From: an uncultured virus (IMG/VR IMGVR_UViG_3300030118_004714)
Lineage: Duplodnaviria > Heunggongvirae > Uroviricota > Caudoviricetes
Virus record (IMG/VR): IMGVR_UViG_3300030118_004714
Length of the DNA stretch: 64,000 bases
Strand: one strand, 5' to 3'
Of the stretch, positions 1 through 64,000 are shown piece by piece. The position numbers were made by a program, and so were the translations under genes. The notes below the pieces were generated by a model, which was not told the DNA's origin, did not search any database, and saw only the letters and a program-made list of their open reading frames with translations. Numbering within the stretch: the first letter of the stretch is position 1; every line of letters starts with the position of its first letter.

Positions 1-42
1 AGTATTCCCTAGTAAGTTTGTTCAATAGGGGAGGAAAGCAAC

Positions 43-1680
43 ATGGCGATTAACACAGATATATTTTTAGGTAGCGGAGCAAATTTGGCATTAGTGCCGG
101 AAACTGATTTGTATTTTGAGATTGATGCAAGCGAAAGTGGCGATAGAACAAATATTCATGCGGTTGCTGACTTCAAAAACAACTATCTTCTCGTTGAAGA
201 TATTTATGTTGGTTGCGTTGTTGATTATTACAATGCAGATGTTTCTACTACTGTTCCTGCTTCATCTCACATTATTACTTCCAATGATAGTGATTCAATT
301 ACGATTAGCCCCAGTATCGCAAGCACCATTACTTTAGCATCGGATGATAGCGACTTTGTTATCATTAGAAGTTATGGTGCGCCATGTGTCGGGCAAAAAA
401 ATTCAGATGTTAAAAGATTAAATGCTGATAACTGGCTCGGTGTTGTAGAATCTGCTTCTTTTCCAAATGTTGATGTTGAGGTTAAACAATTAAATTTGAG
501 CCTCGGAACAACGAGAAACTACGAATACCAGTATAAGGGCATTGAAACTGCGAGTGGCGGAAACATTAACTTGGTTGCTAATCACGGTGCATTTTTGTAT
601 TATGCTTTAGGTTCCTGTTCTCAAGTCGTCGCTACCACTACTGCAACAAACCCTATCAGCACTATTGCTGGTGCGGCTGGTAAAGTGTTTATTGACAATG
701 GCAATCTTGGTGGAGCAACAGGAACCATTACAACCCATTTAAATCAAGGCCCAATTTTCTACAAAACGGGATATGGCGCAACAGGAACGGCAGGAACGGC
801 ATTAACTCCGCCACTCATCGCCAATTTAGATTTGTTAGCCAATACTGAAACATTGACTCGCACTACGACAACCGCTACTGCTTTAACAAATCCAATTACT
901 TACACCTTTACCGAAGCAAACGGTGAAGAATTGCCTTCCTTTGCTCTTGAACAAACCCTTAGCAAATTGGAATCTGCAAATACTTTCCGAGCATTGGACA
1001 CAACTTTAGCCACCGAGTCGCATAACTTTGTGCGAATCGCAAGAGGCAACCGTGTTCAAACGCTCACGCTTACGGCAAATGAGAACGAAGAATTGAAAAT
1101 GACGCTGGATTTAAGCACCCGTGGAGTTCACCGACTTAAGACCAATGAAGAGTATGAAGCAAGAGGCGGTGCAGGTAGCGACAATGACAAACTGTTCAAC
1201 CTTAACGACACCGACGATGATGCAGAATTCCTTGAACCGTTCTTCTTCTCTTCGGGTTCTTTCACCATTTTCGGTGAACAATTCCTCAAGATTACAAACC
1301 TTAGTTTGACTATTAACAATAATCTGCAAGAGAAGCGATTCGTTGGTGTTGGGTCTAAATCTATTAAGACGGACATTCCTTCTTTTCGGAACTATGAATT
1401 ATCTTTTACTGCATTAGTCACCGATAACAGATTGTTTGAAGAATTGTTTGACCAAACAGAACAAACTGGAACGAACCTTACTGATGATAACGGCTTAATT
1501 CAGTTAGTCTTTGATAAAGGAAATACCGAACAAATTAAACTCCAGTTTAAGAATTATATGATTAACGCTGCTAATTACACTGTTCCTGATGATAAGGGGC
1601 CAATTACTGTTGAAGCAACAGTCATGCCAAGAGATTTGGTTCTCTGTGAAGTTAAAACTCACTGGGTTTTGCAGGGGTGA
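43..1680 (+). CDS. Major tail tube protein
   Basis: 545 aa. C-terminal beta-rich tube-like segment (LKITNLSLTINNNLQE...RNYELSFTA...GPITVEATV). Sits directly upstream of the chaperone and tape measure. GGAGG RBS. Confidence 0.75.
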   Translation: MAINTDIFLGSGANLALVPETDLYFEIDASESGDRTNIHAVADFKNNYLLVEDIYVGCVVDYYNADVSTTVPASSHIITSNDSDSITISPSIASTITLASDDSDFVIIRSYGAPCVGQKNSDVKRLNADNWLGVVESASFPNVDVEVKQLNLSLGTTRNYEYQYKGIETASGGNINLVANHGAFLYYALGSCSQVVATTTATNPISTIAGAAGKVFIDNGNLGGATGTITTHLNQGPIFYKTGYGATGTAGTALTPPLIANLDLLANTETLTRTTTTATALTNPITYTFTEANGEELPSFALEQTLSKLESANTFRALDTTLATESHNFVRIARGNRVQTLTLTANENEELKMTLDLSTRGVHRLKTNEEYEARGGAGSDNDKLFNLNDTDDDAEFLEPFFFSSGSFTIFGEQFLKITNLSLTINNNLQEKRFVGVGSKSIKTDIPSFRNYELSFTALVTDNRLFEELFDQTEQTGTNLTDDNGLIQLVFDKGNTEQIKLQFKNYMINAANYTVPDDKGPITVEATVMPRDLVLCEVKTHWVLQG

Positions 1681-1684
1681 TTTC

Positions 1685-1798
1685 ATGGATAAGTATGAAA
1701 AAGCCCGCTATATTGAAGACCTAAAGGCTAAGACCAAAAAGAAAAAGGTCGTTAAGAAAAAAGTTGAGGAACCTAAGAAATCTAAATTAGCAGAATGA
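1685..1798 (+). CDS. Small Lys-rich protein (37 aa, MDKYEKARY...)
   Basis: ATG at 1685 after GGGGTGA RBS; fills the gap after the tail tube gene. Confidence 0.5.
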   Translation: MDKYEKARYIEDLKAKTKKKKVVKKKVEEPKKSKLAE

Positions 1799-1837
1799 TA
1801 TTCCACCAACACCGTTTGTTTGTTTGTTGGTTAGAAG

Positions 1838-2218
1838 GTGGAGAATATGTTAAGTGATAAGAAGATTGTATCTGACAAAAGTGTGCTATTTGCACTAACC
1901 GAGCCTACGCTACATTATATCCGTGTAGCCCCAGAAAGTGATGAATACCTTAAAGTGTGGGTAAAAGAACCCACATGGCTTGAGGTGGACAAAGCCATGA
2001 ACGCCATGATGAAAATTGATGCGAAGCGTCAAGATATGGAATTGGACTTAAACGCTATGTTTAGGTTTATGTTTGAAAACTTTGTTGTTAAGACTGAACC
2101 TGCTCTTTCTGCGGTTGATATTCTCCGCTTGACTCCCTATGTTGGGAATCAAATTAAAGACATTCTCCCAAACCCGTTTAACGCGTTAGAGGAGGATGAA
2201 GAAAAAAACGAAGACTAA
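1838..2218 (+). CDS. Tail assembly chaperone (lambda gpG analogue)
   Basis: Lies between tail tube and tape measure; slippery A AAA AAC (2203-2209) just before the stop. Confidence 0.8.
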   Translation: MENMLSDKKIVSDKSVLFALTEPTLHYIRVAPESDEYLKVWVKEPTWLEVDKAMNAMMKIDAKRQDMELDLNAMFRFMFENFVVKTEPALSAVDILRLTPYVGNQIKDILPNPFNALEEDEEKNED

Positions 2219-2418
2219 GGAGGGCTTTAAAGGGAGGAAAAGCCTCTCCTAAAGATTACTCCTTAATCATCGTATATACCCTAGCGAAAGCATTGTCAAT
2301 AAGCCCCTTAGAAATATATAAAATGCCAGCACCATTAGTCAAAGATTTATTATTAGTTCATAAAAATGTTGAAATGATTAAAGCCGAAGAGATGGAAAAA
2401 GCGAGTAAAAAGAAGTGA
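2203..2418 (+). CDS. -1 frameshift extension of the tail assembly chaperone (gpGT analogue)
   Basis: -1 frame is open from the slippery site to TGA 2416-2418: RRLRRALKGG...LAKALSISPLEIYKMPAPLVKDLL...ASKKK. Confidence 0.8.
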   Translation, partial: KKRRLRRALKGGKASPKDYSLIIVYTLAKALSISPLEIYKMPAPLVKDLLLVHKNVEMIKAEEMEKASKKK

Positions 2419-2423
2419 TTTTC

Positions 2424-4340
2424 ATGTCGGGCCAAATAGTTGCACAAATGGAAAAACTCAATGGGCAGTTTGAGACATTCATTGACTTACAGCAAAAGGC
2501 TAAACGGGAAGCAGTTCAAGCGGCGGAGGAACAAAAAAAAGCGGCTAATAGGCAAACTGCCGCCATGAAAGTTCTTGGAATTACCATTGATGAAACAACA
2601 GGTAAAATGAAAAGAAATGGAATGCTAGTCAATGAGTTCGGGCAAGAAGTGAACAGAGTCGGAGAAGTAGTTTCTAATTTCAACAAAAGAACAACTGTTC
2701 TAACAAAGTCTATTGAGGCTCTCAATAAACAGGGTAAGTCGTTTGAGATTTTCTCAAGAGAGACAAGAGAAGCATATATGGCGGCTGGAGGAAATATCTT
2801 TGAATTTGTTGCAGAAGGTATTTTAGGTTCAAGAGAAGAAATTACTTTATTTGGTCAAGAAGCCGCTAAACTTAGAAAAATTGCCTATGGTTTCCTCCCG
2901 CCCGGAACTTTTAGACTTTTGAATAAAGTAGCAAGCGGTTTTCAATTAATTGGTAGTGCTACTAGAAGGGCTTCAAGAACCACACAGGAATATGAAGATG
3001 ATATTAAAAAGTTAAAGGCTCAACAAGAAAAATTAAATAAAGATACTCAAGAAGAAGAGTATAATAATCTGCAACAAACTATTGATAAGATGCGAAAAGA
3101 TATGCGCGAAAGTGGCGGGAATATTATTGGAACTACGATTAAAGCATTGGGTAAAATTCCAAGAGCAGGTAAATTTACAAAGGCTTTTGGTGAGGCTAGA
3201 GAACAAACTAACCTACAAGCGCAAGCGAATATTATAACCAAATTAGGTTTCTCTGGATTTGGTATGAGCCTTGATGATGTAGCCGCAAGAAGAACAGAAT
3301 TACAATCAAAAATGGCTTCTCGTTATGGTAGTGGACAACGATTTAGGACAGCAGAAGAAGACTTGGAGTTAGACACACTAAATGAAATTCTTAAACCTCT
3401 GGGCGTAAGAGGGTATTTTAGTGATGCTATAATAACAGGATTTAAAAAGAGTCCTATTGTTGCGATTATGAACGGAATAGAATCATTTATGAAAAAATCT
3501 GGCCTATTTTTAAGAAAGGTATTTTCAAAAGACTTTGGTAAGAAAGTCATGGCATTTGCTGGTACTGCTATTAAATTTATGTTTAGTATGATGATTTACG
3601 CAACATTGTTCTTTACCCTATTATACTTCTTTAGAAAACCTATAATGAGAGCATTTGGGGCAATTGGTGAATTAGTTAAAAATACACTGCCAGCATTTAA
3701 GAAGACAATGATGAATAGTTTTAATTTGATTAAAGATAGTTTTATGGACATCTACAATGGATTCAAAGACGGCGACCTTATGCGAGTCTTTGAAGGAATT
3801 TGGGGCGTTGCTTGGGGACTTTTAGGTGCGGCTTTCAAAACACTTATGGCTGTTGGGGCTGTTGCTTTGGTTGGCCTTGGTGCGTTTATTGGCAACTTCG
3901 GTGAGAGAATTATAGCGTGGGGAACAAATCTTTGGAACGGTGATTGGCAACAGAAATTAAAATCTATTGCTAAAGTCATTGCGATTCTAGCGATTTTGTT
4001 TATTGGTTGGCCCGCTATTATTGGTGCGGCTATTGCTGGTGGTATTGTTTCCCTTATTAATTTCTTTAGAAAGAGATTCTTTGCAGATGGTGGGACAACA
4101 CCTGCTGGAATGAGTATTGTTGGAGAAAGAGGGCCAGAGATACTAAACTTACCAGCAGGTTCAAAAATCACTTCTAATGCTAAATCAAGAAAAATGGCTG
4201 GAGGAACAGTCAATAACTTTAACATCACTATCAATGCAAAGGATTCTTCAAAGGCAGAGATGCGAAGAATGGCAGATGAAATCGGTAGAATGATTAATTC
4301 AAAAATTAATAGAAGCACATCTTCTAGCACATTTAGGTGA
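2424..4340 (+). CDS. Tail tape measure protein
   Basis: Long helical Ala/Gly-rich protein with hydrophobic segments and the typical C-terminal FADGG...VGERGPEIL motif; follows the chaperone. Confidence 0.85.
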   Translation: MSGQIVAQMEKLNGQFETFIDLQQKAKREAVQAAEEQKKAANRQTAAMKVLGITIDETTGKMKRNGMLVNEFGQEVNRVGEVVSNFNKRTTVLTKSIEALNKQGKSFEIFSRETREAYMAAGGNIFEFVAEGILGSREEITLFGQEAAKLRKIAYGFLPPGTFRLLNKVASGFQLIGSATRRASRTTQEYEDDIKKLKAQQEKLNKDTQEEEYNNLQQTIDKMRKDMRESGGNIIGTTIKALGKIPRAGKFTKAFGEAREQTNLQAQANIITKLGFSGFGMSLDDVAARRTELQSKMASRYGSGQRFRTAEEDLELDTLNEILKPLGVRGYFSDAIITGFKKSPIVAIMNGIESFMKKSGLFLRKVFSKDFGKKVMAFAGTAIKFMFSMMIYATLFFTLLYFFRKPIMRAFGAIGELVKNTLPAFKKTMMNSFNLIKDSFMDIYNGFKDGDLMRVFEGIWGVAWGLLGAAFKTLMAVGAVALVGLGAFIGNFGERIIAWGTNLWNGDWQQKLKSIAKVIAILAILFIGWPAIIGAAIAGGIVSLINFFRKRFFADGGTTPAGMSIVGERGPEILNLPAGSKITSNAKSRKMAGGTVNNFNITINAKDSSKAEMRRMADEIGRMINSKINRSTSSSTFR

Positions 4341-4345
4341 TTAAT

Positions 4346-4942
4346 ATGAGTTTTGTTTATCTTAAATTACAGCAACATAAAGGCACAAGCACTTCAGTTG
4401 ATGTTATTCCATTAAAAGTGACCAATGTATCAGTTAGCGTAGATAAAACAATTCCTAATATCCCTGTTCCTTTAAGCGGTTTAGCAACAGGAGAATCTGC
4501 TACGGTTGCACTGGACTTAGGAATGTCAAATAAAAGAATTACTTTGCAAGGTATTCTTTTAGAGACTACTTTAGAAAGAAGCCATACTTCTGGTTCTCTT
4601 ATATTTACACCTCAAGCAATAAATGAACTAGTCGTTTTAATGAATTCAAATGTTGATGAAGATTATATTGACCGGGGGAAAAAAGCAGATAGTCCAAGCG
4701 ACCCTTCGGCTTCTTCTTTAGCAAACGGAACTTTAACCGAAAAAATACCATTTACTTTTAGGTCAAGAGGAGCCTCTTTAACAAAAGATAATGAGTTTGT
4801 GGTATTGGCAAGAGCCTTTCCAACAAGTTCTACTTCTCAAGGTCTAACCGGCTTTATTCAAAGTTTTAGTTTTGAATTAAATTCTGAGACAGTAGAGGTT
4901 TCTTTTAATATGGAATTTGTCGTAGCCAATGTTCTCCCTTGA
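4346..4942 (+). CDS. Putative distal tail (Dit-like) protein
   Basis: Directly after the tape measure; beta-rich; call rests mainly on synteny. Confidence 0.5.
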   Translation: MSFVYLKLQQHKGTSTSVDVIPLKVTNVSVSVDKTIPNIPVPLSGLATGESATVALDLGMSNKRITLQGILLETTLERSHTSGSLIFTPQAINELVVLMNSNVDEDYIDRGKKADSPSDPSASSLANGTLTEKIPFTFRSRGASLTKDNEFVVLARAFPTSSTSQGLTGFIQSFSFELNSETVEVSFNMEFVVANVLP

Positions 4943-4951
4943 GGTTTTATT

Positions 4952-6139
4952 ATGTCTTATTCTATTTTCACAGGAAAACAACGCTCGCTTGTTTTTCCAA
5001 TTATGTGTAATGGTTTTTTGACAATTGATTATTCAGATAATGTAGTTTCATCTGCATCGGGAATACCTTATGGTATCTGGGATTTAGATGATAATTTTAC
5101 ATTTGAGTGTGTATTGACTCCCTATGAAATTAATGGTTATGGGACACATAGTAGTACGGGCGACACCTACATACCGACTACTGGGAATCTTTCAAAGGTA
5201 AGTCATAGCGATGGTTTGGGTATTGTTTCCAATAGTAAAAAAATAATGCCTGCTTTAGAAGAATCTATCTATACTGCCGGAACACAAAATAATCATCAAA
5301 GCGAATTATATTTACCAAGAGCAAATCGTAAAAACCATGAAATGAGAATTTTTCACAGCACTAACTTTCAAGTGAGTTTAGTAAATGATACTCTACATAA
5401 CGAAAATAATCCAGCGAGATATAAAATCAAAGTTGGAGTCAAATTAGGTTCTGCTTCTATGGAAAACTTTACGACCGATGCTGTAATTTTACCGAATGAA
5501 GGGGGGCAATATGATTACTCTTCCGTACCTGACTTACAGGGTTTTGATACCGATGGTAAGTTAAAATACAGAAGAATAAGTTTTGCTCTCGCCGGTTCAT
5601 CGGGAACGACTCTTAAAATGACAACAGGCACAGGAGTTGATGATAAGTTATTTGAAAATGTTGAATTATTTACTAGAAGCGGAACAGACTTAGTATCTAT
5701 TGGTCTATTTGATAGTAAGCCTTCTGCTAGCACCATTACTTTAAAGTCTGCACTAACTAGAACCATTTCTTCAGGCGACCCAATTTTTATCAAACATATT
5801 CAAGAGCCAAGTTATATTAATAATACATACCACATTGCTTGTTCTTGGGATAATAATAACAAAATATTAAATATATTTTTTAATGGTCGTTTAGTTAAGA
5901 CAGCAACCCATACCCAAACAGATTCATTTACAATGGCCGCAGAAGATTTTTATGTCGGTGCAAATGGAACAGGAGCAACGGGGGCTAATTCGGCCACTAC
6001 TAATAATCAATTTATGGGAGAGTTGCATGAATTAAGTATTATGAACATTAATAAAAGTGAGTTTAATGCTATAAATAATTTGATGCCTAACTTAAAGAAT
6101 ACTGTTTTATATTTAAGATTTGAGGAGGTGGATGATTAA
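4952..6139 (+). CDS. Tail protein with LamG/concanavalin-like domain
   Basis: FTFECVL...YHIACSWD...IFFNGRL...FYVGA...FMGELHELSI is a LamG pattern. Confidence 0.7.
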   Translation: MSYSIFTGKQRSLVFPIMCNGFLTIDYSDNVVSSASGIPYGIWDLDDNFTFECVLTPYEINGYGTHSSTGDTYIPTTGNLSKVSHSDGLGIVSNSKKIMPALEESIYTAGTQNNHQSELYLPRANRKNHEMRIFHSTNFQVSLVNDTLHNENNPARYKIKVGVKLGSASMENFTTDAVILPNEGGQYDYSSVPDLQGFDTDGKLKYRRISFALAGSSGTTLKMTTGTGVDDKLFENVELFTRSGTDLVSIGLFDSKPSASTITLKSALTRTISSGDPIFIKHIQEPSYINNTYHIACSWDNNNKILNIFFNGRLVKTATHTQTDSFTMAAEDFYVGANGTGATGANSATTNNQFMGELHELSIMNINKSEFNAINNLMPNLKNTVLYLRFEEVDD

Positions 6140-9100
6140 TGGCTTTAACATTAGATGACATTTTTAATGCCCCAACAAATCCTTATTTGAAGGACAGTGG
6201 CCCAACTGATGGGGATAGAATATATACCGCAATTACGACAGAAGACACTTCTGTTGCGATTACTGGTTGGGGCGGAACCATTACAGAAAATTCTAATCTA
6301 AATACAACGAAGGGATTTAGAATCAAGTGCTATGATTCATTGACCACGACAGGGATTAGGTTTAACCCTACTGCTACTAACTTAACAGATAATGATTATT
6401 TTGTTTTGCTTTATTCGGACACTCCATACCAACATCACTTTGCTAAAATTACTGAGGTTTTAACAGAAGACGAATATGGTGATGCTTTTGAATTTGAGCC
6501 GAAGTTAGGAAATGAAATCCCAAAAGATACCAAGTTCATTATTTTCCAAATGACCAAGAATGGAAGCGTTGTTGCTGTCTCAATGGGCATGCTCCAAGAC
6601 GATAGTTTGGGTTCTTCATCAAATGATTTTGAGGGAGAATTGTGGAGAAGAATGGCAGTAGCAAGACCATTGTTTTACTTCTTTCCAAGAGAAACCAATG
6701 CAGATAAAATGGACAAACCCAATGAATTAAATCACAATCGAAAGTTTTACGCTATAAGAGAAAGTGGAACGGCTAACAGTTATACGCTATCAAATGCAGA
6801 TAATTGTAAAGTTTTTACTACGATGCAAGACTTTGGTAAGTCTGTTGTAGATTACAGCAGGTTCTCATACAAGATAAAATTAACTGATAAACTAAGAGAT
6901 TTGGATGCGGCACAATCCTCAAATTGCACCTATAATGAAGGAAGCACAATTACGGAGGACACAACAAATTATCAACAAAGCCACATTAATGCAAGAAGAA
7001 TCGCAGACGATGTTATTTCTACTCCTACATTCACCGGCCCCCTACGATACCTAAGTTATGATTTTTCTCCGACGAAATCAAACTTTCTTTACAATGTTTA
7101 TGACCACACTAATACAGAATCTATTGATGGAAAAGGCGGTTTTGCAGAAACATCGGTTATTGATAATGGCAGAATTATGCCAAGAAAGATAAAAGAGTTT
7201 GACGCATACCGTGTAAGACATACCATCCATACTGGGGATATGAATGAGTTCTTTGCATTAAAGGCAACATACGATTCATCTACTTCTTCAACAGTATTTT
7301 CATTCAATACTCAGTATGATTTAAAAACAGTTTTAAATTCTGGAGATGAAATTAAATTAGGAGATGAAATTTTAATTGTTAAAGATGATGGAAGTGGCGA
7401 CCCTCTTATCAGCACTTTATCGGGAACAACTCAAACTATTACCTTTGAGAACACCGGGGGAGGCTCACCTTTGCCCTATGCGAGAACCGAGACGGAAGGA
7501 GAATTTACCGGGCAGTCAATTACTCCATCAAGCGGCGCAACGCTCCACAGGCGAGCATATAACGCCACAGACGGGACACTTATGCTTGACACTTCACTAC
7601 TAAACAACAGGTTTAGTAAAATGTATATCTCTTTTACTTCTTTAAATCATAATGAAAGGTTTGCGACAATTACTGCTTCAGATGCTACAAAAGGTATGAT
7701 TACTCTCTCATTTAGTGATGACTCCTACAATACTAATCCATTGAGTTTTGCAAAAGGAGAATACAGATTACACATTGAAAGATTCAATGGGGAAATTGAA
7801 AATGTCCAAAGTAAAAAGGAAGATGGGCAGACTATTATGGAAATTCAGGGAAGGGATAAGTTTAACAAATTACTTTCTCCTATTGTGAATTTAAACACTT
7901 TGTTTAGTGAAGATATTATTTATTCTAGTAATAGTCCGTATAATAAATTACAATCTGCTGTTCCCGCAGGTTCGGTTTTAGCAAGTTCTGTTGGTTCAAC
8001 CTTCATAAAAACAGAAATGATTGCAGAGGGCTTTGATTCACCTTTAGTTGTAGGTGATAAAATATTTGTAGAAAATGGCTTTTTAGGAGAAATAACTTCT
8101 TTTAGTGATTATTCTGGTGGAGGCTCTAGTGTATTACAACAAATAAATATATCAACGGGGCTACTTACTAGCGTTTCAGCAGGAGATAAAATTTACAAAG
8201 AATCAGAAAAAAACTATATTCTCTCAAAAGCACTTGGTTCATCCCACCTTGCTACAAGCAAACCATCTTCTCTTACAGGAGCCGCTAATAAAGGGTTAAT
8301 TTTTACAGCAGGAAATAAAATTACGATGTCAAGCGGTGCTGAAAGTGATTCATTAGTTTCAACAAGCGCAAACACAAATGAAGGAGCAATTGGGTATGCA
8401 ATCAATAAGCCATCATCTATTTCAAATGATTTTGCTTTTCAAGCATTATTGAAAGACGAACATGGAAGCGCAGGGTCGTCCTCTTTTGATACGGTAAATA
8501 CTCTAATTGACTTTGAGGTGGTTTCTACTTCAAAGAAAGACAACATTACAGAATTTGAATTGGCTCCATATATTCCTATCACTTTGGGTAGAAAAACAGA
8601 TTACTACTATTCTCAGGATAATTTTACTTTTACAGGCGCAGGAGAAGTGAATGTAGTTTCTACTCATTCAACTACATTTGATGGTTTCGTCACCACAAAT
8701 TTTTCCACATATACTCTAAAAAGAGACGATATTATTTTTGTTGGAGATTCATCCTCTTCTACCACATCAGGAACAAAGACATTTGTCGGTAAAATTAAGG
8801 CACTTGAAATTGACAGTTTTCAAGTGTCAGGTGGAACAAATACGCATAGACAACAAATATTCTTTGATAGGTCAGTTCATGCCTTCACAGTCGGTGAAAA
8901 GTTGTATGTTGCACAAAGAAAAACCAATGATTTAATATTTGTAAATGGACAGCATTTATGGGGAGGAAAAATTAATATTCTTGCTCATCCAAAAGTAAGT
9001 GCAACTTTGGGTGTTTTACCTCTTAATTTAGAAAGCATCAACGGAAGTTCTGATTACAATACTAAACATGGACAGCCTTATTACAAAGCAAATAGTTTAG

Positions 9101-12100
9101 CAACTGGTTCTTTTTCAAGTGATAGTGGGCAATTAAATCAAATTAATACTGATACTATTATTTCTGATTCTTATGACAATAAATCTAAATTAAATTACTA
9201 TACAACAAATTATCAATTTAAGCCTAATATTGCAAGTGATAATTTAATAGAATATGATAAAACAGACTCATCATATAGAACAATGCCTTTAGATTTAAGA
9301 GGAAACACCACTCCCTTTGGTTCAAAAACAAACGATACCAGAATACATAGAGATAAAACAATAAATTTACCTAAAAAGGGATTTTCTGCATTTTTGGAAA
9401 AACAGTATGGTCAAGACGACGATTCTGCTTCTAGGCTATTTTTATATTCTGTTGGAGATATATTACCTTATTCCTCTGTAAGAAAGGATAGTATTTTTAA
9501 TAGTAATTTGACTGTAAGTAATTATAATTTATTTCTTATGGAAAATAATAAAGAAAATGACGGTTCAATAAAAGAAGCCAACAGACTGTTGTTAAAAGAT
9601 AATAATTTTCAAACTTTAGGGTTTCAAGATAATATTTCATTAAGTAGTTTAAAGCGATTTGGATTAATGAGATTAACTGAAGTTTGTGTTGACTTTATGT
9701 TTAATAAAGTAAATCCAGAAAAACCTATATTTAAAAATTTAACAAAACAGGCGTTTAGTACGATTAGGGGTTTCAATATTACTGCACTAGCAGGTGGAGG
9801 AAGTATTGACACCATTACATATAGTGGCGGAGGAAAGCCAATTATTACCTTTGATGACACTCAAACTCTTGCAGACGGTGATGAACTTTTTGACCTTTCA
9901 ACTGGGCAACAGATAGGCACAGTAGGCACTGCTCAAGGAGGAACAAAGAAAGATTTTCAACTTTCTGCTTCTTCAATAAATCTTACGAAAAATGGTGCAT
10001 TACCAACAGATGCTATTAAAGTAAATACTGAAACCTTAACTTTGACAGGTAGGGCAGAAAAAGACTCTATTATTCAATCTAGCACACTACACCCTCTTAA
10101 GGGTGCTATTATTCCTGAAGATAGCACTTATGGAACAGCAACTAACGATTTTGTAAAGGGTTTTACTGGAGGCACAAATTTTCCACATCAAACTGACCAA
10201 GAAATCATTTTACCATTAATGTTTTTACAGACAGATTTTACAAATGTAGATGCATCAGATTCAACTGATTTGTTGGGTATAACGAATGCTCTTAGCCATA
10301 TTAACGCGTCTATGTATTATGGAATGCTTTGCGTTTCTTTAGATAGATTTCAAATAGAAGATGGAGGCGATAGCCCAATAGAAAAGGGGGCTACAAGTCA
10401 AGCACTTAAGAATACAATATCATTTGAATATAGCACTTTTAGAAAATATTTAGGTATTACATCTAATTCTCATTATGCTCAATTTACAAATTCTGGAGAT
10501 TCATCTGATAGTTATGACACAAGTTCCCCATATTCTGTTGATGGAAGTTATATGGTATTTAAACCAAGATTGTGTAGTGGCACTCTATCTTCTGCTACTA
10601 TTAAAACCTCAAATGGAGATGTTAAAAAATATACTTTTACTCCTTCAGCGACAAGTGGGAACCAATTTCTTAAATTATTAGACCTTACTGGTTGTTATTT
10701 AGTTCCCGAAGAGGGAACAACTCTTGGAGGAACAACTTTTACAGATGGGTCTGTTCTTTCTTCAAAAAGAATGGACAATGTTAGGCCTACATTGGGGCAA
10801 TTAGTTTATGTTATTTCTCATGAAGTTTCTTCATCTAATTCAGATAATCACTTTTTAGTCACTGATATTGACTTAATTGCAGATACAGAATATAGAATAC
10901 TGCAACCAAATGAAACTTGTCTTTTTGATTTTTTCCCCAATAAAATTCATTTAAATACCTTAAGTTCTTCTTATACTAAAATTCACAATGAAGAAAAAAC
11001 ATATTCTACGGAACAAGATTATACTTCAAGACACGGAAAAAGTGCAGAAGGTGGAGGAACAAATGCCAATGAAGGTGTTTTATCTATGTTCGTCATAGTT
11101 GATACTGACAAACAATCAACAGATAATGGATTAGTATTAAAAGATGCTAGAAACTTTATGACTACAAATTTTCCAAATGGTGAATACAATGTGTTTTTTT
11201 CTGATGGAGATAACAAAAAGAAAATACAATTAACTTCTATTGATGCTAATAATTTCTGTGCTTTAGTTTTATCTGAAGGATTCAATGGTAAAGGGGTGGT
11301 TTCTGTGTCGGAAACCTTTACTATATCTTCAACCGAGGAATTAAAAATACAGCCAAATAGGGCTTGTATAGGAACAACTGTTTCTGTTAGTTTAGAAGGT
11401 GAAGACATTATCAATGAATTACTTGAACAAGAAGGTATTGAATTTACAACAACTTCAACAGATACCCCGATGTATTTAGCACCAAACTATCAAGGCGTAG
11501 ATTTATTTTCAGCCATCCGATATATTCTTGATAGAAAAAACATGAAACTTATTGAAGAAAACAATGTATTCAAGATTATTCCCGAAGATGAGGACTCTTT
11601 GAGAACAAACATTACAATTAATGACAGCGACGAATTCCTTATCATTGACTTTGACAAGGTATCTACTCTTTTTGACTTCTTTAATGAAATCAATGTTTAT
11701 GGCAACGCTCACAAAGCGATTCGCAAAGACCTTCGCTCAATACAAAAAAGAGGAAGAAAGACCTTAGAGGTTGTAGATAATACTCTACTAACTCAAGAGG
11801 AAGTGGATAAAAGAGCCACTAAACTTTTAAGAATACATTCTCGCCTCAATCAAAAGTTATCTTTTACTTTGCACAGCAAGGGAATCGCTCAATTAAGAGT
11901 AGGAGATATTGTAAATGTGTCTATTCCAAGAGAAAATATTGAAATGAATGAATTCATAGTTTTGGAGATGGAACATCAATTAACTGGATTTATTAAACTA
12001 CAACTTGGTAGGTATAGCAAAGACCTTTCCGACATATTTTCAGAATTGCTCATTTCTAACAAAGAAACAAAGGCCGCATTGAGAAGCAACGACTTAAGCA

Positions 12101-12285
12101 CACAAGAAGTCTCCTTTAATTTCCTTGACACGGTGGACACCAAAGAGGTTAAATTGTTGGTGCGTAAGAGAAGTTCAACGGGGCCGGTGCTTGGCTTTGC
12201 TGTTCAACTTGGTTTTGGCACAACTCTTGGGTTCGGGGGCGGAACAATCACAATCACTGATTTAGTGGAGAAGGATTTAGCATGA
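6139..12285 (+). CDS. Large tail tip/hub protein (2048 aa)
   Basis: Hub-like segments (FNGEIENV...IQGRD; FNEINVYG; LRVGDIVNVSIP) flanking long Ser/Thr-rich inserts; tail-module position. Confidence 0.65.
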   Translation: MALTLDDIFNAPTNPYLKDSGPTDGDRIYTAITTEDTSVAITGWGGTITENSNLNTTKGFRIKCYDSLTTTGIRFNPTATNLTDNDYFVLLYSDTPYQHHFAKITEVLTEDEYGDAFEFEPKLGNEIPKDTKFIIFQMTKNGSVVAVSMGMLQDDSLGSSSNDFEGELWRRMAVARPLFYFFPRETNADKMDKPNELNHNRKFYAIRESGTANSYTLSNADNCKVFTTMQDFGKSVVDYSRFSYKIKLTDKLRDLDAAQSSNCTYNEGSTITEDTTNYQQSHINARRIADDVISTPTFTGPLRYLSYDFSPTKSNFLYNVYDHTNTESIDGKGGFAETSVIDNGRIMPRKIKEFDAYRVRHTIHTGDMNEFFALKATYDSSTSSTVFSFNTQYDLKTVLNSGDEIKLGDEILIVKDDGSGDPLISTLSGTTQTITFENTGGGSPLPYARTETEGEFTGQSITPSSGATLHRRAYNATDGTLMLDTSLLNNRFSKMYISFTSLNHNERFATITASDATKGMITLSFSDDSYNTNPLSFAKGEYRLHIERFNGEIENVQSKKEDGQTIMEIQGRDKFNKLLSPIVNLNTLFSEDIIYSSNSPYNKLQSAVPAGSVLASSVGSTFIKTEMIAEGFDSPLVVGDKIFVENGFLGEITSFSDYSGGGSSVLQQINISTGLLTSVSAGDKIYKESEKNYILSKALGSSHLATSKPSSLTGAANKGLIFTAGNKITMSSGAESDSLVSTSANTNEGAIGYAINKPSSISNDFAFQALLKDEHGSAGSSSFDTVNTLIDFEVVSTSKKDNITEFELAPYIPITLGRKTDYYYSQDNFTFTGAGEVNVVSTHSTTFDGFVTTNFSTYTLKRDDIIFVGDSSSSTTSGTKTFVGKIKALEIDSFQVSGGTNTHRQQIFFDRSVHAFTVGEKLYVAQRKTNDLIFVNGQHLWGGKINILAHPKVSATLGVLPLNLESINGSSDYNTKHGQPYYKANSLATGSFSSDSGQLNQINTDTIISDSYDNKSKLNYYTTNYQFKPNIASDNLIEYDKTDSSYRTMPLDLRGNTTPFGSKTNDTRIHRDKTINLPKKGFSAFLEKQYGQDDDSASRLFLYSVGDILPYSSVRKDSIFNSNLTVSNYNLFLMENNKENDGSIKEANRLLLKDNNFQTLGFQDNISLSSLKRFGLMRLTEVCVDFMFNKVNPEKPIFKNLTKQAFSTIRGFNITALAGGGSIDTITYSGGGKPIITFDDTQTLADGDELFDLSTGQQIGTVGTAQGGTKKDFQLSASSINLTKNGALPTDAIKVNTETLTLTGRAEKDSIIQSSTLHPLKGAIIPEDSTYGTATNDFVKGFTGGTNFPHQTDQEIILPLMFLQTDFTNVDASDSTDLLGITNALSHINASMYYGMLCVSLDRFQIEDGGDSPIEKGATSQALKNTISFEYSTFRKYLGITSNSHYAQFTNSGDSSDSYDTSSPYSVDGSYMVFKPRLCSGTLSSATIKTSNGDVKKYTFTPSATSGNQFLKLLDLTGCYLVPEEGTTLGGTTFTDGSVLSSKRMDNVRPTLGQLVYVISHEVSSSNSDNHFLVTDIDLIADTEYRILQPNETCLFDFFPNKIHLNTLSSSYTKIHNEEKTYSTEQDYTSRHGKSAEGGGTNANEGVLSMFVIVDTDKQSTDNGLVLKDARNFMTTNFPNGEYNVFFSDGDNKKKIQLTSIDANNFCALVLSEGFNGKGVVSVSETFTISSTEELKIQPNRACIGTTVSVSLEGEDIINELLEQEGIEFTTTSTDTPMYLAPNYQGVDLFSAIRYILDRKNMKLIEENNVFKIIPEDEDSLRTNITINDSDEFLIIDFDKVSTLFDFFNEINVYGNAHKAIRKDLRSIQKRGRKTLEVVDNTLLTQEEVDKRATKLLRIHSRLNQKLSFTLHSKGIAQLRVGDIVNVSIPRENIEMNEFIVLEMEHQLTGFIKLQLGRYSKDLSDIFSELLISNKETKAALRSNDLSTQEVSFNFLDTVDTKEVKLLVRKRSSTGPVLGFAVQLGFGTTLGFGGGTITITDLVEKDLA

Positions 12286-12620
12286 TAACTGATGAACTAA
12301 AAAGCCAAATCGCAACGCACATCAAGGATAATCTCTTTGATAGCGCAAAGATAGGACTTGGAGGAAATGCTACAAGTCCTACTGCTACTGATTTAGATGT
12401 GCCTTTAAGTGTTGTTCCTTCTATTTTAAAAACGAAATCAGATTTGAATGTCATTGAAGTAAAGGTATCAGTAGCAGGAAGTTCTATCCAAGGACAGGTT
12501 ATCCGTGAAGTAGGATTATTTGATGGCAGTAATTTAGTATATAGAACCAACTTTGAAGGAGTTGGCCCCTTTTCTACAACAGAAACATTGGAACTGTTTA
12601 TTTTGTTGGAGGTAGAATAA
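12282..12620 (+). CDS. Small tail/baseplate protein
   Basis: IGLGG...IREVGLF motif, typical of tail fibre attachment/collar domains. Confidence 0.55.
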   Translation: MITDELKSQIATHIKDNLFDSAKIGLGGNATSPTATDLDVPLSVVPSILKTKSDLNVIEVKVSVAGSSIQGQVIREVGLFDGSNLVYRTNFEGVGPFSTTETLELFILLEVE

Positions 12621-12621
12621 T

Positions 12622-14571
12622 ATGGTAAGTAATCCGAACTATTACAGTCAAAGCACAACATTAAGTTTTAATCAAATTGAAGACGGCGTAGATTTTCCAC
12701 ATACAGGAATAATCAAAGCATTATCTGATGGACTGGGCCAAAATTATGCAATTAGTGGTTTTGATATTACTATTGATAGTGCGACTCAAATTGATGTCGG
12801 CGCAGGAGTTATTCTTCGTGATGGTGCAAAAGCGGCAATTAGCGCAGTAAATAATTTAACTTTAAGTGCTACTTATACTAACGGTTATCATTTATTAGTT
12901 GTGACCGGAGCAGGAGCAATTGAACTTAGAAATCCAATTGCAGCAGATAAGGTTCCACAATACTCATCAACAGATACTATTATTGCTGTTATTACTCATA
13001 CAGGAAATAATCCAATGCCTATTCAATATTTAACAGTTAGAAAGACTGCTAATTCTTTAAGTATTGCTAGGGATGATGGAGGAACCTATACAGAAATGGG
13101 AACAGTTTCCTGTGATGCAAATAGTCTTGATATTACTACAACAAATTCAAATGCAGATATTAATTTAACCCCTCACGGAACAGGAAAAGTTGTAGTATCA
13201 AGCGATATACAAACTAGCGGTGTGCAATATAACCAATTTCAAGACTTATCAGATGACATAGCAACCGGCTATCACACTATTGCTCATATTGATGGTTGGA
13301 ATGGAGCAGGTAATGGTTCATCAGCAAATCAAAAACAAAGAGGGATAGGAACATTTTTTATTAGGAATACCGATTCTTCAAGGCATCAAAGTATTATTCT
13401 AACCGCCAGTCATTTGTTTGGTGCAGGAAATGGAAATGGTATAAGCATTGAGCATGTTAGTCATTTTTCTACAATAGGTATTGATGCAGTAAGAATTAAA
13501 GAAGCATCTACCTACGATGGAGCAGTTTTACAAATTCAAATAGCAAACGCAACAAATAATATTGAAGTCTTCCTTAAAAATAACTTTCAAGATGACGGTT
13601 GGGTTTTAAATGATGCTGTGGCAGATGCAGACAATACAGCACATAATAATTTAGGTGTGGGTAGTGCTACCAACTATTCATCATTTTCCGCTACTGCTAC
13701 AATTGACCTTACAACAATAACTGGAAATGGACAACACCTTTCAGGGAAGTTAAGTGCTGGAAGTATTAAGTCTGTTGGAGATGCAATAATAAGCGGAAAT
13801 ATAGGGATAGGAACCGATTCGCCGCAAAATAGGCTTCAAGTAAGCCATACTGGTGCTGATAGTAATAATGGCATAATGATTGTGAGAGAAGATACTTCAA
13901 CTGCTGATACTGATTTATTGGGAGGAATTGGTTTTGATTCTACCGATGGAAATGTCCCTTCATCGGTTTTAGAAGCATCTGCTTATATTGCCGCATTAGC
14001 AGCAGAAGACCACGGAACAGGTGATAAGGGGGGAGATTTAACCTTTGGAACCGCCGCTATTAATGAGAATGATGATACTGTTTCAACAGAACATATGAGA
14101 ATACTTTCAGATGGAAAAGTAGGAATTGGAACTGCGGCTCCAGAACATAGATTGCATATTGAAGAAACTAGCGATAACTACCCATTTAGATTAAGAGGGG
14201 GTGAAGGAAATATTAGAATAAACAAATTTGGTCATATTCAAATCCAAAATGACAATACTTCTCCACCTTCTTCCTCTGTAATAGACGACCCAGTTTTCCA
14301 AATTGGGCAAAGAGATGGAGGACAACTTGATATTTCATTTGGGAACATTTCTACGCAATTAGTTGCTGGAAGCGATGCAATTCTTTCTTTAGCGAGAGCA
14401 AGCAATAGTGCAACTGGGGACAAACAAATGGGTTTCTTTGGAGCAACTGCTGTTTCAAGGCCAGCACCACCGGCTCCTGTTCCTACTGGTGGAGGTGCAG
14501 ATGCCGACCTAAATGCTCAAGCAATCAACCAACTCATAACTGCTTTAACAAACTTAGGGCTAATTGGTTGA
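12622..14571 (+). CDS. Tail fibre / receptor-binding protein
   Basis: Two G(N/K)(I/V)GIGT..P...L fibre repeats; C-terminal AINQLITALTNLGLI; last gene of the tail module. Confidence 0.75.
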   Translation: MVSNPNYYSQSTTLSFNQIEDGVDFPHTGIIKALSDGLGQNYAISGFDITIDSATQIDVGAGVILRDGAKAAISAVNNLTLSATYTNGYHLLVVTGAGAIELRNPIAADKVPQYSSTDTIIAVITHTGNNPMPIQYLTVRKTANSLSIARDDGGTYTEMGTVSCDANSLDITTTNSNADINLTPHGTGKVVVSSDIQTSGVQYNQFQDLSDDIATGYHTIAHIDGWNGAGNGSSANQKQRGIGTFFIRNTDSSRHQSIILTASHLFGAGNGNGISIEHVSHFSTIGIDAVRIKEASTYDGAVLQIQIANATNNIEVFLKNNFQDDGWVLNDAVADADNTAHNNLGVGSATNYSSFSATATIDLTTITGNGQHLSGKLSAGSIKSVGDAIISGNIGIGTDSPQNRLQVSHTGADSNNGIMIVREDTSTADTDLLGGIGFDSTDGNVPSSVLEASAYIAALAAEDHGTGDKGGDLTFGTAAINENDDTVSTEHMRILSDGKVGIGTAAPEHRLHIEETSDNYPFRLRGGEGNIRINKFGHIQIQNDNTSPPSSSVIDDPVFQIGQRDGGQLDISFGNISTQLVAGSDAILSLARASNSATGDKQMGFFGATAVSRPAPPAPVPTGGGADADLNAQAINQLITALTNLGLIG

Positions 14572-14623
14572 AAGTTTTTGAGGCATTTTTAGTTTTGCGA
14601 TTAATTTGGCTAAAAAAACGGCA

Positions 14624-14670
14624 TAAAAAAAAGCCGGGATAGGGGGCTAACCCCCTACCCTCGTTTTTTT
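14624..14670. terminator. Probable bidirectional terminator between convergent modules
   Basis: A-tract, hairpin GGGATAGGGGG-CTAA-CCCCCTACCC, then T7. Confidence 0.7.
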
Positions 14671-14799
14671 AGACCAAATGCCAAAACAAAGCCTACATTC
14701 CCATAAGTGAGAGACTTCATCTGAACCTAAATAAAAACCCTTAATTCTTTTAGCGATAGTTTTTTCGCTACAAAAAGGGCATTTTTGTTTAAGTGCCAT
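14647..14799 (-). CDS. 50-aa TFIIS/TFS-like zinc ribbon protein (not in ORF track)
   Basis: MALKQKCPFC-x24-CRLCFGIW with SDE at the hairpin tip; start overlaps the upstream stop. Confidence 0.65.
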   Translation of the reverse strand: MALKQKCPFCSEKTIAKRIKGFYLGSDEVSHLWECRLCFGIWSKKTRVGG

Positions 14800-14948
14800 C
14801 AGTTTCCGCCCTTATCGTCAGACATCAGCCGCTTCATATATTCTTCAACGCTTTCATCGGTGATTGAAGTTCCACCAAAAGCGGCAAAGAAAAGAAGCAT
14901 AAGTATGCTGATGAAAAAGATAAGACCAATCCATTCCCATGTTGTCAT
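14799..14948 (-). CDS. 49-aa membrane protein (not in ORF track)
   Basis: MTTWEWIGLIFFISILMLLFFAAFGG...; start and stop overlap both neighbours. Confidence 0.65.
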   Translation of the reverse strand: MTTWEWIGLIFFISILMLLFFAAFGGTSITDESVEEYMKRLMSDDKGGN

Positions 14949-15541
14949 TACCAACTCACCTCCAAGTCTTTATGCTGTTCTTCTTCAATTGAAAATGCTT
15001 TTACAATACCGTTCTTTTGACCATATTTCCAAAGGTCATAAACTAATTGGGTATCTTTTAGACAATATTCTACCACATCATCATATTTTCCCATTTTCCA
15101 AAGTCGTGGTGCATCTGCGCTATCCATAAGTTTAGAATCTTGCATGGTGCATTTCACAAGATTTTTTAGTTGAAATCTTTCACCATGTCCCTTTAGGAGT
15201 ATTTTTGAAGTATCAATGTATTGTTCTTCTTTTAAGTATTTAGTTATACAAAAAATATCCATTGAGTCTCGTAATACTGGGAGGTCAAATGCTGCTAAAT
15301 TATGACCAAGAAGTAATCCACCTTTTTGAAAATGGTCATCTAAGTCATACTTAAGTTGCTTCAAAGGTTTAACCTCAACATTTGATTTTTGAAATGTATC
15401 TAATGGTGCATCCACATAAACAGTACCTTTGTCTCCGTCCCAAGTTGCGACTGTTGAGACTTGAAACATATGGGTGTTGCTAAACCCTCCAATTTCATAG
15501 GACATATTTTTTGTTTCTATGTCCAAAGCAAGAACAGACAT
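14948..15541 (-). CDS. DEDDy/RNase H-like 3'-5' exonuclease
   Basis: ExoI LDIET, ExoII GHNLAAFD, ExoIII YCLKD. Confidence 0.85.
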   Translation of the reverse strand: MSVLALDIETKNMSYEIGGFSNTHMFQVSTVATWDGDKGTVYVDAPLDTFQKSNVEVKPLKQLKYDLDDHFQKGGLLLGHNLAAFDLPVLRDSMDIFCITKYLKEEQYIDTSKILLKGHGERFQLKNLVKCTMQDSKLMDSADAPRLWKMGKYDDVVEYCLKDTQLVYDLWKYGQKNGIVKAFSIEEEQHKDLEVSW

Positions 15542-15543
15542 TA

Positions 15544-15768
15544 CTATTCACCATTTGACCAAAGTTTGCTAATTTTTTCTTCTTCCTTATTTACAGGTTC
15601 TTCGGTGTCTGTTCGTCTCTTTAAGAAACAAACAATCTGCTTATTTGCCACAATTAATTGTGAACAGCATTCCCAACCTTCTTCACCATAAGTATTCAAA
15701 GATTCAATAATTGCTTTTGGCCCTTTTTCAACTTGAAACACTAAATAGGTATTTTCCCACTTCATCAT
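15544..15768 (-). CDS. DUF4177-like small protein
   Basis: WE...LNTYGEEGWE...FLKR pattern. Confidence 0.55.
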   Translation of the reverse strand: MMKWENTYLVFQVEKGPKAIIESLNTYGEEGWECCSQLIVANKQIVCFLKRRTDTEEPVNKEEEKISKLWSNGE

Positions 15769-17264
15769 TCTTCACTCTCCAATAACCTAACATACCAACT
15801 TCGGCCTTCTTTGATTTCTTCAAATCTATGTCGTACAACATCATAATGCCTATAAATCTGCGCTCTTGAGATTTTTGCTTTTTCTCTTACTTGCGTTAGG
15901 TACAAGTTTTTGTTCACAAACCCTGCTTCATCAGCCTTTATGTTGGAAAATTTGTCTGCCTTAATTTCTCCATAAACTCCAATAAATGTCGTTTCTAAAG
16001 ACTTTTCAGCCATCTGCTTTCGCTTGACCCGTAGGCTTCGCTCTAACCACCCCACCAGTTGGCTATAACAGTTTTGGACAATTTTACCGGCGGCTTGAAC
16101 ATGAACACCCCTCACAATAAATCTCTCTTCGGGTTTGACAATATCTGCTGATTCACCAATACAACATAGGGCGGCTAATTTCATCATAATTTGCATAAGC
16201 CGAGTAGTAAAGTTTGATGCGATTTCTGCAACATGCGGAGGACAGTTCATCAATTCTTTATTCAATCGGTTATATTCCAATAAAAGAGTAGGTACATAAG
16301 ATTCGTGAAAGACTAAAGTTTTTAACGGGTCTTGCCCGACATCATTCCAACGCTCACGAACCATTTGATAAATCTTATAGAAGCCCTCTGCGAACTTATC
16401 AATTGGTGCTTCAACATCAGAATAGGTTCCTGCTTTAGATAGTTGCTCAAGTCTCATTTGATGTTGTGTGTGAAACGGAACTTCCCAAACATATAGAAGC
16501 ATTCTTTGAAGAACACCCTTTTCTGCCATAACATCATTTAGATTCTTTGGAGGATATGTCATAGCAATAACAGAACGCTCTGAATAACAATTCATTGTCA
16601 TTCCTTCCATTGAATCCAGAGCCTTTGAAATAACCCAAGACTTTCCAGCAAGGCTATTCATTAGCGTATTCAAATAAACAATGCTCTGCTCTTTATGCTG
16701 AGACTGCTTAAAAATACCTGAATACTCAAATTCATCCCAATGGGCTAAACCACTTCCTTCAAGAATACCGGCTTGCCTTTTCATTTCGTCCTCGCCTTCA
16801 TCATTCTTTATTTGCTTCCATTTACCTATTAAAACAGAATCAGTATAATCAGTCACGCCAAAAATATCATACTTACGAGGCATTTCTATTCCGTCCTTTC
16901 TTGTAAAGGATGGGTGGCTAGGTCGGTGTTCGTTAATCTTTTCAAATGTTCTATCTGCAACAGGCCCAACAAAATTCCAAAGCGTGGATTTGCCTGTTCC
17001 GCTTGTTTGAACCCAACAAAAATGAACCCTTGTATCTTCAATGTTTCTATTGTTTGGTATTCTTACAAAGTCCTTACAGATGTTTCCGAGAATTACAAAT
17101 CCACTGATTGCGGCTGGCATTTCGTTTCTCAAAGAAACTTCGCTTGCTGATTGGTAGAACCTCTCAATGATAGAGGGCAAACCCGATACTGCCTTAGCAT
17201 CTAGTTCCTCCTTTTGTTGCATGTATTCTTCAATTTCTTCTTCTTCATAAAATTCATCATTCAT
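15765..17264 (-). CDS. AAA+ ATPase, MCM-like replicative helicase candidate
   Basis: Walker A SGTGKST, Walker B AHWDE, sensor-2-like TTRL..MMKLA, C-terminal wHTH-like segment. Confidence 0.65.
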   Translation of the reverse strand: MNDEFYEEEEIEEYMQQKEELDAKAVSGLPSIIERFYQSASEVSLRNEMPAAISGFVILGNICKDFVRIPNNRNIEDTRVHFCWVQTSGTGKSTLWNFVGPVADRTFEKINEHRPSHPSFTRKDGIEMPRKYDIFGVTDYTDSVLIGKWKQIKNDEGEDEMKRQAGILEGSGLAHWDEFEYSGIFKQSQHKEQSIVYLNTLMNSLAGKSWVISKALDSMEGMTMNCYSERSVIAMTYPPKNLNDVMAEKGVLQRMLLYVWEVPFHTQHQMRLEQLSKAGTYSDVEAPIDKFAEGFYKIYQMVRERWNDVGQDPLKTLVFHESYVPTLLLEYNRLNKELMNCPPHVAEIASNFTTRLMQIMMKLAALCCIGESADIVKPEERFIVRGVHVQAAGKIVQNCYSQLVGWLERSLRVKRKQMAEKSLETTFIGVYGEIKADKFSNIKADEAGFVNKNLYLTQVREKAKISRAQIYRHYDVVRHRFEEIKEGRSWYVRLLESEE

Positions 17265-17950
17265 ATTTTCACCTTCTCTTCCGAGTTTAATGTGGAGATT
17301 ATTCTTTTGGCTAAGGTTTCTCCAATGCCTTCAACGCCCTGAATTTCAAATTCAGAACATTCACCAATTTCCATAATAGAGCCGAACTCTTTTATGAGGG
17401 CTTTCGCCTTTTTAATTGAAACCCCTTTAATGCTTGATAACAAATCTATCCTCAAGTCATCAGTTGTTATTCTTTTGAATACTTGTGGTTCAATAGCCGA
17501 CCGTTTGAACGGTTTGATTTTAGAAACGCCCGTGATAATTTGGGCGGCTTCTTCTTCTGTTGAAACCCATACTGGCTTTGCATCCATGTCAAGAATGATT
17601 CTTCCAATTGCTCCCAAGAATTTATTTCTTAGCATGATTGCCCTTCCTTTTGGTGGCATTTTAGACTGGGAGTTTTCAAGAACATTAAGTATTGCATCAT
17701 CCATATTTCCATAGATAATTACAACATTTGTTTGATAGTGCCTATCCATATTGTCAAGTTGCGTCCATAATCTTTTTGATAGAACAGAACCCAAAAAATC
17801 TACTGCTGATTTTGCTTCAAAACAAACATCATCATAAACATAGTCTCCAATTTCAATCCACTTTTTTTCTATTGGAATGTTTAAAGACTTAGCCTTTCTC
17901 TCTACCTTTTCCGAAAGTTTTGAATTTTCTCTTGAATCAATTATTAGCAT
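17261..17950 (-). CDS. ERCC4/XPF (Hef/Mus81-type) structure-specific nuclease with HhH2
   Basis: IIDSRE, IGDY, EAKS..DF, and two HhH motifs (IKGVSIKKA, VEGIGETLA). Confidence 0.9.
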   Translation of the reverse strand: MLIIDSRENSKLSEKVERKAKSLNIPIEKKWIEIGDYVYDDVCFEAKSAVDFLGSVLSKRLWTQLDNMDRHYQTNVVIIYGNMDDAILNVLENSQSKMPPKGRAIMLRNKFLGAIGRIILDMDAKPVWVSTEEEAAQIITGVSKIKPFKRSAIEPQVFKRITTDDLRIDLLSSIKGVSIKKAKALIKEFGSIMEIGECSEFEIQGVEGIGETLAKRIISTLNSEEKVKI

Positions 17951-18978
17951 TATGCATACCTCCAACACTTACCAATACAAAATCCTTCACTGATTAATTT
18001 TTGACAATGGGGCGTGTTATAGTTGTTATACACCGTGAATTTAGCGTGTTTTTTTGTTGTTCTTTTATCCCAATCAAGCCATACCGAATCCGATTCTGCA
18101 AAGACTCTCTCCAATTCATCAACGACGAGGTTCAGCACTTCTTCTTTAAGTTGCTGTGTATTTAGGTCTTGATACCCCGACAATAAATCCCGATACCACG
18201 ACACCAAATAAGCCCTCGCTATGTGAGAGGGATTTTCAGTCATGGTTGCATGATGTAGGCAGGGAAGCATAGGGAGTTTTCCTACTGTTTTAGGTACAGA
18301 AACCTCCCCCTCTACGGCCTCTATGGGTGGGGCTGATGGGAACACTACCTTAGCATTTCCCTGCTTGCGAAAGGGAATATAACGAGGCTTCTTAGCAAGA
18401 GTTAAGACACTCCCAATATCCCCCTCTAAATCTTCTTTTAACAAAGGAATGCAAAAGTAAGGGTTTCCGTTTTCATCTGAAGAAGACATATTTACTGTGT
18501 TAGGTATTCTTCTAAGACGAGTAATTTGTCCTACTCTATCATCAAGAGTTATGTCTTTTCCAACATGCTCAATCAAATATTGCTTAATGCCCCGAAAAAA
18601 GAATTGGATGCTTCTCATGCTGTCTGCTAATTCACCGAAAAGAAATAAATGAAAACCACGGCCAGAAAAAAAGAGAGTGTGTTCATAATCTTTCTCATAG
18701 ACTAAGGCCATGATAATTTTCAAATCCCGCCAAGCATCGCTGATTAAATCATCGTGTGCATCAAAGTCAAGAAATACTCTGTCAAGAATAACAGAAGAAT
18801 CATCTTTTGCAGTTTCATAGAAACGCTCAAAATCATAAACCGTTGTATAAACATTGGTTCTGTTATTTTGTGCATTTATGAAATTGATGTATTCATTCCT
18901 TGAGGACACTATTCTTCTTTTCATTTGTGGGGCGTTCCTTATGTGGCTCCCCGCCCAAACTTCCCTCGGATATTTCAT
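17950..18978 (-). CDS. Archaeo-eukaryotic primase: PriS catalytic domain fused to a PriL-CTD-like domain
   Basis: FLDFD, FSGRGFH, RLRRIPNT; C-terminal LPCL...HIAR...YNTPHC...GFCIGKC. ATG 18978 after GGAGG. Confidence 0.85.
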   Translation of the reverse strand: MKYPREVWAGSHIRNAPQMKRRIVSSRNEYINFINAQNNRTNVYTTVYDFERFYETAKDDSSVILDRVFLDFDAHDDLISDAWRDLKIIMALVYEKDYEHTLFFSGRGFHLFLFGELADSMRSIQFFFRGIKQYLIEHVGKDITLDDRVGQITRLRRIPNTVNMSSSDENGNPYFCIPLLKEDLEGDIGSVLTLAKKPRYIPFRKQGNAKVVFPSAPPIEAVEGEVSVPKTVGKLPMLPCLHHATMTENPSHIARAYLVSWYRDLLSGYQDLNTQQLKEEVLNLVVDELERVFAESDSVWLDWDKRTTKKHAKFTVYNNYNTPHCQKLISEGFCIGKCWRYA

Positions 18979-19264
18979 TTTTATTTCCTCCAAAATTAAC
19001 TGTGGCCTCTCCAAGCATTGAACGAATCGTTTCTGCAATTTCTCCGCTTAGTGTTATTTTAACCGCTTCTCTCATGCTGTCTTCATATGTTTGACCGACA
19101 AACACTTCATTGATTCTAGTTTCTCTAATTAATTGAAATCTTTCAACAAAGGTCATTTCTGAATACAACTCAGAACATAGAGAATCAATCGTTTCTTTTA
19201 GATTTGATATTTCAGTAAATGTCCATTGTTTGGATAAAACTTTTGCTTTAATCATTTCTTTCAT
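18893..19264 (-). CDS. Hypothetical protein
   Basis: Co-oriented ORF in a tightly packed operon. Confidence 0.55.
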   Translation of the reverse strand: MKEMIKAKVLSKQWTFTEISNLKETIDSLCSELYSEMTFVERFQLIRETRINEVFVGQTYEDSMREAVKITLSGEIAETIRSMLGEATVNFGGNKNEISEGSLGGEPHKERPTNEKKNSVLKE

Positions 19265-19430
19265 TTACACTCAGCACCCCCTCAAACACCAAATCTAAAG
19301 CATCATCAATTTTAGCAACCACCAATTCGTGAAATAAAGCATCATACAATATTTCTTCACTCAAGGTAGGGTGCATATTCAAAATAAAATGATATATTTC
19401 ATGCATCACTTCTTTAATCATCATAACCAC
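19248..19430 (-). CDS. Hypothetical protein (60 aa)
   Basis: Fills the gap, overlapping both neighbours. Confidence 0.45.
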   Translation of the reverse strand: MVMMIKEVMHEIYHFILNMHPTLSEEILYDALFHELVVAKIDDALDLVFEGVLSVNERND

Positions 19431-20332
19431 GAATCCTGTTCTGCTCCTTCACAAATACCAAAGAAAGAACAATGGGTACAAGTCTTGTAAAAGAATTTAG
19501 TTGGAAAGTGTTTTTGTTCATAGGCATATATTAATTCCGCAATGTGATTCATAACAGAAGTCATTGTTCTCTTCTTAACTGGCTCAACTGTAATATGATT
19601 CGCCACAGGATAGTACCAACCCCAATGACTAATTTCCATATTAGGGGTGAGGCCGTGTTTAGCAAGAACCTCTTCTGTTGAGTTCTCAATCATTAACTGA
19701 TAGAAAGCCATTTCCTTTCTCATGGCTGTTGATTTGTAATCTTTCCAACTACCCGTTTTGTATTCAAAAGGAATAAGTTTTCCGTTCTCAATGAATACTC
19801 GGTCAATAATACCTTGAAGACGAACTGTGTAGTCTCTTTGTAGGGTGAACTTTTTATGCGTATCTTTTGGAATTACTACTTCACAATCAAACATTCTTTC
19901 ATTGATAACAGGAAGAAACTCTTCGGTCTTTCCTTCGGCTACGGCTTCAATAAATCTTTGAGCCTCAAAAGCAGCAACAGTCAGAGAAATATCGTAATAC
20001 TCATCAATAGGCATTAATGAATTACAGTACTCAATGATTTCAGTATTATTCATTTTTTCTGCCTTTTTGACATCAAAATCATCAAAGAACGCTTCTCGGT
20101 GATTGTGCAATACTGTTCCTTTACGCATGGCTTCTGTTTGGTCTTGGGGCAAACGCTCAACATAAGAAAACTCATACTTTTTGGGACACCAAACATATGA
20201 CATCAAAGAAGACTTTGATATTTTTAATATCGGTTGAGAGGGGTCTGCATAATTTTCAGGCATCCATTTGTATGTAAATTCTTTCATACCGGCAAGTGCG
20301 GCTTCATATTTTTCATCTATGTTCAAAACCAT
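19421..20332 (-). CDS. Cas4/RecB-like PD-(D/E)xK exonuclease with Fe-S cysteines
   Basis: CPKKY, GTVLH, GIIDRV, EYKTG, CTHCSFFGIC. Confidence 0.85.
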   Translation of the reverse strand: MVLNIDEKYEAALAGMKEFTYKWMPENYADPSQPILKISKSSLMSYVWCPKKYEFSYVERLPQDQTEAMRKGTVLHNHREAFFDDFDVKKAEKMNNTEIIEYCNSLMPIDEYYDISLTVAAFEAQRFIEAVAEGKTEEFLPVINERMFDCEVVIPKDTHKKFTLQRDYTVRLQGIIDRVFIENGKLIPFEYKTGSWKDYKSTAMRKEMAFYQLMIENSTEEVLAKHGLTPNMEISHWGWYYPVANHITVEPVKKRTMTSVMNHIAELIYAYEQKHFPTKFFYKTCTHCSFFGICEGAEQDSWL

Positions 20333-21210
20333 TCCTCCAATGTTCTTTGTCCTTTTATTGTTCTTATATTTTCCATTTGCCAACCCATCGCTTCATAGAT
20401 AGGTTTTGCTTTCTTTATAAGTTGCTCTGCGTAATGATGATAGTCAGGTTCGTAGGAATAAAAATCCGAAAGAATCGTTCCTGCAATATACTCTACATCA
20501 CGCTTTTCCTTTGTTAGTGGGTTTGTATATTTATCATTAACTCCCAACACCTTCAAGAAAATATAGGAATCATCAAATGTCATGTTCTGTTTTTCCCAAG
20601 CATAAAGAACGCCAGCAATACCCGAACCAATACTAGGTCGCTTCTTTTGTTCAGTCAAGAAATTCTTGGTTGGGTTTCCACATTTTTCACAATTGTGAAT
20701 ATGAAGAATGTTTCTCATGTTGTATTTTGAGCGACATTGTGAACACATTAATTTAAAGCGTTCTTCTTTTAATCTGCTTCTCTTTGCGAAATAATCAGTA
20801 GGGAATTCTCCATTAACAACCTTTGCATAAGTTTCTCTTAGAAATTTGTTGATTTCTTCAAAGGAGAATTGTTGCGCCCACATTTTCAATAACTCGGTTT
20901 GAAACCACTTCGCAAGTTTTGTTTCGCTAACTCTCTTGGCCGTGAAACCAGTCATGGTAAATTTTGGTTCATCCAAATAAGAACCATCTTCCCATGTAAT
21001 CATTCCTGCGTTTCTGTTTTTGACCGTCCCAACACCCAATGCTGAAAAATACTTTTCAAATTCCAGACTAATGGGATGTTGTTCAAGTCCGAGAACATTC
21101 GGGAAACTTTTTTTGACTTCATCTTCAATCACCTTAATTACTTTTTGTGCGGCTTCTACGGAATCAATTTGCACATATATAGAATCGGTATGTCCATAAA
21201 CCACTTTCAT
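20323..21210 (-). CDS. polB: Family B DNA polymerase, C-terminal subunit (motif C and thumb)
   Basis: Begins MKVVYGHTDSIYV; LEFEK, KNRNAG, GFTAKR; CSQC...CEKC insert. Confidence 0.9.
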   Translation of the reverse strand: MKVVYGHTDSIYVQIDSVEAAQKVIKVIEDEVKKSFPNVLGLEQHPISLEFEKYFSALGVGTVKNRNAGMITWEDGSYLDEPKFTMTGFTAKRVSETKLAKWFQTELLKMWAQQFSFEEINKFLRETYAKVVNGEFPTDYFAKRSRLKEERFKLMCSQCRSKYNMRNILHIHNCEKCGNPTKNFLTEQKKRPSIGSGIAGVLYAWEKQNMTFDDSYIFLKVLGVNDKYTNPLTKEKRDVEYIAGTILSDFYSYEPDYHHYAEQLIKKAKPIYEAMGWQMENIRTIKGQRTLEEWF

Positions 21211-21214
21211 ATTA

Positions 21215-21415
21215 TCAGCCTCGGTAATGCACGAACAGCATTCCAACAGGTTCACCTGCTAGTTTTGCTACTACTTCTTGTAATTCCCTAATCTGCCCTT
21301 TAATGTCTTGTAGTTTCTGCATGTCAGCATACAGAGAATCCATTTCATTAGAGATTTGTTCTTTCATCAGTTTTATTTCTTTTAATGTTTCTAAATATAG
21401 TTTTTCTTCTTTCAT
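21215..21415 (-). CDS. Small coiled-coil protein between the PolB halves
   Basis: 66 aa with heptad pattern. Confidence 0.6.
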   Translation of the reverse strand: MKEEKLYLETLKEIKLMKEQISNEMDSLYADMQKLQDIKGQIRELQEVVAKLAGEPVGMLFVHYRG

Positions 21416-21543
21416 AATACCACCACCAGTAAGGTAATAATTGTTGCGATATTGACGACATTTACCATCATCAAAATCTTGTTGCTTCTATTTATCATGG
21501 CGAGCAACTCTTCCAGTAATTCATTCGTCCTGTCCATCATCAT
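21412..21543 (-). CDS. 43-aa protein with C-terminal membrane anchor (not in ORF track)
   Basis: MMMDRTNELLEELL...NIATIITLLVVVL; ATGA overlap with the next gene. Confidence 0.55.
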   Translation of the reverse strand: MMMDRTNELLEELLAMINRSNKILMMVNVVNIATIITLLVVVL

Positions 21544-21694
21544 TTTTATTCACACTCTGAGTAATCTCAATAATTTCAGCATGCCTTTTTAGATTGTTCA
21601 TCATTTGAAAAATTTCTTGGACTTCTTCTAAAGTAATATCCCAAGTTTCTTCGGAGTCGTAATCTACTTTCACTAATACAAATTTAGTTTTCAT
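21521..21694 (-). CDS. 57-aa hypothetical protein (not in ORF track)
   Basis: MKTKFVLVKVDYDSEETW...; ATGA overlap with the stop of the PolB N-terminal half. Confidence 0.55.
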   Translation of the reverse strand: MKTKFVLVKVDYDSEETWDITLEEVQEIFQMMNNLKRHAEIIEITQSVNKNDDGQDE

Positions 21695-23328
21695 ATTTCC
21701 ATCTCCTTTGCTTTAAATGCGGCTAAACGAATTGCTTCTCTTGCACTTGCTGTAATACTTGCGGCTAAATCTACATCAGCCCAACCAAAACCTTGGAAGG
21801 CAACGATACCATAGAAAGAAGCCATTAGTCTTTTAACTGCCATTTGATTGTTATACCACTTTTGATATTCTCCATTGTTCGTCTCTCTTGCTTCTTTCAT
21901 CAGTCGCTTGTAATCGTTCCGCAACTCTTTCAACTCAAGGACGGCTCTCGGAAGAAGACCCAGTTTATCAGTCTTATAGTAGAGCATATCCCGATGTTTT
22001 ACATCGCTGAAATCTCTTGGCGTTGAGATGTTCACAGCAAACTCTGTTGGTTCTGCCGACTTTGTTTCCCACGAAATGTTTCGGGCAATCATCATTGAAG
22101 GGTAAAGTCCTGCATAGTCAAATGCGGCTACATTCAAATGAAGCCCTTGAGTTTGTTCGCTCAATGGGTCGTAAATCATAGCCCCGTCATATTCTCGGCG
22201 TTCAATATCCCTGTTTCCTGTTGGGGCTTTCCAAGTAGCGTTTCGCATAAAATAGATTGAACCCATATGGCTTGCATAAAAACAAGCATCAAACGGTGCT
22301 TTTAGCAAACGCTGTAATGAAACAATTGCTTCACTACAAAAGTTTGTCTCATCAATACGCACCAATAATTCAACATCAACCAAAGCGTATTCCAAATAAA
22401 CATCTGTGTCTTCTAACCAAGCCCTTCGGAAGAATTCGTTTCTGTCTTCAAATTTACTCTTCTTTATTTTACCTTCACCAAAAAGAGTTTGTGAAACATA
22501 TTCAAGGCTTAATGAAGGTAGTGTTCCTCTTTGTGAGTCATTCCATTGACGCTCAAAAGCAAGGTCAAGAGAGAGTGTTATGCGGCCCCCTATGGGCTGT
22601 TCAATGGGGGAGAACCCCTTTTCACCATAGGCAAAAGTAAAGCCATTCCTGCTTGATTTAACGCCCTTAATGCTTGCTGTTGGGGATATGATGCGAGGGT
22701 CAATTCCCAAAGCACAAGCCCTTTTCAGAAGGTGGGGCAGGTCAAATTTATTTCCAAACCAAGCAATTAGCATATCAGGGTCATTGAGAAGCATGGTGTT
22801 GAAAAATGACTCCAACATATCCTTTTCGCTACTAAAAACAAAACAACTAAAATCAGTTTCAATTTCTTCGGGAAACCAAACCCACTGCAAATACTTTTTG
22901 TCGTAGTTGTCATAGGCAACAATCGTTGTAATACAATCGTGGTATTCTCCACCTTGTTGCCATTCCATATCCCAATACCATTTTCTCATTTCATATTCTG
23001 GCATTTCGTCAATTTCATCCACTGCATATCTAAAATGATAAGGGACATCTGCTTCATAGGTTTGACGAAACTCATCCTTTGCTTTGCGAATATCAAAAGA
23101 AGACTCAACATAAACTTTCTTTAACGGTTCGCCATCTAAATTTTGATAGTCCCCTTCTTCATAATCAAACTCACGCTCAATATACTTTGAGGGTTTGTAA
23201 GAAAATGCATGCTCATTTACAGGAATATAGAAGTAAGGGCGAAAGGGAGTAATATTCCATTTCTTTTCTCCATCCTCTCTCCATGATGTGTATATTCTTT
23301 TACCGTCATTTATTTTGCTAATAATCAT
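21691..23328 (-). CDS. polB: Family B DNA polymerase, N-terminal subunit (exonuclease, motifs A and B)
   Basis: YEADV, WDME, NKFDLPHL, YALVD, DYAGLYPS, KRLMASFYG. Confidence 0.92.
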   Translation of the reverse strand: MIISKINDGKRIYTSWREDGEKKWNITPFRPYFYIPVNEHAFSYKPSKYIEREFDYEEGDYQNLDGEPLKKVYVESSFDIRKAKDEFRQTYEADVPYHFRYAVDEIDEMPEYEMRKWYWDMEWQQGGEYHDCITTIVAYDNYDKKYLQWVWFPEEIETDFSCFVFSSEKDMLESFFNTMLLNDPDMLIAWFGNKFDLPHLLKRACALGIDPRIISPTASIKGVKSSRNGFTFAYGEKGFSPIEQPIGGRITLSLDLAFERQWNDSQRGTLPSLSLEYVSQTLFGEGKIKKSKFEDRNEFFRRAWLEDTDVYLEYALVDVELLVRIDETNFCSEAIVSLQRLLKAPFDACFYASHMGSIYFMRNATWKAPTGNRDIERREYDGAMIYDPLSEQTQGLHLNVAAFDYAGLYPSMMIARNISWETKSAEPTEFAVNISTPRDFSDVKHRDMLYYKTDKLGLLPRAVLELKELRNDYKRLMKEARETNNGEYQKWYNNQMAVKRLMASFYGIVAFQGFGWADVDLAASITASAREAIRLAAFKAKEMEI

Positions 23329-24093
23329 TTACTCACCTATTTGTGGTGCTTTTAGAATCATCCTGTCTTCCGCTACAATAAGCAGGGGAAAGTCATCTTT
23401 TACAAAGAAGTTTAACAACTGCTCCTTATCAAAGAAGTTATGTAGGGGGCTTGTATAATCAAGAGTCGCCGCTTCACCAAGAACGCTTATGGGTGTAATT
23501 GTTTCAGTATATTTGTTTTGCACATTTTGTTGTGAAGAAAAGGTGGTTGTTGTCTTATTAAAGTTTAAGTTATACACACCACTTTTGACCAATTCACAAT
23601 TCTTAATGCATGATTTAAACTGTTCTGAAGTTAATGAAAAGGCTCCTTCAAAGGTAGTTTTTCCAAAGTTGGGAAGTTTGTCCAAAACAGCAGACCAAGT
23701 AATATCTTTGGTTCGTTCCAAAGAGTTTTCTAAGGCATCCATAGCGGGATGATTTACTACTTTTGGTATGCTTGCTTGTTTGCCTGTTTGGGTAATTGAA
23801 ATAAAATCACCACCTGCCACAGTAATATTGTTCTTAAATGATTTCAAATATGGCAGAACAACCGTTGCATCTATGACACAGTTTCCATTTTCTTCACCAA
23901 CAACAGTAAGAGTAATTTTAGCCATGAAGATGGCTGAACCATTTACAATTGAAAGGGTGTTTCCTTCAAGAACAACATAGATGTAGTCGCCCATTGAAGC
24001 GTTGCCAAAACCCTTTGAGGTCAATGATTTTCCCTTGACACGAATACTTTCAATTGCTTGTTCTAGTTCTTTTGCGCTAACTGTAAATTTCAA
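23329..24093 (-). CDS. Sliding clamp (PCNA-like)
   Basis: 254 aa, two-fold alpha/beta repeat ending PLLI...ILKAPQ; next to PolB and near RFC. Confidence 0.7.
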   Translation of the reverse strand: MKFTVSAKELEQAIESIRVKGKSLTSKGFGNASMGDYIYVVLEGNTLSIVNGSAIFMAKITLTVVGEENGNCVIDATVVLPYLKSFKNNITVAGGDFISITQTGKQASIPKVVNHPAMDALENSLERTKDITWSAVLDKLPNFGKTTFEGAFSLTSEQFKSCIKNCELVKSGVYNLNFNKTTTTFSSQQNVQNKYTETITPISVLGEAATLDYTSPLHNFFDKEQLLNFFVKDDFPLLIVAEDRMILKAPQIGE

Positions 24094-24890
24094 ATTTTAC
24101 CCTCCCGTAATTCAGGAATACCGTTCCAAACAACATTCGGTGGAGTTCCTTCACGGACTGTCCAGCGTGTACCGACCAAATTTCCATTTGTTCTTGAACC
24201 AACCAATTGTGCGACATAATGCATTTCACCCTTTACATTCTTTCGGGTGCAGTGAATTTCTTGTTCAAGTTTCCCGCCCCAATCACGCCATGCTGGTTGA
24301 ACACCAACAGGAACATTATCCACATATTTTTCTGCTTCGTGAGTAATATAAATTACATCACACTTCAAACGATAAATAGAAACCATCAATGCCTCAAATG
24401 TTTTATTTCTTGCACCGTATTGAAACGGCATAATTTTCGTGACTTTCGTTGGGTCAGGATTAACTTTGAGAATACAACTACTAAACCAAGTATCAACACC
24501 ATCAAGAACAAAAATAGGATTTTCTCCTTCTTCAATCTTTGAATGAACATATTTCACAAAGTCTCTTGAATTTTGTTCGGACTTGTGAATATCCAATTGT
24601 GCGTCTTTATCCTGCACGATTGGGTTAAACACTTCAATTCTTTCTGTTGCATCATGGCAGGTAATCCATGTAGATTCTACGCCACTATCCCAATCAAGAA
24701 CATAGATTTTCCTATCGGGAAAATCAAGTGCCAATCCAGTTTTACCGGACTTGGGAATACCCCAAATACCCAAAACCATTCGTGGCTTTCTGCTCTCTCT
24801 TTTCTTCTCCATTTGTTTCTTATGCAATTCCAAGAATGTTTCACTTGGTAAAGCACTTCCTTTGCTATCTGTCAATCCCATTTGTATCAC
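24090..24890 (-). CDS. RecA-fold ATPase (AAA_24/Sak4/RadB-like)
   Basis: GIPKSGKT, VLDWD, FVLDG, YITHE. Confidence 0.75.
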   Translation of the reverse strand: MIQMGLTDSKGSALPSETFLELHKKQMEKKRESRKPRMVLGIWGIPKSGKTGLALDFPDRKIYVLDWDSGVESTWITCHDATERIEVFNPIVQDKDAQLDIHKSEQNSRDFVKYVHSKIEEGENPIFVLDGVDTWFSSCILKVNPDPTKVTKIMPFQYGARNKTFEALMVSIYRLKCDVIYITHEAEKYVDNVPVGVQPAWRDWGGKLEQEIHCTRKNVKGEMHYVAQLVGSRTNGNLVGTRWTVREGTPPNVVWNGIPELREGKI

Positions 24891-25144
24891 ACCAATTTAT
24901 TTTCTTCTATTCTTGTTTTTGAATTCTTACTCATTGTCCAATATTGAATAATATTACGAAGTGATTCAAGGTCATAACAAATATACCTTGCTTCCTTCTG
25001 CCCAATATGAAACTTTACCCAGTAAGTACCTATTTCATTTTCGTTTTCTTTGTAGGTAATAAAATCTACATTCGCCAAATCAACGACATATGCATTCTTT
25101 TTTACCAAGAATCTTTCTCCTATCAAATCTTTCATCTTTTTCAC
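24887..25144 (-). CDS. Hypothetical protein
   Basis: Co-oriented ORF with GGTGA RBS. Confidence 0.55.
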   Translation of the reverse strand: MKKMKDLIGERFLVKKNAYVVDLANVDFITYKENENEIGTYWVKFHIGQKEARYICYDLESLRNIIQYWTMSKNSKTRIEENKLV

Positions 25145-25156
25145 CTTTTTGAAAAA

Positions 25157-25203
25157 ATAGGCTTCGCACCTATACGGGCATCATTCTACCGCCACACCTA
25201 CAC
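25157..25203 (-). ncRNA. Structured intergenic motif, copy A
   Basis: Shares sequence and covarying stems with 44300-44349. Confidence 0.45.
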
Positions 25204-25232
25204 GGTTCCTAAGTTTTTACACAAAGGAGGAA

Positions 25233-26444
25233 TCAAAACCAGTCAAAGTCTTTCTCCACAGGTTGAGCAGATTCAACAGGGGAACCTACACGCTCAATAC
25301 AAAGCACACCAGCGACATTGATAGTTGTTGGTTCGGTTTGACCATCAACCATTCTTTGACTTGTTCGGCCAATCACGATAACAGTTGAGCCAATTCCAAA
25401 GTCCAAATCAATATGTTCGGGAATCCAGCAAGTTGTCATGCTGTCTGATTCAAAGTCCACTTCGGCATTTAAGTCCGTAATGTTAATGATTCGGTTTCCG
25501 TTCTTCGTAGGTGTCATGTTCATATTGCACACCGTTCCATCTGTAATCACGAAACGCTCTTTTGAGGGGTTGCTTTGAAGCAAAATATGAGCCTTGTCAA
25601 TTTCAACTAGAGCCGTGATGTGCTTTTCAAAGTGTTCTTTCAAACAGTTTTCAAAGGAGAATCCAGTCATGTCTCGGTATGCATCCGATTCAGGGTCAAT
25701 GTTTGAATTGAGCATCAAACTCTTGAGCGTCGTATCGGTTGCACCGTAAATATCCGTTCCATTTGAACCAGCAACACAGATGAAATGAACCCATTCAAAT
25801 GTGTTTGGAGCGAAGTCAATTCCTCCTTGGTTTTTATAGGAAAAGAAATACGGACGCATTTCCTCGCCAGCGACGGAACCAAAGAAAATACCGCTTCGGC
25901 GGAATTGTTCTTTTGGCAGAGGCTTGCCGTAATTGTTGTTTTTTCCACCATTCATATAAGTCGCCGTTGCATCAAGAGGAATGTAAATTCTTCCGTCTTC
26001 AAGAGTCTCTGCTCCTTCTGGCAAAGCGGCCACAACTTTTTCTTCATAGTTGCCGTTATAGTATCGGGACACCGTAAATTTACCAAGAGCATTTTCTTGA
26101 GCAACGGCTACAATTCCCTTTTCAAGGGCATTTTCTGAATCTCTAATGTATTCTTCCTTTGCTTTGTTTCGGTTCCAACTCATCATATCGCGTGGTGCAT
26201 CAAGAGACAAAAAGAATCCAAATGCTGGCTTGAAGAGAGAATCGCTTTGTTGTTGTTGCTTTCCGCTTGATGCAGAACGCTTCGCATTTGCGACATAGTT
26301 TCTCCATAGTCCCAGTCCAATAGGGTTATTCGTCTCAATGTGGCTTTCGCTACAAATTTCGGCAAACTTGGCGTTTGCCTCTTCGGTGGTAAGACCAAGA
26401 ATCTTAGCACCTGCTTCAATTTCTTTCACAGTTTTTTCTTCCAT
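25233..26444 (-). CDS. RPA-like single-stranded DNA-binding protein
   Basis: C-terminal OB-fold pattern (ITDGTV...INITD...TCWIP...GSTVIVIGRT), acidic-aromatic tail KDFDWF; replication context. Confidence 0.7.
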   Translation of the reverse strand: MEEKTVKEIEAGAKILGLTTEEANAKFAEICSESHIETNNPIGLGLWRNYVANAKRSASSGKQQQQSDSLFKPAFGFFLSLDAPRDMMSWNRNKAKEEYIRDSENALEKGIVAVAQENALGKFTVSRYYNGNYEEKVVAALPEGAETLEDGRIYIPLDATATYMNGGKNNNYGKPLPKEQFRRSGIFFGSVAGEEMRPYFFSYKNQGGIDFAPNTFEWVHFICVAGSNGTDIYGATDTTLKSLMLNSNIDPESDAYRDMTGFSFENCLKEHFEKHITALVEIDKAHILLQSNPSKERFVITDGTVCNMNMTPTKNGNRIINITDLNAEVDFESDSMTTCWIPEHIDLDFGIGSTVIVIGRTSQRMVDGQTEPTTINVAGVLCIERVGSPVESAQPVEKDFDWF

Positions 26445-26486
26445 GTTTTTTCACTTCCATTTTTTGTTTTGTTTTGTTTTGTTTTT

Positions 26487-27398
26487 TTACAATAGTTGTC
26501 CCACCATCCATGATAAAAGCACTTTTGGGGTCATACTATTGGAACGGTATTCACATTCTCCGATTGTTCGGAGAAACTTAAACTTCAAGGTGCTATCCAG
26601 CCCCTTTGAATTAATGACTGCATCATGCAATCCAAGACAGATTTCTTTAACTGTTCTGCCTTTGTATAATAAATCATGTAATTCACCTAATACATTCGTA
26701 TTCTTATTTATAATCTTAATCAAAATTTTATGGTATTCTTCTAGTGATACATCAATTTGTCTTTGAAGAGTAGAGTCGCTTGCTTTTGCGGCTTGGACTT
26801 CGGTAATTGCCCTTCTCATATCACCATTCATTGAGTATATAAATGACCCTAACTCTTCATCGCTAAAACGATGAATTTGTTCTTTTAAAAGAATACTCTT
26901 AATCATATCCAACATATCGTCGTTAGAAATTGGTTTAAAATGATAATTAGCACAACGGCTTTGTAAGGCAAAGATAATTTTATTTCTGTCATTACATGTA
27001 ATGATGAAGCGAATGTTGCTAGAATATCTCTCCATGATTCGCTTAAGTGCATTTTGAGCATCTGTCGTCATTCCATCCATTTCATCAAGAAGCATCATGC
27101 GAAAAGGAACCTCGCCAATTGTTCCGCTTTGAGCAACTTGACGAATAGTTGTCCTAACATTTTCTAGTCTCCTATCATCAGAAGCATTTACTTCAAAGAA
27201 ATTATCTTTGAAATTTTCTTTTAGAAACTCTTTTGCTAGTACGATTCCGGCAGAGGTCTTCCCGTTTCCGGGTTTTCCATAAAGAAGAACATTTGGCATA
27301 TCTTTGCTTTCAACCCAAGACTGGGCATCCATTACAAAGTGTTCTTGTCCCTTAATATCGCTAATTTTATTTGGTCTGTATTTTTCTGTCCATAGCAT
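26487..27398 (-). CDS. rfcS: Replication factor C small subunit
   Basis: WTEKYRP, GKPGNGKT, EVNASD, LDEMD, AQNAL, LQSRC, GDMRRAI. Confidence 0.95.
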   Translation of the reverse strand: MLWTEKYRPNKISDIKGQEHFVMDAQSWVESKDMPNVLLYGKPGNGKTSAGIVLAKEFLKENFKDNFFEVNASDDRRLENVRTTIRQVAQSGTIGEVPFRMMLLDEMDGMTTDAQNALKRIMERYSSNIRFIITCNDRNKIIFALQSRCANYHFKPISNDDMLDMIKSILLKEQIHRFSDEELGSFIYSMNGDMRRAITEVQAAKASDSTLQRQIDVSLEEYHKILIKIINKNTNVLGELHDLLYKGRTVKEICLGLHDAVINSKGLDSTLKFKFLRTIGECEYRSNSMTPKVLLSWMVGQLL

Positions 27399-27400
27399 TT

Positions 27401-27616
27401 TTATTCCTCCATGAGTGTATATACTTTAGTGTGGTCGGGTAGTTTTTCATGTACCGTAAATGGTTTTCTTTTGAGACATTGTGCTAGTCTATTTGTAGTT
27501 ATACGGGTCATTCTAACATATCCTTCCATTTCCAATAAGCGGTCTTTTAATGCAAGTGCCGTCATTGGCCCTTCTTCTCTAATGATTCTCTTTGCTTCTT
27601 TCATTACTGTTTTCAT
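27401..27616 (-). CDS. Small winged-helix-like protein
   Basis: GPMTALAL...TTNRLAQCL...F...VYTL pattern. Confidence 0.55.
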   Translation of the reverse strand: MKTVMKEAKRIIREEGPMTALALKDRLLEMEGYVRMTRITTNRLAQCLKRKPFTVHEKLPDHTKVYTLMEE

Positions 27617-27873
27617 TCCTCTTCCCCCTCATAAGTCCATAGAGCAGGATAAACTCCTTTATCTGTTAATCTGGTAAATCCATGCCAAGGAGCAGAAAGA
27701 ATAGAACCGACTGCTTGTCTTGAGGGTGTATTTCTATATGGTTTTAATCTGCCACCGCCAGCAATAGATTTTGTATCTAATAATTTAGAATGTATTTCGT
27801 TTGTGTTCATAATCTTTCCTTTTAGGAATTTTTTAATTCTTTTTGGTATTTGTTTTTTCTTTCCTTCCATCAT
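27613..27873 (-). CDS. Small winged-helix-like protein, similar pattern to the neighbour
   Basis: MNTNEIH...PSRQAVGSILS...F...LWTY. Confidence 0.55.
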   Translation of the reverse strand: MMEGKKKQIPKRIKKFLKGKIMNTNEIHSKLLDTKSIAGGGRLKPYRNTPSRQAVGSILSAPWHGFTRLTDKGVYPALWTYEGEEE

Positions 27874-28721
27874 ATGAATTCCTCCAATGATTTTTGCTGA
27901 ACCCTAACCGGGTCAGTCTTCTTTCGTCGTTTCTTTTCACCAAGTTTTAACAGGCGACATTCTGCATTGTTCAACTTTGTTTTTGCCCAAGTTTTGAAAT
28001 TATCGTCTTGAAGCAATTGTGCAAGAATCTTAGGATTCTTTACGCCAAGTCTTCTTGAAAGACTTGGAACTTTTGAATAGTTTCCTCTTCTCGGCATTTG
28101 TATGCGTCCAATCATGTTCCCCATGTGTGCATAAGAAAGCATTTCATAAAAGTATCGTTGGCTCCATTTCCTTCTTACGACCCCATCAATGAAAACCAAT
28201 CGGTTAGTGTGCATGTTCTCACATAACCAAGTCAAAACTTGGGTGTCCGAAGGCTTATTAAAAAGCATCAGTTCTCTTACTAAATCTCTATCACTTAGTT
28301 TAAGGTAATCCATGACCAATGCATAAGTGTCTCTTTCATAAGAAAATGGTTGTTCGCTTCTCGGAGCGAGCGACTCAATCTTTTCTCTCAAATGATTCTT
28401 TGAACCTGCTCGCTTGATTTGGCACATTGCTTTGATGTCTTTAGGAACGCTCTTTTCATTGATAGAGGTAAGAACAACTTGCCCACGATAATTGCGAAGA
28501 ATAGATAATATAGCATCTTTCTCTGGTTTGTAATGCACATCTTCAATGATAATTCCATTCTCTACGGGAATAGAGCCAATATCATAGTCAATTGAATTAG
28601 CATAGAAAACAACTGGGTTCTCCACAAAGGTTTTTGCCTTTTGTGATTTACCTGTGCCTACCTTTCCTGTGAGAAGTATTGGTCTTTTTTTATTGAGATT
28701 CGTGAGTCCCATGTAATACAC
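27870..28721 (-). CDS. Degenerate RFC large-subunit-like AAA+ protein
   Basis: LLTGKVGTGKS, YANS, IIIEDV; close to rfcS. Confidence 0.65.
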   Translation of the reverse strand: MYYMGLTNLNKKRPILLTGKVGTGKSQKAKTFVENPVVFYANSIDYDIGSIPVENGIIIEDVHYKPEKDAILSILRNYRGQVVLTSINEKSVPKDIKAMCQIKRAGSKNHLREKIESLAPRSEQPFSYERDTYALVMDYLKLSDRDLVRELMLFNKPSDTQVLTWLCENMHTNRLVFIDGVVRRKWSQRYFYEMLSYAHMGNMIGRIQMPRRGNYSKVPSLSRRLGVKNPKILAQLLQDDNFKTWAKTKLNNAECRLLKLGEKKRRKKTDPVRVQQKSLEEFI

Positions 28722-29130
28722 CTTTTAATTTCAGTATTTCTTCTAGCCCTTTTAGTGTCCTGTGCTGTTTGGTATCAACAATTGAAGCAATTCGCACGAA
28801 GGGATTGAGAGTATTGTTATGATTTAGATAATTCCAAGTATAGGGGGTTTCGCTAATGATAATATTTAGAACGCTCTGTATGTTTTTAATTCCTCTAACT
28901 GAGAGAATCGGACTTTTTCTTCTTACCGATTCATTTTGTCTTACTTTACTTTCAACGCCATAAGTAGTCATGGCTCTGGCAATTCCACATAAAAAATCAT
29001 ATGATGGCATTCTAATGTCTATTGCTAATTTAACGGCATATCCGATTCTCATTCTTTCATCCGATTGCACACGACAATGAAACTGTGCCTTGGAAAGTAA
29101 AATTCCCGTAAGCATCGCCCGACTAAACAT
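28690..29130 (-). CDS. Degenerate LAGLIDADG-family protein
   Basis: MLTGILLSKAQF at the LAGLIDADG helix position; C-terminal KQHRTLKGLEEILKLK. Confidence 0.6.
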   Translation of the reverse strand: MFSRAMLTGILLSKAQFHCRVQSDERMRIGYAVKLAIDIRMPSYDFLCGIARAMTTYGVESKVRQNESVRRKSPILSVRGIKNIQSVLNIIISETPYTWNYLNHNNTLNPFVRIASIVDTKQHRTLKGLEEILKLKGVLHGTHESQ

Positions 29131-29482
29131 TACTTTCAGTCTCCTTCATTCCCAGATATTGGGCTTTGTATCTTAAATATTCTAAGCCTTCAAGTATTGT
29201 TTTAGCCACAACATCTTCGTCAATATCATTCTGAGCGATACCAAAAACCATTCTTGTTCCTTGATAACAATTAAGAAGGTTTGCTTTTTCTTCACAAATA
29301 GGTTCTATAATTACGACAACTCTCTCTTTTATTATTTCCGTAGCGTGGACAATTCTATAATATAGTCCTTTATTTATAACTTCAATTTCTTCTTCATTTG
29401 GAGAACCATATACGAAGAAGTTGAAAGTTCTTACTTTCTCAAACTTAGCGAGCAATTCATTTAATTCTGGATATAAAAACAA
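29123..29482 (-). CDS. Hypothetical protein
   Basis: Co-oriented ORF in the operon. Confidence 0.55.
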   Translation of the reverse strand: MFLYPELNELLAKFEKVRTFNFFVYGSPNEEEIEVINKGLYYRIVHATEIIKERVVVIIEPICEEKANLLNCYQGTRMVFGIAQNDIDEDVVAKTILEGLEYLRYKAQYLGMKETESNV

Positions 29483-29487
29483 GATTA

Positions 29488-29940
29488 TCAGTCCTTAATA
29501 TATTCTTCATTCTTTTTCCAATATCCAGAAACTCTTTCGTTTGTCTCAAGCCAATGAATGTGGGCGGCGGTGATTCGGGCATCTCCACGCTCTAAGGCAT
29601 TCTGTTCGGCATTGGTTATGACATTTGCTATGGCTGTTTCTACCCATTCATAGAGAAAGTTTTTTGCTGTTCTTGATATTTGAAGGTCGGTGGCATCCTT
29701 GATGATGGAAGTAATGTTTATCTTACTTCTTGTTCGTGGTCTTTTCTCTACTTTCTTTTCGGGGACAATCAACTTACCATTTTCCATATAGGGGCATTCT
29801 TTTACAGGGACTTTAGTTGGTCGCCCTTGGTCATGTAAAACATTCTTTAGGTGAGCGATTCCGTTTTCAATTTTGATGCAACGATAAGTATGTCTTTTTC
29901 CATTATTCACTATAATAGTCAAATCACCAACTTTAATCAT
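29488..29940 (-). CDS. Histone-fold protein with N-terminal SH3/KOW-like beta domain
   Basis: ITSIIKDATDLQISRTAKNFLYEWVE...AEQNALERGDARITAAHI follows the archaeal histone alpha1-L1-alpha2-L2-alpha3 pattern. Confidence 0.75.
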   Translation of the reverse strand: MIKVGDLTIIVNNGKRHTYRCIKIENGIAHLKNVLHDQGRPTKVPVKECPYMENGKLIVPEKKVEKRPRTRSKINITSIIKDATDLQISRTAKNFLYEWVETAIANVITNAEQNALERGDARITAAHIHWLETNERVSGYWKKNEEYIKD

Positions 29941-31481
29941 TCCATAGCCTCCAAATCTTTGAGCGTGTTAATATCTGCAACAAACTTATCATCACGAATA
30001 CGCTTGCATCGTGGAAATCTCAAACCAATATTATTTGAGGCATCCCTTGAGACTAAATCGGCTCTTACTTCAAGAACAACAACAGGGTTCACATTGTAAG
30101 AATTACCTTCATAGGAAACAATATTTCTTCGTAGAGTGTTTGTTAATGAAATTAAATCCATATCGCTAAAACCAGTTCCAACATATCCAATGCTTTGGAA
30201 ACCATCCTCTGTTGCTACTCCCATTTCAAATGTAGCAAAGACATTTGATTTCTTTCCTTCACCGTATTGTGCTGAAAGAACCACCACATCAAGTTCAATC
30301 AAAGGTGGTTTGTATTTTGCCCAACCTTTTGAACGCTTCCCTGCTTCATAAGGAAGAGAAGCATCTTTTACAATAATACCTTCAAACCCTTCGTTGATTG
30401 CTACATTGTAGAAAGCCATCACATCTCCCCCTTCGGGCATTCGTTGTGCTTGGTCAGGATTGCCCTTAAATCGCTCAAGGCGTTGGTCATAGGGCAAGTC
30501 CATAATCGTCTCTCCAGCCCACTTTAGGCAGTCAAAAATGACCCATTTCACCTTGACTCTCTCCATGGCTTCCTCTACATTCTTTGAATGAACCCTCGTT
30601 CCCATCAGTTTATGTTCGGCAGGAGAACCGTCTTCATTAATTGGATAAATCTCTCCATCAAAAATGACATTATCAACTTCATAATTACGAACAACTTCTG
30701 CAATATCAGGGAATTGCTTTGAAACAATTTTTCCTTTACGATTAAAAATAATTACGGAGTCTCCTTCTTTATGAATTTGATAACGGTTTCCATCATACTT
30801 GAAATCAACAATTTTCTTTACAGGCCACTTATTCATCGGCAAGTCTTTTGCTAACATGGGTTTGATAAAACCACCATGGCTCAAACTCATTTGTGGTTCT
30901 TCTCCCATGTTGTAGTAGTTTGAAACTATATCCACAGAATTGAAGTTCAAATGCTTTTTAACATCAGTAATCTTCTTACGATAATAATGGGCAAGAATTT
31001 TCTCAACAGTTCCACGGTTGATTCCGTTTCGTGGTTTTCTCAACCAATACCGAACAAACCAACGGCGTTCATTTGCTGACATATTCAGCAACGCCTGTTC
31101 AATCATTAGGTATTCTTTAGAGTTAAACTTACCACAATTTAATTCAAGAAGGCGGTGAACATAGTTCACCGAATACTTTTTTTGTGTTTCTGCCGAGGGG
31201 TCTAGTTGATAAACAACTTCTCCTAAATCATTATGTAAGTATAGTTCATTATCAATTTCATTATCAAACATATTAAAAATGCTTGAAATCCATTTCTTCG
31301 CTTTAGCCAACGCTATGCTGTTTGCTTTCAAAGAATCTTTATCTAAGATACAAAATACTGTATGCTTTGGGCTGGTTATAGTATTAAAACTCTCCATTCC
31401 CTCTGAAAACATTTTTATCGTTTGAGTCGGTTTCATTCTGTTTGTTGCTTGTAGTAGCCTTGCTAGATTCGTCCATGCCAT
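29937..31481 (-). CDS. lig: ATP-dependent DNA ligase
   Basis: KPMLA, KYDGNR, FDGEI, EGIIVK, WAKYK, VGTGF, LRFPR. Confidence 0.95.
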   Translation of the reverse strand: MAWTNLARLLQATNRMKPTQTIKMFSEGMESFNTITSPKHTVFCILDKDSLKANSIALAKAKKWISSIFNMFDNEIDNELYLHNDLGEVVYQLDPSAETQKKYSVNYVHRLLELNCGKFNSKEYLMIEQALLNMSANERRWFVRYWLRKPRNGINRGTVEKILAHYYRKKITDVKKHLNFNSVDIVSNYYNMGEEPQMSLSHGGFIKPMLAKDLPMNKWPVKKIVDFKYDGNRYQIHKEGDSVIIFNRKGKIVSKQFPDIAEVVRNYEVDNVIFDGEIYPINEDGSPAEHKLMGTRVHSKNVEEAMERVKVKWVIFDCLKWAGETIMDLPYDQRLERFKGNPDQAQRMPEGGDVMAFYNVAINEGFEGIIVKDASLPYEAGKRSKGWAKYKPPLIELDVVVLSAQYGEGKKSNVFATFEMGVATEDGFQSIGYVGTGFSDMDLISLTNTLRRNIVSYEGNSYNVNPVVVLEVRADLVSRDASNNIGLRFPRCKRIRDDKFVADINTLKDLEAME

Positions 31482-31611
31482 TTGTAATCATCTCCTTATT
31501 GTTGTTTATTTCTTTTATCAGTTGTTTTAAAAGGACGCTGATTCTCCCTTCATTCTTTTCAGAATAGGTCCACATGGCATTCGCCAAATAGACCCAATCA
31601 CTCTTCTTCAT
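31384..31611 (-). CDS. Hypothetical protein
   Basis: MKKSDWVYLANAMW...; overlaps the ligase start. Confidence 0.45.
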   Translation of the reverse strand: MKKSDWVYLANAMWTYSEKNEGRISVLLKQLIKEINNNKEMITNGMDESSKATTSNKQNETDSNDKNVFRGNGEF

Positions 31612-31948
31612 CTTTAGCACCCAATATGCCGAGAAGTCGTGCAAAATTAACAGACATATTGTGTGCCAATTCTGTTTCATTTAATTTGTTTCGTTCAAGA
31701 AGCCGTTGTCCAAGCAACATCAATGATGCTTGAGTAATTGCTGGCGCAACTTTAGCAAGTGAACCGTTTTCTTGGATTTCCCAATAACAAACAAATGTCA
31801 ATCGGGTGTGGTGTCCGGCGTTCACAGATTCATTGTAGCCAAAATTAAAAATATCCAAGAATCTCCCATCAAGGTTCTTCTTCTTTTTCTTTGCCCATGC
31901 ATTAAAACGCTCGTCGTTTATTGCGATTCGGTATAGAATTTCTGTCAT
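31598..31948 (-). CDS. Hypothetical protein
   Basis: ATG 31948 after GAGG; co-oriented. Confidence 0.55.
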   Translation of the reverse strand: MTEILYRIAINDERFNAWAKKKKKNLDGRFLDIFNFGYNESVNAGHHTRLTFVCYWEIQENGSLAKVAPAITQASLMLLGQRLLERNKLNETELAHNMSVNFARLLGILGAKDEEE

Positions 31949-32232
31949 TCCTCTTCCTCCGAGATGTTCCAATCCGCATTTCTTAATGCTTCCAATAGAG
32001 CCAATTTAAATCTTGCATAAGCGTCTTTCACATTATCAGGATGAATGCGGGTTCCCCGCCCACCAAGAGGCGGCATTGACTTTTCAACGAAAAGTAAAAA
32101 CTCATCGCATATTTCACCACAGAACATGTTAGCGAAACCAACAGCCCCATAAGTAATGCTTCTTCCTTTACAGCCGTTTTTAGCGGCGGCTTCTCTCATC
32201 GCTTGCTCCGTATGTTTCTTAAATGTCTTCAT
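31945..32232 (-). CDS. Second, divergent histone-fold protein
   Basis: Helix, SITYGA, long helix, then RGTRIHPDNVKDAY resembling L2-alpha3 (KTIxxxDIxLA). Confidence 0.5.
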   Translation of the reverse strand: MKTFKKHTEQAMREAAAKNGCKGRSITYGAVGFANMFCGEICDEFLLFVEKSMPPLGGRGTRIHPDNVKDAYARFKLALLEALRNADWNISEEEE

Positions 32233-32434
32233 CCAATTCTCTCCTTAATATTTCATACAACATTTTCGCTTCTTCAAGGTTTAAGCGAATACCTTTTCTT
32301 GTTGGTTTGTCATTCAAAAACCAACGAATATCAAACACTTCAATGTTCCAATAGGTTCCACGCTTGACAATAATTTCATCCTTTTCGTTTCGGATGACTC
32401 GTCCTGTAATTTTTAGGTCGGTCAATTCATCCAC
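32219..32434 (-). CDS. PC4/YdbC-like ssDNA-binding protein
   Basis: FDIRWF...KPTRKGIRLNLEE. Confidence 0.8.
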   Translation of the reverse strand: MDELTDLKITGRVIRNEKDEIIVKRGTYWNIEVFDIRWFLNDKPTRKGIRLNLEEAKMLYEILRRELDEDI

Positions 32435-32817
32435 CCCTGTTTAAATTTATCCAAATCCTGTCTTGATGTAAAGTACCGGGGCGTGTCTAAATCATCTAAT
32501 CGGTTCACAATCCAGCAAGCACCTCCAAGAGAAGAAACTTGAACAACTTCATATTGACCGTCATTTATTTCAAGGACTTCAACTGTATTTACTTCGGGGG
32601 TCAATCCATATTTCTTGGTTAATTCCGTGGCAACTGTTCTAATATTCTCTGCCACATACTTGATGATGTGCGCCCTTTGGATAGGTATTTTCGGTTCAAC
32701 ATCAATCTTCAATGAACCCTTAAAATTACAAACTCTACATTTATTTCCTTCGCAAACAGGGCATCTAATTTGCGCCCTATGTGGTGCTGGAAAAACAACA
32801 GTTATTGCTTTCTTCAT
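32422..32817 (-). CDS. Protein with DnaJ-type zinc finger
   Basis: CPVCEG..CRVCNFKG; adjacent to groEL. Confidence 0.55.
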   Translation of the reverse strand: MKKAITVVFPAPHRAQIRCPVCEGNKCRVCNFKGSLKIDVEPKIPIQRAHIIKYVAENIRTVATELTKKYGLTPEVNTVEVLEINDGQYEVVQVSSLGGACWIVNRLDDLDTPRYFTSRQDLDKFKQGWMN

Positions 32818-34301
32818 TGTTCTCCCACCAATACTGCAACTTCCGTAGAATAGAACAATTGTGCAATTGACATGGCGGCAAGAAGGCTGTTCTTTGCAAC
32901 CTTTACTGGGTCAAAGACTCCCTCTTCTTCCAAGTTAGCCATTTTACCTGTTAAGGCATTGAAGCCCATGGGATATTCTTCGGGAGGAACGGGGGATAGG
33001 TTGCTATTCTCAAAGAGTGCTTCATAAGGGGCGGTCATAGCGTCCTTAAACCAATTAGGCGCATCAATTCTCTGGGCAACCTCCATCAAAGCACGACCTC
33101 CACCAACAACAATACCTTCTTCTAAAGCGGCTTTTGTTGCATTCAAGGCATCATCAAGGCGTTCCTTCTTCTCAAGCATTTCAATTGATGAAGAAGCACC
33201 GACCTTAATTGTAGCAACCTTTCCACGAAGGCGAATGATACGGGACTTCAGGCGAGCCGCTTCAAATCCTTCCATAGATTTGACTTGCTCTTTTAGATAA
33301 TTGATTCGTGAATAAGTCTCACCCTCGCCACCAACCAAAATTGTTCGCTCCTTTGAAATAATAACTCTCTCGCATTCTCCTAAATCGCTCTTAACAAACT
33401 GTGAGGCACTATCCTTACTTTCTTCGGTGAAGACTTTACCGCCCATCAAACATTGAATGTCTCCTAACTCATCCAATTGTTGGTCGCCAAAGTTTGGTGC
33501 AAGAACAACGGCACACTCCACGGTTTTGTTGATAATGTTTGCCAGTAGATTGTTCAATGCTGAACCATCCATTCCCTTACAGAAAATAACAAGTGGTCTG
33601 CTCTGATTTGCCGCATACTCCAACAATCCGATTATGTCCTTAAAGTTTCTAAACTTCATGTTTGACATGAACACTAAAGGATTTTCAAATATTGCTTTAC
33701 CGTTGGGTTGATTCGCCATCAAATGGCTGATGTAGCCTTCGGGAATCTGCATTCCTTCTCTTACAATTAATTCTGTAATGTGGGTTTTTGATTCTTCAAC
33801 AGTCAAAGCACCTTCACGGCCCACTTCTTGAATTCCTGCTTGAATTAAAGCACCGAGGTTTGGGTCATTGTTTGCCGCAATTGTAGCAACATTGAGAATA
33901 TCATCATCCTCAATTTTAATTGACAATTCATCCAATCCCTCAAGCATTTTCACCTTCAAGTAATCCAGCGTCTCATAGAATTTGTGAGCATTCATTTCAG
34001 GCAATTGAGAAATCTTCGCACAAAGCATTCTCGCAAGAATACAAGCCGTTGTTGTTCCATCGCCCGAACCTTCTTGGGCTTTACTTGCTAAGTTTTGAAC
34101 CAATTGCACACCCATTTGAACATAAGGGTCTTCATGAGAGATATATTTTGTGATGGTCACGCCATCATTAATGACAATTGGTGGGTTGTTTTGCAGAATA
34201 ACTGTTTTTGCTTGGGGACCAAGTGTTGGTTGAACCGTATTGGCAACCAAGTTAATTCCCTGCAATAGTTTTCTCTTTACTTCTTCTCCATTGATAATCA
34301 T
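32814..34301 (-). CDS. groEL: Group I chaperonin GroEL-like
   Basis: TLGP, NDGVTI, GDGTTTA, APNFGD, EKKERLDDALNATKAALEEGIVVGGG, DPVKV. Confidence 0.93.
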   Translation of the reverse strand: MIINGEEVKRKLLQGINLVANTVQPTLGPQAKTVILQNNPPIVINDGVTITKYISHEDPYVQMGVQLVQNLASKAQEGSGDGTTTACILARMLCAKISQLPEMNAHKFYETLDYLKVKMLEGLDELSIKIEDDDILNVATIAANNDPNLGALIQAGIQEVGREGALTVEESKTHITELIVREGMQIPEGYISHLMANQPNGKAIFENPLVFMSNMKFRNFKDIIGLLEYAANQSRPLVIFCKGMDGSALNNLLANIINKTVECAVVLAPNFGDQQLDELGDIQCLMGGKVFTEESKDSASQFVKSDLGECERVIISKERTILVGGEGETYSRINYLKEQVKSMEGFEAARLKSRIIRLRGKVATIKVGASSSIEMLEKKERLDDALNATKAALEEGIVVGGGRALMEVAQRIDAPNWFKDAMTAPYEALFENSNLSPVPPEEYPMGFNALTGKMANLEEEGVFDPVKVAKNSLLAAMSIAQLFYSTEVAVLVGEQ

Positions 34302-34513
34302 TCCAACACCGCCATAACCATTTCATAGGGAACAAACTTGAACCCATCATACTCTTGAATTGTTTTAGCCATAGAGAAAATGATTGTTTTACCAATCAAT
34401 TCTTTATCGCAGGCACAGGACAATACCTTGCCCAAATTGTTTTCTTTCATGGTGATAATACCATGGCTTTGAACTTCTTGTTCAACAATTACAAAGTTGT
34501 TCATGGCCTTCAT
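34298..34513 (-). CDS. groES: Co-chaperonin GroES-like
   Basis: MKAMNNFVIVE...GII...GKVLS...IIFS...VMAVLE, directly upstream of groEL. Confidence 0.75.
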   Translation of the reverse strand: MKAMNNFVIVEQEVQSHGIITMKENNLGKVLSCACDKELIGKTIIFSMAKTIQEYDGFKFVPYEMVMAVLE

Positions 34514-34788
34514 TCTTCTTCCTCCGTAGGAATGGCTATCCAAGCACGACGAGAATTTGAAACCCATGTGTAAATATGAGTTTTATAGAATTCTTTCAAT
34601 TCTTTATCTCGCTTGGTTTTTCTGGACTTTGCCCATTGAATCCCTTTGTTTTCCCTTGGTTTGTTTTCATCGTTAGGATGCGCCTTTTGGTGGCGAGCCG
34701 TTCTTTGTTTTAGCGTTAAATTTTCAGCCTCTCTCATTGGCCTGTCCGGGTATTTTTTCGCAGTATCAAATCCTGTTTTTCTTGTCAT
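34510..34788 (-). CDS. Basic hypothetical protein
   Basis: 92 aa Lys/Arg-rich; overlaps both neighbours. Confidence 0.55.
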   Translation of the reverse strand: MTRKTGFDTAKKYPDRPMREAENLTLKQRTARHQKAHPNDENKPRENKGIQWAKSRKTKRDKELKEFYKTHIYTWVSNSRRAWIAIPTEEEE

Positions 34789-35483
34789 TCCTCTTCACCT
34801 CTTGGTCTTTGTTGTGTTTTTTCTGGTTCTCCATTTGCATAGATTTCAAGTTTATTTTTACTAAACTTGCTCCAAAAGCCATAGTGTCCTTTTGTGGACA
34901 TTTGACTTCCAAGAACATATGCACAATTGATGTGTTCTTCCCAAATGTTGATTGTTCTCCAATCCGTTCCGCTAAAGTAGGCGGAACCAAATGGGTGAGT
35001 ATGAATCCAACACTTGATAGGAAGTTTCATTCCAATGAGTGTTGATGGGTCAATTGTCAAATAATCAACATATCCAGCCGTACCAGTTGAAACATAAATG
35101 TCATTCTTTGAATCAATGACTGCTTGGACTTCAAGCCCCGGCAATATTTCAGTAGAAGCATACCAAATAGCATCATGCAAATCCAGAGAATGTTCAGCAT
35201 CTTGAACAACTGTAAAATCTTCCCAATTTACTGTTGATGTTGCTTCCATCAAACATCTATTCCATGCCTCTTCAACATAGCGAACTGCTTCAACTCGCCC
35301 TTCTTCAATTTCCTTTCTTTTTTGTACGATTATTTTTGCTCTTTCTTTGTTATTCATATTTTTCACCTTTTCATTATTTTTTAACCATTCTTTATAGCCT
35401 TCTTCCATCAACCATTCATCATATCCTGAATCGTCGTCATCATCGGGATTCTCCCGAATAAACCAATCCCCACTTTTGCTCAT
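34785..35483 (-). CDS. JAB/MPN+ metalloprotease (deubiquitinase-like)
   Basis: Upstream Glu (GLEVQ) plus WIHTHPFGSAYFSGTD = HxH-x7-S-x2-D. Confidence 0.88.
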   Translation of the reverse strand: MSKSGDWFIRENPDDDDDSGYDEWLMEEGYKEWLKNNEKVKNMNNKERAKIIVQKRKEIEEGRVEAVRYVEEAWNRCLMEATSTVNWEDFTVVQDAEHSLDLHDAIWYASTEILPGLEVQAVIDSKNDIYVSTGTAGYVDYLTIDPSTLIGMKLPIKCWIHTHPFGSAYFSGTDWRTINIWEEHINCAYVLGSQMSTKGHYGFWSKFSKNKLEIYANGEPEKTQQRPRGEEE

Positions 35484-35971
35484 TCTTCCCCACCTCGGAG
35501 GCGCATGAGTTTGTCGTTGAGTTTGTTCATTTTGGCGATTATACGCTTCTCCTTACGGCTTGAAGGAATCTTGGGTATGTAAGGTTCCTTTCGTTCTCGG
35601 ACGGTCATAGCGGCCTTCCTAACAAGTTCTATGTGAGTCAGTTCTGTGCTGTCAATCAATTGCTCAAGGCGACCAGCACATTCAGCATAACTGCAACCAA
35701 AATATCCTCGCACCTCATCAATGCTCATATCATAGAAATTAACCAGCAAGAAGAAATCTTTCTTCGCATCCCAACCCGATGAAGTTTGGGTTTCTTCGGC
35801 AATAACTTTAGTTTGTTGTAGTTTCTTCCACTTCATTTTTGTTGCGTGTGCTGAACGCTTATTTCCAGCAACGGATTCAACCGCATAAGCAACCGATTCA
35901 AATTCAGTCGCATTGGTAATCTTCAACAATAATTCCTCTTCTTCTTTTGTCCATTTTATTCCTCGGCTCAT
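35480..35971 (-). CDS. Protein with Myb/SANT-like HTH repeats
   Basis: KWTKEEEELL...RSAHATKMKW and WDAKKDFFLL...CSYAECAGRL. Confidence 0.6.
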   Translation of the reverse strand: MSRGIKWTKEEEELLLKITNATEFESVAYAVESVAGNKRSAHATKMKWKKLQQTKVIAEETQTSSGWDAKKDFFLLVNFYDMSIDEVRGYFGCSYAECAGRLEQLIDSTELTHIELVRKAAMTVRERKEPYIPKIPSSRKEKRIIAKMNKLNDKLMRLRGGEE

Positions 35972-36525
35972 ACATTCACCACCATATATTCTCTAACTTC
36001 TTCGCCGTTAAACCAGCGTTGAATCCATTGTGCGCCCAATCCTGCAATTGCGACTTGCATGTAATGTACGCCTTTATTTGTTCCATCCCATGAATCTCCT
36101 TGACAACTAAACGACCCTTCTTCACCAGCCAAAAGCATATCATACATTTTCGGGTCTGCCTTATGCGACACAAGGGCGGCGTTCCTACCCTGCGCCCGTA
36201 AGTCTAACCACTTAATGCTTGTGTTGTAAAGGGTTCGTCGCAACCCGATATTATCAACACAACAAATAACCAAATCATAATTTTGCATTTGTGATTCTGC
36301 AAGAATAGGATAGGTGCTTGCATGACTTACGGAGGAATATTCATCCCTCATCACCATGGCCTTGTTTTGCCCGACATGTCCCTTCTTAAAATTTTGATAA
36401 GATAAATTTTTATTTTCAACTTTATCCGGGTCTGCAACAGAAATCCGATATAATCCTGCTCTGTGTAAAATAGGAATTAGAAAACTTCCAATTCCGCCTG
36501 CTCCAATAACTAATACTTTTCTCAT
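35968..36525 (-). CDS. ThiF/E1-like ubiquitin-like activating enzyme
   Basis: VIGAGGIGS, D.DKVE.KNL.YQ, GQNKA, DLVICCVDN...RR, candidate catalytic Cys in SFSCQ. Confidence 0.9.
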   Translation of the reverse strand: MRKVLVIGAGGIGSFLIPILHRAGLYRISVADPDKVENKNLSYQNFKKGHVGQNKAMVMRDEYSSVSHASTYPILAESQMQNYDLVICCVDNIGLRRTLYNTSIKWLDLRAQGRNAALVSHKADPKMYDMLLAGEEGSFSCQGDSWDGTNKGVHYMQVAIAGLGAQWIQRWFNGEEVREYMVVNV

Positions 36526-36527
36526 AT

Positions 36528-36665
36528 TTATTCCTCCTTAATTGCTCCACATTTTGTGCAAGTGTATTCAATTACTAATTCTTCAAATTTTACAGCATCA
36601 ACGCCATATCCTTCCCAAAAGGTATCAACATATCTGTCTGTTTCTTTCCAATCGTGTTCACACAT
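36528..36665 (-). CDS. Small zinc-finger protein
   Basis: MCEHDW...CTKCG; GAGGTGA RBS. Confidence 0.55.
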   Translation of the reverse strand: MCEHDWKETDRYVDTFWEGYGVDAVKFEELVIEYTCTKCGAIKEE

Positions 36666-36675
36666 CTTATTCACC

Positions 36676-37008
36676 TCAAAACGATTTACCATGCATAAAC
36701 TCACGGCTTTGATTGTATTCAATCTTAGCGAGAATCGCACCTGCTATATCTAAATCTTTACCAAAAGAATAGTCCATGATGCGAATAATCACATCTGCTA
36801 ATTCCTCTTCAACACTATTAAATTCAATGATTTTATTTGAGGAAGGGTTATCGTTTCGCATGGCCTCCAATGCTTCTGATAATTCAGAATGCATCAGTGC
36901 AATTGCTTCACCGTCATTTCTCTCTTCTTTCCAAAAACCATGATTCACCGCATTGGTGTAGATTTTCTTTGCTAACTTATTCCATTCTTTTTCAAACATT
37001 TGTTTCAC
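36676..37008 (-). CDS. MazG-like nucleotide pyrophosphohydrolase
   Basis: HSELSEALEA...EEELADVIIR...K..YN.SR. Confidence 0.85.
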   Translation of the reverse strand: MKQMFEKEWNKLAKKIYTNAVNHGFWKEERNDGEAIALMHSELSEALEAMRNDNPSSNKIIEFNSVEEELADVIIRIMDYSFGKDLDIAGAILAKIEYNQSREFMHGKSF

Positions 37009-37861
37009 CTATTTTATTTACATCCTTGCCTCTTAGTTGTTTTACCGAAGTTTTCCCAATCAAGGCTAAGAGGGACTTCGTTTGTTGATAAATATTCTTT
37101 TCATCAAAAGAACATAACTTGCTGATGTCTTTACGAGAAGGTTCTCTCCTTTCAAAGACATTTGTTGTTATCCAACAGATAGATGCATAGTAGCATTTTC
37201 CTTTAGTAAAGTTGCTATTGCTCACAATGTTCTCAAAGCGAGCAAGAACATCTAAACATTGTTTTAGATAATTTCTATCTTTAGTTATTTGAAGAACATG
37301 ATATTCAAGTTGATATGCTGGATTGACTTCTGTATAGTTTATTTGATTTCTGTAAAGAGAATTCAACTTTCTTACAATTTTACGCACTCTTTTTGGATTC
37401 ACTTGAAATTCTCTCATAACTTCTTTCATAGGGATGGGTGTTCCTCTCTCTTTGAGAGCATAGAAAACAACCGCAGTTGCTCTGTCCTCATAAGAAAATT
37501 TACCAAATATTCCTTTACGATAGGCTTCCATGTAAATTTTATCAACTCTTTCTTTCAGAGAAGAAGAGGGTGAAAAGTTCGCCAAAACAATACGACAATG
37601 CGATAGTGCTTGACTGATGTTTTTAGGAATAATACTTGACTTTCCAAAGCGATTAAATTTATAGGAACCCTCTCCAGAAATCACCGAGCCTAAATATCCC
37701 TTATCTGCTGAACGGATGGATTGCCCGTCCTTCCCCATTGATAAAATCGTCTGTTCAAAAATTTCCTCAATGAGAATAAGACCACATTCATTACAAATGT
37801 GTTCGCCCATTTCCTCATCAAAGGTTGAGTTTGCTGTTCCGCACTCTTCGCATTTCTTCAT
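36992..37861 (-). CDS. tfb: Transcription initiation factor TFB/TFIIB-like
   Basis: N-terminal CEECG...GEHICNECGLI zinc ribbon plus two cyclin-like repeats. Confidence 0.85.
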   Translation of the reverse strand: MKKCEECGTANSTFDEEMGEHICNECGLILIEEIFEQTILSMGKDGQSIRSADKGYLGSVISGEGSYKFNRFGKSSIIPKNISQALSHCRIVLANFSPSSSLKERVDKIYMEAYRKGIFGKFSYEDRATAVVFYALKERGTPIPMKEVMREFQVNPKRVRKIVRKLNSLYRNQINYTEVNPAYQLEYHVLQITKDRNYLKQCLDVLARFENIVSNSNFTKGKCYYASICWITTNVFERREPSRKDISKLCSFDEKNIYQQTKSLLALIGKTSVKQLRGKDVNKIGETNV

Positions 37862-39017
37862 CTATATCAACCCTATTTTCATTTGGTTCAGAAAGAATAT
37901 AACTTTTAATTGTATGAACAATATTAATTGTCATGTTATCATTTAAAAGAGCCATCGCTCTTGCGGCGAATTGGTCGCCAATAGAAGAATCGTCATTTGC
38001 ATTATCAATGCAAATTGCACCAGACCATTGAGGCTCGTTTCCTTCCCCGCTTCTTCTCGTCGGTTGCCAAACATATGTTGAAACATTCTGTGTTCCCGTT
38101 GATTTAAAGTTTTGACAAACCAGCATCCAATCATAACCATTACCACGAACAAACATTGTTGTTAATTGATTATCAGAATTCCAGACTGGGAAAAACCTAT
38201 CCGGTCTTTGTTCAACCATTTCATTAATTAGTTCGTATGCTCTTTTTTCTACAATGTCTTGTTTTCTATTCTGTTGTAGAAAAGCAATCATAAGATTCAA
38301 TTCTGCATTGGTTGGTTCACGACCTATTAATTTTACAAATAAATTCCTAGGAGAGGTATAAGGCCAAGAACCTCTTTTTTGACCATGCACATAGAAATTA
38401 CAATAACGGTCTAATTCTTTAAAAGAAATTTCTCCCCAAACGCCATCGCTTATTTCAATGGCGCATGTAGTTGGCCCTATCCTTTGAACATTCAGCCGAA
38501 CATCGTGCTTTTCATAATCATTGAAGAAAAAGAAAGGCAAACGGTTTTCTAAAACATACGAAACATTCTCTGGAATATTTAAGCAAGACCAAAGAAATCT
38601 GTTGAGTTCAGCCTTGCAATCTGTAAAACAACTACGATAAAGGACTCTCGCAATAACATCACACATATTATCTAATGACAAATAAATTCCATTAATTGTG
38701 TGTCTTCCAGACTTCTTTTGAAAGAAGATAGAAAAATCTTTTATAGAAATAGTAGCAGAGACAGTGGATGGGATATGGCCTTTTCTGCCACCATATCTTG
38801 TCGTTCTTGGTTTAACGAAAATTGATTTTAATTGGCTTTTAATTCCCTCATGCAGAGGGTCTTTTGATTTAAAACCTGCTCTGCTCATATTTAGAACTGC
38901 TCTTCCATTTTCCTTAAAGAAACGATTAGTAATGTGTTTAAAAATATCACTACTCATTGTAGTATTATAGTATTCATTTGTATCGTTTGGCTTTTTTATT
39001 CTTACATCAAATTCCAT
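37818..39017 (-). CDS. 399-aa protein with C-terminal E2/UBC-like domain (candidate)
   Basis: WSGAICID...SIGDQFAARAMALLND resembles the UBC G-x-IC-L-D...LL-x-D active-site region; near Ubl, E1 and JAB. Confidence 0.55.
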   Translation of the reverse strand: MEFDVRIKKPNDTNEYYNTTMSSDIFKHITNRFFKENGRAVLNMSRAGFKSKDPLHEGIKSQLKSIFVKPRTTRYGGRKGHIPSTVSATISIKDFSIFFQKKSGRHTINGIYLSLDNMCDVIARVLYRSCFTDCKAELNRFLWSCLNIPENVSYVLENRLPFFFFNDYEKHDVRLNVQRIGPTTCAIEISDGVWGEISFKELDRYCNFYVHGQKRGSWPYTSPRNLFVKLIGREPTNAELNLMIAFLQQNRKQDIVEKRAYELINEMVEQRPDRFFPVWNSDNQLTTMFVRGNGYDWMLVCQNFKSTGTQNVSTYVWQPTRRSGEGNEPQWSGAICIDNANDDSSIGDQFAARAMALLNDNMTINIVHTIKSYILSEPNENRVDIDEEMRRVRNSKLNL

Positions 39018-39021
39018 TGTA

Positions 39022-39183
39022 TCACATCATGTATATCTTACTGTTATCTTTATTGCATTCATCATGCATTTCATTTCTAATTTCATTGGGAGAGTATAGT
39101 TTTTTTCCGCATACTCGGCAGATGGTGGCAACTTTGTTGCCTTTTCTATTGTTATAAATATATTCAGGATTTTTTTCTTTCAT
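39022..39183 (-). CDS. 53-aa zinc-finger protein (not in ORF track)
   Basis: CRVCGKKL...MHDEC. Confidence 0.55.
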   Translation of the reverse strand: MKEKNPEYIYNNRKGNKVATICRVCGKKLYSPNEIRNEMHDECNKDNSKIYMM

Positions 39184-39523
39184 AATTAAGCCCCAATCTA
39201 TTCTTAATTATAATTCTGTCTTCACATATTTTACATTTTTCGCCCAAACAATTTTTATTGTGATAGGCTAAAACATCTTCATATTCTTTCATCTTTCTTA
39301 ACATATATTTATTGAATCCTTCATCTACTGCTTCTTTGTTATGCCAAAGACAGTCATATATTGTTTGAGTAAGAGAGAACTCGTTGAAATAAATTTCGTC
39401 ATTTTTGGCGATGCTTGCCCATCTAGTGATTTTTGAGAATTGCTGAGGATTCATGTCAATGAATATTTTTACGCATGAACTTATGAGGTCATTTGTAGTT
39501 AATCTTTTCTTCAAGACTAACAC
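39164..39523 (-). CDS. Hypothetical protein with C-terminal Cys/His cluster
   Basis: H...C....C..C near the C-terminus. Confidence 0.55.
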   Translation of the reverse strand: MLVLKKRLTTNDLISSCVKIFIDMNPQQFSKITRWASIAKNDEIYFNEFSLTQTIYDCLWHNKEAVDEGFNKYMLRKMKEYEDVLAYHNKNCLGEKCKICEDRIIIKNRLGLNYERKKS

Positions 39524-39900
39524 CTAAATTTCTTACGCATGGGAATAGTTTGTAGGTTATCAAAAAAGTAAAGGCTTTCTTTGCCGTCTTTTGTTAGAAC
39601 CCACTCCTTTTCTGCTAAGAAATTCCATTTGTCATAATCGTTAATCGCATATTTCCATTTATTCAATAACTCCTCAACAGAATTAAAATCTTGGTTTTTG
39701 TATCTAATAATAGTGTAGCCTTTTGCCCAAATATAACCATGTTTTGCTAAAGCAATAACATGATTATTTTGATAAAAGTCTGGTTTGAATATCGCAACAT
39801 CTTCATGTATATACGGGTTCATCATTTTCCACCCTAAAACATTAAGGTGGATTTTGAGGGCTTCGGGTGCAATAAAGTGCTTAAAGTCGGGCTTCATCAC
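39517..39900 (-). CDS. Hypothetical protein
   Basis: 127-aa co-oriented ORF. Confidence 0.55.
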   Translation of the reverse strand: MMKPDFKHFIAPEALKIHLNVLGWKMMNPYIHEDVAIFKPDFYQNNHVIALAKHGYIWAKGYTIIRYKNQDFNSVEELLNKWKYAINDYDKWNFLAEKEWVLTKDGKESLYFFDNLQTIPMRKKFRC

Positions 39901-39902
39901 CC

Positions 39903-39947
39903 AAAAAAGGGGATGCCTCCATGTGGTTGGGACATGGCGACACCCCC
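39903..39947 (-). terminator. Hairpin plus U6 downstream of the Ubl gene
   Basis: Minus strand GGGGGTGTCGCCATGT-CCCAACC-ACATGGAGGCATCCCC-TTTTTT. Confidence 0.6.
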
Positions 39948-39975
39948 GAAGGTATAGGAAACAACCGTTGAAGAC

Positions 39976-40185
39976 TCAATAGGAGCCTCCAACAATTGCG
40001 GGAGTCAAGTCCACAGATTGAACCGTGTCCCAGTTGATTTCGTTAATTCCCTCACGGGCAACCATTTCACCATCCACGAAAACCCAATGGGTTGGGTGCG
40101 TATGGATGTTTTCAATGACTTCCGAAGCCTCAAGGCTTAGGGTCGTGTGTCCAGTTTCGTTCAAAATTCGTAGTGTAATCATCAT
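39976..40185 (-). CDS. Ubiquitin-like beta-grasp protein precursor (ends GG-SY)
   Basis: ITLRIL..TG...WVFVDGEMV...VDLTPAIVGGSY: SAMP/MoaD/ThiS-like pattern with a masked diglycine. Confidence 0.8.
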   Translation of the reverse strand: MMITLRILNETGHTTLSLEASEVIENIHTHPTHWVFVDGEMVAREGINEINWDTVQSVDLTPAIVGGSY

Positions 40186-40219
40186 TCTCACTTCCTTGTT
40201 TTCTCCAATGTTTGTTTCC

Positions 40220-40227
40220 TATTTAAA
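40220..40227 (-). promoter_or_regulatory. Candidate TATA box for the Ubl gene
   Basis: TTTAAATA about 35 nt upstream of the ATG. Confidence 0.4.
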
Positions 40228-40340
40228 CCACCCTATACTTCGGGGTCGTCGCCGTCATACAAAAGTCCAACCACAGCCACGCCCACCACGGGAATACTTG
40301 CCGCTACCGCTACATAAAATAAATTCTTTATCAATCCCAT

Positions 40341-41594
40341 TTAATCACCTTTTCCTAAAATTTCTGCTATCTTTTTACTTGCGAATTTCTTTGAAGGAAT
40401 TTCACCTTCCCATCCCAAGTCTCGCAAATAATTAACTTGGTTTGGTGTTGGTGGATTCTCCACCATAATTTTTCTTAAAGAGTTCAATTGCGCTGTGGAT
40501 AATTCCTTACGGTTAGAAAGTTTCTTTCTAATGCTCATCAAAAACTCTGCTTCCCAAGCGTTTCCTGCAAACGATTCATCAAAGATAGGTATGCCATAAT
40601 ACTCACACATATTAGAAAATGTTTCGCTAGGAGTCAGAGCAAGTCCTCTTTGATACCTTTCAAACTTCTGCTGTTCTCTCTTTTTTCTAATATTTTCTTG
40701 CCGAATGGCTTCTTCACGGGCCTTTCGTTCTCGTTCAGGTGCGCCTTTGTCCCATTCAATTTGAGCCAGCCTTGCTTTTTCTGCGGCTTCTTTTCTTTTT
40801 TGTTCTGCTATAATTTTTTGTTGCTCTAAGAATTCCAATCGGTCTTCTCGTTCTTTTTTCCATGCTTCAAACGCTGGCCGCATGCTATGGGATTGAGCAA
40901 AGAATAGAGATAAATCCATCATTAATTTTTCATTAGGGAAACCACGGGTTTTTATTTGAGCCTTGGGGTTATCGGGATGATTCCATCGCCAAACAATAGA
41001 AGCCATATCATAATCAACCCCAAAGGTTCCTCTACCCTTCTTTCTTAAGACCTTTCTATATTCATAGCGGCGATACTTAGCATCGTAATACTGCTCCTTT
41101 TCATAAACATTGTGCCAAACATCCATTTCTTTGACTGCATCAAACATATTTGTAAAAGCATCTCCATTTTCAGCCCACCATGCTTCCGCTTTCATGGAAC
41201 CTACACGCTCTTTGAGCCAAAGTTCAACCTGTTCATCTGAAACCTCGGCAAGATTAACATTCTTTTCCTCTGCGATTTGTCGCATAATTAAATAAGAATT
41301 GATGTGGTCGCTTCCAACAATTTCCTCAACACCATTTTCTGTATTTCTGATTCTAAAATGATAAACAATACCATGTCCACAAAGACAATGATTCTGATGG
41401 TTAGAATTACTCACCCAATCTGGCATATCGGCTGAACCAGCCCACCAAACATCACCAGTAGCAATCCATTCTTCCTTTGCTTCTTCGTAGTTGTTAGCAA
41501 CAGAAAGTTCTGTCATTCTTTTGATGAGAATTTTATCCCATCGTCCATTTCCTAGTTCTCTTCGCATTTTAATCTCCTCCTTTTGGTAATTCAA
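40341..41594 (-). CDS. 417-aa protein with zinc-ribbon-like motif and coiled coil
   Basis: HCLCGH...NTENG...VGSDHI; C-terminal PTPNQVNYLRDLG. Confidence 0.6.
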   Translation of the reverse strand: MNYQKEEIKMRRELGNGRWDKILIKRMTELSVANNYEEAKEEWIATGDVWWAGSADMPDWVSNSNHQNHCLCGHGIVYHFRIRNTENGVEEIVGSDHINSYLIMRQIAEEKNVNLAEVSDEQVELWLKERVGSMKAEAWWAENGDAFTNMFDAVKEMDVWHNVYEKEQYYDAKYRRYEYRKVLRKKGRGTFGVDYDMASIVWRWNHPDNPKAQIKTRGFPNEKLMMDLSLFFAQSHSMRPAFEAWKKEREDRLEFLEQQKIIAEQKRKEAAEKARLAQIEWDKGAPERERKAREEAIRQENIRKKREQQKFERYQRGLALTPSETFSNMCEYYGIPIFDESFAGNAWEAEFLMSIRKKLSNRKELSTAQLNSLRKIMVENPPTPNQVNYLRDLGWEGEIPSKKFASKKIAEILGKGD

Positions 41595-41952
41595 AACCCA
41601 TAATTTTTACTACTTTGTTATTCACGGAAATAATTTGGGCTTGTAGTGTTTTTAATCTATCATCAGTTGCTTTTTTAATAGCAGATTTTAGAGTATTTTG
41701 AATATAAGTATTTACTTGGTCATTTACCATGCTTTCAATGATAGTTTCAAGCATTTCATTTGCTTTCTCAAGTTTTTCTATTCTTCGTTCAAGACGCATA
41801 AACTCGGTTTGCGACTTACGATTTGCTTTAGCAAGACCTGTCTGCGCTTTCTTGCTATAATAACATTCATCGCATTTTCGGAAATTAGAGTTGCTTTCTC
41901 TCGTAAGACTTTTTGGCTTGTAAGATTTACCACACACTTCACATTTCATCAT
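41569..41952 (-). CDS. Zinc finger plus coiled-coil protein
   Basis: CEVCG...CDEC followed by heptads. Confidence 0.6.
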   Translation of the reverse strand: MMKCEVCGKSYKPKSLTRESNSNFRKCDECYYSKKAQTGLAKANRKSQTEFMRLERRIEKLEKANEMLETIIESMVNDQVNTYIQNTLKSAIKKATDDRLKTLQAQIISVNNKVVKIMGFELPKGGD

Positions 41953-42203
41953 TGTAAAAACTCCCTGTCTTCTTTTTCAAATTTGTATTGTTCTACAAGA
42001 TAACCCTGTAAAATAGTGTCCATCTTTTCTTGGAGTGCTTCAATTATTCCCGCAATCATTCTACGGTTCACACTAATCCAAAGTTTATGATAGGTGTTAA
42101 TCACTACTTTAGGCTCATCATCATCATTATAACTAATGACGATTGGTGGCATTTCTTCACTGTTAATCAGTCTAAATTCTACTTTTGTTTTTTCTGGTAG
42201 CAT
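41949..42203 (-). CDS. Hypothetical protein
   Basis: GGAG RBS; co-oriented. Confidence 0.6.
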   Translation of the reverse strand: MLPEKTKVEFRLINSEEMPPIVISYNDDDEPKVVINTYHKLWISVNRRMIAGIIEALQEKMDTILQGYLVEQYKFEKEDREFLQ

Positions 42204-42230
42204 TTTTATTTCTCCTTTATTTTTAAAAAA

Positions 42231-42307
42231 TGGCGGGCGTAGGAGGATTTGAACCCCCGGTTTCGGCTTAGAAGGCCGAAGTGTTATCCAAACTACACTA
42301 TACGCCC
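42231..42307 (-). tRNA. tRNA-Arg(UCU)
   Basis: GGGCGTA...TCGGC-CTTCTAA-GCCGA...GGTTCAAATCC...TACGCCC-G-CCA; CCA encoded. Confidence 0.93.
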
Positions 42308-42317
42308 CCGCTATCTT

Positions 42318-42623
42318 TCAACCAATGTAAGCACTACAAAGTGCCAGCACATTGTTGAGTTCCTTTGATTCAATCATATTTTCAAGCCTACTTAAGTCGC
42401 CCTCTCTTTCCAGATGCATCTTCTCTACAAAGTAAGAAGAAAGAAGTTGCGCTAATTTTTCTGGGCTGGCATTTCTCAATAGACGAGAAAGATTAGCCGA
42501 CACATTATCCTTGTAATTTAATTCCGACAAACAATCCCAACAATCAACAGAAATATTGGCATCAGCGTGGCGGTCAAAGATTGTGTAAGCGAGTCTTCCA
42601 TTACATTTTTTACATTCATTCAT
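42318..42623 (-). CDS. Zinc-finger protein
   Basis: CKKC...CWDC. Confidence 0.55.
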   Translation of the reverse strand: MNECKKCNGRLAYTIFDRHADANISVDCWDCLSELNYKDNVSANLSRLLRNASPEKLAQLLSSYFVEKMHLEREGDLSRLENMIESKELNNVLALCSAYIG

Positions 42624-42720
42624 ATTTTTTCACCTTCTCGGTTAGTTCCGTCAAACAACGGTAGCAATAGTGTTTTTTGTGTCCTATAACCACATTGCAA
42701 GCAATACATCTTTTTTGCAT
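42616..42720 (-). CDS. 34-aa zinc-finger microprotein (not in ORF track)
   Basis: MQKRCIAC...YCYRC; GGTGA RBS. Confidence 0.5.
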   Translation of the reverse strand: MQKRCIACNVVIGHKKHYCYRCLTELTEKVKKYE

Positions 42721-42837
42721 TTAATCACCATCATATGGTTGATAGTAAGCAATTCTACCACATATTGCACATTTGCATTTATTTTGACCAAGTTTAAAGT
42801 CAAGTATTTCCATAAATTCATCACAACAGTATATCAT
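42721..42837 (-). CDS. 38-aa Cys-rich microprotein (not in ORF track)
   Basis: MIYCC...CAICG; ATGA overlap with the upstream gene. Confidence 0.5.
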   Translation of the reverse strand: MIYCCDEFMEILDFKLGQNKCKCAICGRIAYYQPYDGD

Positions 42838-43475
42838 TCTTTCATCTCCACTAATAGTATTTTTGGGTTTCGTGCATTGTATTCTCGCACATATTCATTG
42901 TATTTGATAGCATATTGGTTTGAAGGAAACCATTCTGGTCGCCGGTCTTTTTTCCAATCAGCAAACCTCCATTTGCCTTCAAGGTAATAGTGGCGATAAG
43001 ACTGAATGACAAACTCCCATTCAGTCAGAAAAGTGTTGGGTATTCTGTACTCATCGGCCATAGCAATAGATACTGGCGAGGCTTCTTTCCAACAGCCATC
43101 TTTCATAAAATGGTCGCCCCATGTTTGGAGAATACGGGCATAAGTCCCGTGAGTTTTACCATATCGGTAAGTATATTCTTCACAAAGAGCAAGTGCATGT
43201 TGCATAAGCCAATCAGCATTGTGTGGATTCTGTCTCGCCCAAATGGTTGAGGGGTGGTTGAGCATGGCTGGTTTCATCAGTTTTGATTGAGAACAGGCAT
43301 GAAATTGTTTCAAATCACGCAAAGCAGGTTCTTTTCCATACTTCGCAAGATACTGAAAGTAAAGTGCATTTGTGTGAATCATTTGACAACTCTCGGTTGG
43401 CATTTTGACCACATGTTTGTCCAGCATTTGTCGTGCCGCTTCAACAGGGTTTTTTGATAAAGCAAAGATGTTCAT
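42834..43475 (-). CDS. Pyrimidine-dimer DNA glycosylase (DenV-like family) protein
   Basis: MNIF.L...P..AA...DKHVVKM..E..Q, NHPSTIWAR, LCEEYTYRYGKTH, YRHYY. Confidence 0.8.
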   Translation of the reverse strand: MNIFALSKNPVEAARQMLDKHVVKMPTESCQMIHTNALYFQYLAKYGKEPALRDLKQFHACSQSKLMKPAMLNHPSTIWARQNPHNADWLMQHALALCEEYTYRYGKTHGTYARILQTWGDHFMKDGCWKEASPVSIAMADEYRIPNTFLTEWEFVIQSYRHYYLEGKWRFADWKKDRRPEWFPSNQYAIKYNEYVREYNARNPKILLVEMKE

Positions 43476-43705
43476 TCTTCCACCTCTTCATAGACTGCCT
43501 TTTGCATCCAATATTGATGCCACATCATCGCAGGAATCATAGCACTCCAATTAGACGAACTAGGGTTCTCTAAGTAGTTCTGAAAGGTTTGTTCTAAATA
43601 TTTCCTGCACTCAATACGAAAAACATCAACAGAGTTTCTGTCCATAGGTTCGTGCGTTGCTCCAAAAGAAGCGACTTGTTCTTGTCTTATCTCATTTATA
43701 TTCAC
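43472..43705 (-). CDS. Hypothetical protein
   Basis: Co-oriented, overlapping stop/start. Confidence 0.5.
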   Translation of the reverse strand: MNINEIRQEQVASFGATHEPMDRNSVDVFRIECRKYLEQTFQNYLENPSSSNWSAMIPAMMWHQYWMQKAVYEEVEE

Positions 43706-43881
43706 TTTATCACCATTCTTTTTAATGATAATTGGTATGCTTCATATGGGCGCATACCTTTATCCCGTAATTGTTTGAAAATTTTTCTTCTCCTTTCCTC
43801 ATGTTTGACAGGCCTATTAAGATATTCTGTTTTGTAAAGCCTATGAGAATCCGGTCTTATCACATCTTTCATGTATTTCAT
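43702..43881 (-). CDS. Small basic protein
   Basis: Probable start MKYMKD at 43881 (ATGA overlap). Confidence 0.45.
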   Translation of the reverse strand: MKYMKDVIRPDSHRLYKTEYLNRPVKHEERRRKIFKQLRDKGMRPYEAYQLSLKRMVIK

Positions 43882-44057
43882 TCTAACACCAATTTTGTTT
43901 GTTTTCCGTTCCATTCAATTTCAATGGGGATTCGGAAAGTTCTTTCACCGATGGAACCACATCCCAAACAGATAAAATGCTGATGAATCACATTATACGG
44001 TTCTTCAACAGACAAGTCCTCTGCGGTTAATTCATAATCATCGTGTAAGCAATTCAT
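43878..44057 (-). CDS. 59-aa protein with CxH...CxxC (not in ORF track)
   Basis: MNCLHDD...FICLGCG; ATGA overlaps at both ends. Confidence 0.5.
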   Translation of the reverse strand: MNCLHDDYELTAEDLSVEEPYNVIHQHFICLGCGSIGERTFRIPIEIEWNGKQTKLVLE

Positions 44058-44275
44058 TCTTCTTCCTCCGGCAGGTTAGTGTATTTCACAATATGATTAC
44101 ATCTGGCAAAGTGAGCAATTTCTTCTACTTCAATAGCATAATCATCTGCTTCTTGCCACTCATTCAATATATGTTCAAGAATGCTGGTGTTCCAATCAGG
44201 ATATTCCATCAGGAAACAGACCACATCATTGTCCGACCATTTATCTACAATTTTCATAAATTCTTCGTATTTCAT
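44054..44275 (-). CDS. Acidic hypothetical protein
   Basis: GAGG RBS; co-oriented. Confidence 0.55.
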   Translation of the reverse strand: MKYEEFMKIVDKWSDNDVVCFLMEYPDWNTSILEHILNEWQEADDYAIEVEEIAHFARCNHIVKYTNLPEEEE

Positions 44276-44299
44276 TTTTATTCCTCTTTTTTTTGTTTA

Positions 44300-44349
44300 G
44301 GGCTTCGCACCCATCCGAGCGTCAAAATCTCCGTGGCTCACGCTTACAC
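44300..44349 (-). ncRNA. Structured intergenic motif, copy B
   Basis: Homologous to 25157-25203. Confidence 0.45.
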
Positions 44350-44378
44350 CACACACAGGGGAACTACTCCTTGGAGTA

Positions 44379-45809
44379 TTAATTTATGCCGGGTTTTGGC
44401 CCGACAAAGAACAGGCTTTCTTGCGCTCTTGTGATAGCAACATAGCAAATATTGTTCTCTTCATGCCCACCTTTTGGGTGTGGCATTCTTTCAGTAGCAA
44501 GAATATAAACTCGCCTTGCTTCAAGACCTTTTGACTTGTGAACCGTTGAAAGCATGATTTCGCCTTTGTCGCTTCCGTCAAATACACGCTTGATTTCTTC
44601 AATAATCCCACCAACGGTTTCTGCTTTGTTGATGAAGATGCGAATACAAGCGGCTTTATCTTCAAGAGCCATCGCTTGGTTCTTTTTGTCCTGTTGCATC
44701 AAACGCTTGTAGTTATACTCAAAGTCTGCTTGAAACAAGTCTCCAAATTCATCAACGCCCATATTGTTGTTTTTGGTAATTTTCTTGACAGCGTTAATCA
44801 ATCCCTTGGTCATGTCTCTTCCGAGAATGTAGGCAGATTTGCCTTGTGAAATCAAATCGTAAAACGCTGAAACCAATGGCGCATTGTAGCGACATAGAAC
44901 CATATCGTTTCTTTGAGGGCTAAAAGGCGCATTAACAACGACCTTTCCTTCAATAGCATTCGGAGCATGATGGAAGTCAGAAACATATCTGTTTGCCTCC
45001 TTGACAATATTTGTAGGACAACGCCATGAAATGCTCAAGGGCAATTCAGTGATTTCACGGTCTGATTCTTGCATCAATCGCTGTTTGAACATATTCATGC
45101 TGTTAGAATCAGCACCACGGAAGCCGTAAATCGCTTGGTTGGGGTCGCCAACAATAACACAACGGCCACCGTTCACTACACGGGAAATAAGTTCTCGTTG
45201 TGCTTCATTGAAATCCTGTGCTTCATCAACAAACAAAATGTCGTAGTGAGGCATCGGGTATTCATTCACTAATGGTAGCCAAATCATGTCATCAAAGTCA
45301 ATCTTATTTGTTTGGGACTTTGCCAGATTAAGGATTGCTGGAATCGCACCAATGGCTTGATTTTCTTCACGGCTTGATTCAAAGACAATGTTATATTGGT
45401 CAATCAATTCACGAATAGACTCCACATCGGTTGCGCCGACTAAAGAACCTTTGATTAAAGAAATCAGTTTGCACAAAGGGGCAGTATAATAATCTTTACC
45501 CAATAGTTCTTGAACGATATCGTGGGTTTTGCGAGTATTGACTTTAGTTCGTATTCCGGCATTTCGGATAGCGGCAAAGCCAAAAGCATGGAATGTTTTT
45601 GCATCCACATTATCGGGCAATCTGTTTTGCAGTTCGGTCTGAATTGATTTGTTGAAACAAAGGAATGCCGCATTGGTTGAATCAATACGGTTTGCGGCTT
45701 CAACTATTGTTGAAGTCTTTCCTGTTCCTGCTCCAGCATTTACAATTACATGGCTCTCAGTTTCCACGATAGCGTGGAAAATCTTTTCTTGTTGTTCTGT
45801 GTGTTTCAT
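44379..45809 (-). CDS. UvrD/Rep-like SF1 helicase
   Basis: AGAGTGKT, TFH, VDEAQD, GDPNQAIYGFRGA, SWRC, STVHKSKGLE, YVAITRA. Confidence 0.93.
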   Translation of the reverse strand: MKHTEQQEKIFHAIVETESHVIVNAGAGTGKTSTIVEAANRIDSTNAAFLCFNKSIQTELQNRLPDNVDAKTFHAFGFAAIRNAGIRTKVNTRKTHDIVQELLGKDYYTAPLCKLISLIKGSLVGATDVESIRELIDQYNIVFESSREENQAIGAIPAILNLAKSQTNKIDFDDMIWLPLVNEYPMPHYDILFVDEAQDFNEAQRELISRVVNGGRCVIVGDPNQAIYGFRGADSNSMNMFKQRLMQESDREITELPLSISWRCPTNIVKEANRYVSDFHHAPNAIEGKVVVNAPFSPQRNDMVLCRYNAPLVSAFYDLISQGKSAYILGRDMTKGLINAVKKITKNNNMGVDEFGDLFQADFEYNYKRLMQQDKKNQAMALEDKAACIRIFINKAETVGGIIEEIKRVFDGSDKGEIMLSTVHKSKGLEARRVYILATERMPHPKGGHEENNICYVAITRAQESLFFVGPKPGIN

Positions 45810-45930
45810 TTATTTTTCACCTTTTTTATTTTTACTAATATATGAATAGGAGGGGAAGGAGAACAAAACCGAACTTAATCGGTCATTATCGTTTAGAAGC
45901 CCCCGTTCTACGACTTCCCCATGATGTAAG

Positions 45931-46014
45931 TGCTAAGGGCAGGATTTGAACCTGCGAACCATTACGGACAGGAGTTTAAGCCCTGCGCGTTTAACCATGC
46001 TCCGCCACCTTAGC
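45931..46014 (-). tRNA. tRNA-Leu(UAA)
   Basis: GCTAAGG acceptor, CAGGG-CTTAAAC-TCCTG anticodon arm, long variable arm, GGTTCAAATCC; no encoded CCA. Confidence 0.88.
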
Positions 46015-46147
46015 CTGTTGAATGCCATAACTAAAACAGTTTGATAATTAAAACTGTAATGCGTGAGACACGCCGCCGACATCAAGGGGGGCGGGGCCGA
46101 CCCCCTTATAACACCCTGACCTTCTCCGGCCTGTCTGCGTTAAGACC

Positions 46148-46402
46148 CTAACTGGTTGAGGATAGCATCTCAAAGGCTATCGCTAAACCAATAATCAATA
46201 TACCAAAGCCCCAGATTAAGCGACTTCTAACATTGTTAGGAGGATTGCATTTTCTTTTCAAGCAATAGTGGCTTACTAATATATTGCCTTGATGAACATA
46301 AGTCTCAAGTAAATGATTTGTTCCTTCAGGAATATCTATTCCACAAGTTTGGCAAATAGTGTTTTTATCTGCCTTAACATAGACTTCTTCAATAAGTTTC
46401 AT
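46148..46402 (-). CDS. Zn-binding protein with C-terminal membrane helix
   Basis: CQTCG...HYC...C; LIWGFGILIIGLAIAF. Confidence 0.55.
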   Translation of the reverse strand: MKLIEEVYVKADKNTICQTCGIDIPEGTNHLLETYVHQGNILVSHYCLKRKCNPPNNVRSRLIWGFGILIIGLAIAFEMLSSTS

Positions 46403-46528
46403 CTTAATACCTCAAAGAGGTGGGGAGAAAACCTTTGGCAAAAATCCCGCTAAGAACCAACAAGCAAAGAAATGCGACCAAGCCAAGCCATTAGGTTTTT
46501 TTAAACCATGCAAACTCCCCGTGAAAGA

Positions 46529-46563
46529 GGGGGAGAATAGGGGGCCGTAGCCCCCCATTCCCC
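46529..46563 (-). terminator. GC hairpin downstream of 46595..47056
   Basis: GGGAGAATAGGGGGC-CGTA-GCCCCCCATTCCCC. Confidence 0.5.
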
Positions 46564-46594
46564 GTTGTTCAAGTCAGAGACTTGGATTGTTGGC

Positions 46595-47056
46595 TTATTC
46601 TTCCGAATCGTCGGAAAGAAGGGATGCAACGCTACCGTCCCATTCGCCAGCCTTGTATTGCTTGCTCAAAGCATTACGAGTTCGCTTCACAACGGAAGCG
46701 GCGTATTCTTCGGCAGTTTCGTACAAAGCACCACCACGGGCGAAAGAAACGCTCGCAATAATGGCATCATGGTTGTAGTAGTTGAGGGCGGCTTCGCTCA
46801 CAACGCCACAGATTTTATCCAATGAAACACGGACGGCGGTTGGAACTGCGGCTTTCTTTCCGGGTCGGAAAGGCGTTCCGTCTCGTCCCTTCAAGAGAGC
46901 CTTAACTGCGTTTCGGCAGTTCTCACGCTCTCCAGCGTCATTCGTTCCAATCTCAAGGTTGAGGCTGATGACTTGTTTCAGTCCAGCCTCAAGGTCTGCG
47001 GCCTCAAGGTATTCGTTCACATCAAGCACTAGGCTATCCCATTCGGTGTTTTCCAT
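46595..47056 (-). CDS. Hypothetical protein, paralog family P (copy 1)
   Basis: Shares W...L.LG...R...AV...KG...P...GG.Y...W(D/N)G with 48924, 49580 and 50801. Confidence 0.7.
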   Translation of the reverse strand: MENTEWDSLVLDVNEYLEAADLEAGLKQVISLNLEIGTNDAGERENCRNAVKALLKGRDGTPFRPGKKAAVPTAVRVSLDKICGVVSEAALNYYNHDAIIASVSFARGGALYETAEEYAASVVKRTRNALSKQYKAGEWDGSVASLLSDDSEE

Positions 47057-47299
47057 TTTTTTTCAACTCCTTCCCCGTCAGTCGGGGATAATTTCAACAA
47101 AAGAAATAACCCATATAAAGCACCCTAAAAGAGTTAAAAGTCTATCCAATAGGCAGACTTGTGGAAACGAAGCGAGGTTGCATTGTAAGCATCCGCTTAG
47201 GGACATCCCGCTACTGTTGAGTAAAAACGCTAAATGAGAATATTTGCCCTACAAAGCAAATTAATAATATTTAGCCCAATTAATTTTGCATCAATGGAA

Positions 47300-47665
47300 G
47301 AAAATGCGTCTCACTTTGCATCCGTCTCGCATTCGTCTCAAGTGCAAATGAGACAAATTTGGAGCGAGTTATGTGGCATAACCCACACCACAAAAACCAG
47401 TAAATGCAAAAATGCAAAAATGCGTCTCATTCGTCTCATATCTCATGGGGGGTCTTTCTCTCTCTCATATCTACTCTCTTCATAACTCCCTCTCATAGAA
47501 CCTCTTAATAGAATGCTTTATGTTCTCTCTCATTATGATGATGATGATGATATGAGATATGAGATATATGAGATGTATTGATTAATAATAGGTAGTTATG
47601 AAACATAACTACCCCTACCCTCATCTAATACAATCCGTCTCATTCTCTGTCCAGCGTGAGACGAA
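47300..47665. repeat. CGTCTCA/TGAGA repeat cluster in the non-coding strand-switch region; candidate replication origin
   Basis: CGTCTCA at 47307, 47334, 47423, 47432, 47636; CGTCTCG at 47323; inverted TGAGAC at 47349 and 47657; ATGAGAT tandem; AT-rich flank. Confidence 0.6.
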
Positions 47666-47867
47666 TTGAACAATCTATACTATATGATATATTGAATATT
47701 GAATATGCTATGTTATTCTTATTTGAAATACCTGCAATTGAATAAGACTCCTTATTTTCAGTTCTATATTCGGCTTAATTTATTTTAACAAGTGTTAAGG
47801 GTTCTTTAAATATGAAGTAAGAAATACTCGCTTTCTTACCATATGGTTGGCTTTGCTGAACCCCGAA

Positions 47868-48068
47868 TCATTCGGGGGGGTTGCACCCCAAGCACGATTT
47901 GAGTTCCCATTTGTGGTCAGTCAAAACGCAATTTCGTGTTGCTATCACTTGAACATAATTCACCCACTTGTGGGTTCCTCCACCATACTGCCCCCAACCA
48001 AGGAGGTTTGACATTTCACGAATTTTGTCCCATTGGTTTCTCATTTCTTCATCAGTCATTTCTGTCAT
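47868..48068 (-). CDS. Cassette 1 hypothetical protein
   Basis: GGTGA RBS; hairpin CCCCGAA-TCA-TTCGGGG at the 3' end. Confidence 0.55.
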   Translation of the reverse strand: MTEMTDEEMRNQWDKIREMSNLLGWGQYGGGTHKWVNYVQVIATRNCVLTDHKWELKSCLGCNPPE

Positions 48069-48423
48069 GTTTGTTCACCTGTGGATATGTTGAATCGGAG
48101 ACACACCTCGTTCTACCCTTTACTTATTTCAATCGCTTTACCGCTTTCCGTCGCAGTTTCCTTCGCACTTTTCCTAGGATTGTTGCGCCTTGTTTCCGCT
48201 TTCGTGTCGGGATTCTCGCCTATTTCTGTCGGTTGATGTGTTCTTTTCGTCAAGGAGGGATGCATTTCACTTGACTACACCAATGCGGGAGGAATTGTTC
48301 TGAAAATGGGGTATTACCAAAGTCTTACCATATGGTCATAACTTTGTGCCATTGACCATGAGCGACTCATCCCCCCATGGATTTTAGGGGGGTGAGTCCT
48401 CTTGGGCTTATTTTTGGGGAATA

Positions 48424-48756
48424 TCAACGGATAGCCTTCGGTGGGGCGTTTCCTGCCATTAACTGGTCATGGCTTGGGTATCGCCACGCATTCTCAATTG
48501 AGGCCAATTCACGCAGAGCATACTCACGAAAATCCAAAGCCCTCTCAAATAGGGCTTTGGGGTCGTCCAATTTCCATAGGTTGTCTTCATCAGATTCGGG
48601 GAGGTAATACTGAACGGCTTCCCTTGCCCCGGTGGTGATGTAATAACAGGCATCAAAATACATGTCAATCAAAAATTGATGGCGAGACTCAAAACAACTG
48701 AATTCTTGAACTTTACCGCCATGCCCGGTAATCTGCAAATACAAAAAACGACACAT
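48424..48756 (-). CDS. Cassette 2 hypothetical protein
   Basis: GGCTATTATG start context; downstream hairpin 48364-48399. Confidence 0.55.
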   Translation of the reverse strand: MCRFLYLQITGHGGKVQEFSCFESRHQFLIDMYFDACYYITTGAREAVQYYLPESDEDNLWKLDDPKALFERALDFREYALRELASIENAWRYPSHDQLMAGNAPPKAIR

Positions 48757-48923
48757 AATAGCCAATTAAGCCTAAATAATATCTTAAGGTATCTTCAAAG
48801 ACATTACCATATGGTAGTGCTTTGCACTGTGAAACGAAACCCTACTCAAAGTTAATCACTTAACAGGCTATTGTCGTGCGGGGCAACACAAACCGAAAAC
48901 CCCCTCTACTGGAGATGAAAAAC

Positions 48924-49451
48924 ATGAAACTGGAAAACTGGAAGCGAAACTCTGGCGTTGTCCGTCTATTTTTGGACACGCTGGAGGACGAAAACAAACA
49001 TAAGCAAATGTTGTTGGGAACCCTTGAATTGGGTGATGAGCAACAAACTGACGAAATGCGAACCGTGTATTGGACGGCTGTTCGGAATATGGGGAAGGGT
49101 GTTGAAAACTTCCCTTCTTTCTCTGGGCGACCTCAAGAATCCTACACGCCGGAACAAATCGCAAATCTGAACCTGATTGCCAATGTGGTGCGCTCTGCCT
49201 ATGCGTCAATCCCTACTGAAATGCGAGAGGTGCTTTTGAAAGTGGATATTCCCCACGGAAAGACTGGTGGCGAATATGCTGACTGGGACGCTCTAACGGA
49301 CGAAAAAATCCGTAAGGCCGAATCGGTTATGAAAACCGCCATCAAAGAGAAGCGTTGGGATGCTCTCGCCATGAACGGTGAAGTGCCACAAATTACCCCA
49401 CGGCCTGTTAAGGAAAAGGCCGTTTCTGCGGAGGTTTCCGAGGAAGAATGA
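48924..49451 (+). CDS. Cassette 3: paralog family P (copy 2)
   Basis: DEMRTVYWTAVRNMGKG, PHGKTGG; hairpin GGCCCCC-GAAA-GGGGGCC at 49479-49496. Confidence 0.75.
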   Translation: MKLENWKRNSGVVRLFLDTLEDENKHKQMLLGTLELGDEQQTDEMRTVYWTAVRNMGKGVENFPSFSGRPQESYTPEQIANLNLIANVVRSAYASIPTEMREVLLKVDIPHGKTGGEYADWDALTDEKIRKAESVMKTAIKEKRWDALAMNGEVPQITPRPVKEKAVSAEVSEEE

Positions 49452-49579
49452 ATCGGTTGAATTGTGTTGCCCCGTTCCGGCCCCCGAAAGGGGGCCATCG
49501 GGTAAAAGTGCAAAGCATTACCATATGGTTCAATACTTTGGAATTTGAACCTTGAGAATTAAAACAGTGCCTCACTTAC

Positions 49580-50096
49580 ATGCGTAAGCACCAAACTGCC
49601 GAAGAAAAATTGCTAATGGTTCGTGAACGACTCCATATTCTTGAAGACCTCAAATTGGCTAACATCATTGAGGACATCATCAATACTGGCTTTTCGGGTG
49701 CTATTTCTCTGCATAACGCTCTTGAGTCCATTCGTGTCCTTCTTCGGTCCATCAACATGCCAATCCACCGTGTTGGATTCGTCCCCCCTCTGCCTTCCGA
49801 TGTTCAAGCCCGAATCTACGAGGCTTCGGAGAGGGTGAGGGAGGCTTTCAGTGCTCTCTATGTGAACGAAAACTACCTTTTGCCGTTTATCGTCCGNNNN
49901 NNNNNNGAAGGACTTTGACGACGCACACCACGACCGATGGTGTCTTTTGGATGCTCTCGTAGGTGAACAGTGCGCCAAGGTTGAGCGAATGCTTGAGAAG
50001 GCATATCGTGAACGCCGATGGAACGGCAAAGTTCCCATTGAATACGCCCGAAGCCGACTCAACATCATGGAGGGCGACCACTTTTACGAAGAATGA
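49580..50096 (+). CDS. Cassette 4: divergent paralog family P (copy 3), spanning an N gap
   Basis: LPSDVQARI...VREAFSAL before the gap and LEKAYRERRWNG after it, in another frame; the gap length is presumably nominal. Confidence 0.55.
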
Positions 50097-50203
50097 AGTG
50101 GCCTTCGGGGGTTTATCCCCCATTGGGTAATCAAAGCCTCACCATATGGTAATGCAACTTTGAATATGCATTACCTCATAAATAGCCTGAATTAACGGCT
50201 ATT

Positions 50204-50416
50204 ATGAACGGATGGACTAACCGTGAAACTTGGCTTGTTGTTCTTCATTTCTCCGACCTCGTTAGCAACGGGTGGTCTTGGGATGGTGTCAAGGCGATGA
50301 TTGAAGAAGAATGGGACGCTATTTCAAAAACCGCTTTTTTCAGCGACTACCTCAACCTCGGTTTGATTAACTGGGATGAAATCAAGCGTTCAGGGTATGG
50401 AGATGATGAAGAATGA
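50204..50416 (+). CDS. Cassette 5 gene A (NGWTNRETW-type small virus protein)
   Basis: MNGWTNRETWLVVL...INWDEI; GGCTATTATG start context. Confidence 0.65.
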   Translation: MNGWTNRETWLVVLHFSDLVSNGWSWDGVKAMIEEEWDAISKTAFFSDYLNLGLINWDEIKRSGYGDDEE

Positions 50417-50655
50417 GCGAAGAATGGCCTATTCTCGTCCTTGACAAAACCGAAGACCCCGATGTTAGGCATTGGGAACCTGCGCTCGCTTGTCCTCGTT
50501 GTAGGTATGAAATGACCTATATAGGCAAATATCCCGACCTTTACGGCTCGCAGGGATTGATTGATGTTGATAAGTGGGTTTGTGTGATGTGCGGTCAAAT
50601 GCTGAAATTGCCTCACGGGGAGATTAAGCCTCTTTCACCACCCTCAAAGGCTTAA
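50413..50655 (+). CDS. Cassette 5 gene B, zinc ribbon
   Basis: CPRC...WVCVMCG; ATGA overlap. Confidence 0.6.
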   Translation: MSEEWPILVLDKTEDPDVRHWEPALACPRCRYEMTYIGKYPDLYGSQGLIDVDKWVCVMCGQMLKLPHGEIKPLSPPSKA

Positions 50656-50800
50656 AGCCGCCCTTCGGGGTTATAATCAAAGCAAACCATATGGTAGGAA
50701 TGCTTTGCATTCAAATAAAATGATACCCTAACCTCCTTTTTGGCAGAATACTTATGGTTTCGTGGGGAAACGAAGCAATCTGTTCAAGGAAGTGAACAAC

Positions 50801-51337
50801 ATGGCAGGAATGAAAGAAGAAAATTGGATTCGCAACACCAACCCAATTCGGGCATGGTTGAACGAAACCGAGGAAACACCGAAAACGCTCGTTATCAAAG
50901 GCACAATTGCCCTTGGTGATGAAGCAGAGAATGATGAAATGCGAGGCACATACTGGGTCGCTGTGAGGAATATGGGAAAAGGTTGCGACACCTTCCCACA
51001 ATCCAATATTGGCAAACCATCTACGCTCCCTCAAGAGGTACAAGACAATGTGCTTTCTGTGAGGAACCGTTTGGTTCGTGCATTTGCGGGAATTGGTGAG
51101 CAAGACCTCATTATGAAGGTAATGTTCCCACACGGTAAAACCGGAGGTGCATACCCATCCTTTGATGACTGGGTGAACGCTCAAGCCAAAAAGGGCGTTG
51201 ATGCTCTCGTTAAGGGCTACCGAGCAAAACCCGAACAACGCTGGAACGGCGAAATGGTGGATGATTTGCCCACCTTGACACCTCCACCACAAAAGGCCAA
51301 GAAAGCCGAAGCCGACGAGGTGAGCGAAGAAGAGTGA
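50801..51337 (+). CDS. Cassette 6: paralog family P (copy 4)
   Basis: DEMRGTYWVAVRNMGKG, PHGKTGG, ends EVSEEE like copy 2. Confidence 0.75.
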   Translation: MAGMKEENWIRNTNPIRAWLNETEETPKTLVIKGTIALGDEAENDEMRGTYWVAVRNMGKGCDTFPQSNIGKPSTLPQEVQDNVLSVRNRLVRAFAGIGEQDLIMKVMFPHGKTGGAYPSFDDWVNAQAKKGVDALVKGYRAKPEQRWNGEMVDDLPTLTPPPQKAKKAEADEVSEEE

Positions 51338-51452
51338 TTGCTCCGATTTCCCCCGAAGCCCCCACACGGGGTTTTCGCTACGCTGGCAAAGCCAAACCAT
51401 ATGGTGTTGCTTTGTTGCACCATGTTCTAAAATACTCAAAAGTCTGACTATT

Positions 51453-51815
51453 ATGTTCACACAAAAGAAGAAGCGACATTTGATTGACAATACCTGCGGC
51501 TGGATGCTTGACATTCAAAATCGTGTTGGTAAGGGTATTGCTTGGTCTTTGACCTCTCATCACCGCCAATTCATTGAATTGGTTGAAAATGACGATGGAA
51601 ACATTACCTTTGAGGAATGGAAGGAAGCCTCCAAAAGGCTCATGCAATTTCACGCCATGGCTCGTAATGACATTTATGACGGCCATACTTGGAGTGTAAA
51701 GATTGATGCCGAAGGCCATGAACAGGAAGAGTTTGAAACCGTTTCCCGTGAAGAAAAAGATGTCCGTTCTCTTCTCTACATCTATCACACCGAGTATGGC
51801 GATGAAGAAGAATGA
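51453..51815 (+). CDS. Cassette 7 hypothetical protein
   Basis: GACTATTATG start context; hairpin GGGGC-TTCG-GCCCC downstream. Confidence 0.65.
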   Translation: MFTQKKKRHLIDNTCGWMLDIQNRVGKGIAWSLTSHHRQFIELVENDDGNITFEEWKEASKRLMQFHAMARNDIYDGHTWSVKIDAEGHEQEEFETVSREEKDVRSLLYIYHTEYGDEEE

Positions 51816-52062
51816 AACCGTTGGGGCTTCGGCCCCTTCGGGGGTGTTCAAAGCACAACCATATGGCTTTGTATTCCAAATTTTTTTATTTGCATAACCA
51901 TTTAATATTATCGTTTTAATGTGTATTTTAGCCCAATAAACATATATTTTAAACATTTTAATGTTTTGCGCCCGTACTTATTAACAACTTTTGTTCTTAA
52001 TAATAACAGGATTTGTTTGCCGCCCTGCGACAAGTATATATGATGCATCCGTATAGGCTGGT

Positions 52063-52290
52063 TTGATAACGGTGTCCGACGAGGCCGAAATAGTAGAAAC
52101 CTTACAGGACATGAACAGTAGATTGGACACCATACTAAGAGAGATAAAGGCGAAGAAAAAGGCCAATAAACAGTTAGATTCACAGGACATTAACATTTTA
52201 AATAATATCTATAATGAGTTAATTAAAACGACAAATACAATTAAAGGTTATTTAAACAAAGATACTAAACAAACTAAATTAATTAAATGA
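52063..52290 (+). CDS. Possible small coiled-coil protein in AT-rich region
   Basis: ORF track only; weak start context. Confidence 0.35.
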   Translation: MITVSDEAEIVETLQDMNSRLDTILREIKAKKKANKQLDSQDINILNNIYNELIKTTNTIKGYLNKDTKQTKLIK

Positions 52291-52403
52291 TATAATTAAA
52301 TGAATAAACTTTTATCCTGTTAATAATAAATTAAAAACGCTAAATTTTTCGCAAGTGCCAAAAAAATTCCGAGCCATTTTTTGAGAAATTTTAAGGTGAT
52401 ATT

Positions 52404-52700
52404 ATGTGGCAAAACATATTAAAAGCAGAATCCGAAGCAGATATTAAAGAAGAAGTCATTGAGACTCTAAAGCAGGTGCATGAAGCGGCTCTTAATCAAT
52501 TTTACAAACAATATTCAGAAAGAGCAGAAAGAGGAGTTAGAATTACAGACAAAAATAAAAATATTCCCATGCCAAAATACATTACTGTTTTAGAAGAGGC
52601 TCTTATGAAACTCGGCTATAATTTGCCAAAAGAGAAAAGAGCAGGAACTCATAGATATGCCGATGTTAATGAGTTTAGGGAAATTAGACAGTATAGGTGA
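52404..52700 (+). CDS. WxxILK-family protein (MWQNILK)
   Basis: AGGTGATATT-ATG start; N-terminal motif. Confidence 0.7.
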   Translation: MWQNILKAESEADIKEEVIETLKQVHEAALNQFYKQYSERAERGVRITDKNKNIPMPKYITVLEEALMKLGYNLPKEKRAGTHRYADVNEFREIRQYR

Positions 52701-52744
52701 AAAAAAATTCCGCCAATTTTTTTTGAGAAACTTTAGGTGATATT

Positions 52745-53398
52745 ATGTGGAAAGACACAATCAGAAAGAAAGAAGAAGAAAAATTTTCAACTATGCCCAA
52801 AAACTTAATGTTTGAATGGGAATGGAGAAAAAAGACAAATCCAGACTTTGATTATGGCCCAGAGTTGGAGCAAAACTCATGGAGCCAAGATGTTAGCACT
52901 CTTTTCGTTGCTGGTAGGGCCAGACAATTAGATATTCAAAAAGGAATAAACGCACTAAAAGAAATGGACATTAAATGCTTTGTTGCTGACTTAATCAACG
53001 AAAATACTTCGGACGATTTCACGGGGCATTTGCATTTTGGTGTAGCGGTAAAGGCTACTTCAGGAGCAAAAGAAGTTATTCTCTACTTTGACACCGATAC
53101 TGAAGCATATTGGGTAGGCGGAGATTATCCTGAAATTGAAAACATTCATCTGCCTTTTGAATTAACCAATCCTAGGGCTTTTAGTGCCATAGTGATGAAC
53201 AGATTGGGGTTCAATGTCGGGGTTAAAGAGGATGATAGATACGACAAAGAAGCCGAAAAAGAACTTTATAGAAAACTTAGGGCAGAAGAAATCACTTATG
53301 ACCAGTTCGTTTATGGAATGCAGGATTTAGGCATCGCTATGGATAGAGGTTATTCTGATACTCAGCAAAGAGCCGCAGAACGAGGCTATTACTTTTGA
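52745..53398 (+). CDS. WxxILK-family protein (MWKDTIRK)
   Basis: Same RBS and start string. Confidence 0.7.
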   Translation: MWKDTIRKKEEEKFSTMPKNLMFEWEWRKKTNPDFDYGPELEQNSWSQDVSTLFVAGRARQLDIQKGINALKEMDIKCFVADLINENTSDDFTGHLHFGVAVKATSGAKEVILYFDTDTEAYWVGGDYPEIENIHLPFELTNPRAFSAIVMNRLGFNVGVKEDDRYDKEAEKELYRKLRAEEITYDQFVYGMQDLGIAMDRGYSDTQQRAAERGYYF

Positions 53399-53407
53399 GG
53401 CGATATT

Positions 53408-53797
53408 ATGTGGAAAGACATCCTAAAACAAGACAATAAACGATTTGATGATGAAAGAGAAGATTTAGAAATTAAATTAGAACAATTAGTTGAAGATTGG
53501 GGAAAAAGTCAAGATATTAGCGACTTTGAATACTTTGCTGATTATAACGGCCCGAATCTTGATGGAGTTGAAATTGATGTCACTTTTGAAGATATGTATG
53601 AAGGTGAAGAAGATTTATCCCAAGAAGAAAAATTAGAAGAAGATGTTGGTTATTACCGAATAGATTTCCGTAGCACAAAATATGAAGAATTTGCTATGGG
53701 TGATTATACTTACAATAATGGATTTGAGATGCACGAATTTACTCCTGAAAAATTAGACATTAACGAATTAAAGGAAGCCATAAGGGGATTATCATGA
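53408..53797 (+). CDS. WxxILK-family acidic protein (MWKDILK)
   Basis: Same start string. Confidence 0.7.
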   Translation: MWKDILKQDNKRFDDEREDLEIKLEQLVEDWGKSQDISDFEYFADYNGPNLDGVEIDVTFEDMYEGEEDLSQEEKLEEDVGYYRIDFRSTKYEEFAMGDYTYNNGFEMHEFTPEKLDINELKEAIRGLS

Positions 53798-54036
53798 CAT
53801 GGAAGGACAAACTCAAAAAATATGAAGGCCCAGAATCAGAAAGATACAGAACTCTTGGTTCAGCATATAATCCTGACCCTGATGAAGAAGATAGATATGA
53901 AGAAATGGTGGAAGATATTTGCATTAGATGTGGTAAGAAATTAAAGGAAAATGAAGGATTTACTGATACCCGACTTGGAAGACAATATGATAATATTTGC
54001 GATGCCTGTAAGAGAAAAAATCCGAATGACCCTTAA
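53794..54036 (+). CDS. WxxILK-family zinc-finger protein (MTWKDKLK)
   Basis: CIRC...CDAC. Confidence 0.65.
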   Translation: MTWKDKLKKYEGPESERYRTLGSAYNPDPDEEDRYEEMVEDICIRCGKKLKENEGFTDTRLGRQYDNICDACKRKNPNDP

Positions 54037-54045
54037 GGTGATATT

Positions 54046-54243
54046 ATGTGGAAAGATGAAATCAAGAAAAGAGAAATGGCTGAATTAATGTCTTTAATTA
54101 AACAAGCAATGGATATTGCAATTAAAGAGGGCGAATCTGCGATTGGTGCAGATTTGGCTAAAATACTTCGTGCAGTTAAGAGAAAGGACGAATCTTCTAG
54201 GCTCTATACTGGAAGAAGGGTTCAATTTGGAGATGACCATTGA
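54046..54243 (+). CDS. WxxILK-family protein (MWKDEIK)
   Basis: AGGTGATATTATGTGG start. Confidence 0.65.
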   Translation: MWKDEIKKREMAELMSLIKQAMDIAIKEGESAIGADLAKILRAVKRKDESSRLYTGRRVQFGDDH

Positions 54244-54506
54244 TGAGCGATTGGCGGGAACAACTCAAAAGAAATTATAATTTTAGCAAAACTATGATTT
54301 CAGACCTTTACGAGATTTTAAGATATAATCCTAATTTGCCACTTCAATCAATTGTAGATGCATTAGGAAAAAGAGGACATCGGAGAGCATCTAAAAAGAA
54401 TACTAGACAATATATGGAAAAAGACCCCAATATTAAATCAGTAATTGATACAAAAAGTTTTTCACATAGGCCAACTGTTTATTATTTAAAGGAGGAGAAA
54501 GCATGA
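54243..54506 (+). CDS. WxxILK-family wHTH-like protein (MSDWREQLK)
   Basis: LYEILRYNP.L.L..IV..L...V YYL pattern. Confidence 0.55.
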   Translation: MSDWREQLKRNYNFSKTMISDLYEILRYNPNLPLQSIVDALGKRGHRRASKKNTRQYMEKDPNIKSVIDTKSFSHRPTVYYLKEEKA

Positions 54507-54649
54507 ATTGGAAAAGAATACTGAAGACAGAAAAGAAACAATTTGAAAAGAAAGGCGGAAAGCCAGACTTTTTGGATTTGGATAAGGACGGGAATAAAAC
54601 CGAGCCTATGAAGGAAGCGGCAAAGGACGCTAAGAAAGGGAAGGAATGA
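54503..54649 (+). CDS. 48-aa WxxILK-family protein with EF-hand-like loop (not in ORF track)
   Basis: MNWKRILK...PDFLDLDKDGNKTEPMK; GGAGG RBS. Confidence 0.65.
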   Translation: MNWKRILKTEKKQFEKKGGKPDFLDLDKDGNKTEPMKEAAKDAKKGKE

Positions 54650-54758
54650 ACATGACCCGATGCCGCTACCTTGACCGTTGGTTTGATGAAGAGTCAAAGA
54701 AAGTTGATAAGGCAGAGGCCAAAACCAAGAAGTGTTTCGCTACTGGGGGGAAGAAGAA

Positions 54759-55520
54759 ATGAGTTGGTGGAGTATTCTTAAACAGATGGACTATAACAAA
54801 CTAAGTCCTGAGAAAAAGGAATTGATTAAGAGAGAAATGCTTAACGATGTTGGCTTTGATTTAGATATTGAAGATTTTACTTCCGATTTTCCTATCTATT
54901 CTACGAATATGTATTATTCGGATATTGATAAAGAATATCAAGTGGGATTTCCTGACTATTTTAGATTTGCCGCTATTGGTGATTTAGATATTAGAGATGA
55001 AACTCTTATGGGGCATATTGATTTCTTTATTGAGAACAGTAAAGACGAAGATGAATCATATTTTATTGGCTACATGGATGTTGATGAAGATTTAGATGAT
55101 GAAGCGATGGAATTTTTAGACAAATATGGTGAAGACTTAGATACCTTACGAGACTTGATGTTATTACCAGATTTCCAAGAAGAAACTCGTTTAATGTTTG
55201 TTTTTAGTAGAGAACCCGACTACAATAAATTAGTAGGATATTTGAAAGAGTCGGGCAAATGGGAAAGAGAAGATTTAGCGGAACGCATCGGTGAAGAAAC
55301 GGGAAATAAAAGAGGGATGCAAAATAGAGAAATTGTGGAAGCATTAGATGATTTCCAAACACAATATTATGAAAATGAATATGTTGACCCAGAAACTAAT
55401 CAAGAATTAGAAGCCCTTACTGTTGCTATAAGTAATGGGGACACTAAAAATTTAGAAAGAAGATTTCCAGAGGCTTATTTAATTTTTGGTGAAGCCGACC
55501 TTTTGGGTGATTTAGAGTGA
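54759..55520 (+). CDS. WxxILK-family acidic protein (MSWWSILK)
   Basis: ATG 54759; Asp/Glu-rich. Confidence 0.7.
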   Translation: MSWWSILKQMDYNKLSPEKKELIKREMLNDVGFDLDIEDFTSDFPIYSTNMYYSDIDKEYQVGFPDYFRFAAIGDLDIRDETLMGHIDFFIENSKDEDESYFIGYMDVDEDLDDEAMEFLDKYGEDLDTLRDLMLLPDFQEETRLMFVFSREPDYNKLVGYLKESGKWEREDLAERIGEETGNKRGMQNREIVEALDDFQTQYYENEYVDPETNQELEALTVAISNGDTKNLERRFPEAYLIFGEADLLGDLE

Positions 55521-55705
55521 ACTGGAAAGACATTCTCAAGTATTGCGAATATCATAGAAACCCGCCCGAACCAATTCCTGCAAAAGAAGAAGAAAAGATG
55601 GTTGGAGCAATCACAACAGCAACACCAAACATCACCCGTGTAGCATTTTCACAAAGGAGGAAGAAGCGTGGTAAAGAAGACGAAAAAGAATCAAAGAAAG
55701 ATTAA
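55517..55705 (+). CDS. WxxILK-family protein (MNWKDILK)
   Basis: GTG start after GGTGA. Confidence 0.6.
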   Translation: MNWKDILKYCEYHRNPPEPIPAKEEEKMVGAITTATPNITRVAFSQRRKKRGKEDEKESKKD

Positions 55706-57236
55706 TGGAAATACCTTTACACAGCAATTTGAAAACATTCAATTTGTTAAAGATTATAAAGCATGGAAAGATAATTGCGAGGGCGTTAGCGGAGAGGCCA
55801 TGGGTGTAGAAAATATTCCTACTCTTTGGGACTTTTTAGATAAACACATTATTGCACCGTTTGTTCGTGATGAATCAGTCAATTCGGGAAAAGACGATGG
55901 AAGTGAGGGTGCTTTAACTGTTCTTGATGGAATAGAAAGTATCATGGAAGGAGAGGTTATTGAAGACGGCGAGATTGATGACCTTCAAAAATTGTATGAT
56001 TATTTAAGAGAAATTGAAGATAACAAAGGGCCGGGCGATTTACAGTTAGACCCAAAAAGAATTTTCTTTACTGACAGAGTTTATGATGATGATGGCAAAG
56101 TTGTTGGAACCGAAGATGTTTTTGGGCATTATAAAACAAAAAATTATGTTAAAGGAAGAAAACTTAAAAATAAAGATTATGCAGGGGAGGCTGTTGATGA
56201 GGGGTGGTATTCGGGAACTGGGAACCCTCCAAGTTTTGCTTTGTTCGGGGGAAATGCTACATTTGCTAAACCAAAAGGTTTAGTACAGATTTTAGATGAT
56301 GCTTTGAAAGCCCTCAAGCCATCCAAAGGAAAACCTGCTAAAACACAAATTGATGTTGAAATTGTTAATTTATCAGGTAGAAACGCAATTAATAAATTAG
56401 CGGGTGTGGCTTCGGTAGAAAGATATTTTGACAAGGCAATTAACAATCAAATGTTTTGGGCAGAAAAAAGTGGAAAACTTTTGGTAAATAAATTATTAGC
56501 AGATGTTAAAACAAAACAGTTTGAAGTTTCCCCTAAAGAAGAGAATGCAGTAAAAGAGGCGGCGGGGGCAGGGGATAAAACCCCGGCTGGAAGAATTAAG
56601 ACTTTTAAAATAAATAGCACAGGAACACCCATTATTCGTTTTATTCAGGCCGCATTACAAAGAGCGAACAAAAAGAAGGCTCCCGATGGTTATAGGGCTT
56701 GGACATCGGGGAAGCAGTTTGATTATCGTAAAACCGCAAAAGAGGTCTTTGGTGAAGACACCGGAAGATATGCCCCTGATGCAAAAGTCATTTCAAAGAG
56801 TTGGGCAGAGATTCTTAAGCAGGGATTTACCGACCAAGAAATAGATGCCCTTCTTAATGGCATGGCTGACCACATGGAAATGATTACTGAAAAAATGTTC
56901 ATGGATGGGTATAAATCGGGATTTTATGATTTTGATAATTTTTGGGTTGATATTGAGGATAGAACTTTTTCTAGGGCAAAAGGCCCGGCTTTTAACTATA
57001 CATTTGCATATAGAAAACCTCCCGATTATGTTCCGTCCGGGGACACATTAATATTTGCAGAAGTTTTAATCGCTGGAACAGAAGATGGAAAGATAAATGA
57101 TGTTTTCTTTAACACAAGTGATTCTAAACAACAAATTAAAGATAGTTTTACTTTTATGCGATTACCAAACATTAGAAGTATAATGAGAAGATGGGCGAGA
57201 GAATTATCCGAATTCAAGAGAAAAATTATGGGGTGA
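55668..57236 (+). CDS. 522-aa hypothetical protein with internal SWAEILK motif
   Basis: GGAGG RBS; internal KSWAEILKQ precedes a distinct C-terminal segment. Confidence 0.7.
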   Translation: MVKKTKKNQRKINGNTFTQQFENIQFVKDYKAWKDNCEGVSGEAMGVENIPTLWDFLDKHIIAPFVRDESVNSGKDDGSEGALTVLDGIESIMEGEVIEDGEIDDLQKLYDYLREIEDNKGPGDLQLDPKRIFFTDRVYDDDGKVVGTEDVFGHYKTKNYVKGRKLKNKDYAGEAVDEGWYSGTGNPPSFALFGGNATFAKPKGLVQILDDALKALKPSKGKPAKTQIDVEIVNLSGRNAINKLAGVASVERYFDKAINNQMFWAEKSGKLLVNKLLADVKTKQFEVSPKEENAVKEAAGAGDKTPAGRIKTFKINSTGTPIIRFIQAALQRANKKKAPDGYRAWTSGKQFDYRKTAKEVFGEDTGRYAPDAKVISKSWAEILKQGFTDQEIDALLNGMADHMEMITEKMFMDGYKSGFYDFDNFWVDIEDRTFSRAKGPAFNYTFAYRKPPDYVPSGDTLIFAEVLIAGTEDGKINDVFFNTSDSKQQIKDSFTFMRLPNIRSIMRRWARELSEFKRKIMG

Positions 57237-57240
57237 TATT

Positions 57241-57906
57241 ATGGCCGTTAATCGCAAGCGTTGTGGTTTTTGCCAGCATGAAAATCGTGCTGAATTAGAA
57301 CAGGCTCTTGAGTCAAGAGCCATTACTTGCGATGATTTGGATATGCAGAACGGATGGAGAAGCGGAACGGCGGCTCAACATCAACGAAACCACATGGGCG
57401 ATTTTGAAATGTCGTCAAACCCAAAGTGTGCCATCTGTATTGACCCTATGAGGAAGCATTATGAAGCGGCCCTTCATGGTGGAGACATTACTTCGGAGGC
57501 TATCGCTCAAGCACTTGATACCACGAAAGCGCAAGTGCAACGCCACATGAAGCACCACTTGACACCGATTGTTCAAGAGAATGCGGCCATGATGATTGCG
57601 AAAAAGGAAGTTAATGAGGTTGAAATGCTCGCAAATAATGTTCAGCGTTTAGACCATCGTTTAGACCAAGTGTTCAATGAATTAGGCAACGATTTAGACC
57701 CAAAGATGATTGATGCGCTTACTAAGTTAGCCAGAGAAATTCGTGAGTCTTTGAAGTATATGATGGAATTCAAGGGTAAATTGATTCATAAGAGACAGGA
57801 CACAATTATTGTCGCACAGATGCAGATTGTTCAAGAAGTGCTTGCACAGAACAATCCTGAGATTTGGTTGGATATTAAAAGTAAAATGCAGGAGAGATTA
57901 CAATGA
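57241..57906 (+). CDS. Tandem Zn-HTH protein; terminase small subunit candidate
   Basis: Two CxxC...HxxxH units followed by helical oligomerisation-like region; function inferred. Confidence 0.5.
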   Translation: MAVNRKRCGFCQHENRAELEQALESRAITCDDLDMQNGWRSGTAAQHQRNHMGDFEMSSNPKCAICIDPMRKHYEAALHGGDITSEAIAQALDTTKAQVQRHMKHHLTPIVQENAAMMIAKKEVNEVEMLANNVQRLDHRLDQVFNELGNDLDPKMIDALTKLAREIRESLKYMMEFKGKLIHKRQDTIIVAQMQIVQEVLAQNNPEIWLDIKSKMQERLQ

Positions 57907-58340
57907 GTTGGAAAGAAGTAGTAAAAGCAAAAGGAATGTCAAATGTTAAGTTTGACGACAAATCAATGTATGAAATTGCCCAAGCAGTAGCGAAAGATTT
58001 GAACCTTATTGGGGAAGATAACTACGAAAAAAGATTTGAACTAAGTATGGATGATTTTGACATTGATATTGAAGTTAGTAATGTGGAGCAAAAAGTGTAT
58101 GATAGTAGATTTCCCTCTGAAACATTTGCTATTAGGGTTAAACCCGAAGGGAAAATAGAACTTTATGATAATGAATTAGACAATGTAGTTAAAACCTTCA
58201 AAGGAGAAGATATTATTATTGATTTGGACGGGAGTAAGCCTGAATCTATGGAAAGCAAAAGTGGTGCTTTTTTATTCACGACCACTTATCAACTTGGCGA
58301 CTACGACGACGGAAAAATAATTGTTTATGTTGATATTTGA
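57903..58340 (+). CDS. WxxILK-family protein (MSWKEVVK)
   Basis: Flanked by a 26-nt direct repeat. Confidence 0.7.
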   Translation: MSWKEVVKAKGMSNVKFDDKSMYEIAQAVAKDLNLIGEDNYEKRFELSMDDFDIDIEVSNVEQKVYDSRFPSETFAIRVKPEGKIELYDNELDNVVKTFKGEDIIIDLDGSKPESMESKSGAFLFTTTYQLGDYDDGKIIVYVDI

Positions 58341-58356
58341 TGCAGGAGAGATTACA

Positions 58357-58611
58357 ATGAGTTGGGAAGACATAATCAAAGGCGAAAGAGAATATTCGTT
58401 TTATTTAAGACAAATTGAAAAAGTACAAGACTTGATGGATAGGTTGTATGAGGATATTGAAAAAGCGGCGGTTAAGATGAATAAAGAAACTGGCTATCCC
58501 TTAGAAGACGCGAGAAAAATGATTAAAGGTATGCAGTACGAAACCATCAAAGCGGCTGAAGAAACTTTAGAAGAATTTAAAAAGAAACTACAGGATTCTA
58601 TGAGGGATTAG
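58357..58611 (+). CDS. WxxILK-family protein (MSWEDIIK)
   Basis: ATG 58357 after GGAG. Confidence 0.65.
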   Translation: MSWEDIIKGEREYSFYLRQIEKVQDLMDRLYEDIEKAAVKMNKETGYPLEDARKMIKGMQYETIKAAEETLEEFKKKLQDSMRD

Positions 58612-58612
58612 C

Positions 58613-58831
58613 ATGAGTTATATGGATAGAATAGAAAAACTTATATCAGATTCGGGAAGAGCATCTTTAACTTTGGGCAATGTTCTAATAGCAGCATACA
58701 ATGTTGCTAAAGAAAACGAAGATAAAATGCTTGCTAAAATGTTGATAGAGGTTTTAGGTAAAAAAAATGATTTTGATAAGACAATGATAAAATTAATAGA
58801 GTATTTAGAGAAGCGAAAAGATATGGAGTAA
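58613..58831 (+). CDS. Small helical hypothetical protein
   Basis: Co-oriented ORF. Confidence 0.55.
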   Translation: MSYMDRIEKLISDSGRASLTLGNVLIAAYNVAKENEDKMLAKMLIEVLGKKNDFDKTMIKLIEYLEKRKDME

Positions 58832-58836
58832 TTACA

Positions 58837-59226
58837 ATGAGTTGGAAAGACATCTTGAAAAGAGATATTAGTTTTAATCCCGATGAGGCTTGTTGTATGG
58901 AATTAAAGCGAGGGTATAGTGAATTGATGCGAGATTTACAAGAACATTATGACCGAAAAGGAATTAAGTCAAATGTTGCGGCCATGTCCCGAAGAAGAAT
59001 GAATGAACCCTGTAAAGTGTTGGTGGACGACTTACAATCCTTTTATGCCGAGAAAGGAAAAGAAGGCTCCAATGCTCCTAATTGGGTATATTATAGAATT
59101 AGTGAAATTTTAGATGACTATGGAGAGTGTCAGCAAGAAGGGGAAATGTTAAGAGAAATGTCATACCGAGAAACTGCGCCGGTTTATGTTGCTCGCCCCC
59201 CAAAATCCCGTTTCTTCAGAAGGTGA
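58837..59226 (+). CDS. WxxILK-family protein (MSWKDILK)
   Basis: ATTACAATGAGTTGG start string. Confidence 0.7.
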   Translation: MSWKDILKRDISFNPDEACCMELKRGYSELMRDLQEHYDRKGIKSNVAAMSRRRMNEPCKVLVDDLQSFYAEKGKEGSNAPNWVYYRISEILDDYGECQQEGEMLREMSYRETAPVYVARPPKSRFFRR

Positions 59227-59230
59227 AAAT

Positions 59231-61321
59231 ATGTGGACTGAAATTCTTAAGGCTTTGCCTAAAGACCGCATAGATTTCGCTAAAATTGTTCAGAACGATA
59301 GAAGATTTTCACAGTTATTAGGCACATTAGATAGAAGGTATGAAGGTGGTGCTAAACTTCACCCAAGCCACACTTTAAAAGATATGCTTCGTCAATATGA
59401 AAATAAAACAATGGGATTAGATATTCTCCAAGCCTTAGCAGATACAGATTATCCGAGGGAAAAATTAGAAGAGAACATGAAAGTCCTCTTAGCAAAAGTC
59501 CCGTATAGTAGTACAGAAATGGGTGGAAAAATTATTGAAGAGGGTTTAGAACTTTTAGATAAAAGAGAAGAGGGAAGATTAACTCCTGTTGAGGAAGAAC
59601 GCCTTGGCAAAATTTATCAAGAGATTTTAGACATGGAATTAAGCGGTACTGAATCAGTTAATGTAAAGGGAAGAAGCACAAGAAGAAAAATGATTGCTTC
59701 AAGAAACACCTTCTTAAAAGAATTTGGCGATTTTATTCTCACTTTCAAAGAACCTCAAGATAATTTTGAAAAAGATATTGATGCTTTTGCCAGAAAAATG
59801 TTCACCATTGGTAATCCTAAAAGAAGAAGACGAGTTGGGCAAAGAATTGGTAAAACTTTAATCACAAAATTTAAAGATGGAGCAGAATTTTTGTCTCAAA
59901 TTCAAAGTAATGATAGATTAAGGACAGCCTATCAACAACTTTTGCGAAAACACAAGCCCGATTTAACTTTAGTCGGTACAAAAACGGCAGAAACTGGCCC
60001 AAAAGCAAAATTAGAAGCCCTTCATGCTAGAAAAATCACCTTTTCTGCGGAAAATATTGATAGTATTGCAGAAGTTAATGCTTATTTTGATGTTGTTGGT
60101 CAATTGCCCGGAAAAAAGGGCATTTTTATGCCCACAAAAGCCAAAAAAGGAGGCAAAACAGCAAGAATCAGCCCGTCAATCTTTCTTTTGAAGAATGATG
60201 CTGATAATTTGAAGAGTGCAAAGTCTGATTTAAAGAATTTGAACCTCAACCCTTACGCAAATAAAATTCTTTTGAGTGGTTTTACCAAAAAAACTTGGTT
60301 CACTGATTTATTTAGAGGCGTTAAGATGGATATTTCTTCAAAAAATGACGCTTACAATGCAATTTATGAAGATATTTCAGGAATTTATGAAAAAAGAGGC
60401 TCTAAGTTAAATTTGTCGGATGAGTTTAATGAAATAGATAATCTATCGCAAGACCCTAAAACTAGAAAATCACAAATTAAACAATTTATTGAAGATAAAG
60501 GTCTAAGTAGCGAAGTGGAAGCCAAGGCAAATGAACTCCAAGAGACTAGATTTAGCAGAGATACCGACACTTTATCAGTCAAAGAAGCAAAAATGGTTGA
60601 AAAGGCATGGAAAGCAATTTCTGATGAAATTACAGCATCATATGATTATCTTGAGGATTTTGATTTAGCCTTTGGAGTAGATGAAGACGGCGATGAATAC
60701 GGAATAGGTGAATTGGAACTTAAAAAGGTTGGCGACAGAGTAGAAATTACATATAGGGATGACCCAGAAGAAAAATTGGAAAGAATAACTGCCACAGAAT
60801 TGATGGCAATTTTGAAAAGAGAGGGACAGGGAGGCCAGCAAGATGAAATGCGAAGAATTCGTGATTATTTGGGTCGTGGTGAAGACTTTGAAACTTATTT
60901 AGCAACTCTCTCAAGTGATGAAATTAGGCAAGCCGTTCAAGCACCTTCGGGTTCAAGGGCATATATGGATAAAATTGACCCATTAAACAGTTTATCATAT
61001 CTCAGCAATATCAATGAACAGATGTTCGGGCGGTTTGAAAAAGGCGACCTGCAAGCGGGCTATATTAAGGAAACCTTATTAGCGATAGCCTCTGAACAAG
61101 ATTCATCGCAAAAGGCCGCACTCATCAAGCAGTTAAACGATAACATGCTACCCCTTTTGAGGGCCATGTCGGAGTTTATGTTTGATACGGTTCAGGATAG
61201 GCTAGAAGAAATTGGTCGTAATTATCTAAAAATTGCAGGTAGAAATCAACATGAAGCAGTTTTAATGGCTCTTAAATTGTTCAAAAAGGAGAATCTATTA
61301 ACAGGAGGTGCGGAGTTATGA
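59231..61321 (+). CDS. Large WxxILK-family helical protein (MWTEILK)
   Basis: ATG 59231 after AGGTGA; about 696 aa. Confidence 0.7.
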   Translation: MWTEILKALPKDRIDFAKIVQNDRRFSQLLGTLDRRYEGGAKLHPSHTLKDMLRQYENKTMGLDILQALADTDYPREKLEENMKVLLAKVPYSSTEMGGKIIEEGLELLDKREEGRLTPVEEERLGKIYQEILDMELSGTESVNVKGRSTRRKMIASRNTFLKEFGDFILTFKEPQDNFEKDIDAFARKMFTIGNPKRRRRVGQRIGKTLITKFKDGAEFLSQIQSNDRLRTAYQQLLRKHKPDLTLVGTKTAETGPKAKLEALHARKITFSAENIDSIAEVNAYFDVVGQLPGKKGIFMPTKAKKGGKTARISPSIFLLKNDADNLKSAKSDLKNLNLNPYANKILLSGFTKKTWFTDLFRGVKMDISSKNDAYNAIYEDISGIYEKRGSKLNLSDEFNEIDNLSQDPKTRKSQIKQFIEDKGLSSEVEAKANELQETRFSRDTDTLSVKEAKMVEKAWKAISDEITASYDYLEDFDLAFGVDEDGDEYGIGELELKKVGDRVEITYRDDPEEKLERITATELMAILKREGQGGQQDEMRRIRDYLGRGEDFETYLATLSSDEIRQAVQAPSGSRAYMDKIDPLNSLSYLSNINEQMFGRFEKGDLQAGYIKETLLAIASEQDSSQKAALIKQLNDNMLPLLRAMSEFMFDTVQDRLEEIGRNYLKIAGRNQHEAVLMALKLFKKENLLTGGAEL

Positions 61322-64000
61322 GCAAAAGATTAACTTTTAAGGAAACTTTAGGCCGCATACCTACTGATGATGAACGGAAAGATTATGCCGCTTCTGCTAT
61401 GAATAAAGCCACAAGAAGGGCATTAAGGGCTAAATTTAGGGAAGAAGTTGAAGCAAACTACAAAGGAGACGACCCCGCTAAGGCAGTTCGTGACTTTTTC
61501 CTTGAACTAAAGGACGCTGTGGGTGAATCATCGGCTATGACTGCTTCTCAATTATCTACTGCTGGCCTTGCTCAGACTGGCGCAGTTTTCTATGAGTTGA
61601 TGAATCGGTTTAACATTGTAGATGGAAGAGACATGCCATTAACCAAGGCTAAGTTTGAGGATGGGACTGCTATTGGTAGAAGGGGAAGAATGAGGTTGTC
61701 TAATCCTGACCTATCTATTTTCTCAAATGAAAGAAATGTTATGTTTAATCGTAAAGGCGCAGAAAAGAGTTATCAAGACTACTTAAAATACCTTGAGCCA
61801 GAAAAAAGAGAAAATGTTATTGCGACTGTGAAAAAAGTCAAGCGCACTATGAAAGACATGGCGGCAATAAAAAGGGCAAGAAAGAGAAGTAAGTTAATTA
61901 AGGTTGATAAGTCTGAATTTACTGGAAAAATCAATTTTACAAAGGCTTCTACGAGGGAAGACATTTATGATTTTTGGGCGAGTATAGCACCAAAATATAA
62001 CAAGGTTAAATCTACTCTTGATAAACTATTTTCTGAATTAGAAGACGCTGATGTTTTTGAATCAATGTTAGAAGAACTTGAGAAAAAGAAAGAGGCCGCA
62101 GAAAAGGCACAAGAAGAAAGAACGAAAGATGAAGTAGAAGAAGGCGTACTTACTCCAGAGCAAATTGTTTTCCAAGATTTACAAAATGAAATTGAGAAAA
62201 AGAAAGCAGATTTTAAAAAGGACTTGGCAAAACTTAAGCAACAGGTAGAGGGAGTTAATTTAGAATACTTGGTTTCTGTAAATCGCCTTAAAGTTCCTTT
62301 TGAGGTTAGCCCTTGGAAAAGAATGCTTGATGCTGTCGCTCGCTATGAGAATGCAGAAAAAGTCTTACAATTCTCAGGAAATCAACAAAAGGAAAGAACT
62401 GGGGAAGAACAGGGTATGAGAGAATCCGAAATTTCTTATTTGGCTGGTGCTGGTGCTGAAATAGATTCAGATAAGGATTTGGATATAGAAATTAATGCGG
62501 CTCTCATGCAAGCCCCGTCAAGCGACGACCAATATTCAGGTGCGACCATGATGGATGTTTCAATTGGTGAAAAGGGACAAGAAGAAAAAGATGTTCTTAT
62601 ACAAGATGAAGAAAAAAGGTTTCAAAAGATTGCCGAGGAAAAACTTGACCCTCTTCTTGCGATTGAGTCCGTAGCAAATAAGAGGCTAATTTCTCTTGAT
62701 AAAGAGAGCAGAGATGTAATGCAAGAACTTGTCAAAGAACTTCGTCAAGGAACAGATTTAGAATTTATTTCACAGGCTGATAAATGGATAGACGAATTAG
62801 AAGAAAGTTTTTTATTAGAAAGGGATGTTTATATTCTTCCTGCGGCTGTTTTTCAATCAAAGAAAGGGGCTGAATTAAATATTAAAAAACTACCCACTGC
62901 TGAAGAGGGAGCAAACTATAAACTTGAGGAACCTTCTACAAAAGGTGTTAAAGTAAGAAATCCAACATTTGCGGATATTATTGACCAAACAGATAATATG
63001 ATAACTGTCATTGATGCAGACGCATCACCACAAATTAATCTTAATAATGTCTTTGATAACATTCATACGCTACTTACTTCCGAAAGATATTCTTTCTTAC
63101 TTTATCCAAGAACAGATGTTGCTAGCAGAACAAAGACAAAAAGAAGTGAAGCGAGGGCGCAAATGCAAGGAGCATCAAGCATCGCAAGGAAAAAAATGTT
63201 AGCAAACCTTGTTGAGCCTATGAGAACAATTGGCAAAGTTCCTGCAAGAAAAGGAAAATTAATTTCGGGGGTTGGCGATAGTGATGTTGGAAAGGCTCTC
63301 GCTGAATTTATTTTAGCCTGCAACGAATATTACTTTGAGCCGTTTCTAAAAGGCAAGACCCCCTTTGCCTATCCTAGATTTATGTCGGGTGTCGGTATCA
63401 AAGCCTTAACTGTTATTGCAGATGATTTAGGTTATGAAACGATGTCAGGAAATGTTGCGAGAAGACTTTCGGGTATTGCAAAGGTTCAATTAACTTCTGG
63501 ACAAATGGCTTCACTTAGCAAGTTTTTAGGCCTAATGGATAAAGCGGTCGTCGTGGACTACAAGACAATAAAACTTGCAGAAAAAGCAGCAAAGGTATTG
63601 ACAAAGATTTTTAAGCAAAAAGAAAAAAATCTTGATACTGTTGCTGCTCTTCTTTATAACTTTATGGAACAAACAAAAGAAGGAAGAGAACACCCCTTAG
63701 CCACAAAGAAGTTTAAAGGCGACGATGAGACGATTCGTAAAAGAGCATTAAGTTTTGGTAAATCAGAAGACCCCCTTAGTTATCCAATTTTTTCACTGTA
63801 TTTATTCTTAGAACAAAATCAAGGGTTGCTTACTAGAAATAAATCCATAGAAAGGGAATATAATAATCTGATAGAAACACTTACTGAAGTTAATGATGAT
63901 ATGCCAGAAATATTAAGTAAATTACTAAAGGCCCACAATGAAATTAGAAAGGCGATGGGTAAAGAAGTCATTAGAGGTATTTATGACTTCAATCACGATG
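61318..64000 (+). CDS. Large hypothetical protein, truncated by the window end (not in ORF track)
   Basis: MSKRLTFKETLG...; GGAGGTG RBS; frame open wherever spot-checked through ...KLLKAHNEIRKAMG. Confidence 0.7.
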   Translation, partial: MSKRLTFKETLGRIPTDDERKDYAASAMNKATRRALRAKFREEVEANYKGDDPAKAVRDFFLELKDAVGESSAMTASQLSTAGLAQTGAVFYELMNRFNIVDGRDMPLTKAKFEDGTAIGRRGRMRLSNPDLSIFSNERNVMFNRKGAEKSYQDYLKYLEPEKRENVIATVKKVKRTMKDMAAIKRARKRSKLIKVDKSEFTGKINFTKASTREDIYDFWASIAPKYNKVKSTLDKLFSELEDADVFESMLEELEKKKEAAEKAQEERTKDEVEEGVLTPEQIVFQDLQNEIEKKKADFKKDLAKLKQQVEGVNLEYLVSVNRLKVPFEVSPWKRMLDAVARYENAEKVLQFSGNQQKERTGEEQGMRESEISYLAGAGAEIDSDKDLDIEINAALMQAPSSDDQYSGATMMDVSIGEKGQEEKDVLIQDEEKRFQKIAEEKLDPLLAIESVANKRLISLDKESRDVMQELVKELRQGTDLEFISQADKWIDELEESFLLERDVYILPAAVFQSKKGAELNIKKLPTAEEGANYKLEEPSTKGVKVRNPTFADIIDQTDNMITVIDADASPQINLNNVFDNIHTLLTSERYSFLLYPRTDVASRTKTKRSEARAQMQGASSIARKKMLANLVEPMRTIGKVPARKGKLISGVGDSDVGKALAEFILACNEYYFEPFLKGKTPFAYPRFMSGVGIKALTVIADDLGYETMSGNVARRLSGIAKVQLTSGQMASLSKFLGLMDKAVVVDYKTIKLAEKAAKVLTKIFKQKEKNLDTVAALLYNFMEQTKEGREHPLATKKFKGDDETIRKRALSFGKSEDPLSYPIFSLYLFLEQNQGLLTRNKSIEREYNNLIETLTEVNDDMPEILSKLLKAHNEIRKAMGKEVIRGIYDFNHD

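Follow-up and report, generated by a model that had tools for sequence, protein, structure and literature searches.

An array of small genes set between promoter-like palindromic modules in a probable magrovirus

Small virus genes separated by palindromic repeats raise the question of whether the repeats serve to move the genes or to control them. We address it for an array in an uncultured tailed virus, of which a 64-kb stretch (64,000 nucleotides, here called the window) was analysed. We consider it reasonably probable that the array is a hypervariable accessory block of a magrovirus, built of promoter-palindrome units that are shuffled by recombination between copies. The preliminary description had read it as an integron-like cassette array, an interpretation that is partly supported.

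The exact core ACCATATGG occurs eight times between positions 47838 and 51866 (starts at 47838, 48327, 48806, 49520, 50141, 50686, 51396 and 51858); the rest of the window has none. With at most one mismatch allowed, the two strands together give 35 matches and shuffled sequence gives 11.2 ± 3.9, and the full pattern CAAAG-N-CCATATGG-N-CTTTG is found at 7 sites compared with 0 in 100 shuffles. Bare CCATATGG has one extra copy, within the PolB gene at 22263. The eight palindromic repeats initially reported are thus present as 8 exact cores, 7 of them with full CAAAG..CTTTG arms, and all seven reported core-to-core intervals (489, 479, 714, 621, 545, 710 and 462 bp) were recovered, the fourth measured across a gap of 10 N at 49898-49907. 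In G001, an identical record (8012 bases matching 8001), 21 bases fill this gap, so the fourth interval is truly 632 bp. Also accurate were the statements that the repeats always lie between genes (all 8 copies are intergenic), that each of the seven intervals holds 1-2 small ORFs, that cassettes 1-2 are on the - strand and 3-7 on the + strand, and that the end copies are imperfect, copy 1 being without its left CAAAG and copy 8 without its right spacer. The collapsed end copy is kept in relatives (L017 at 8997; in opposite orientation in L029, L068 and L004). The G+C hairpin ascribed to every cassette is found after the stop codons of g1, g2, g3, g4, g6 and g7, but is weak after g5b. Features are listed below, with strand where one applies.

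46595..47056, - strand: family-0 paralogue just outside the array
47838..47855: motif copy 1, left end copy, ACCATATGGT-tgg-CTTTG without left CAAAG
47861..47877, - strand: G+C hairpin ending g1, stop codon within the loop (read directly)
47868..48068, - strand: g1, 66 amino acids, no family
48113..48282, - strand: about 170 nt between the motif 2 promoter and g1, a possible leader or small RNA, or a 50-amino-acid ORF; opens with GTAGTCAAGTG, common to one relative
48318..48346: motif copy 2, leftward ACC box at 48312-48310
48364..48398, - strand: G+C hairpin 3' of g2
48424..48756, - strand: g2, 110 amino acids from an ATG 31 nt past the motif 3 ACC box (48790-48788, - strand)
48796..48824: motif copy 3, divergence point with promoter-like boxes on both sides
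48915..49451, + strand: g3, 178 amino acids, family 0, ATG 73 nt past ACC 48839-48841, GGAG upstream
49479..49496, + strand: G+C hairpin 3' of g3
49511..49551, + strand: motif copy 4 with stem-loop, GGTTCAA (49527-49533) pairing with TTGAACC (49545-49551), CTTTG in the loop, then a TATA-like stretch; z -3.0
49580..50096, + strand: g4, 175 amino acids reading through the gap in L187, ATG 28 nt past ACC
50107..50121, + strand: G+C hairpin 3' of g4
50132..50175, + strand: motif copy 5 with stem-loop, GGTAATGCA (50148-50156) pairing with TGCATTACC (50167-50175); z -5.6
50204..50655, + strand: g5 (70 amino acids, weak DUF7249 match, ATG 28 nt past ACC) and g5b (80 amino acids, CxxC..CxxC), overlapping at ATGA
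50678..50729, + strand: motif copy 6, inner stem GAATG/CATTC, ACC box at 50727-50729
50801..51337, + strand: g6, 178 amino acids, family 0, ATG 71 nt past ACC
51354..51377, + strand: G+C hairpin 3' of g6
51387..51421, + strand: motif copy 7, short stem GGTG/CACC, ACC box at 51419-51421
51453..51815, + strand: g7, 120 amino acids, ATG 31 nt past ACC
51823..51844, + strand: G+C hairpin 3' of g7
51849..51871: motif copy 8, right end copy, CTTTG abutting the core, then an A+T-rich stretch

The g3 gene is a paralogue of g6 and of 46595-47056 (- strand). Their family 0 was found in 41 of 48 contig segments, and has no match to a DNA-binding fold.

The palindrome is one part of a larger module, for which 148 aligned sites give the consensus ACCATATGGT..(A/G)CTTTG..ACCYTA. 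A short stem-loop opens at the GG of the core, holds CTTTG in its loop and ends its 3' arm in ACC, directly after which stands a TATA-like YTAWAT. This anatomy is new, and from it the unit is therefore read as a hairpin after the stop codon, palindrome, stem-loop, putative promoter and gene. The sites had been proposed to form hairpins, and a covarying stem-loop does exist, but it is not the CAAAG/CTTTG pairing that was pictured. The best stem averages 4.52 bp, compared with 3.62 ± 0.035 on permutation (0 of 200 permutations reached 4.52), and of 209 stems with 5 bp or more, 187 open at the core's GG. Watson-Crick bases occupy the four pairs beyond GGT/ACC in 73, 58, 55 and 36% of 241 sites, against 37, 26, 31 and 25% when permuted (values reached by 0 of 1000 permutations); the stem bases covary. 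Mismatches of the G:T kind number 87 (108 expected) and of the A:C kind 39 (75 expected), giving a GT/(GT+AC) ratio of 0.69 versus an expected 0.59 ± 0.025. This sparing of G:T more than A:C indicates single-strand folding, which a promoter model leaves unexplained.

The module is also placed with regard to genes. An ORF start lies within 160 nt of 114 of the 187 core-starting stems, and the start codon is exactly 27-30 nt past the ACC in 38 of these 114 and 26-31 nt past it in 44. The bases after the ACC are Y, T/C and A, followed by an A/T-rich stretch; between palindrome and ACC box lie anywhere from 12 to 38 nt. A start codon 27-30 nt past a TATA-like box suggests that transcripts of cassette genes are leaderless and of archaeal type. 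Sigma-70-type promoters were not enriched (8 versus 8.4 expected). An RNA contig of run X20 starts near 50757, which is 28 nt past the ACC of motif 6, a weak hint only (just 3 RNA contigs, all of one run, touch the array, and contig ends cannot show transcript starts).

By its gene content, the window most likely belongs to a magrovirus of the group B type, a kind of tailed virus that infects marine group II archaea. Traits described for group B magroviruses include a GroEL-type chaperonin, tRNA-Leu and tRNA-Arg (PMC5434244). The window encodes all three and an archaeal-type PolB replication module, its PolB is nearest to those of haloarchaeal tailed viruses, with that of HF2 among the nearest, and the relatives (92.8-96.8 kb) agree with a genome of ~100 kb. 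The motif pattern was present in at least 186 stretches, corresponding to 104 IMG/VR contigs by hand count. Four complete genomes of 93-97 kb carry 9, 7, 6 and 11 ACCATATGGT sites, all inside one block of 3.2-4.9 kb, and the reversed pattern gave 0 sites in these genomes as a control. Across 596 Gb of cellular genomes searched, archaeal genomes were without the motif and matches were confined to 18 scattered bacterial ones. The motif is a family trait of related viruses, at one locus per genome.

Comparison of these relatives shows that cassettes have been gained, lost and flipped at the palindrome, one of the roles that the preliminary description had proposed. Many relatives share the array flanks, with a DNA identity of 64-90%, and the interior (47838-51871) has no DNA match in any relative compared. 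A motif search in relatives, which had been put forward as a check, revealed that cassette families differ between arrays in content, order and orientation. Breakpoints had been expected at the repeats, and the crossover of one cassette insertion or deletion lies within a 23-nt shared stretch of the motif. Among 57 matched core pairs, which are not independent events, 36 have one similar flank and 21 have both. Of the 36 junctions with one similar flank, 13 are in register, with similarity breaking off 0-29 nt beyond the core (right at the core in 7 of the 13), and the other 23 are out of register at the core. Ends of HSPs fall within 10 nt of a core in 12.4% of cases versus 4.1% for random places. 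The usual divergence of intergenic sequence could contribute to this enrichment, which is only roughly threefold. Motifs 2, 6 and 8 are also points at which metagenome contigs branch. Window genes for recombination or repair comprise ERCC4+HhH, a PD-(D/E)XK/Cas4-like nuclease and AAA_24.

In the reading that we favour, each small gene or gene pair would be its own transcription unit, and the eight palindromes would form the upstream, conserved portion of a composite module between units. The predicted order is prior stop codon, G+C hairpin, CAAAG, ACCATATGGT, stem-loop with CTTTG in the loop, WACC, YTAWAT and start codon, the last 27-31 nt on in putatively leaderless genes or ~70 nt on in those with a Shine-Dalgarno-like stretch. 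Judging from spacing, the archaeal RNA polymerase of the host, together with TBP and TFB, would start at the TATA-like box. A dimeric regulator site, an alternative already offered in the preliminary description, is the likeliest role of the invariant core: a virus-encoded dimeric factor may bind the 10-bp palindrome and so give all array promoters common, probably early, control, the early timing being our assumption by analogy. No candidate palindrome-binding protein was identified. As every unit is preceded by this one module and the core is identical on both strands, recombination between copies deletes, inserts, swaps and inverts units, the step for which the comparison of relatives speaks directly. 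Counting against this model, the 12-38 nt range between palindrome and ACC is odd for a phase-dependent activator site, the covarying stems are not needed by a plain double-stranded operator, and end copies 1 and 8 are without a downstream cassette gene.

Several other explanations fit parts of these data. Purely regulatory sites, operators or activator sites of a dimeric factor in arrays made mosaic by ordinary illegitimate or homologous exchange unrelated to the motif, are unlikely. A perfect 10-bp palindrome upstream of promoter-like boxes is what such a site could look like, host-type genomes lacking the motif make a virus factor plausible, and the HF2 intergenic repeats are experimentally shown promoters with positions kept in the genus (PMC8707807). 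However, the indel crossover falls inside the motif, 13 junctions lie close past the core, one-sided flank similarity predominates among matched pairs and contigs branch at motifs. It is quite improbable that the module is a folded single-stranded DNA element, acting as a priming or fork signal near an origin or as a rolling-circle-like bind site plus nick hairpin. Stems that covary, open exactly at the core and close exactly at ACC would be expected of it, as would the G:T over A:C bias, which fits one-strand folding; cumulative GC skew is lowest at 48-49 kb, and a palindrome beside a hairpin is the origin layout of pT181-type elements and SNJ2 (PMC13107129). That source, in its available sections, does not mention magroviruses, and no Rep-like gene stands among the window ORFs. 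Further, the virus encodes its own PolB replisome, and 6-11 copies per genome, one per gene and at fixed start-codon distance, fit promoters better than origins.

Slightly less probable again is an integron-like site-specific system, in which a dedicated but so far unrecognised recombinase or nuclease of the virus would cut and join the folded sites of palindrome plus hairpin, with cassettes moving as circles. Integrons comprise IntI, attI, attC and Pc. Like them, the array holds small cassettes bounded by imperfect palindromes whose structure is kept better than their sequence, cassette content and order vary between relatives, and junctions fall at the sites. Retention of structure while stem sequence varies is as in attC sites, similarity can stop right at the core, the core is invariant even in distant relatives, and sites are limited to one platform per genome. 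The integron-like label nevertheless fails. Searches with PF00589 and PF00239 gave no match at E ≤ 0.001 among the 69 ORFs of the window (an incomplete genome), in agreement with the reported absence of an integrase there. A search for a recombinase beyond the window, which had been suggested as a check, likewise gave no tyrosine or serine recombinase in 5 related records, of which 4 have a completeness of 90% or more (the search controls gave matches in all 14 and in 12 of 14 genomes). Because no integrase is present, the array is not an integron. Additionally, attC R''-L''...L'-R' boxes (RYYYAAC/GTTRRRY) are absent from the consensus of the 148 aligned sites, and the cassettes, which are not promoterless, each have a promoter-like box set at a constant distance from the ATG and face both ways, with no common Pc. 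The 23 nt shared at the indel crossover make it explicable by plain homology. Very improbable, finally, are selfish REP- or MITE-like miniature palindromes without function for the virus. In being short, palindromic, intergenic and numerous, the repeats fit this reading, but they are limited to one block per genome, keep an invariant core in distant relatives and a fixed geometry to TATA-like box and start codon, and have neither target-site duplications nor a transposase.

A unit-by-unit promoter array shuffled through its modules has partial counterparts. Virion RNA polymerase promoters of phage N4 are short hairpins with a conserved loop before each early gene, active only when extruded. 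The module here likewise sets a short hairpin with a conserved loop upstream of virus genes, but no virus RNA polymerase was seen among the window ORFs, the loops are 7-20 nt instead of 3, and the promoter-like box is of TATA type.

Nearest among known systems are the promoter repeats of HF2 and HGTV-1 and the PeSL cassettes of T4-type phages. Class I and II intergenic repeats of HF2 have promoter activity in reporter assays (Russ, Pfeiffer and Dyall-Smith 2021, PMC8707807), and its TATA boxes at -24 and -28 are those judged correctly spaced (PMC8707807), placements with which the 27-30 nt spacing to the ATG here would agree. These too are intergenic repeats with A+T-rich boxes before genes of an archaeal tailed virus, class-specific and conserved within a virus group, as the repeat here is among related viruses. 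They show no sequence likeness to our motif and are 29 or 56-58 bp long, few, and spread over tens of kb at conserved positions (PMC8707807), whereas the repeats here delimit single-gene cassettes within one 4-kb block, which differs from relative to relative. In HGTV-1, a conserved pre-ORF motif combines a TATA-like box with an inverted repeat and was already likened to PeSLs by its authors (PMC3950731). Its ~100-bp module of inverted repeat and TATA-like boxes precedes each of ~30 small genes, again in an archaeal tailed virus, with the proximal box ~22-25 nt upstream of the ATG and CGAAAGACTTAATAC at a like distance upstream of start codons (NC_021328). Its stem sequence is constant (ACTCCTCGTG..CGAGGAGT), with no covarying stems and no ACCATATGGT palindrome.

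PeSL (promoter-early stem-loop) cassettes belong to T4-type phages, where they occur in hyperplastic regions (Arbiol et al. 2010, PMC2839356; Comeau et al. 2014, PMC4122927). The virus here is probably archaeal, and its putative promoter is of TATA type, not the strong sigma-70-like early promoter of PeSLs; its module includes a 10-bp palindrome that is invariant and a second stem-loop that covaries and holds CTTTG in its loop, and there is one array per genome. Mini-circles formed by exchange between neighbouring modules are a PeSL feature; the data on the present array are assembled contigs. In both systems copies of a short terminator/promoter module, putative here, alternate with small, mostly unknown, non-core genes of a variable region, indel and replacement junctions between relatives fall at the module, and homology-based recombination would suffice without an integrase. 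As in PeSL regions, a predicted terminator hairpin, motif and promoter-like box are repeated through the array, which is hypervariable between conserved flanks.

The palindromic core ACCATATGG occurs in exact form eight times in the window, with every copy inside 47838-51866 and none elsewhere in the 64 kb. Successive copies (motifs 1-8) are spaced by 489, 479, 714, 621, 545, 710 and 462 bp. The 10-N gap within the fourth interval corresponds to 21 bases in G001, a 33.8-kb fragment with identical sequence, so the true interval is 632 bp; with the gap read through, cassette 4 is a single 175-aa ORF. The full form, CAAAG-N-CCATATGG-N-CTTTG, was found at seven sites and never in 100 shuffles. Motif 1 lacks the left arm, and in motif 8 the right arm directly adjoins the core. 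All eight copies are intergenic; cassettes 1-2 lie on the minus strand and cassettes 3-7 on the plus strand. The preliminary description was accurate on the intergenic repeats (the corrected fourth interval aside), on the two degenerate end copies and, by gene calls, on cassette orientation. Its claim that every cassette ends in a G+C hairpin holds for six of the seven, which carry one after the last stop codon; after g5b, the second gene of cassette 5, the hairpin is weak.

The array sits between the replication module, read leftward, and a module read in the opposite direction away from it, and its G+C content (0.44-0.48) exceeds that of the remaining window (0.33-0.41). The surrounding layout is as follows.

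1-14.6 kb: tail proteins
15-46 kb, minus strand: replication and repair module
47838-51871: cassette array, with motifs 1-8 bounding seven cassettes

The same compositional offset is seen more widely: comparing the window's array (47838-51871) and 45 related arrays with their flanks, G+C was higher in the arrays in 42 of 45 contigs (0.398 versus 0.359, Wilcoxon p 2e-12).

The replication and repair module encodes a split family-B polymerase, an ATP-dependent ligase, an RFC-like ATPase, a UvrD-like helicase, an ERCC4+HhH nuclease, a PD-(D/E)XK/Cas4-like nuclease, an AAA_24 protein and a Cpn60/GroEL-type chaperonin. Two tRNAs (Arg-tct and Leu-taa) are present, and tRNA was the sole match in an Rfam search. 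In the phage database the polymerase matched haloarchaeal tailed viruses best, at ~25% identity; by blastn, the region 47500-52300 had no match among 50,697 phage records. Group B magroviruses are described in the text of Philosof et al. 2017 (PMC5434244) as having GroEL, tRNA-Leu, tRNA-Arg and terminally redundant genomes of ~100 kb. On the basis of these traits, the two tRNAs, the chaperonin and the haloarchaeal-virus-like polymerase, we read the window as a putative group-B-type magrovirus of marine group II archaea.

Several other features of the window deserve mention. The polymerase gene is split or interrupted: its two ORFs (20326-21210 and 21694-23328, minus strand) cover positions 222-370 and 40-193 of Pfam DNA_pol_B, respectively, and are separated by two small ORFs. 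A ThiF-family E1-like protein (35971-36525) near a weak JAB-domain match (34788-35483, minus strand) may represent, with it, parts of a ubiquitin-like modification system within the replication module. To the right of the array (52290-54800, plus strand), consecutive genes start MWQNILK, MWKDTIR, MWKDILK, MTWKDKLK and MWKDEIK, with a repeated AAGGTGATATTATGTGG preceding them at the two starts inspected (52404 and 54046). The window would then have another repeated module, placed at translation starts; contigs from three runs branch near 52389-52393. To the left, the A+T-rich stretch 47532-47723 contains GATGATGAT/GAGATAT repeats and a hairpin (47590-47614) and shares 72-74% identity with two relatives. 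The cumulative GC skew minimum falls at 48-49 kb, and this stretch may be a replication origin.

A pattern scan of IMG/VR recovered at least 186 motif stretches in at least 104 contigs (a hand count, one being the window's own record). Flanks were retrieved for 50 contigs (571 kb in total; three duplicates were removed from all counts), which carry 2-21 CCATATGG cores each. Four complete genomes (92.8-96.8 kb) have every one of their 9, 7, 6 and 11 ACCATATGGT sites inside a single block of 3.2-4.9 kb, and a reversed-pattern control gave none. The same pattern applied to 596 Gb of bacterial and archaeal genomes returned 18 stretches, approximately the chance number, scattered across unrelated bacteria, with none in the archaeal genomes of that scan. 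The only multi-copy match among these cellular genomes is L212 (NZ_NZTP01000027.1), a 14.7-kb contig of a marine MAG named Altibacter sp. with two full motifs 462 bp apart, which is probably a magrovirus contig binned by mistake. As the motif is shared across the virus family at one locus and cellular matches are scattered at chance level, we assign the element to the virus rather than to a host regulon. Contig L033 (IMGVR_UViG_3300030333_003061) has a version of the array that is poor in genes: its 1387-6011 stretch contains 21 CCATATGG cores, mostly without CAAAG/CTTTG arms and frequently spaced by 117-176 bp, and hardly any ORF of at least 45 aa lies between them.

Comparison of many copies revealed that the variable spacers are constrained and form a stem-loop built onto the palindrome. 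The 5' arm starts with the core's GG(T), the loop contains CTTTG, and the 3' arm ends in ...WACC (the ACC box). In the window, the stem of motif 4 is GGTTCAA/TTGAACC (DNA-fold z -3.0) and that of motif 5 is GGTAATGCA/TGCATTACC (z -5.6), with shorter stems at other copies. Among 456 distinct half-sites, the best ungapped stem averaged 4.52 bp, compared with 3.62 +/- 0.035 after permutation (reached in 0 of 200 permutations), and 187 of 209 stems of at least 5 bp start exactly at GG. Stems of at least 5 bp occur on 53% of gene-start-facing sides and 39% of other sides, versus 15% of permuted pairs. We relied on permutation tests, not on alignment pair counts or a covariance model, because our MAFFT alignment (A2) did not right-justify the 3' arms.

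The stem covaries. In 241 half-sites where the ACC box was defined from sequence alone, the four positions past the invariant GGT/ACC were Watson-Crick paired in 73, 58, 55 and 36% of cases, versus 37, 26, 31 and 25% in permutations (0 of 1000 reached these values), with several pair types at each position. G:T pairs were spared more than A:C pairs (87 observed versus 108 expected, and 39 versus 75); the GT/(GT+AC) share was 0.69 compared with 0.59 +/- 0.025 permuted (0 of 1000). This bias hints that the strand with the same sense as the downstream gene folds alone, as RNA or single-stranded DNA. The stem is fixed at its ends, the core and ACC, and variable in length, and its folding out would place ACCATAT beside a TATA-like YTAWAT. 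The CAAAG and CTTTG loops could pair with each other.

The bases immediately after ACC are Y, T/C and A, followed by A/T-rich sequence. An ORF starts within 160 nt of 114 of the 187 stems, at exactly 27-30 nt past ACC in 38 cases and at 26-31 nt in 44. In the window, g2, g4, g5 and g7 start 31, 28, 28 and 31 nt past ACC without a Shine-Dalgarno stretch, whereas the distance is 73 and 71 nt for the family-0 genes g3 and g6, which have GGAG or AGGAAGTGA upstream. Constant spacing of this order from TATA-like box to start codon is expected of leaderless archaeal transcripts. The TATA boxes of halovirus HF2 judged correctly spaced in the text of PMC8707807 lie at -24 and -28, and in the HGTV-1 genome CGAAAGACTTAATAC lies ~22-25 nt before start codons. 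One metatranscriptome RNA contig begins at ~50757, which is ACC+28 of motif 6, a hint only since contig ends cannot prove a start. Together, these spacings suggest that the box acts as a promoter and that transcripts begin at or near the start codon. Bacterial sigma-70 promoters were not enriched (8 versus 8.4 expected), and an intrinsic-terminator scan did not rise usefully above shuffles. A logo anchored on ATG was blurred by the variable spacing, and a loose ACC-box pattern across the whole window was uninformative.

One unit carries additional sequence. Between the box of motif 2 and g1 lie ~170 nt (48113-48282, minus strand) that start with GTAGTCAAGTG and contain the inverted repeat GTCAAG..CTTGAC; the GTAGTCAAGTG start recurs 48 nt past a core in IMGVR_UViG_3300025889_000118. 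A metatranscriptome contig across 48116-48260 has depth 451, versus 3 and 27 in the two other RNA contigs, and the stretch is a candidate for an abundant small RNA or, alternatively, for a 50-aa ORF.

The preliminary description had proposed the repeats as points of cassette gain, loss and inversion, and comparison with relatives supports this. The window's flanks (the helicase, tRNA-Leu, 46.2-47.1 kb, 47.53-47.72 kb and 52.26-53.8 kb) match many of 47 other contigs at 64-90% DNA identity, and the interior, 47838-51871, matches none of the 47 at E < 1e-10. Within the same flanks, gene-family maps differ in cassette content, order and orientation, all three of the attributes it had suggested comparing. 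In IMGVR_UViG_3300030012_002778, two cores 397 bp apart around one gene both align to a single core of IMGVR_UViG_3300030433_001804, with the flank switch inside the common ACAACCATATGGTATTGCTTTGT: one clean insertion or deletion. A 200-bp piece between two cores is reversed between two genomes whose flanks run the same way. Among 359 cores, pairs from different contigs (not independent events) included 21 with both flanks alike and 36 with one flank alike, an unlike flank sharing at most one 12-mer. Of these 36, 23 are out of register and 13 remain in register into the core, losing likeness 0, 0, 0, 0, 0, 0, 0, 5, 8, 15, 22, 25 and 29 nt past it. Of 129 BLAST match ends, 12.4% lie no more than 10 nt from a core, compared with 4.1% for random places.

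The suggested metagenome check is answered in part by assemblies: contigs of four public runs split into dissimilar sequence at both edges of motif 2, on the left side of motif 6 and at motif 8. The motif 8 branches may stem from relatives having only the conserved end copy in common. Mapping used assembled contigs; uncovered parts were not counted as absent, and one joint (5530->7461, side 21) and small skips were not trusted. Related-locus scans with the g4, g7 and g2 proteins returned only the window's own record and are silent on the mobility of these cassettes. As the core reads identically on both strands, a segment flanked by two copies can be lost, duplicated or inverted when they exchange. 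The pathway would presumably be recombination across the 10-25 nt that copies share, and the virus has genes for recombination and repair, namely ERCC4+HhH, a Cas4-like nuclease and AAA_24.

We consider it probable that the module is a composite terminator, operator and promoter that makes each accessory gene self-contained, with units shuffled through repetition of the module. A terminator hairpin would come first in each unit, then the palindrome as an operator, putatively bound by a virus-encoded dimer, then the promoter and the accessory gene. Candidates for the binding factor are the family-0 proteins, zinc-ribbon proteins (46148-46402 and 50413-50655) and a weak HTH protein (57241-57903). 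The likeness to an integron drawn in the preliminary description did not survive, although its remark that no integrase is visible did. Neither the 69 ORFs of the window nor five related records (four at least 90% complete, in a search where the controls gave matches) contain a tyrosine or serine recombinase, attC boxes are absent from the motif sites, and the cassettes carry their own promoter-like boxes and face both ways. An integron is not supported by these sequences. In an integrase-free alternative, the modules would also be structured recombination sites. A virus factor would recognize ACCATATGGT and the extruded flanking hairpins, whose CAAAG and CTTTG loops can pair, and direct cutting or strand exchange, creating in archaeal viruses a platform for capturing, dropping and flipping ready-to-express genes, some of them common to cyanophages. 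We regard this extension as improbable, and favour the composite regulatory module with shuffling through its repetition.

Family 0, the most constant cassette gene, has no Pfam family, no PDB sequence match with E below 0.3 and no Foldseek match at E <= 0.001. Its AlphaFold model (pLDDT 88.5) is all helical, its best VIA-align Z is 8.3 on a generic three-helix part, its Atlas scores are 0.83 or lower, and none of its 24 homologues is named. Cassette family 3 (6071-6367, plus strand, of related contig L048), present in 18 of 48 contig segments, matches PF23790 Kyanoviridae Gp96 (E 1.9e-21), making the gene common to archaeal viruses and T4-like cyanophages of the same waters. Unrelated cassette proteins among g3-g7 have acidic C-terminal tails (..SEEE, ..FYEE, ..GDDEE, ..GDEEE), their genes ending in GAAGAATGA-like DNA. 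Among 138 array ORFs of relatives, taken from crude gene calls, 23 have EEE at the C-terminus, and 20% of array ORFs versus 7% of flank ORFs have at least three acidic residues among the last four.

The hosts of magroviruses are among the most abundant archaea of the surface ocean. To our knowledge, neither these viruses nor their hosts have been cultivated, and we know of nothing published on how magrovirus genes are switched on. The module is a first candidate promoter architecture for this group and gives exact predicted transcript starts, which in the window would fall near 49580, 50204, 51453, 48756 (minus strand), 50757, ~48870 and ~48282 (minus strand). It marks accessory, probably early, genes, and thus a likely site of host take-over and counter-defence functions. 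Additionally, the 10-letter tag detects magrovirus DNA, including the contig seemingly mis-binned into a bacterial genome. Full-text literature searches found no report of the element. The main texts of the magrovirus papers PMC5434244, PMC11706807 and PMC10160649 mention no DNA motif, promoter, palindrome or inverted repeat ('motif' appears twice in that of PMC11706807, for a protein helix-turn-helix), and a rolling-circle Rep paper does not mention magroviruses.

Among known systems, promoter activity is proven for the intergenic repeats of the archaeal tailed virus HF2, according to the text of PMC8707807, but their positions are conserved, unlike the magrovirus cassette array. In HGTV-1, a TATA-plus-inverted-repeat motif precedes most ORFs on one arm of the genome, and its authors likened it to PeSLs, according to the text of PMC3950731; in the genome we inspected its stem is constant in sequence, whereas the magrovirus stem covaries. 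The combination of a covarying hairpin with an invariant palindrome is found in none of the known analogues. PeSLs, as presented in the texts of PMC2839356 and PMC4122927, are composite terminator/promoter motifs of hyperplastic regions in T4-type phages; they bring about insertions, deletions and swaps and give rise to mini-circles. The magrovirus module follows the same logic with a different host domain, promoter type and motif, and gives evidence that archaeal viruses, like T4-type phages, are shaped by the shuffling of gene units that carry their own promoters.
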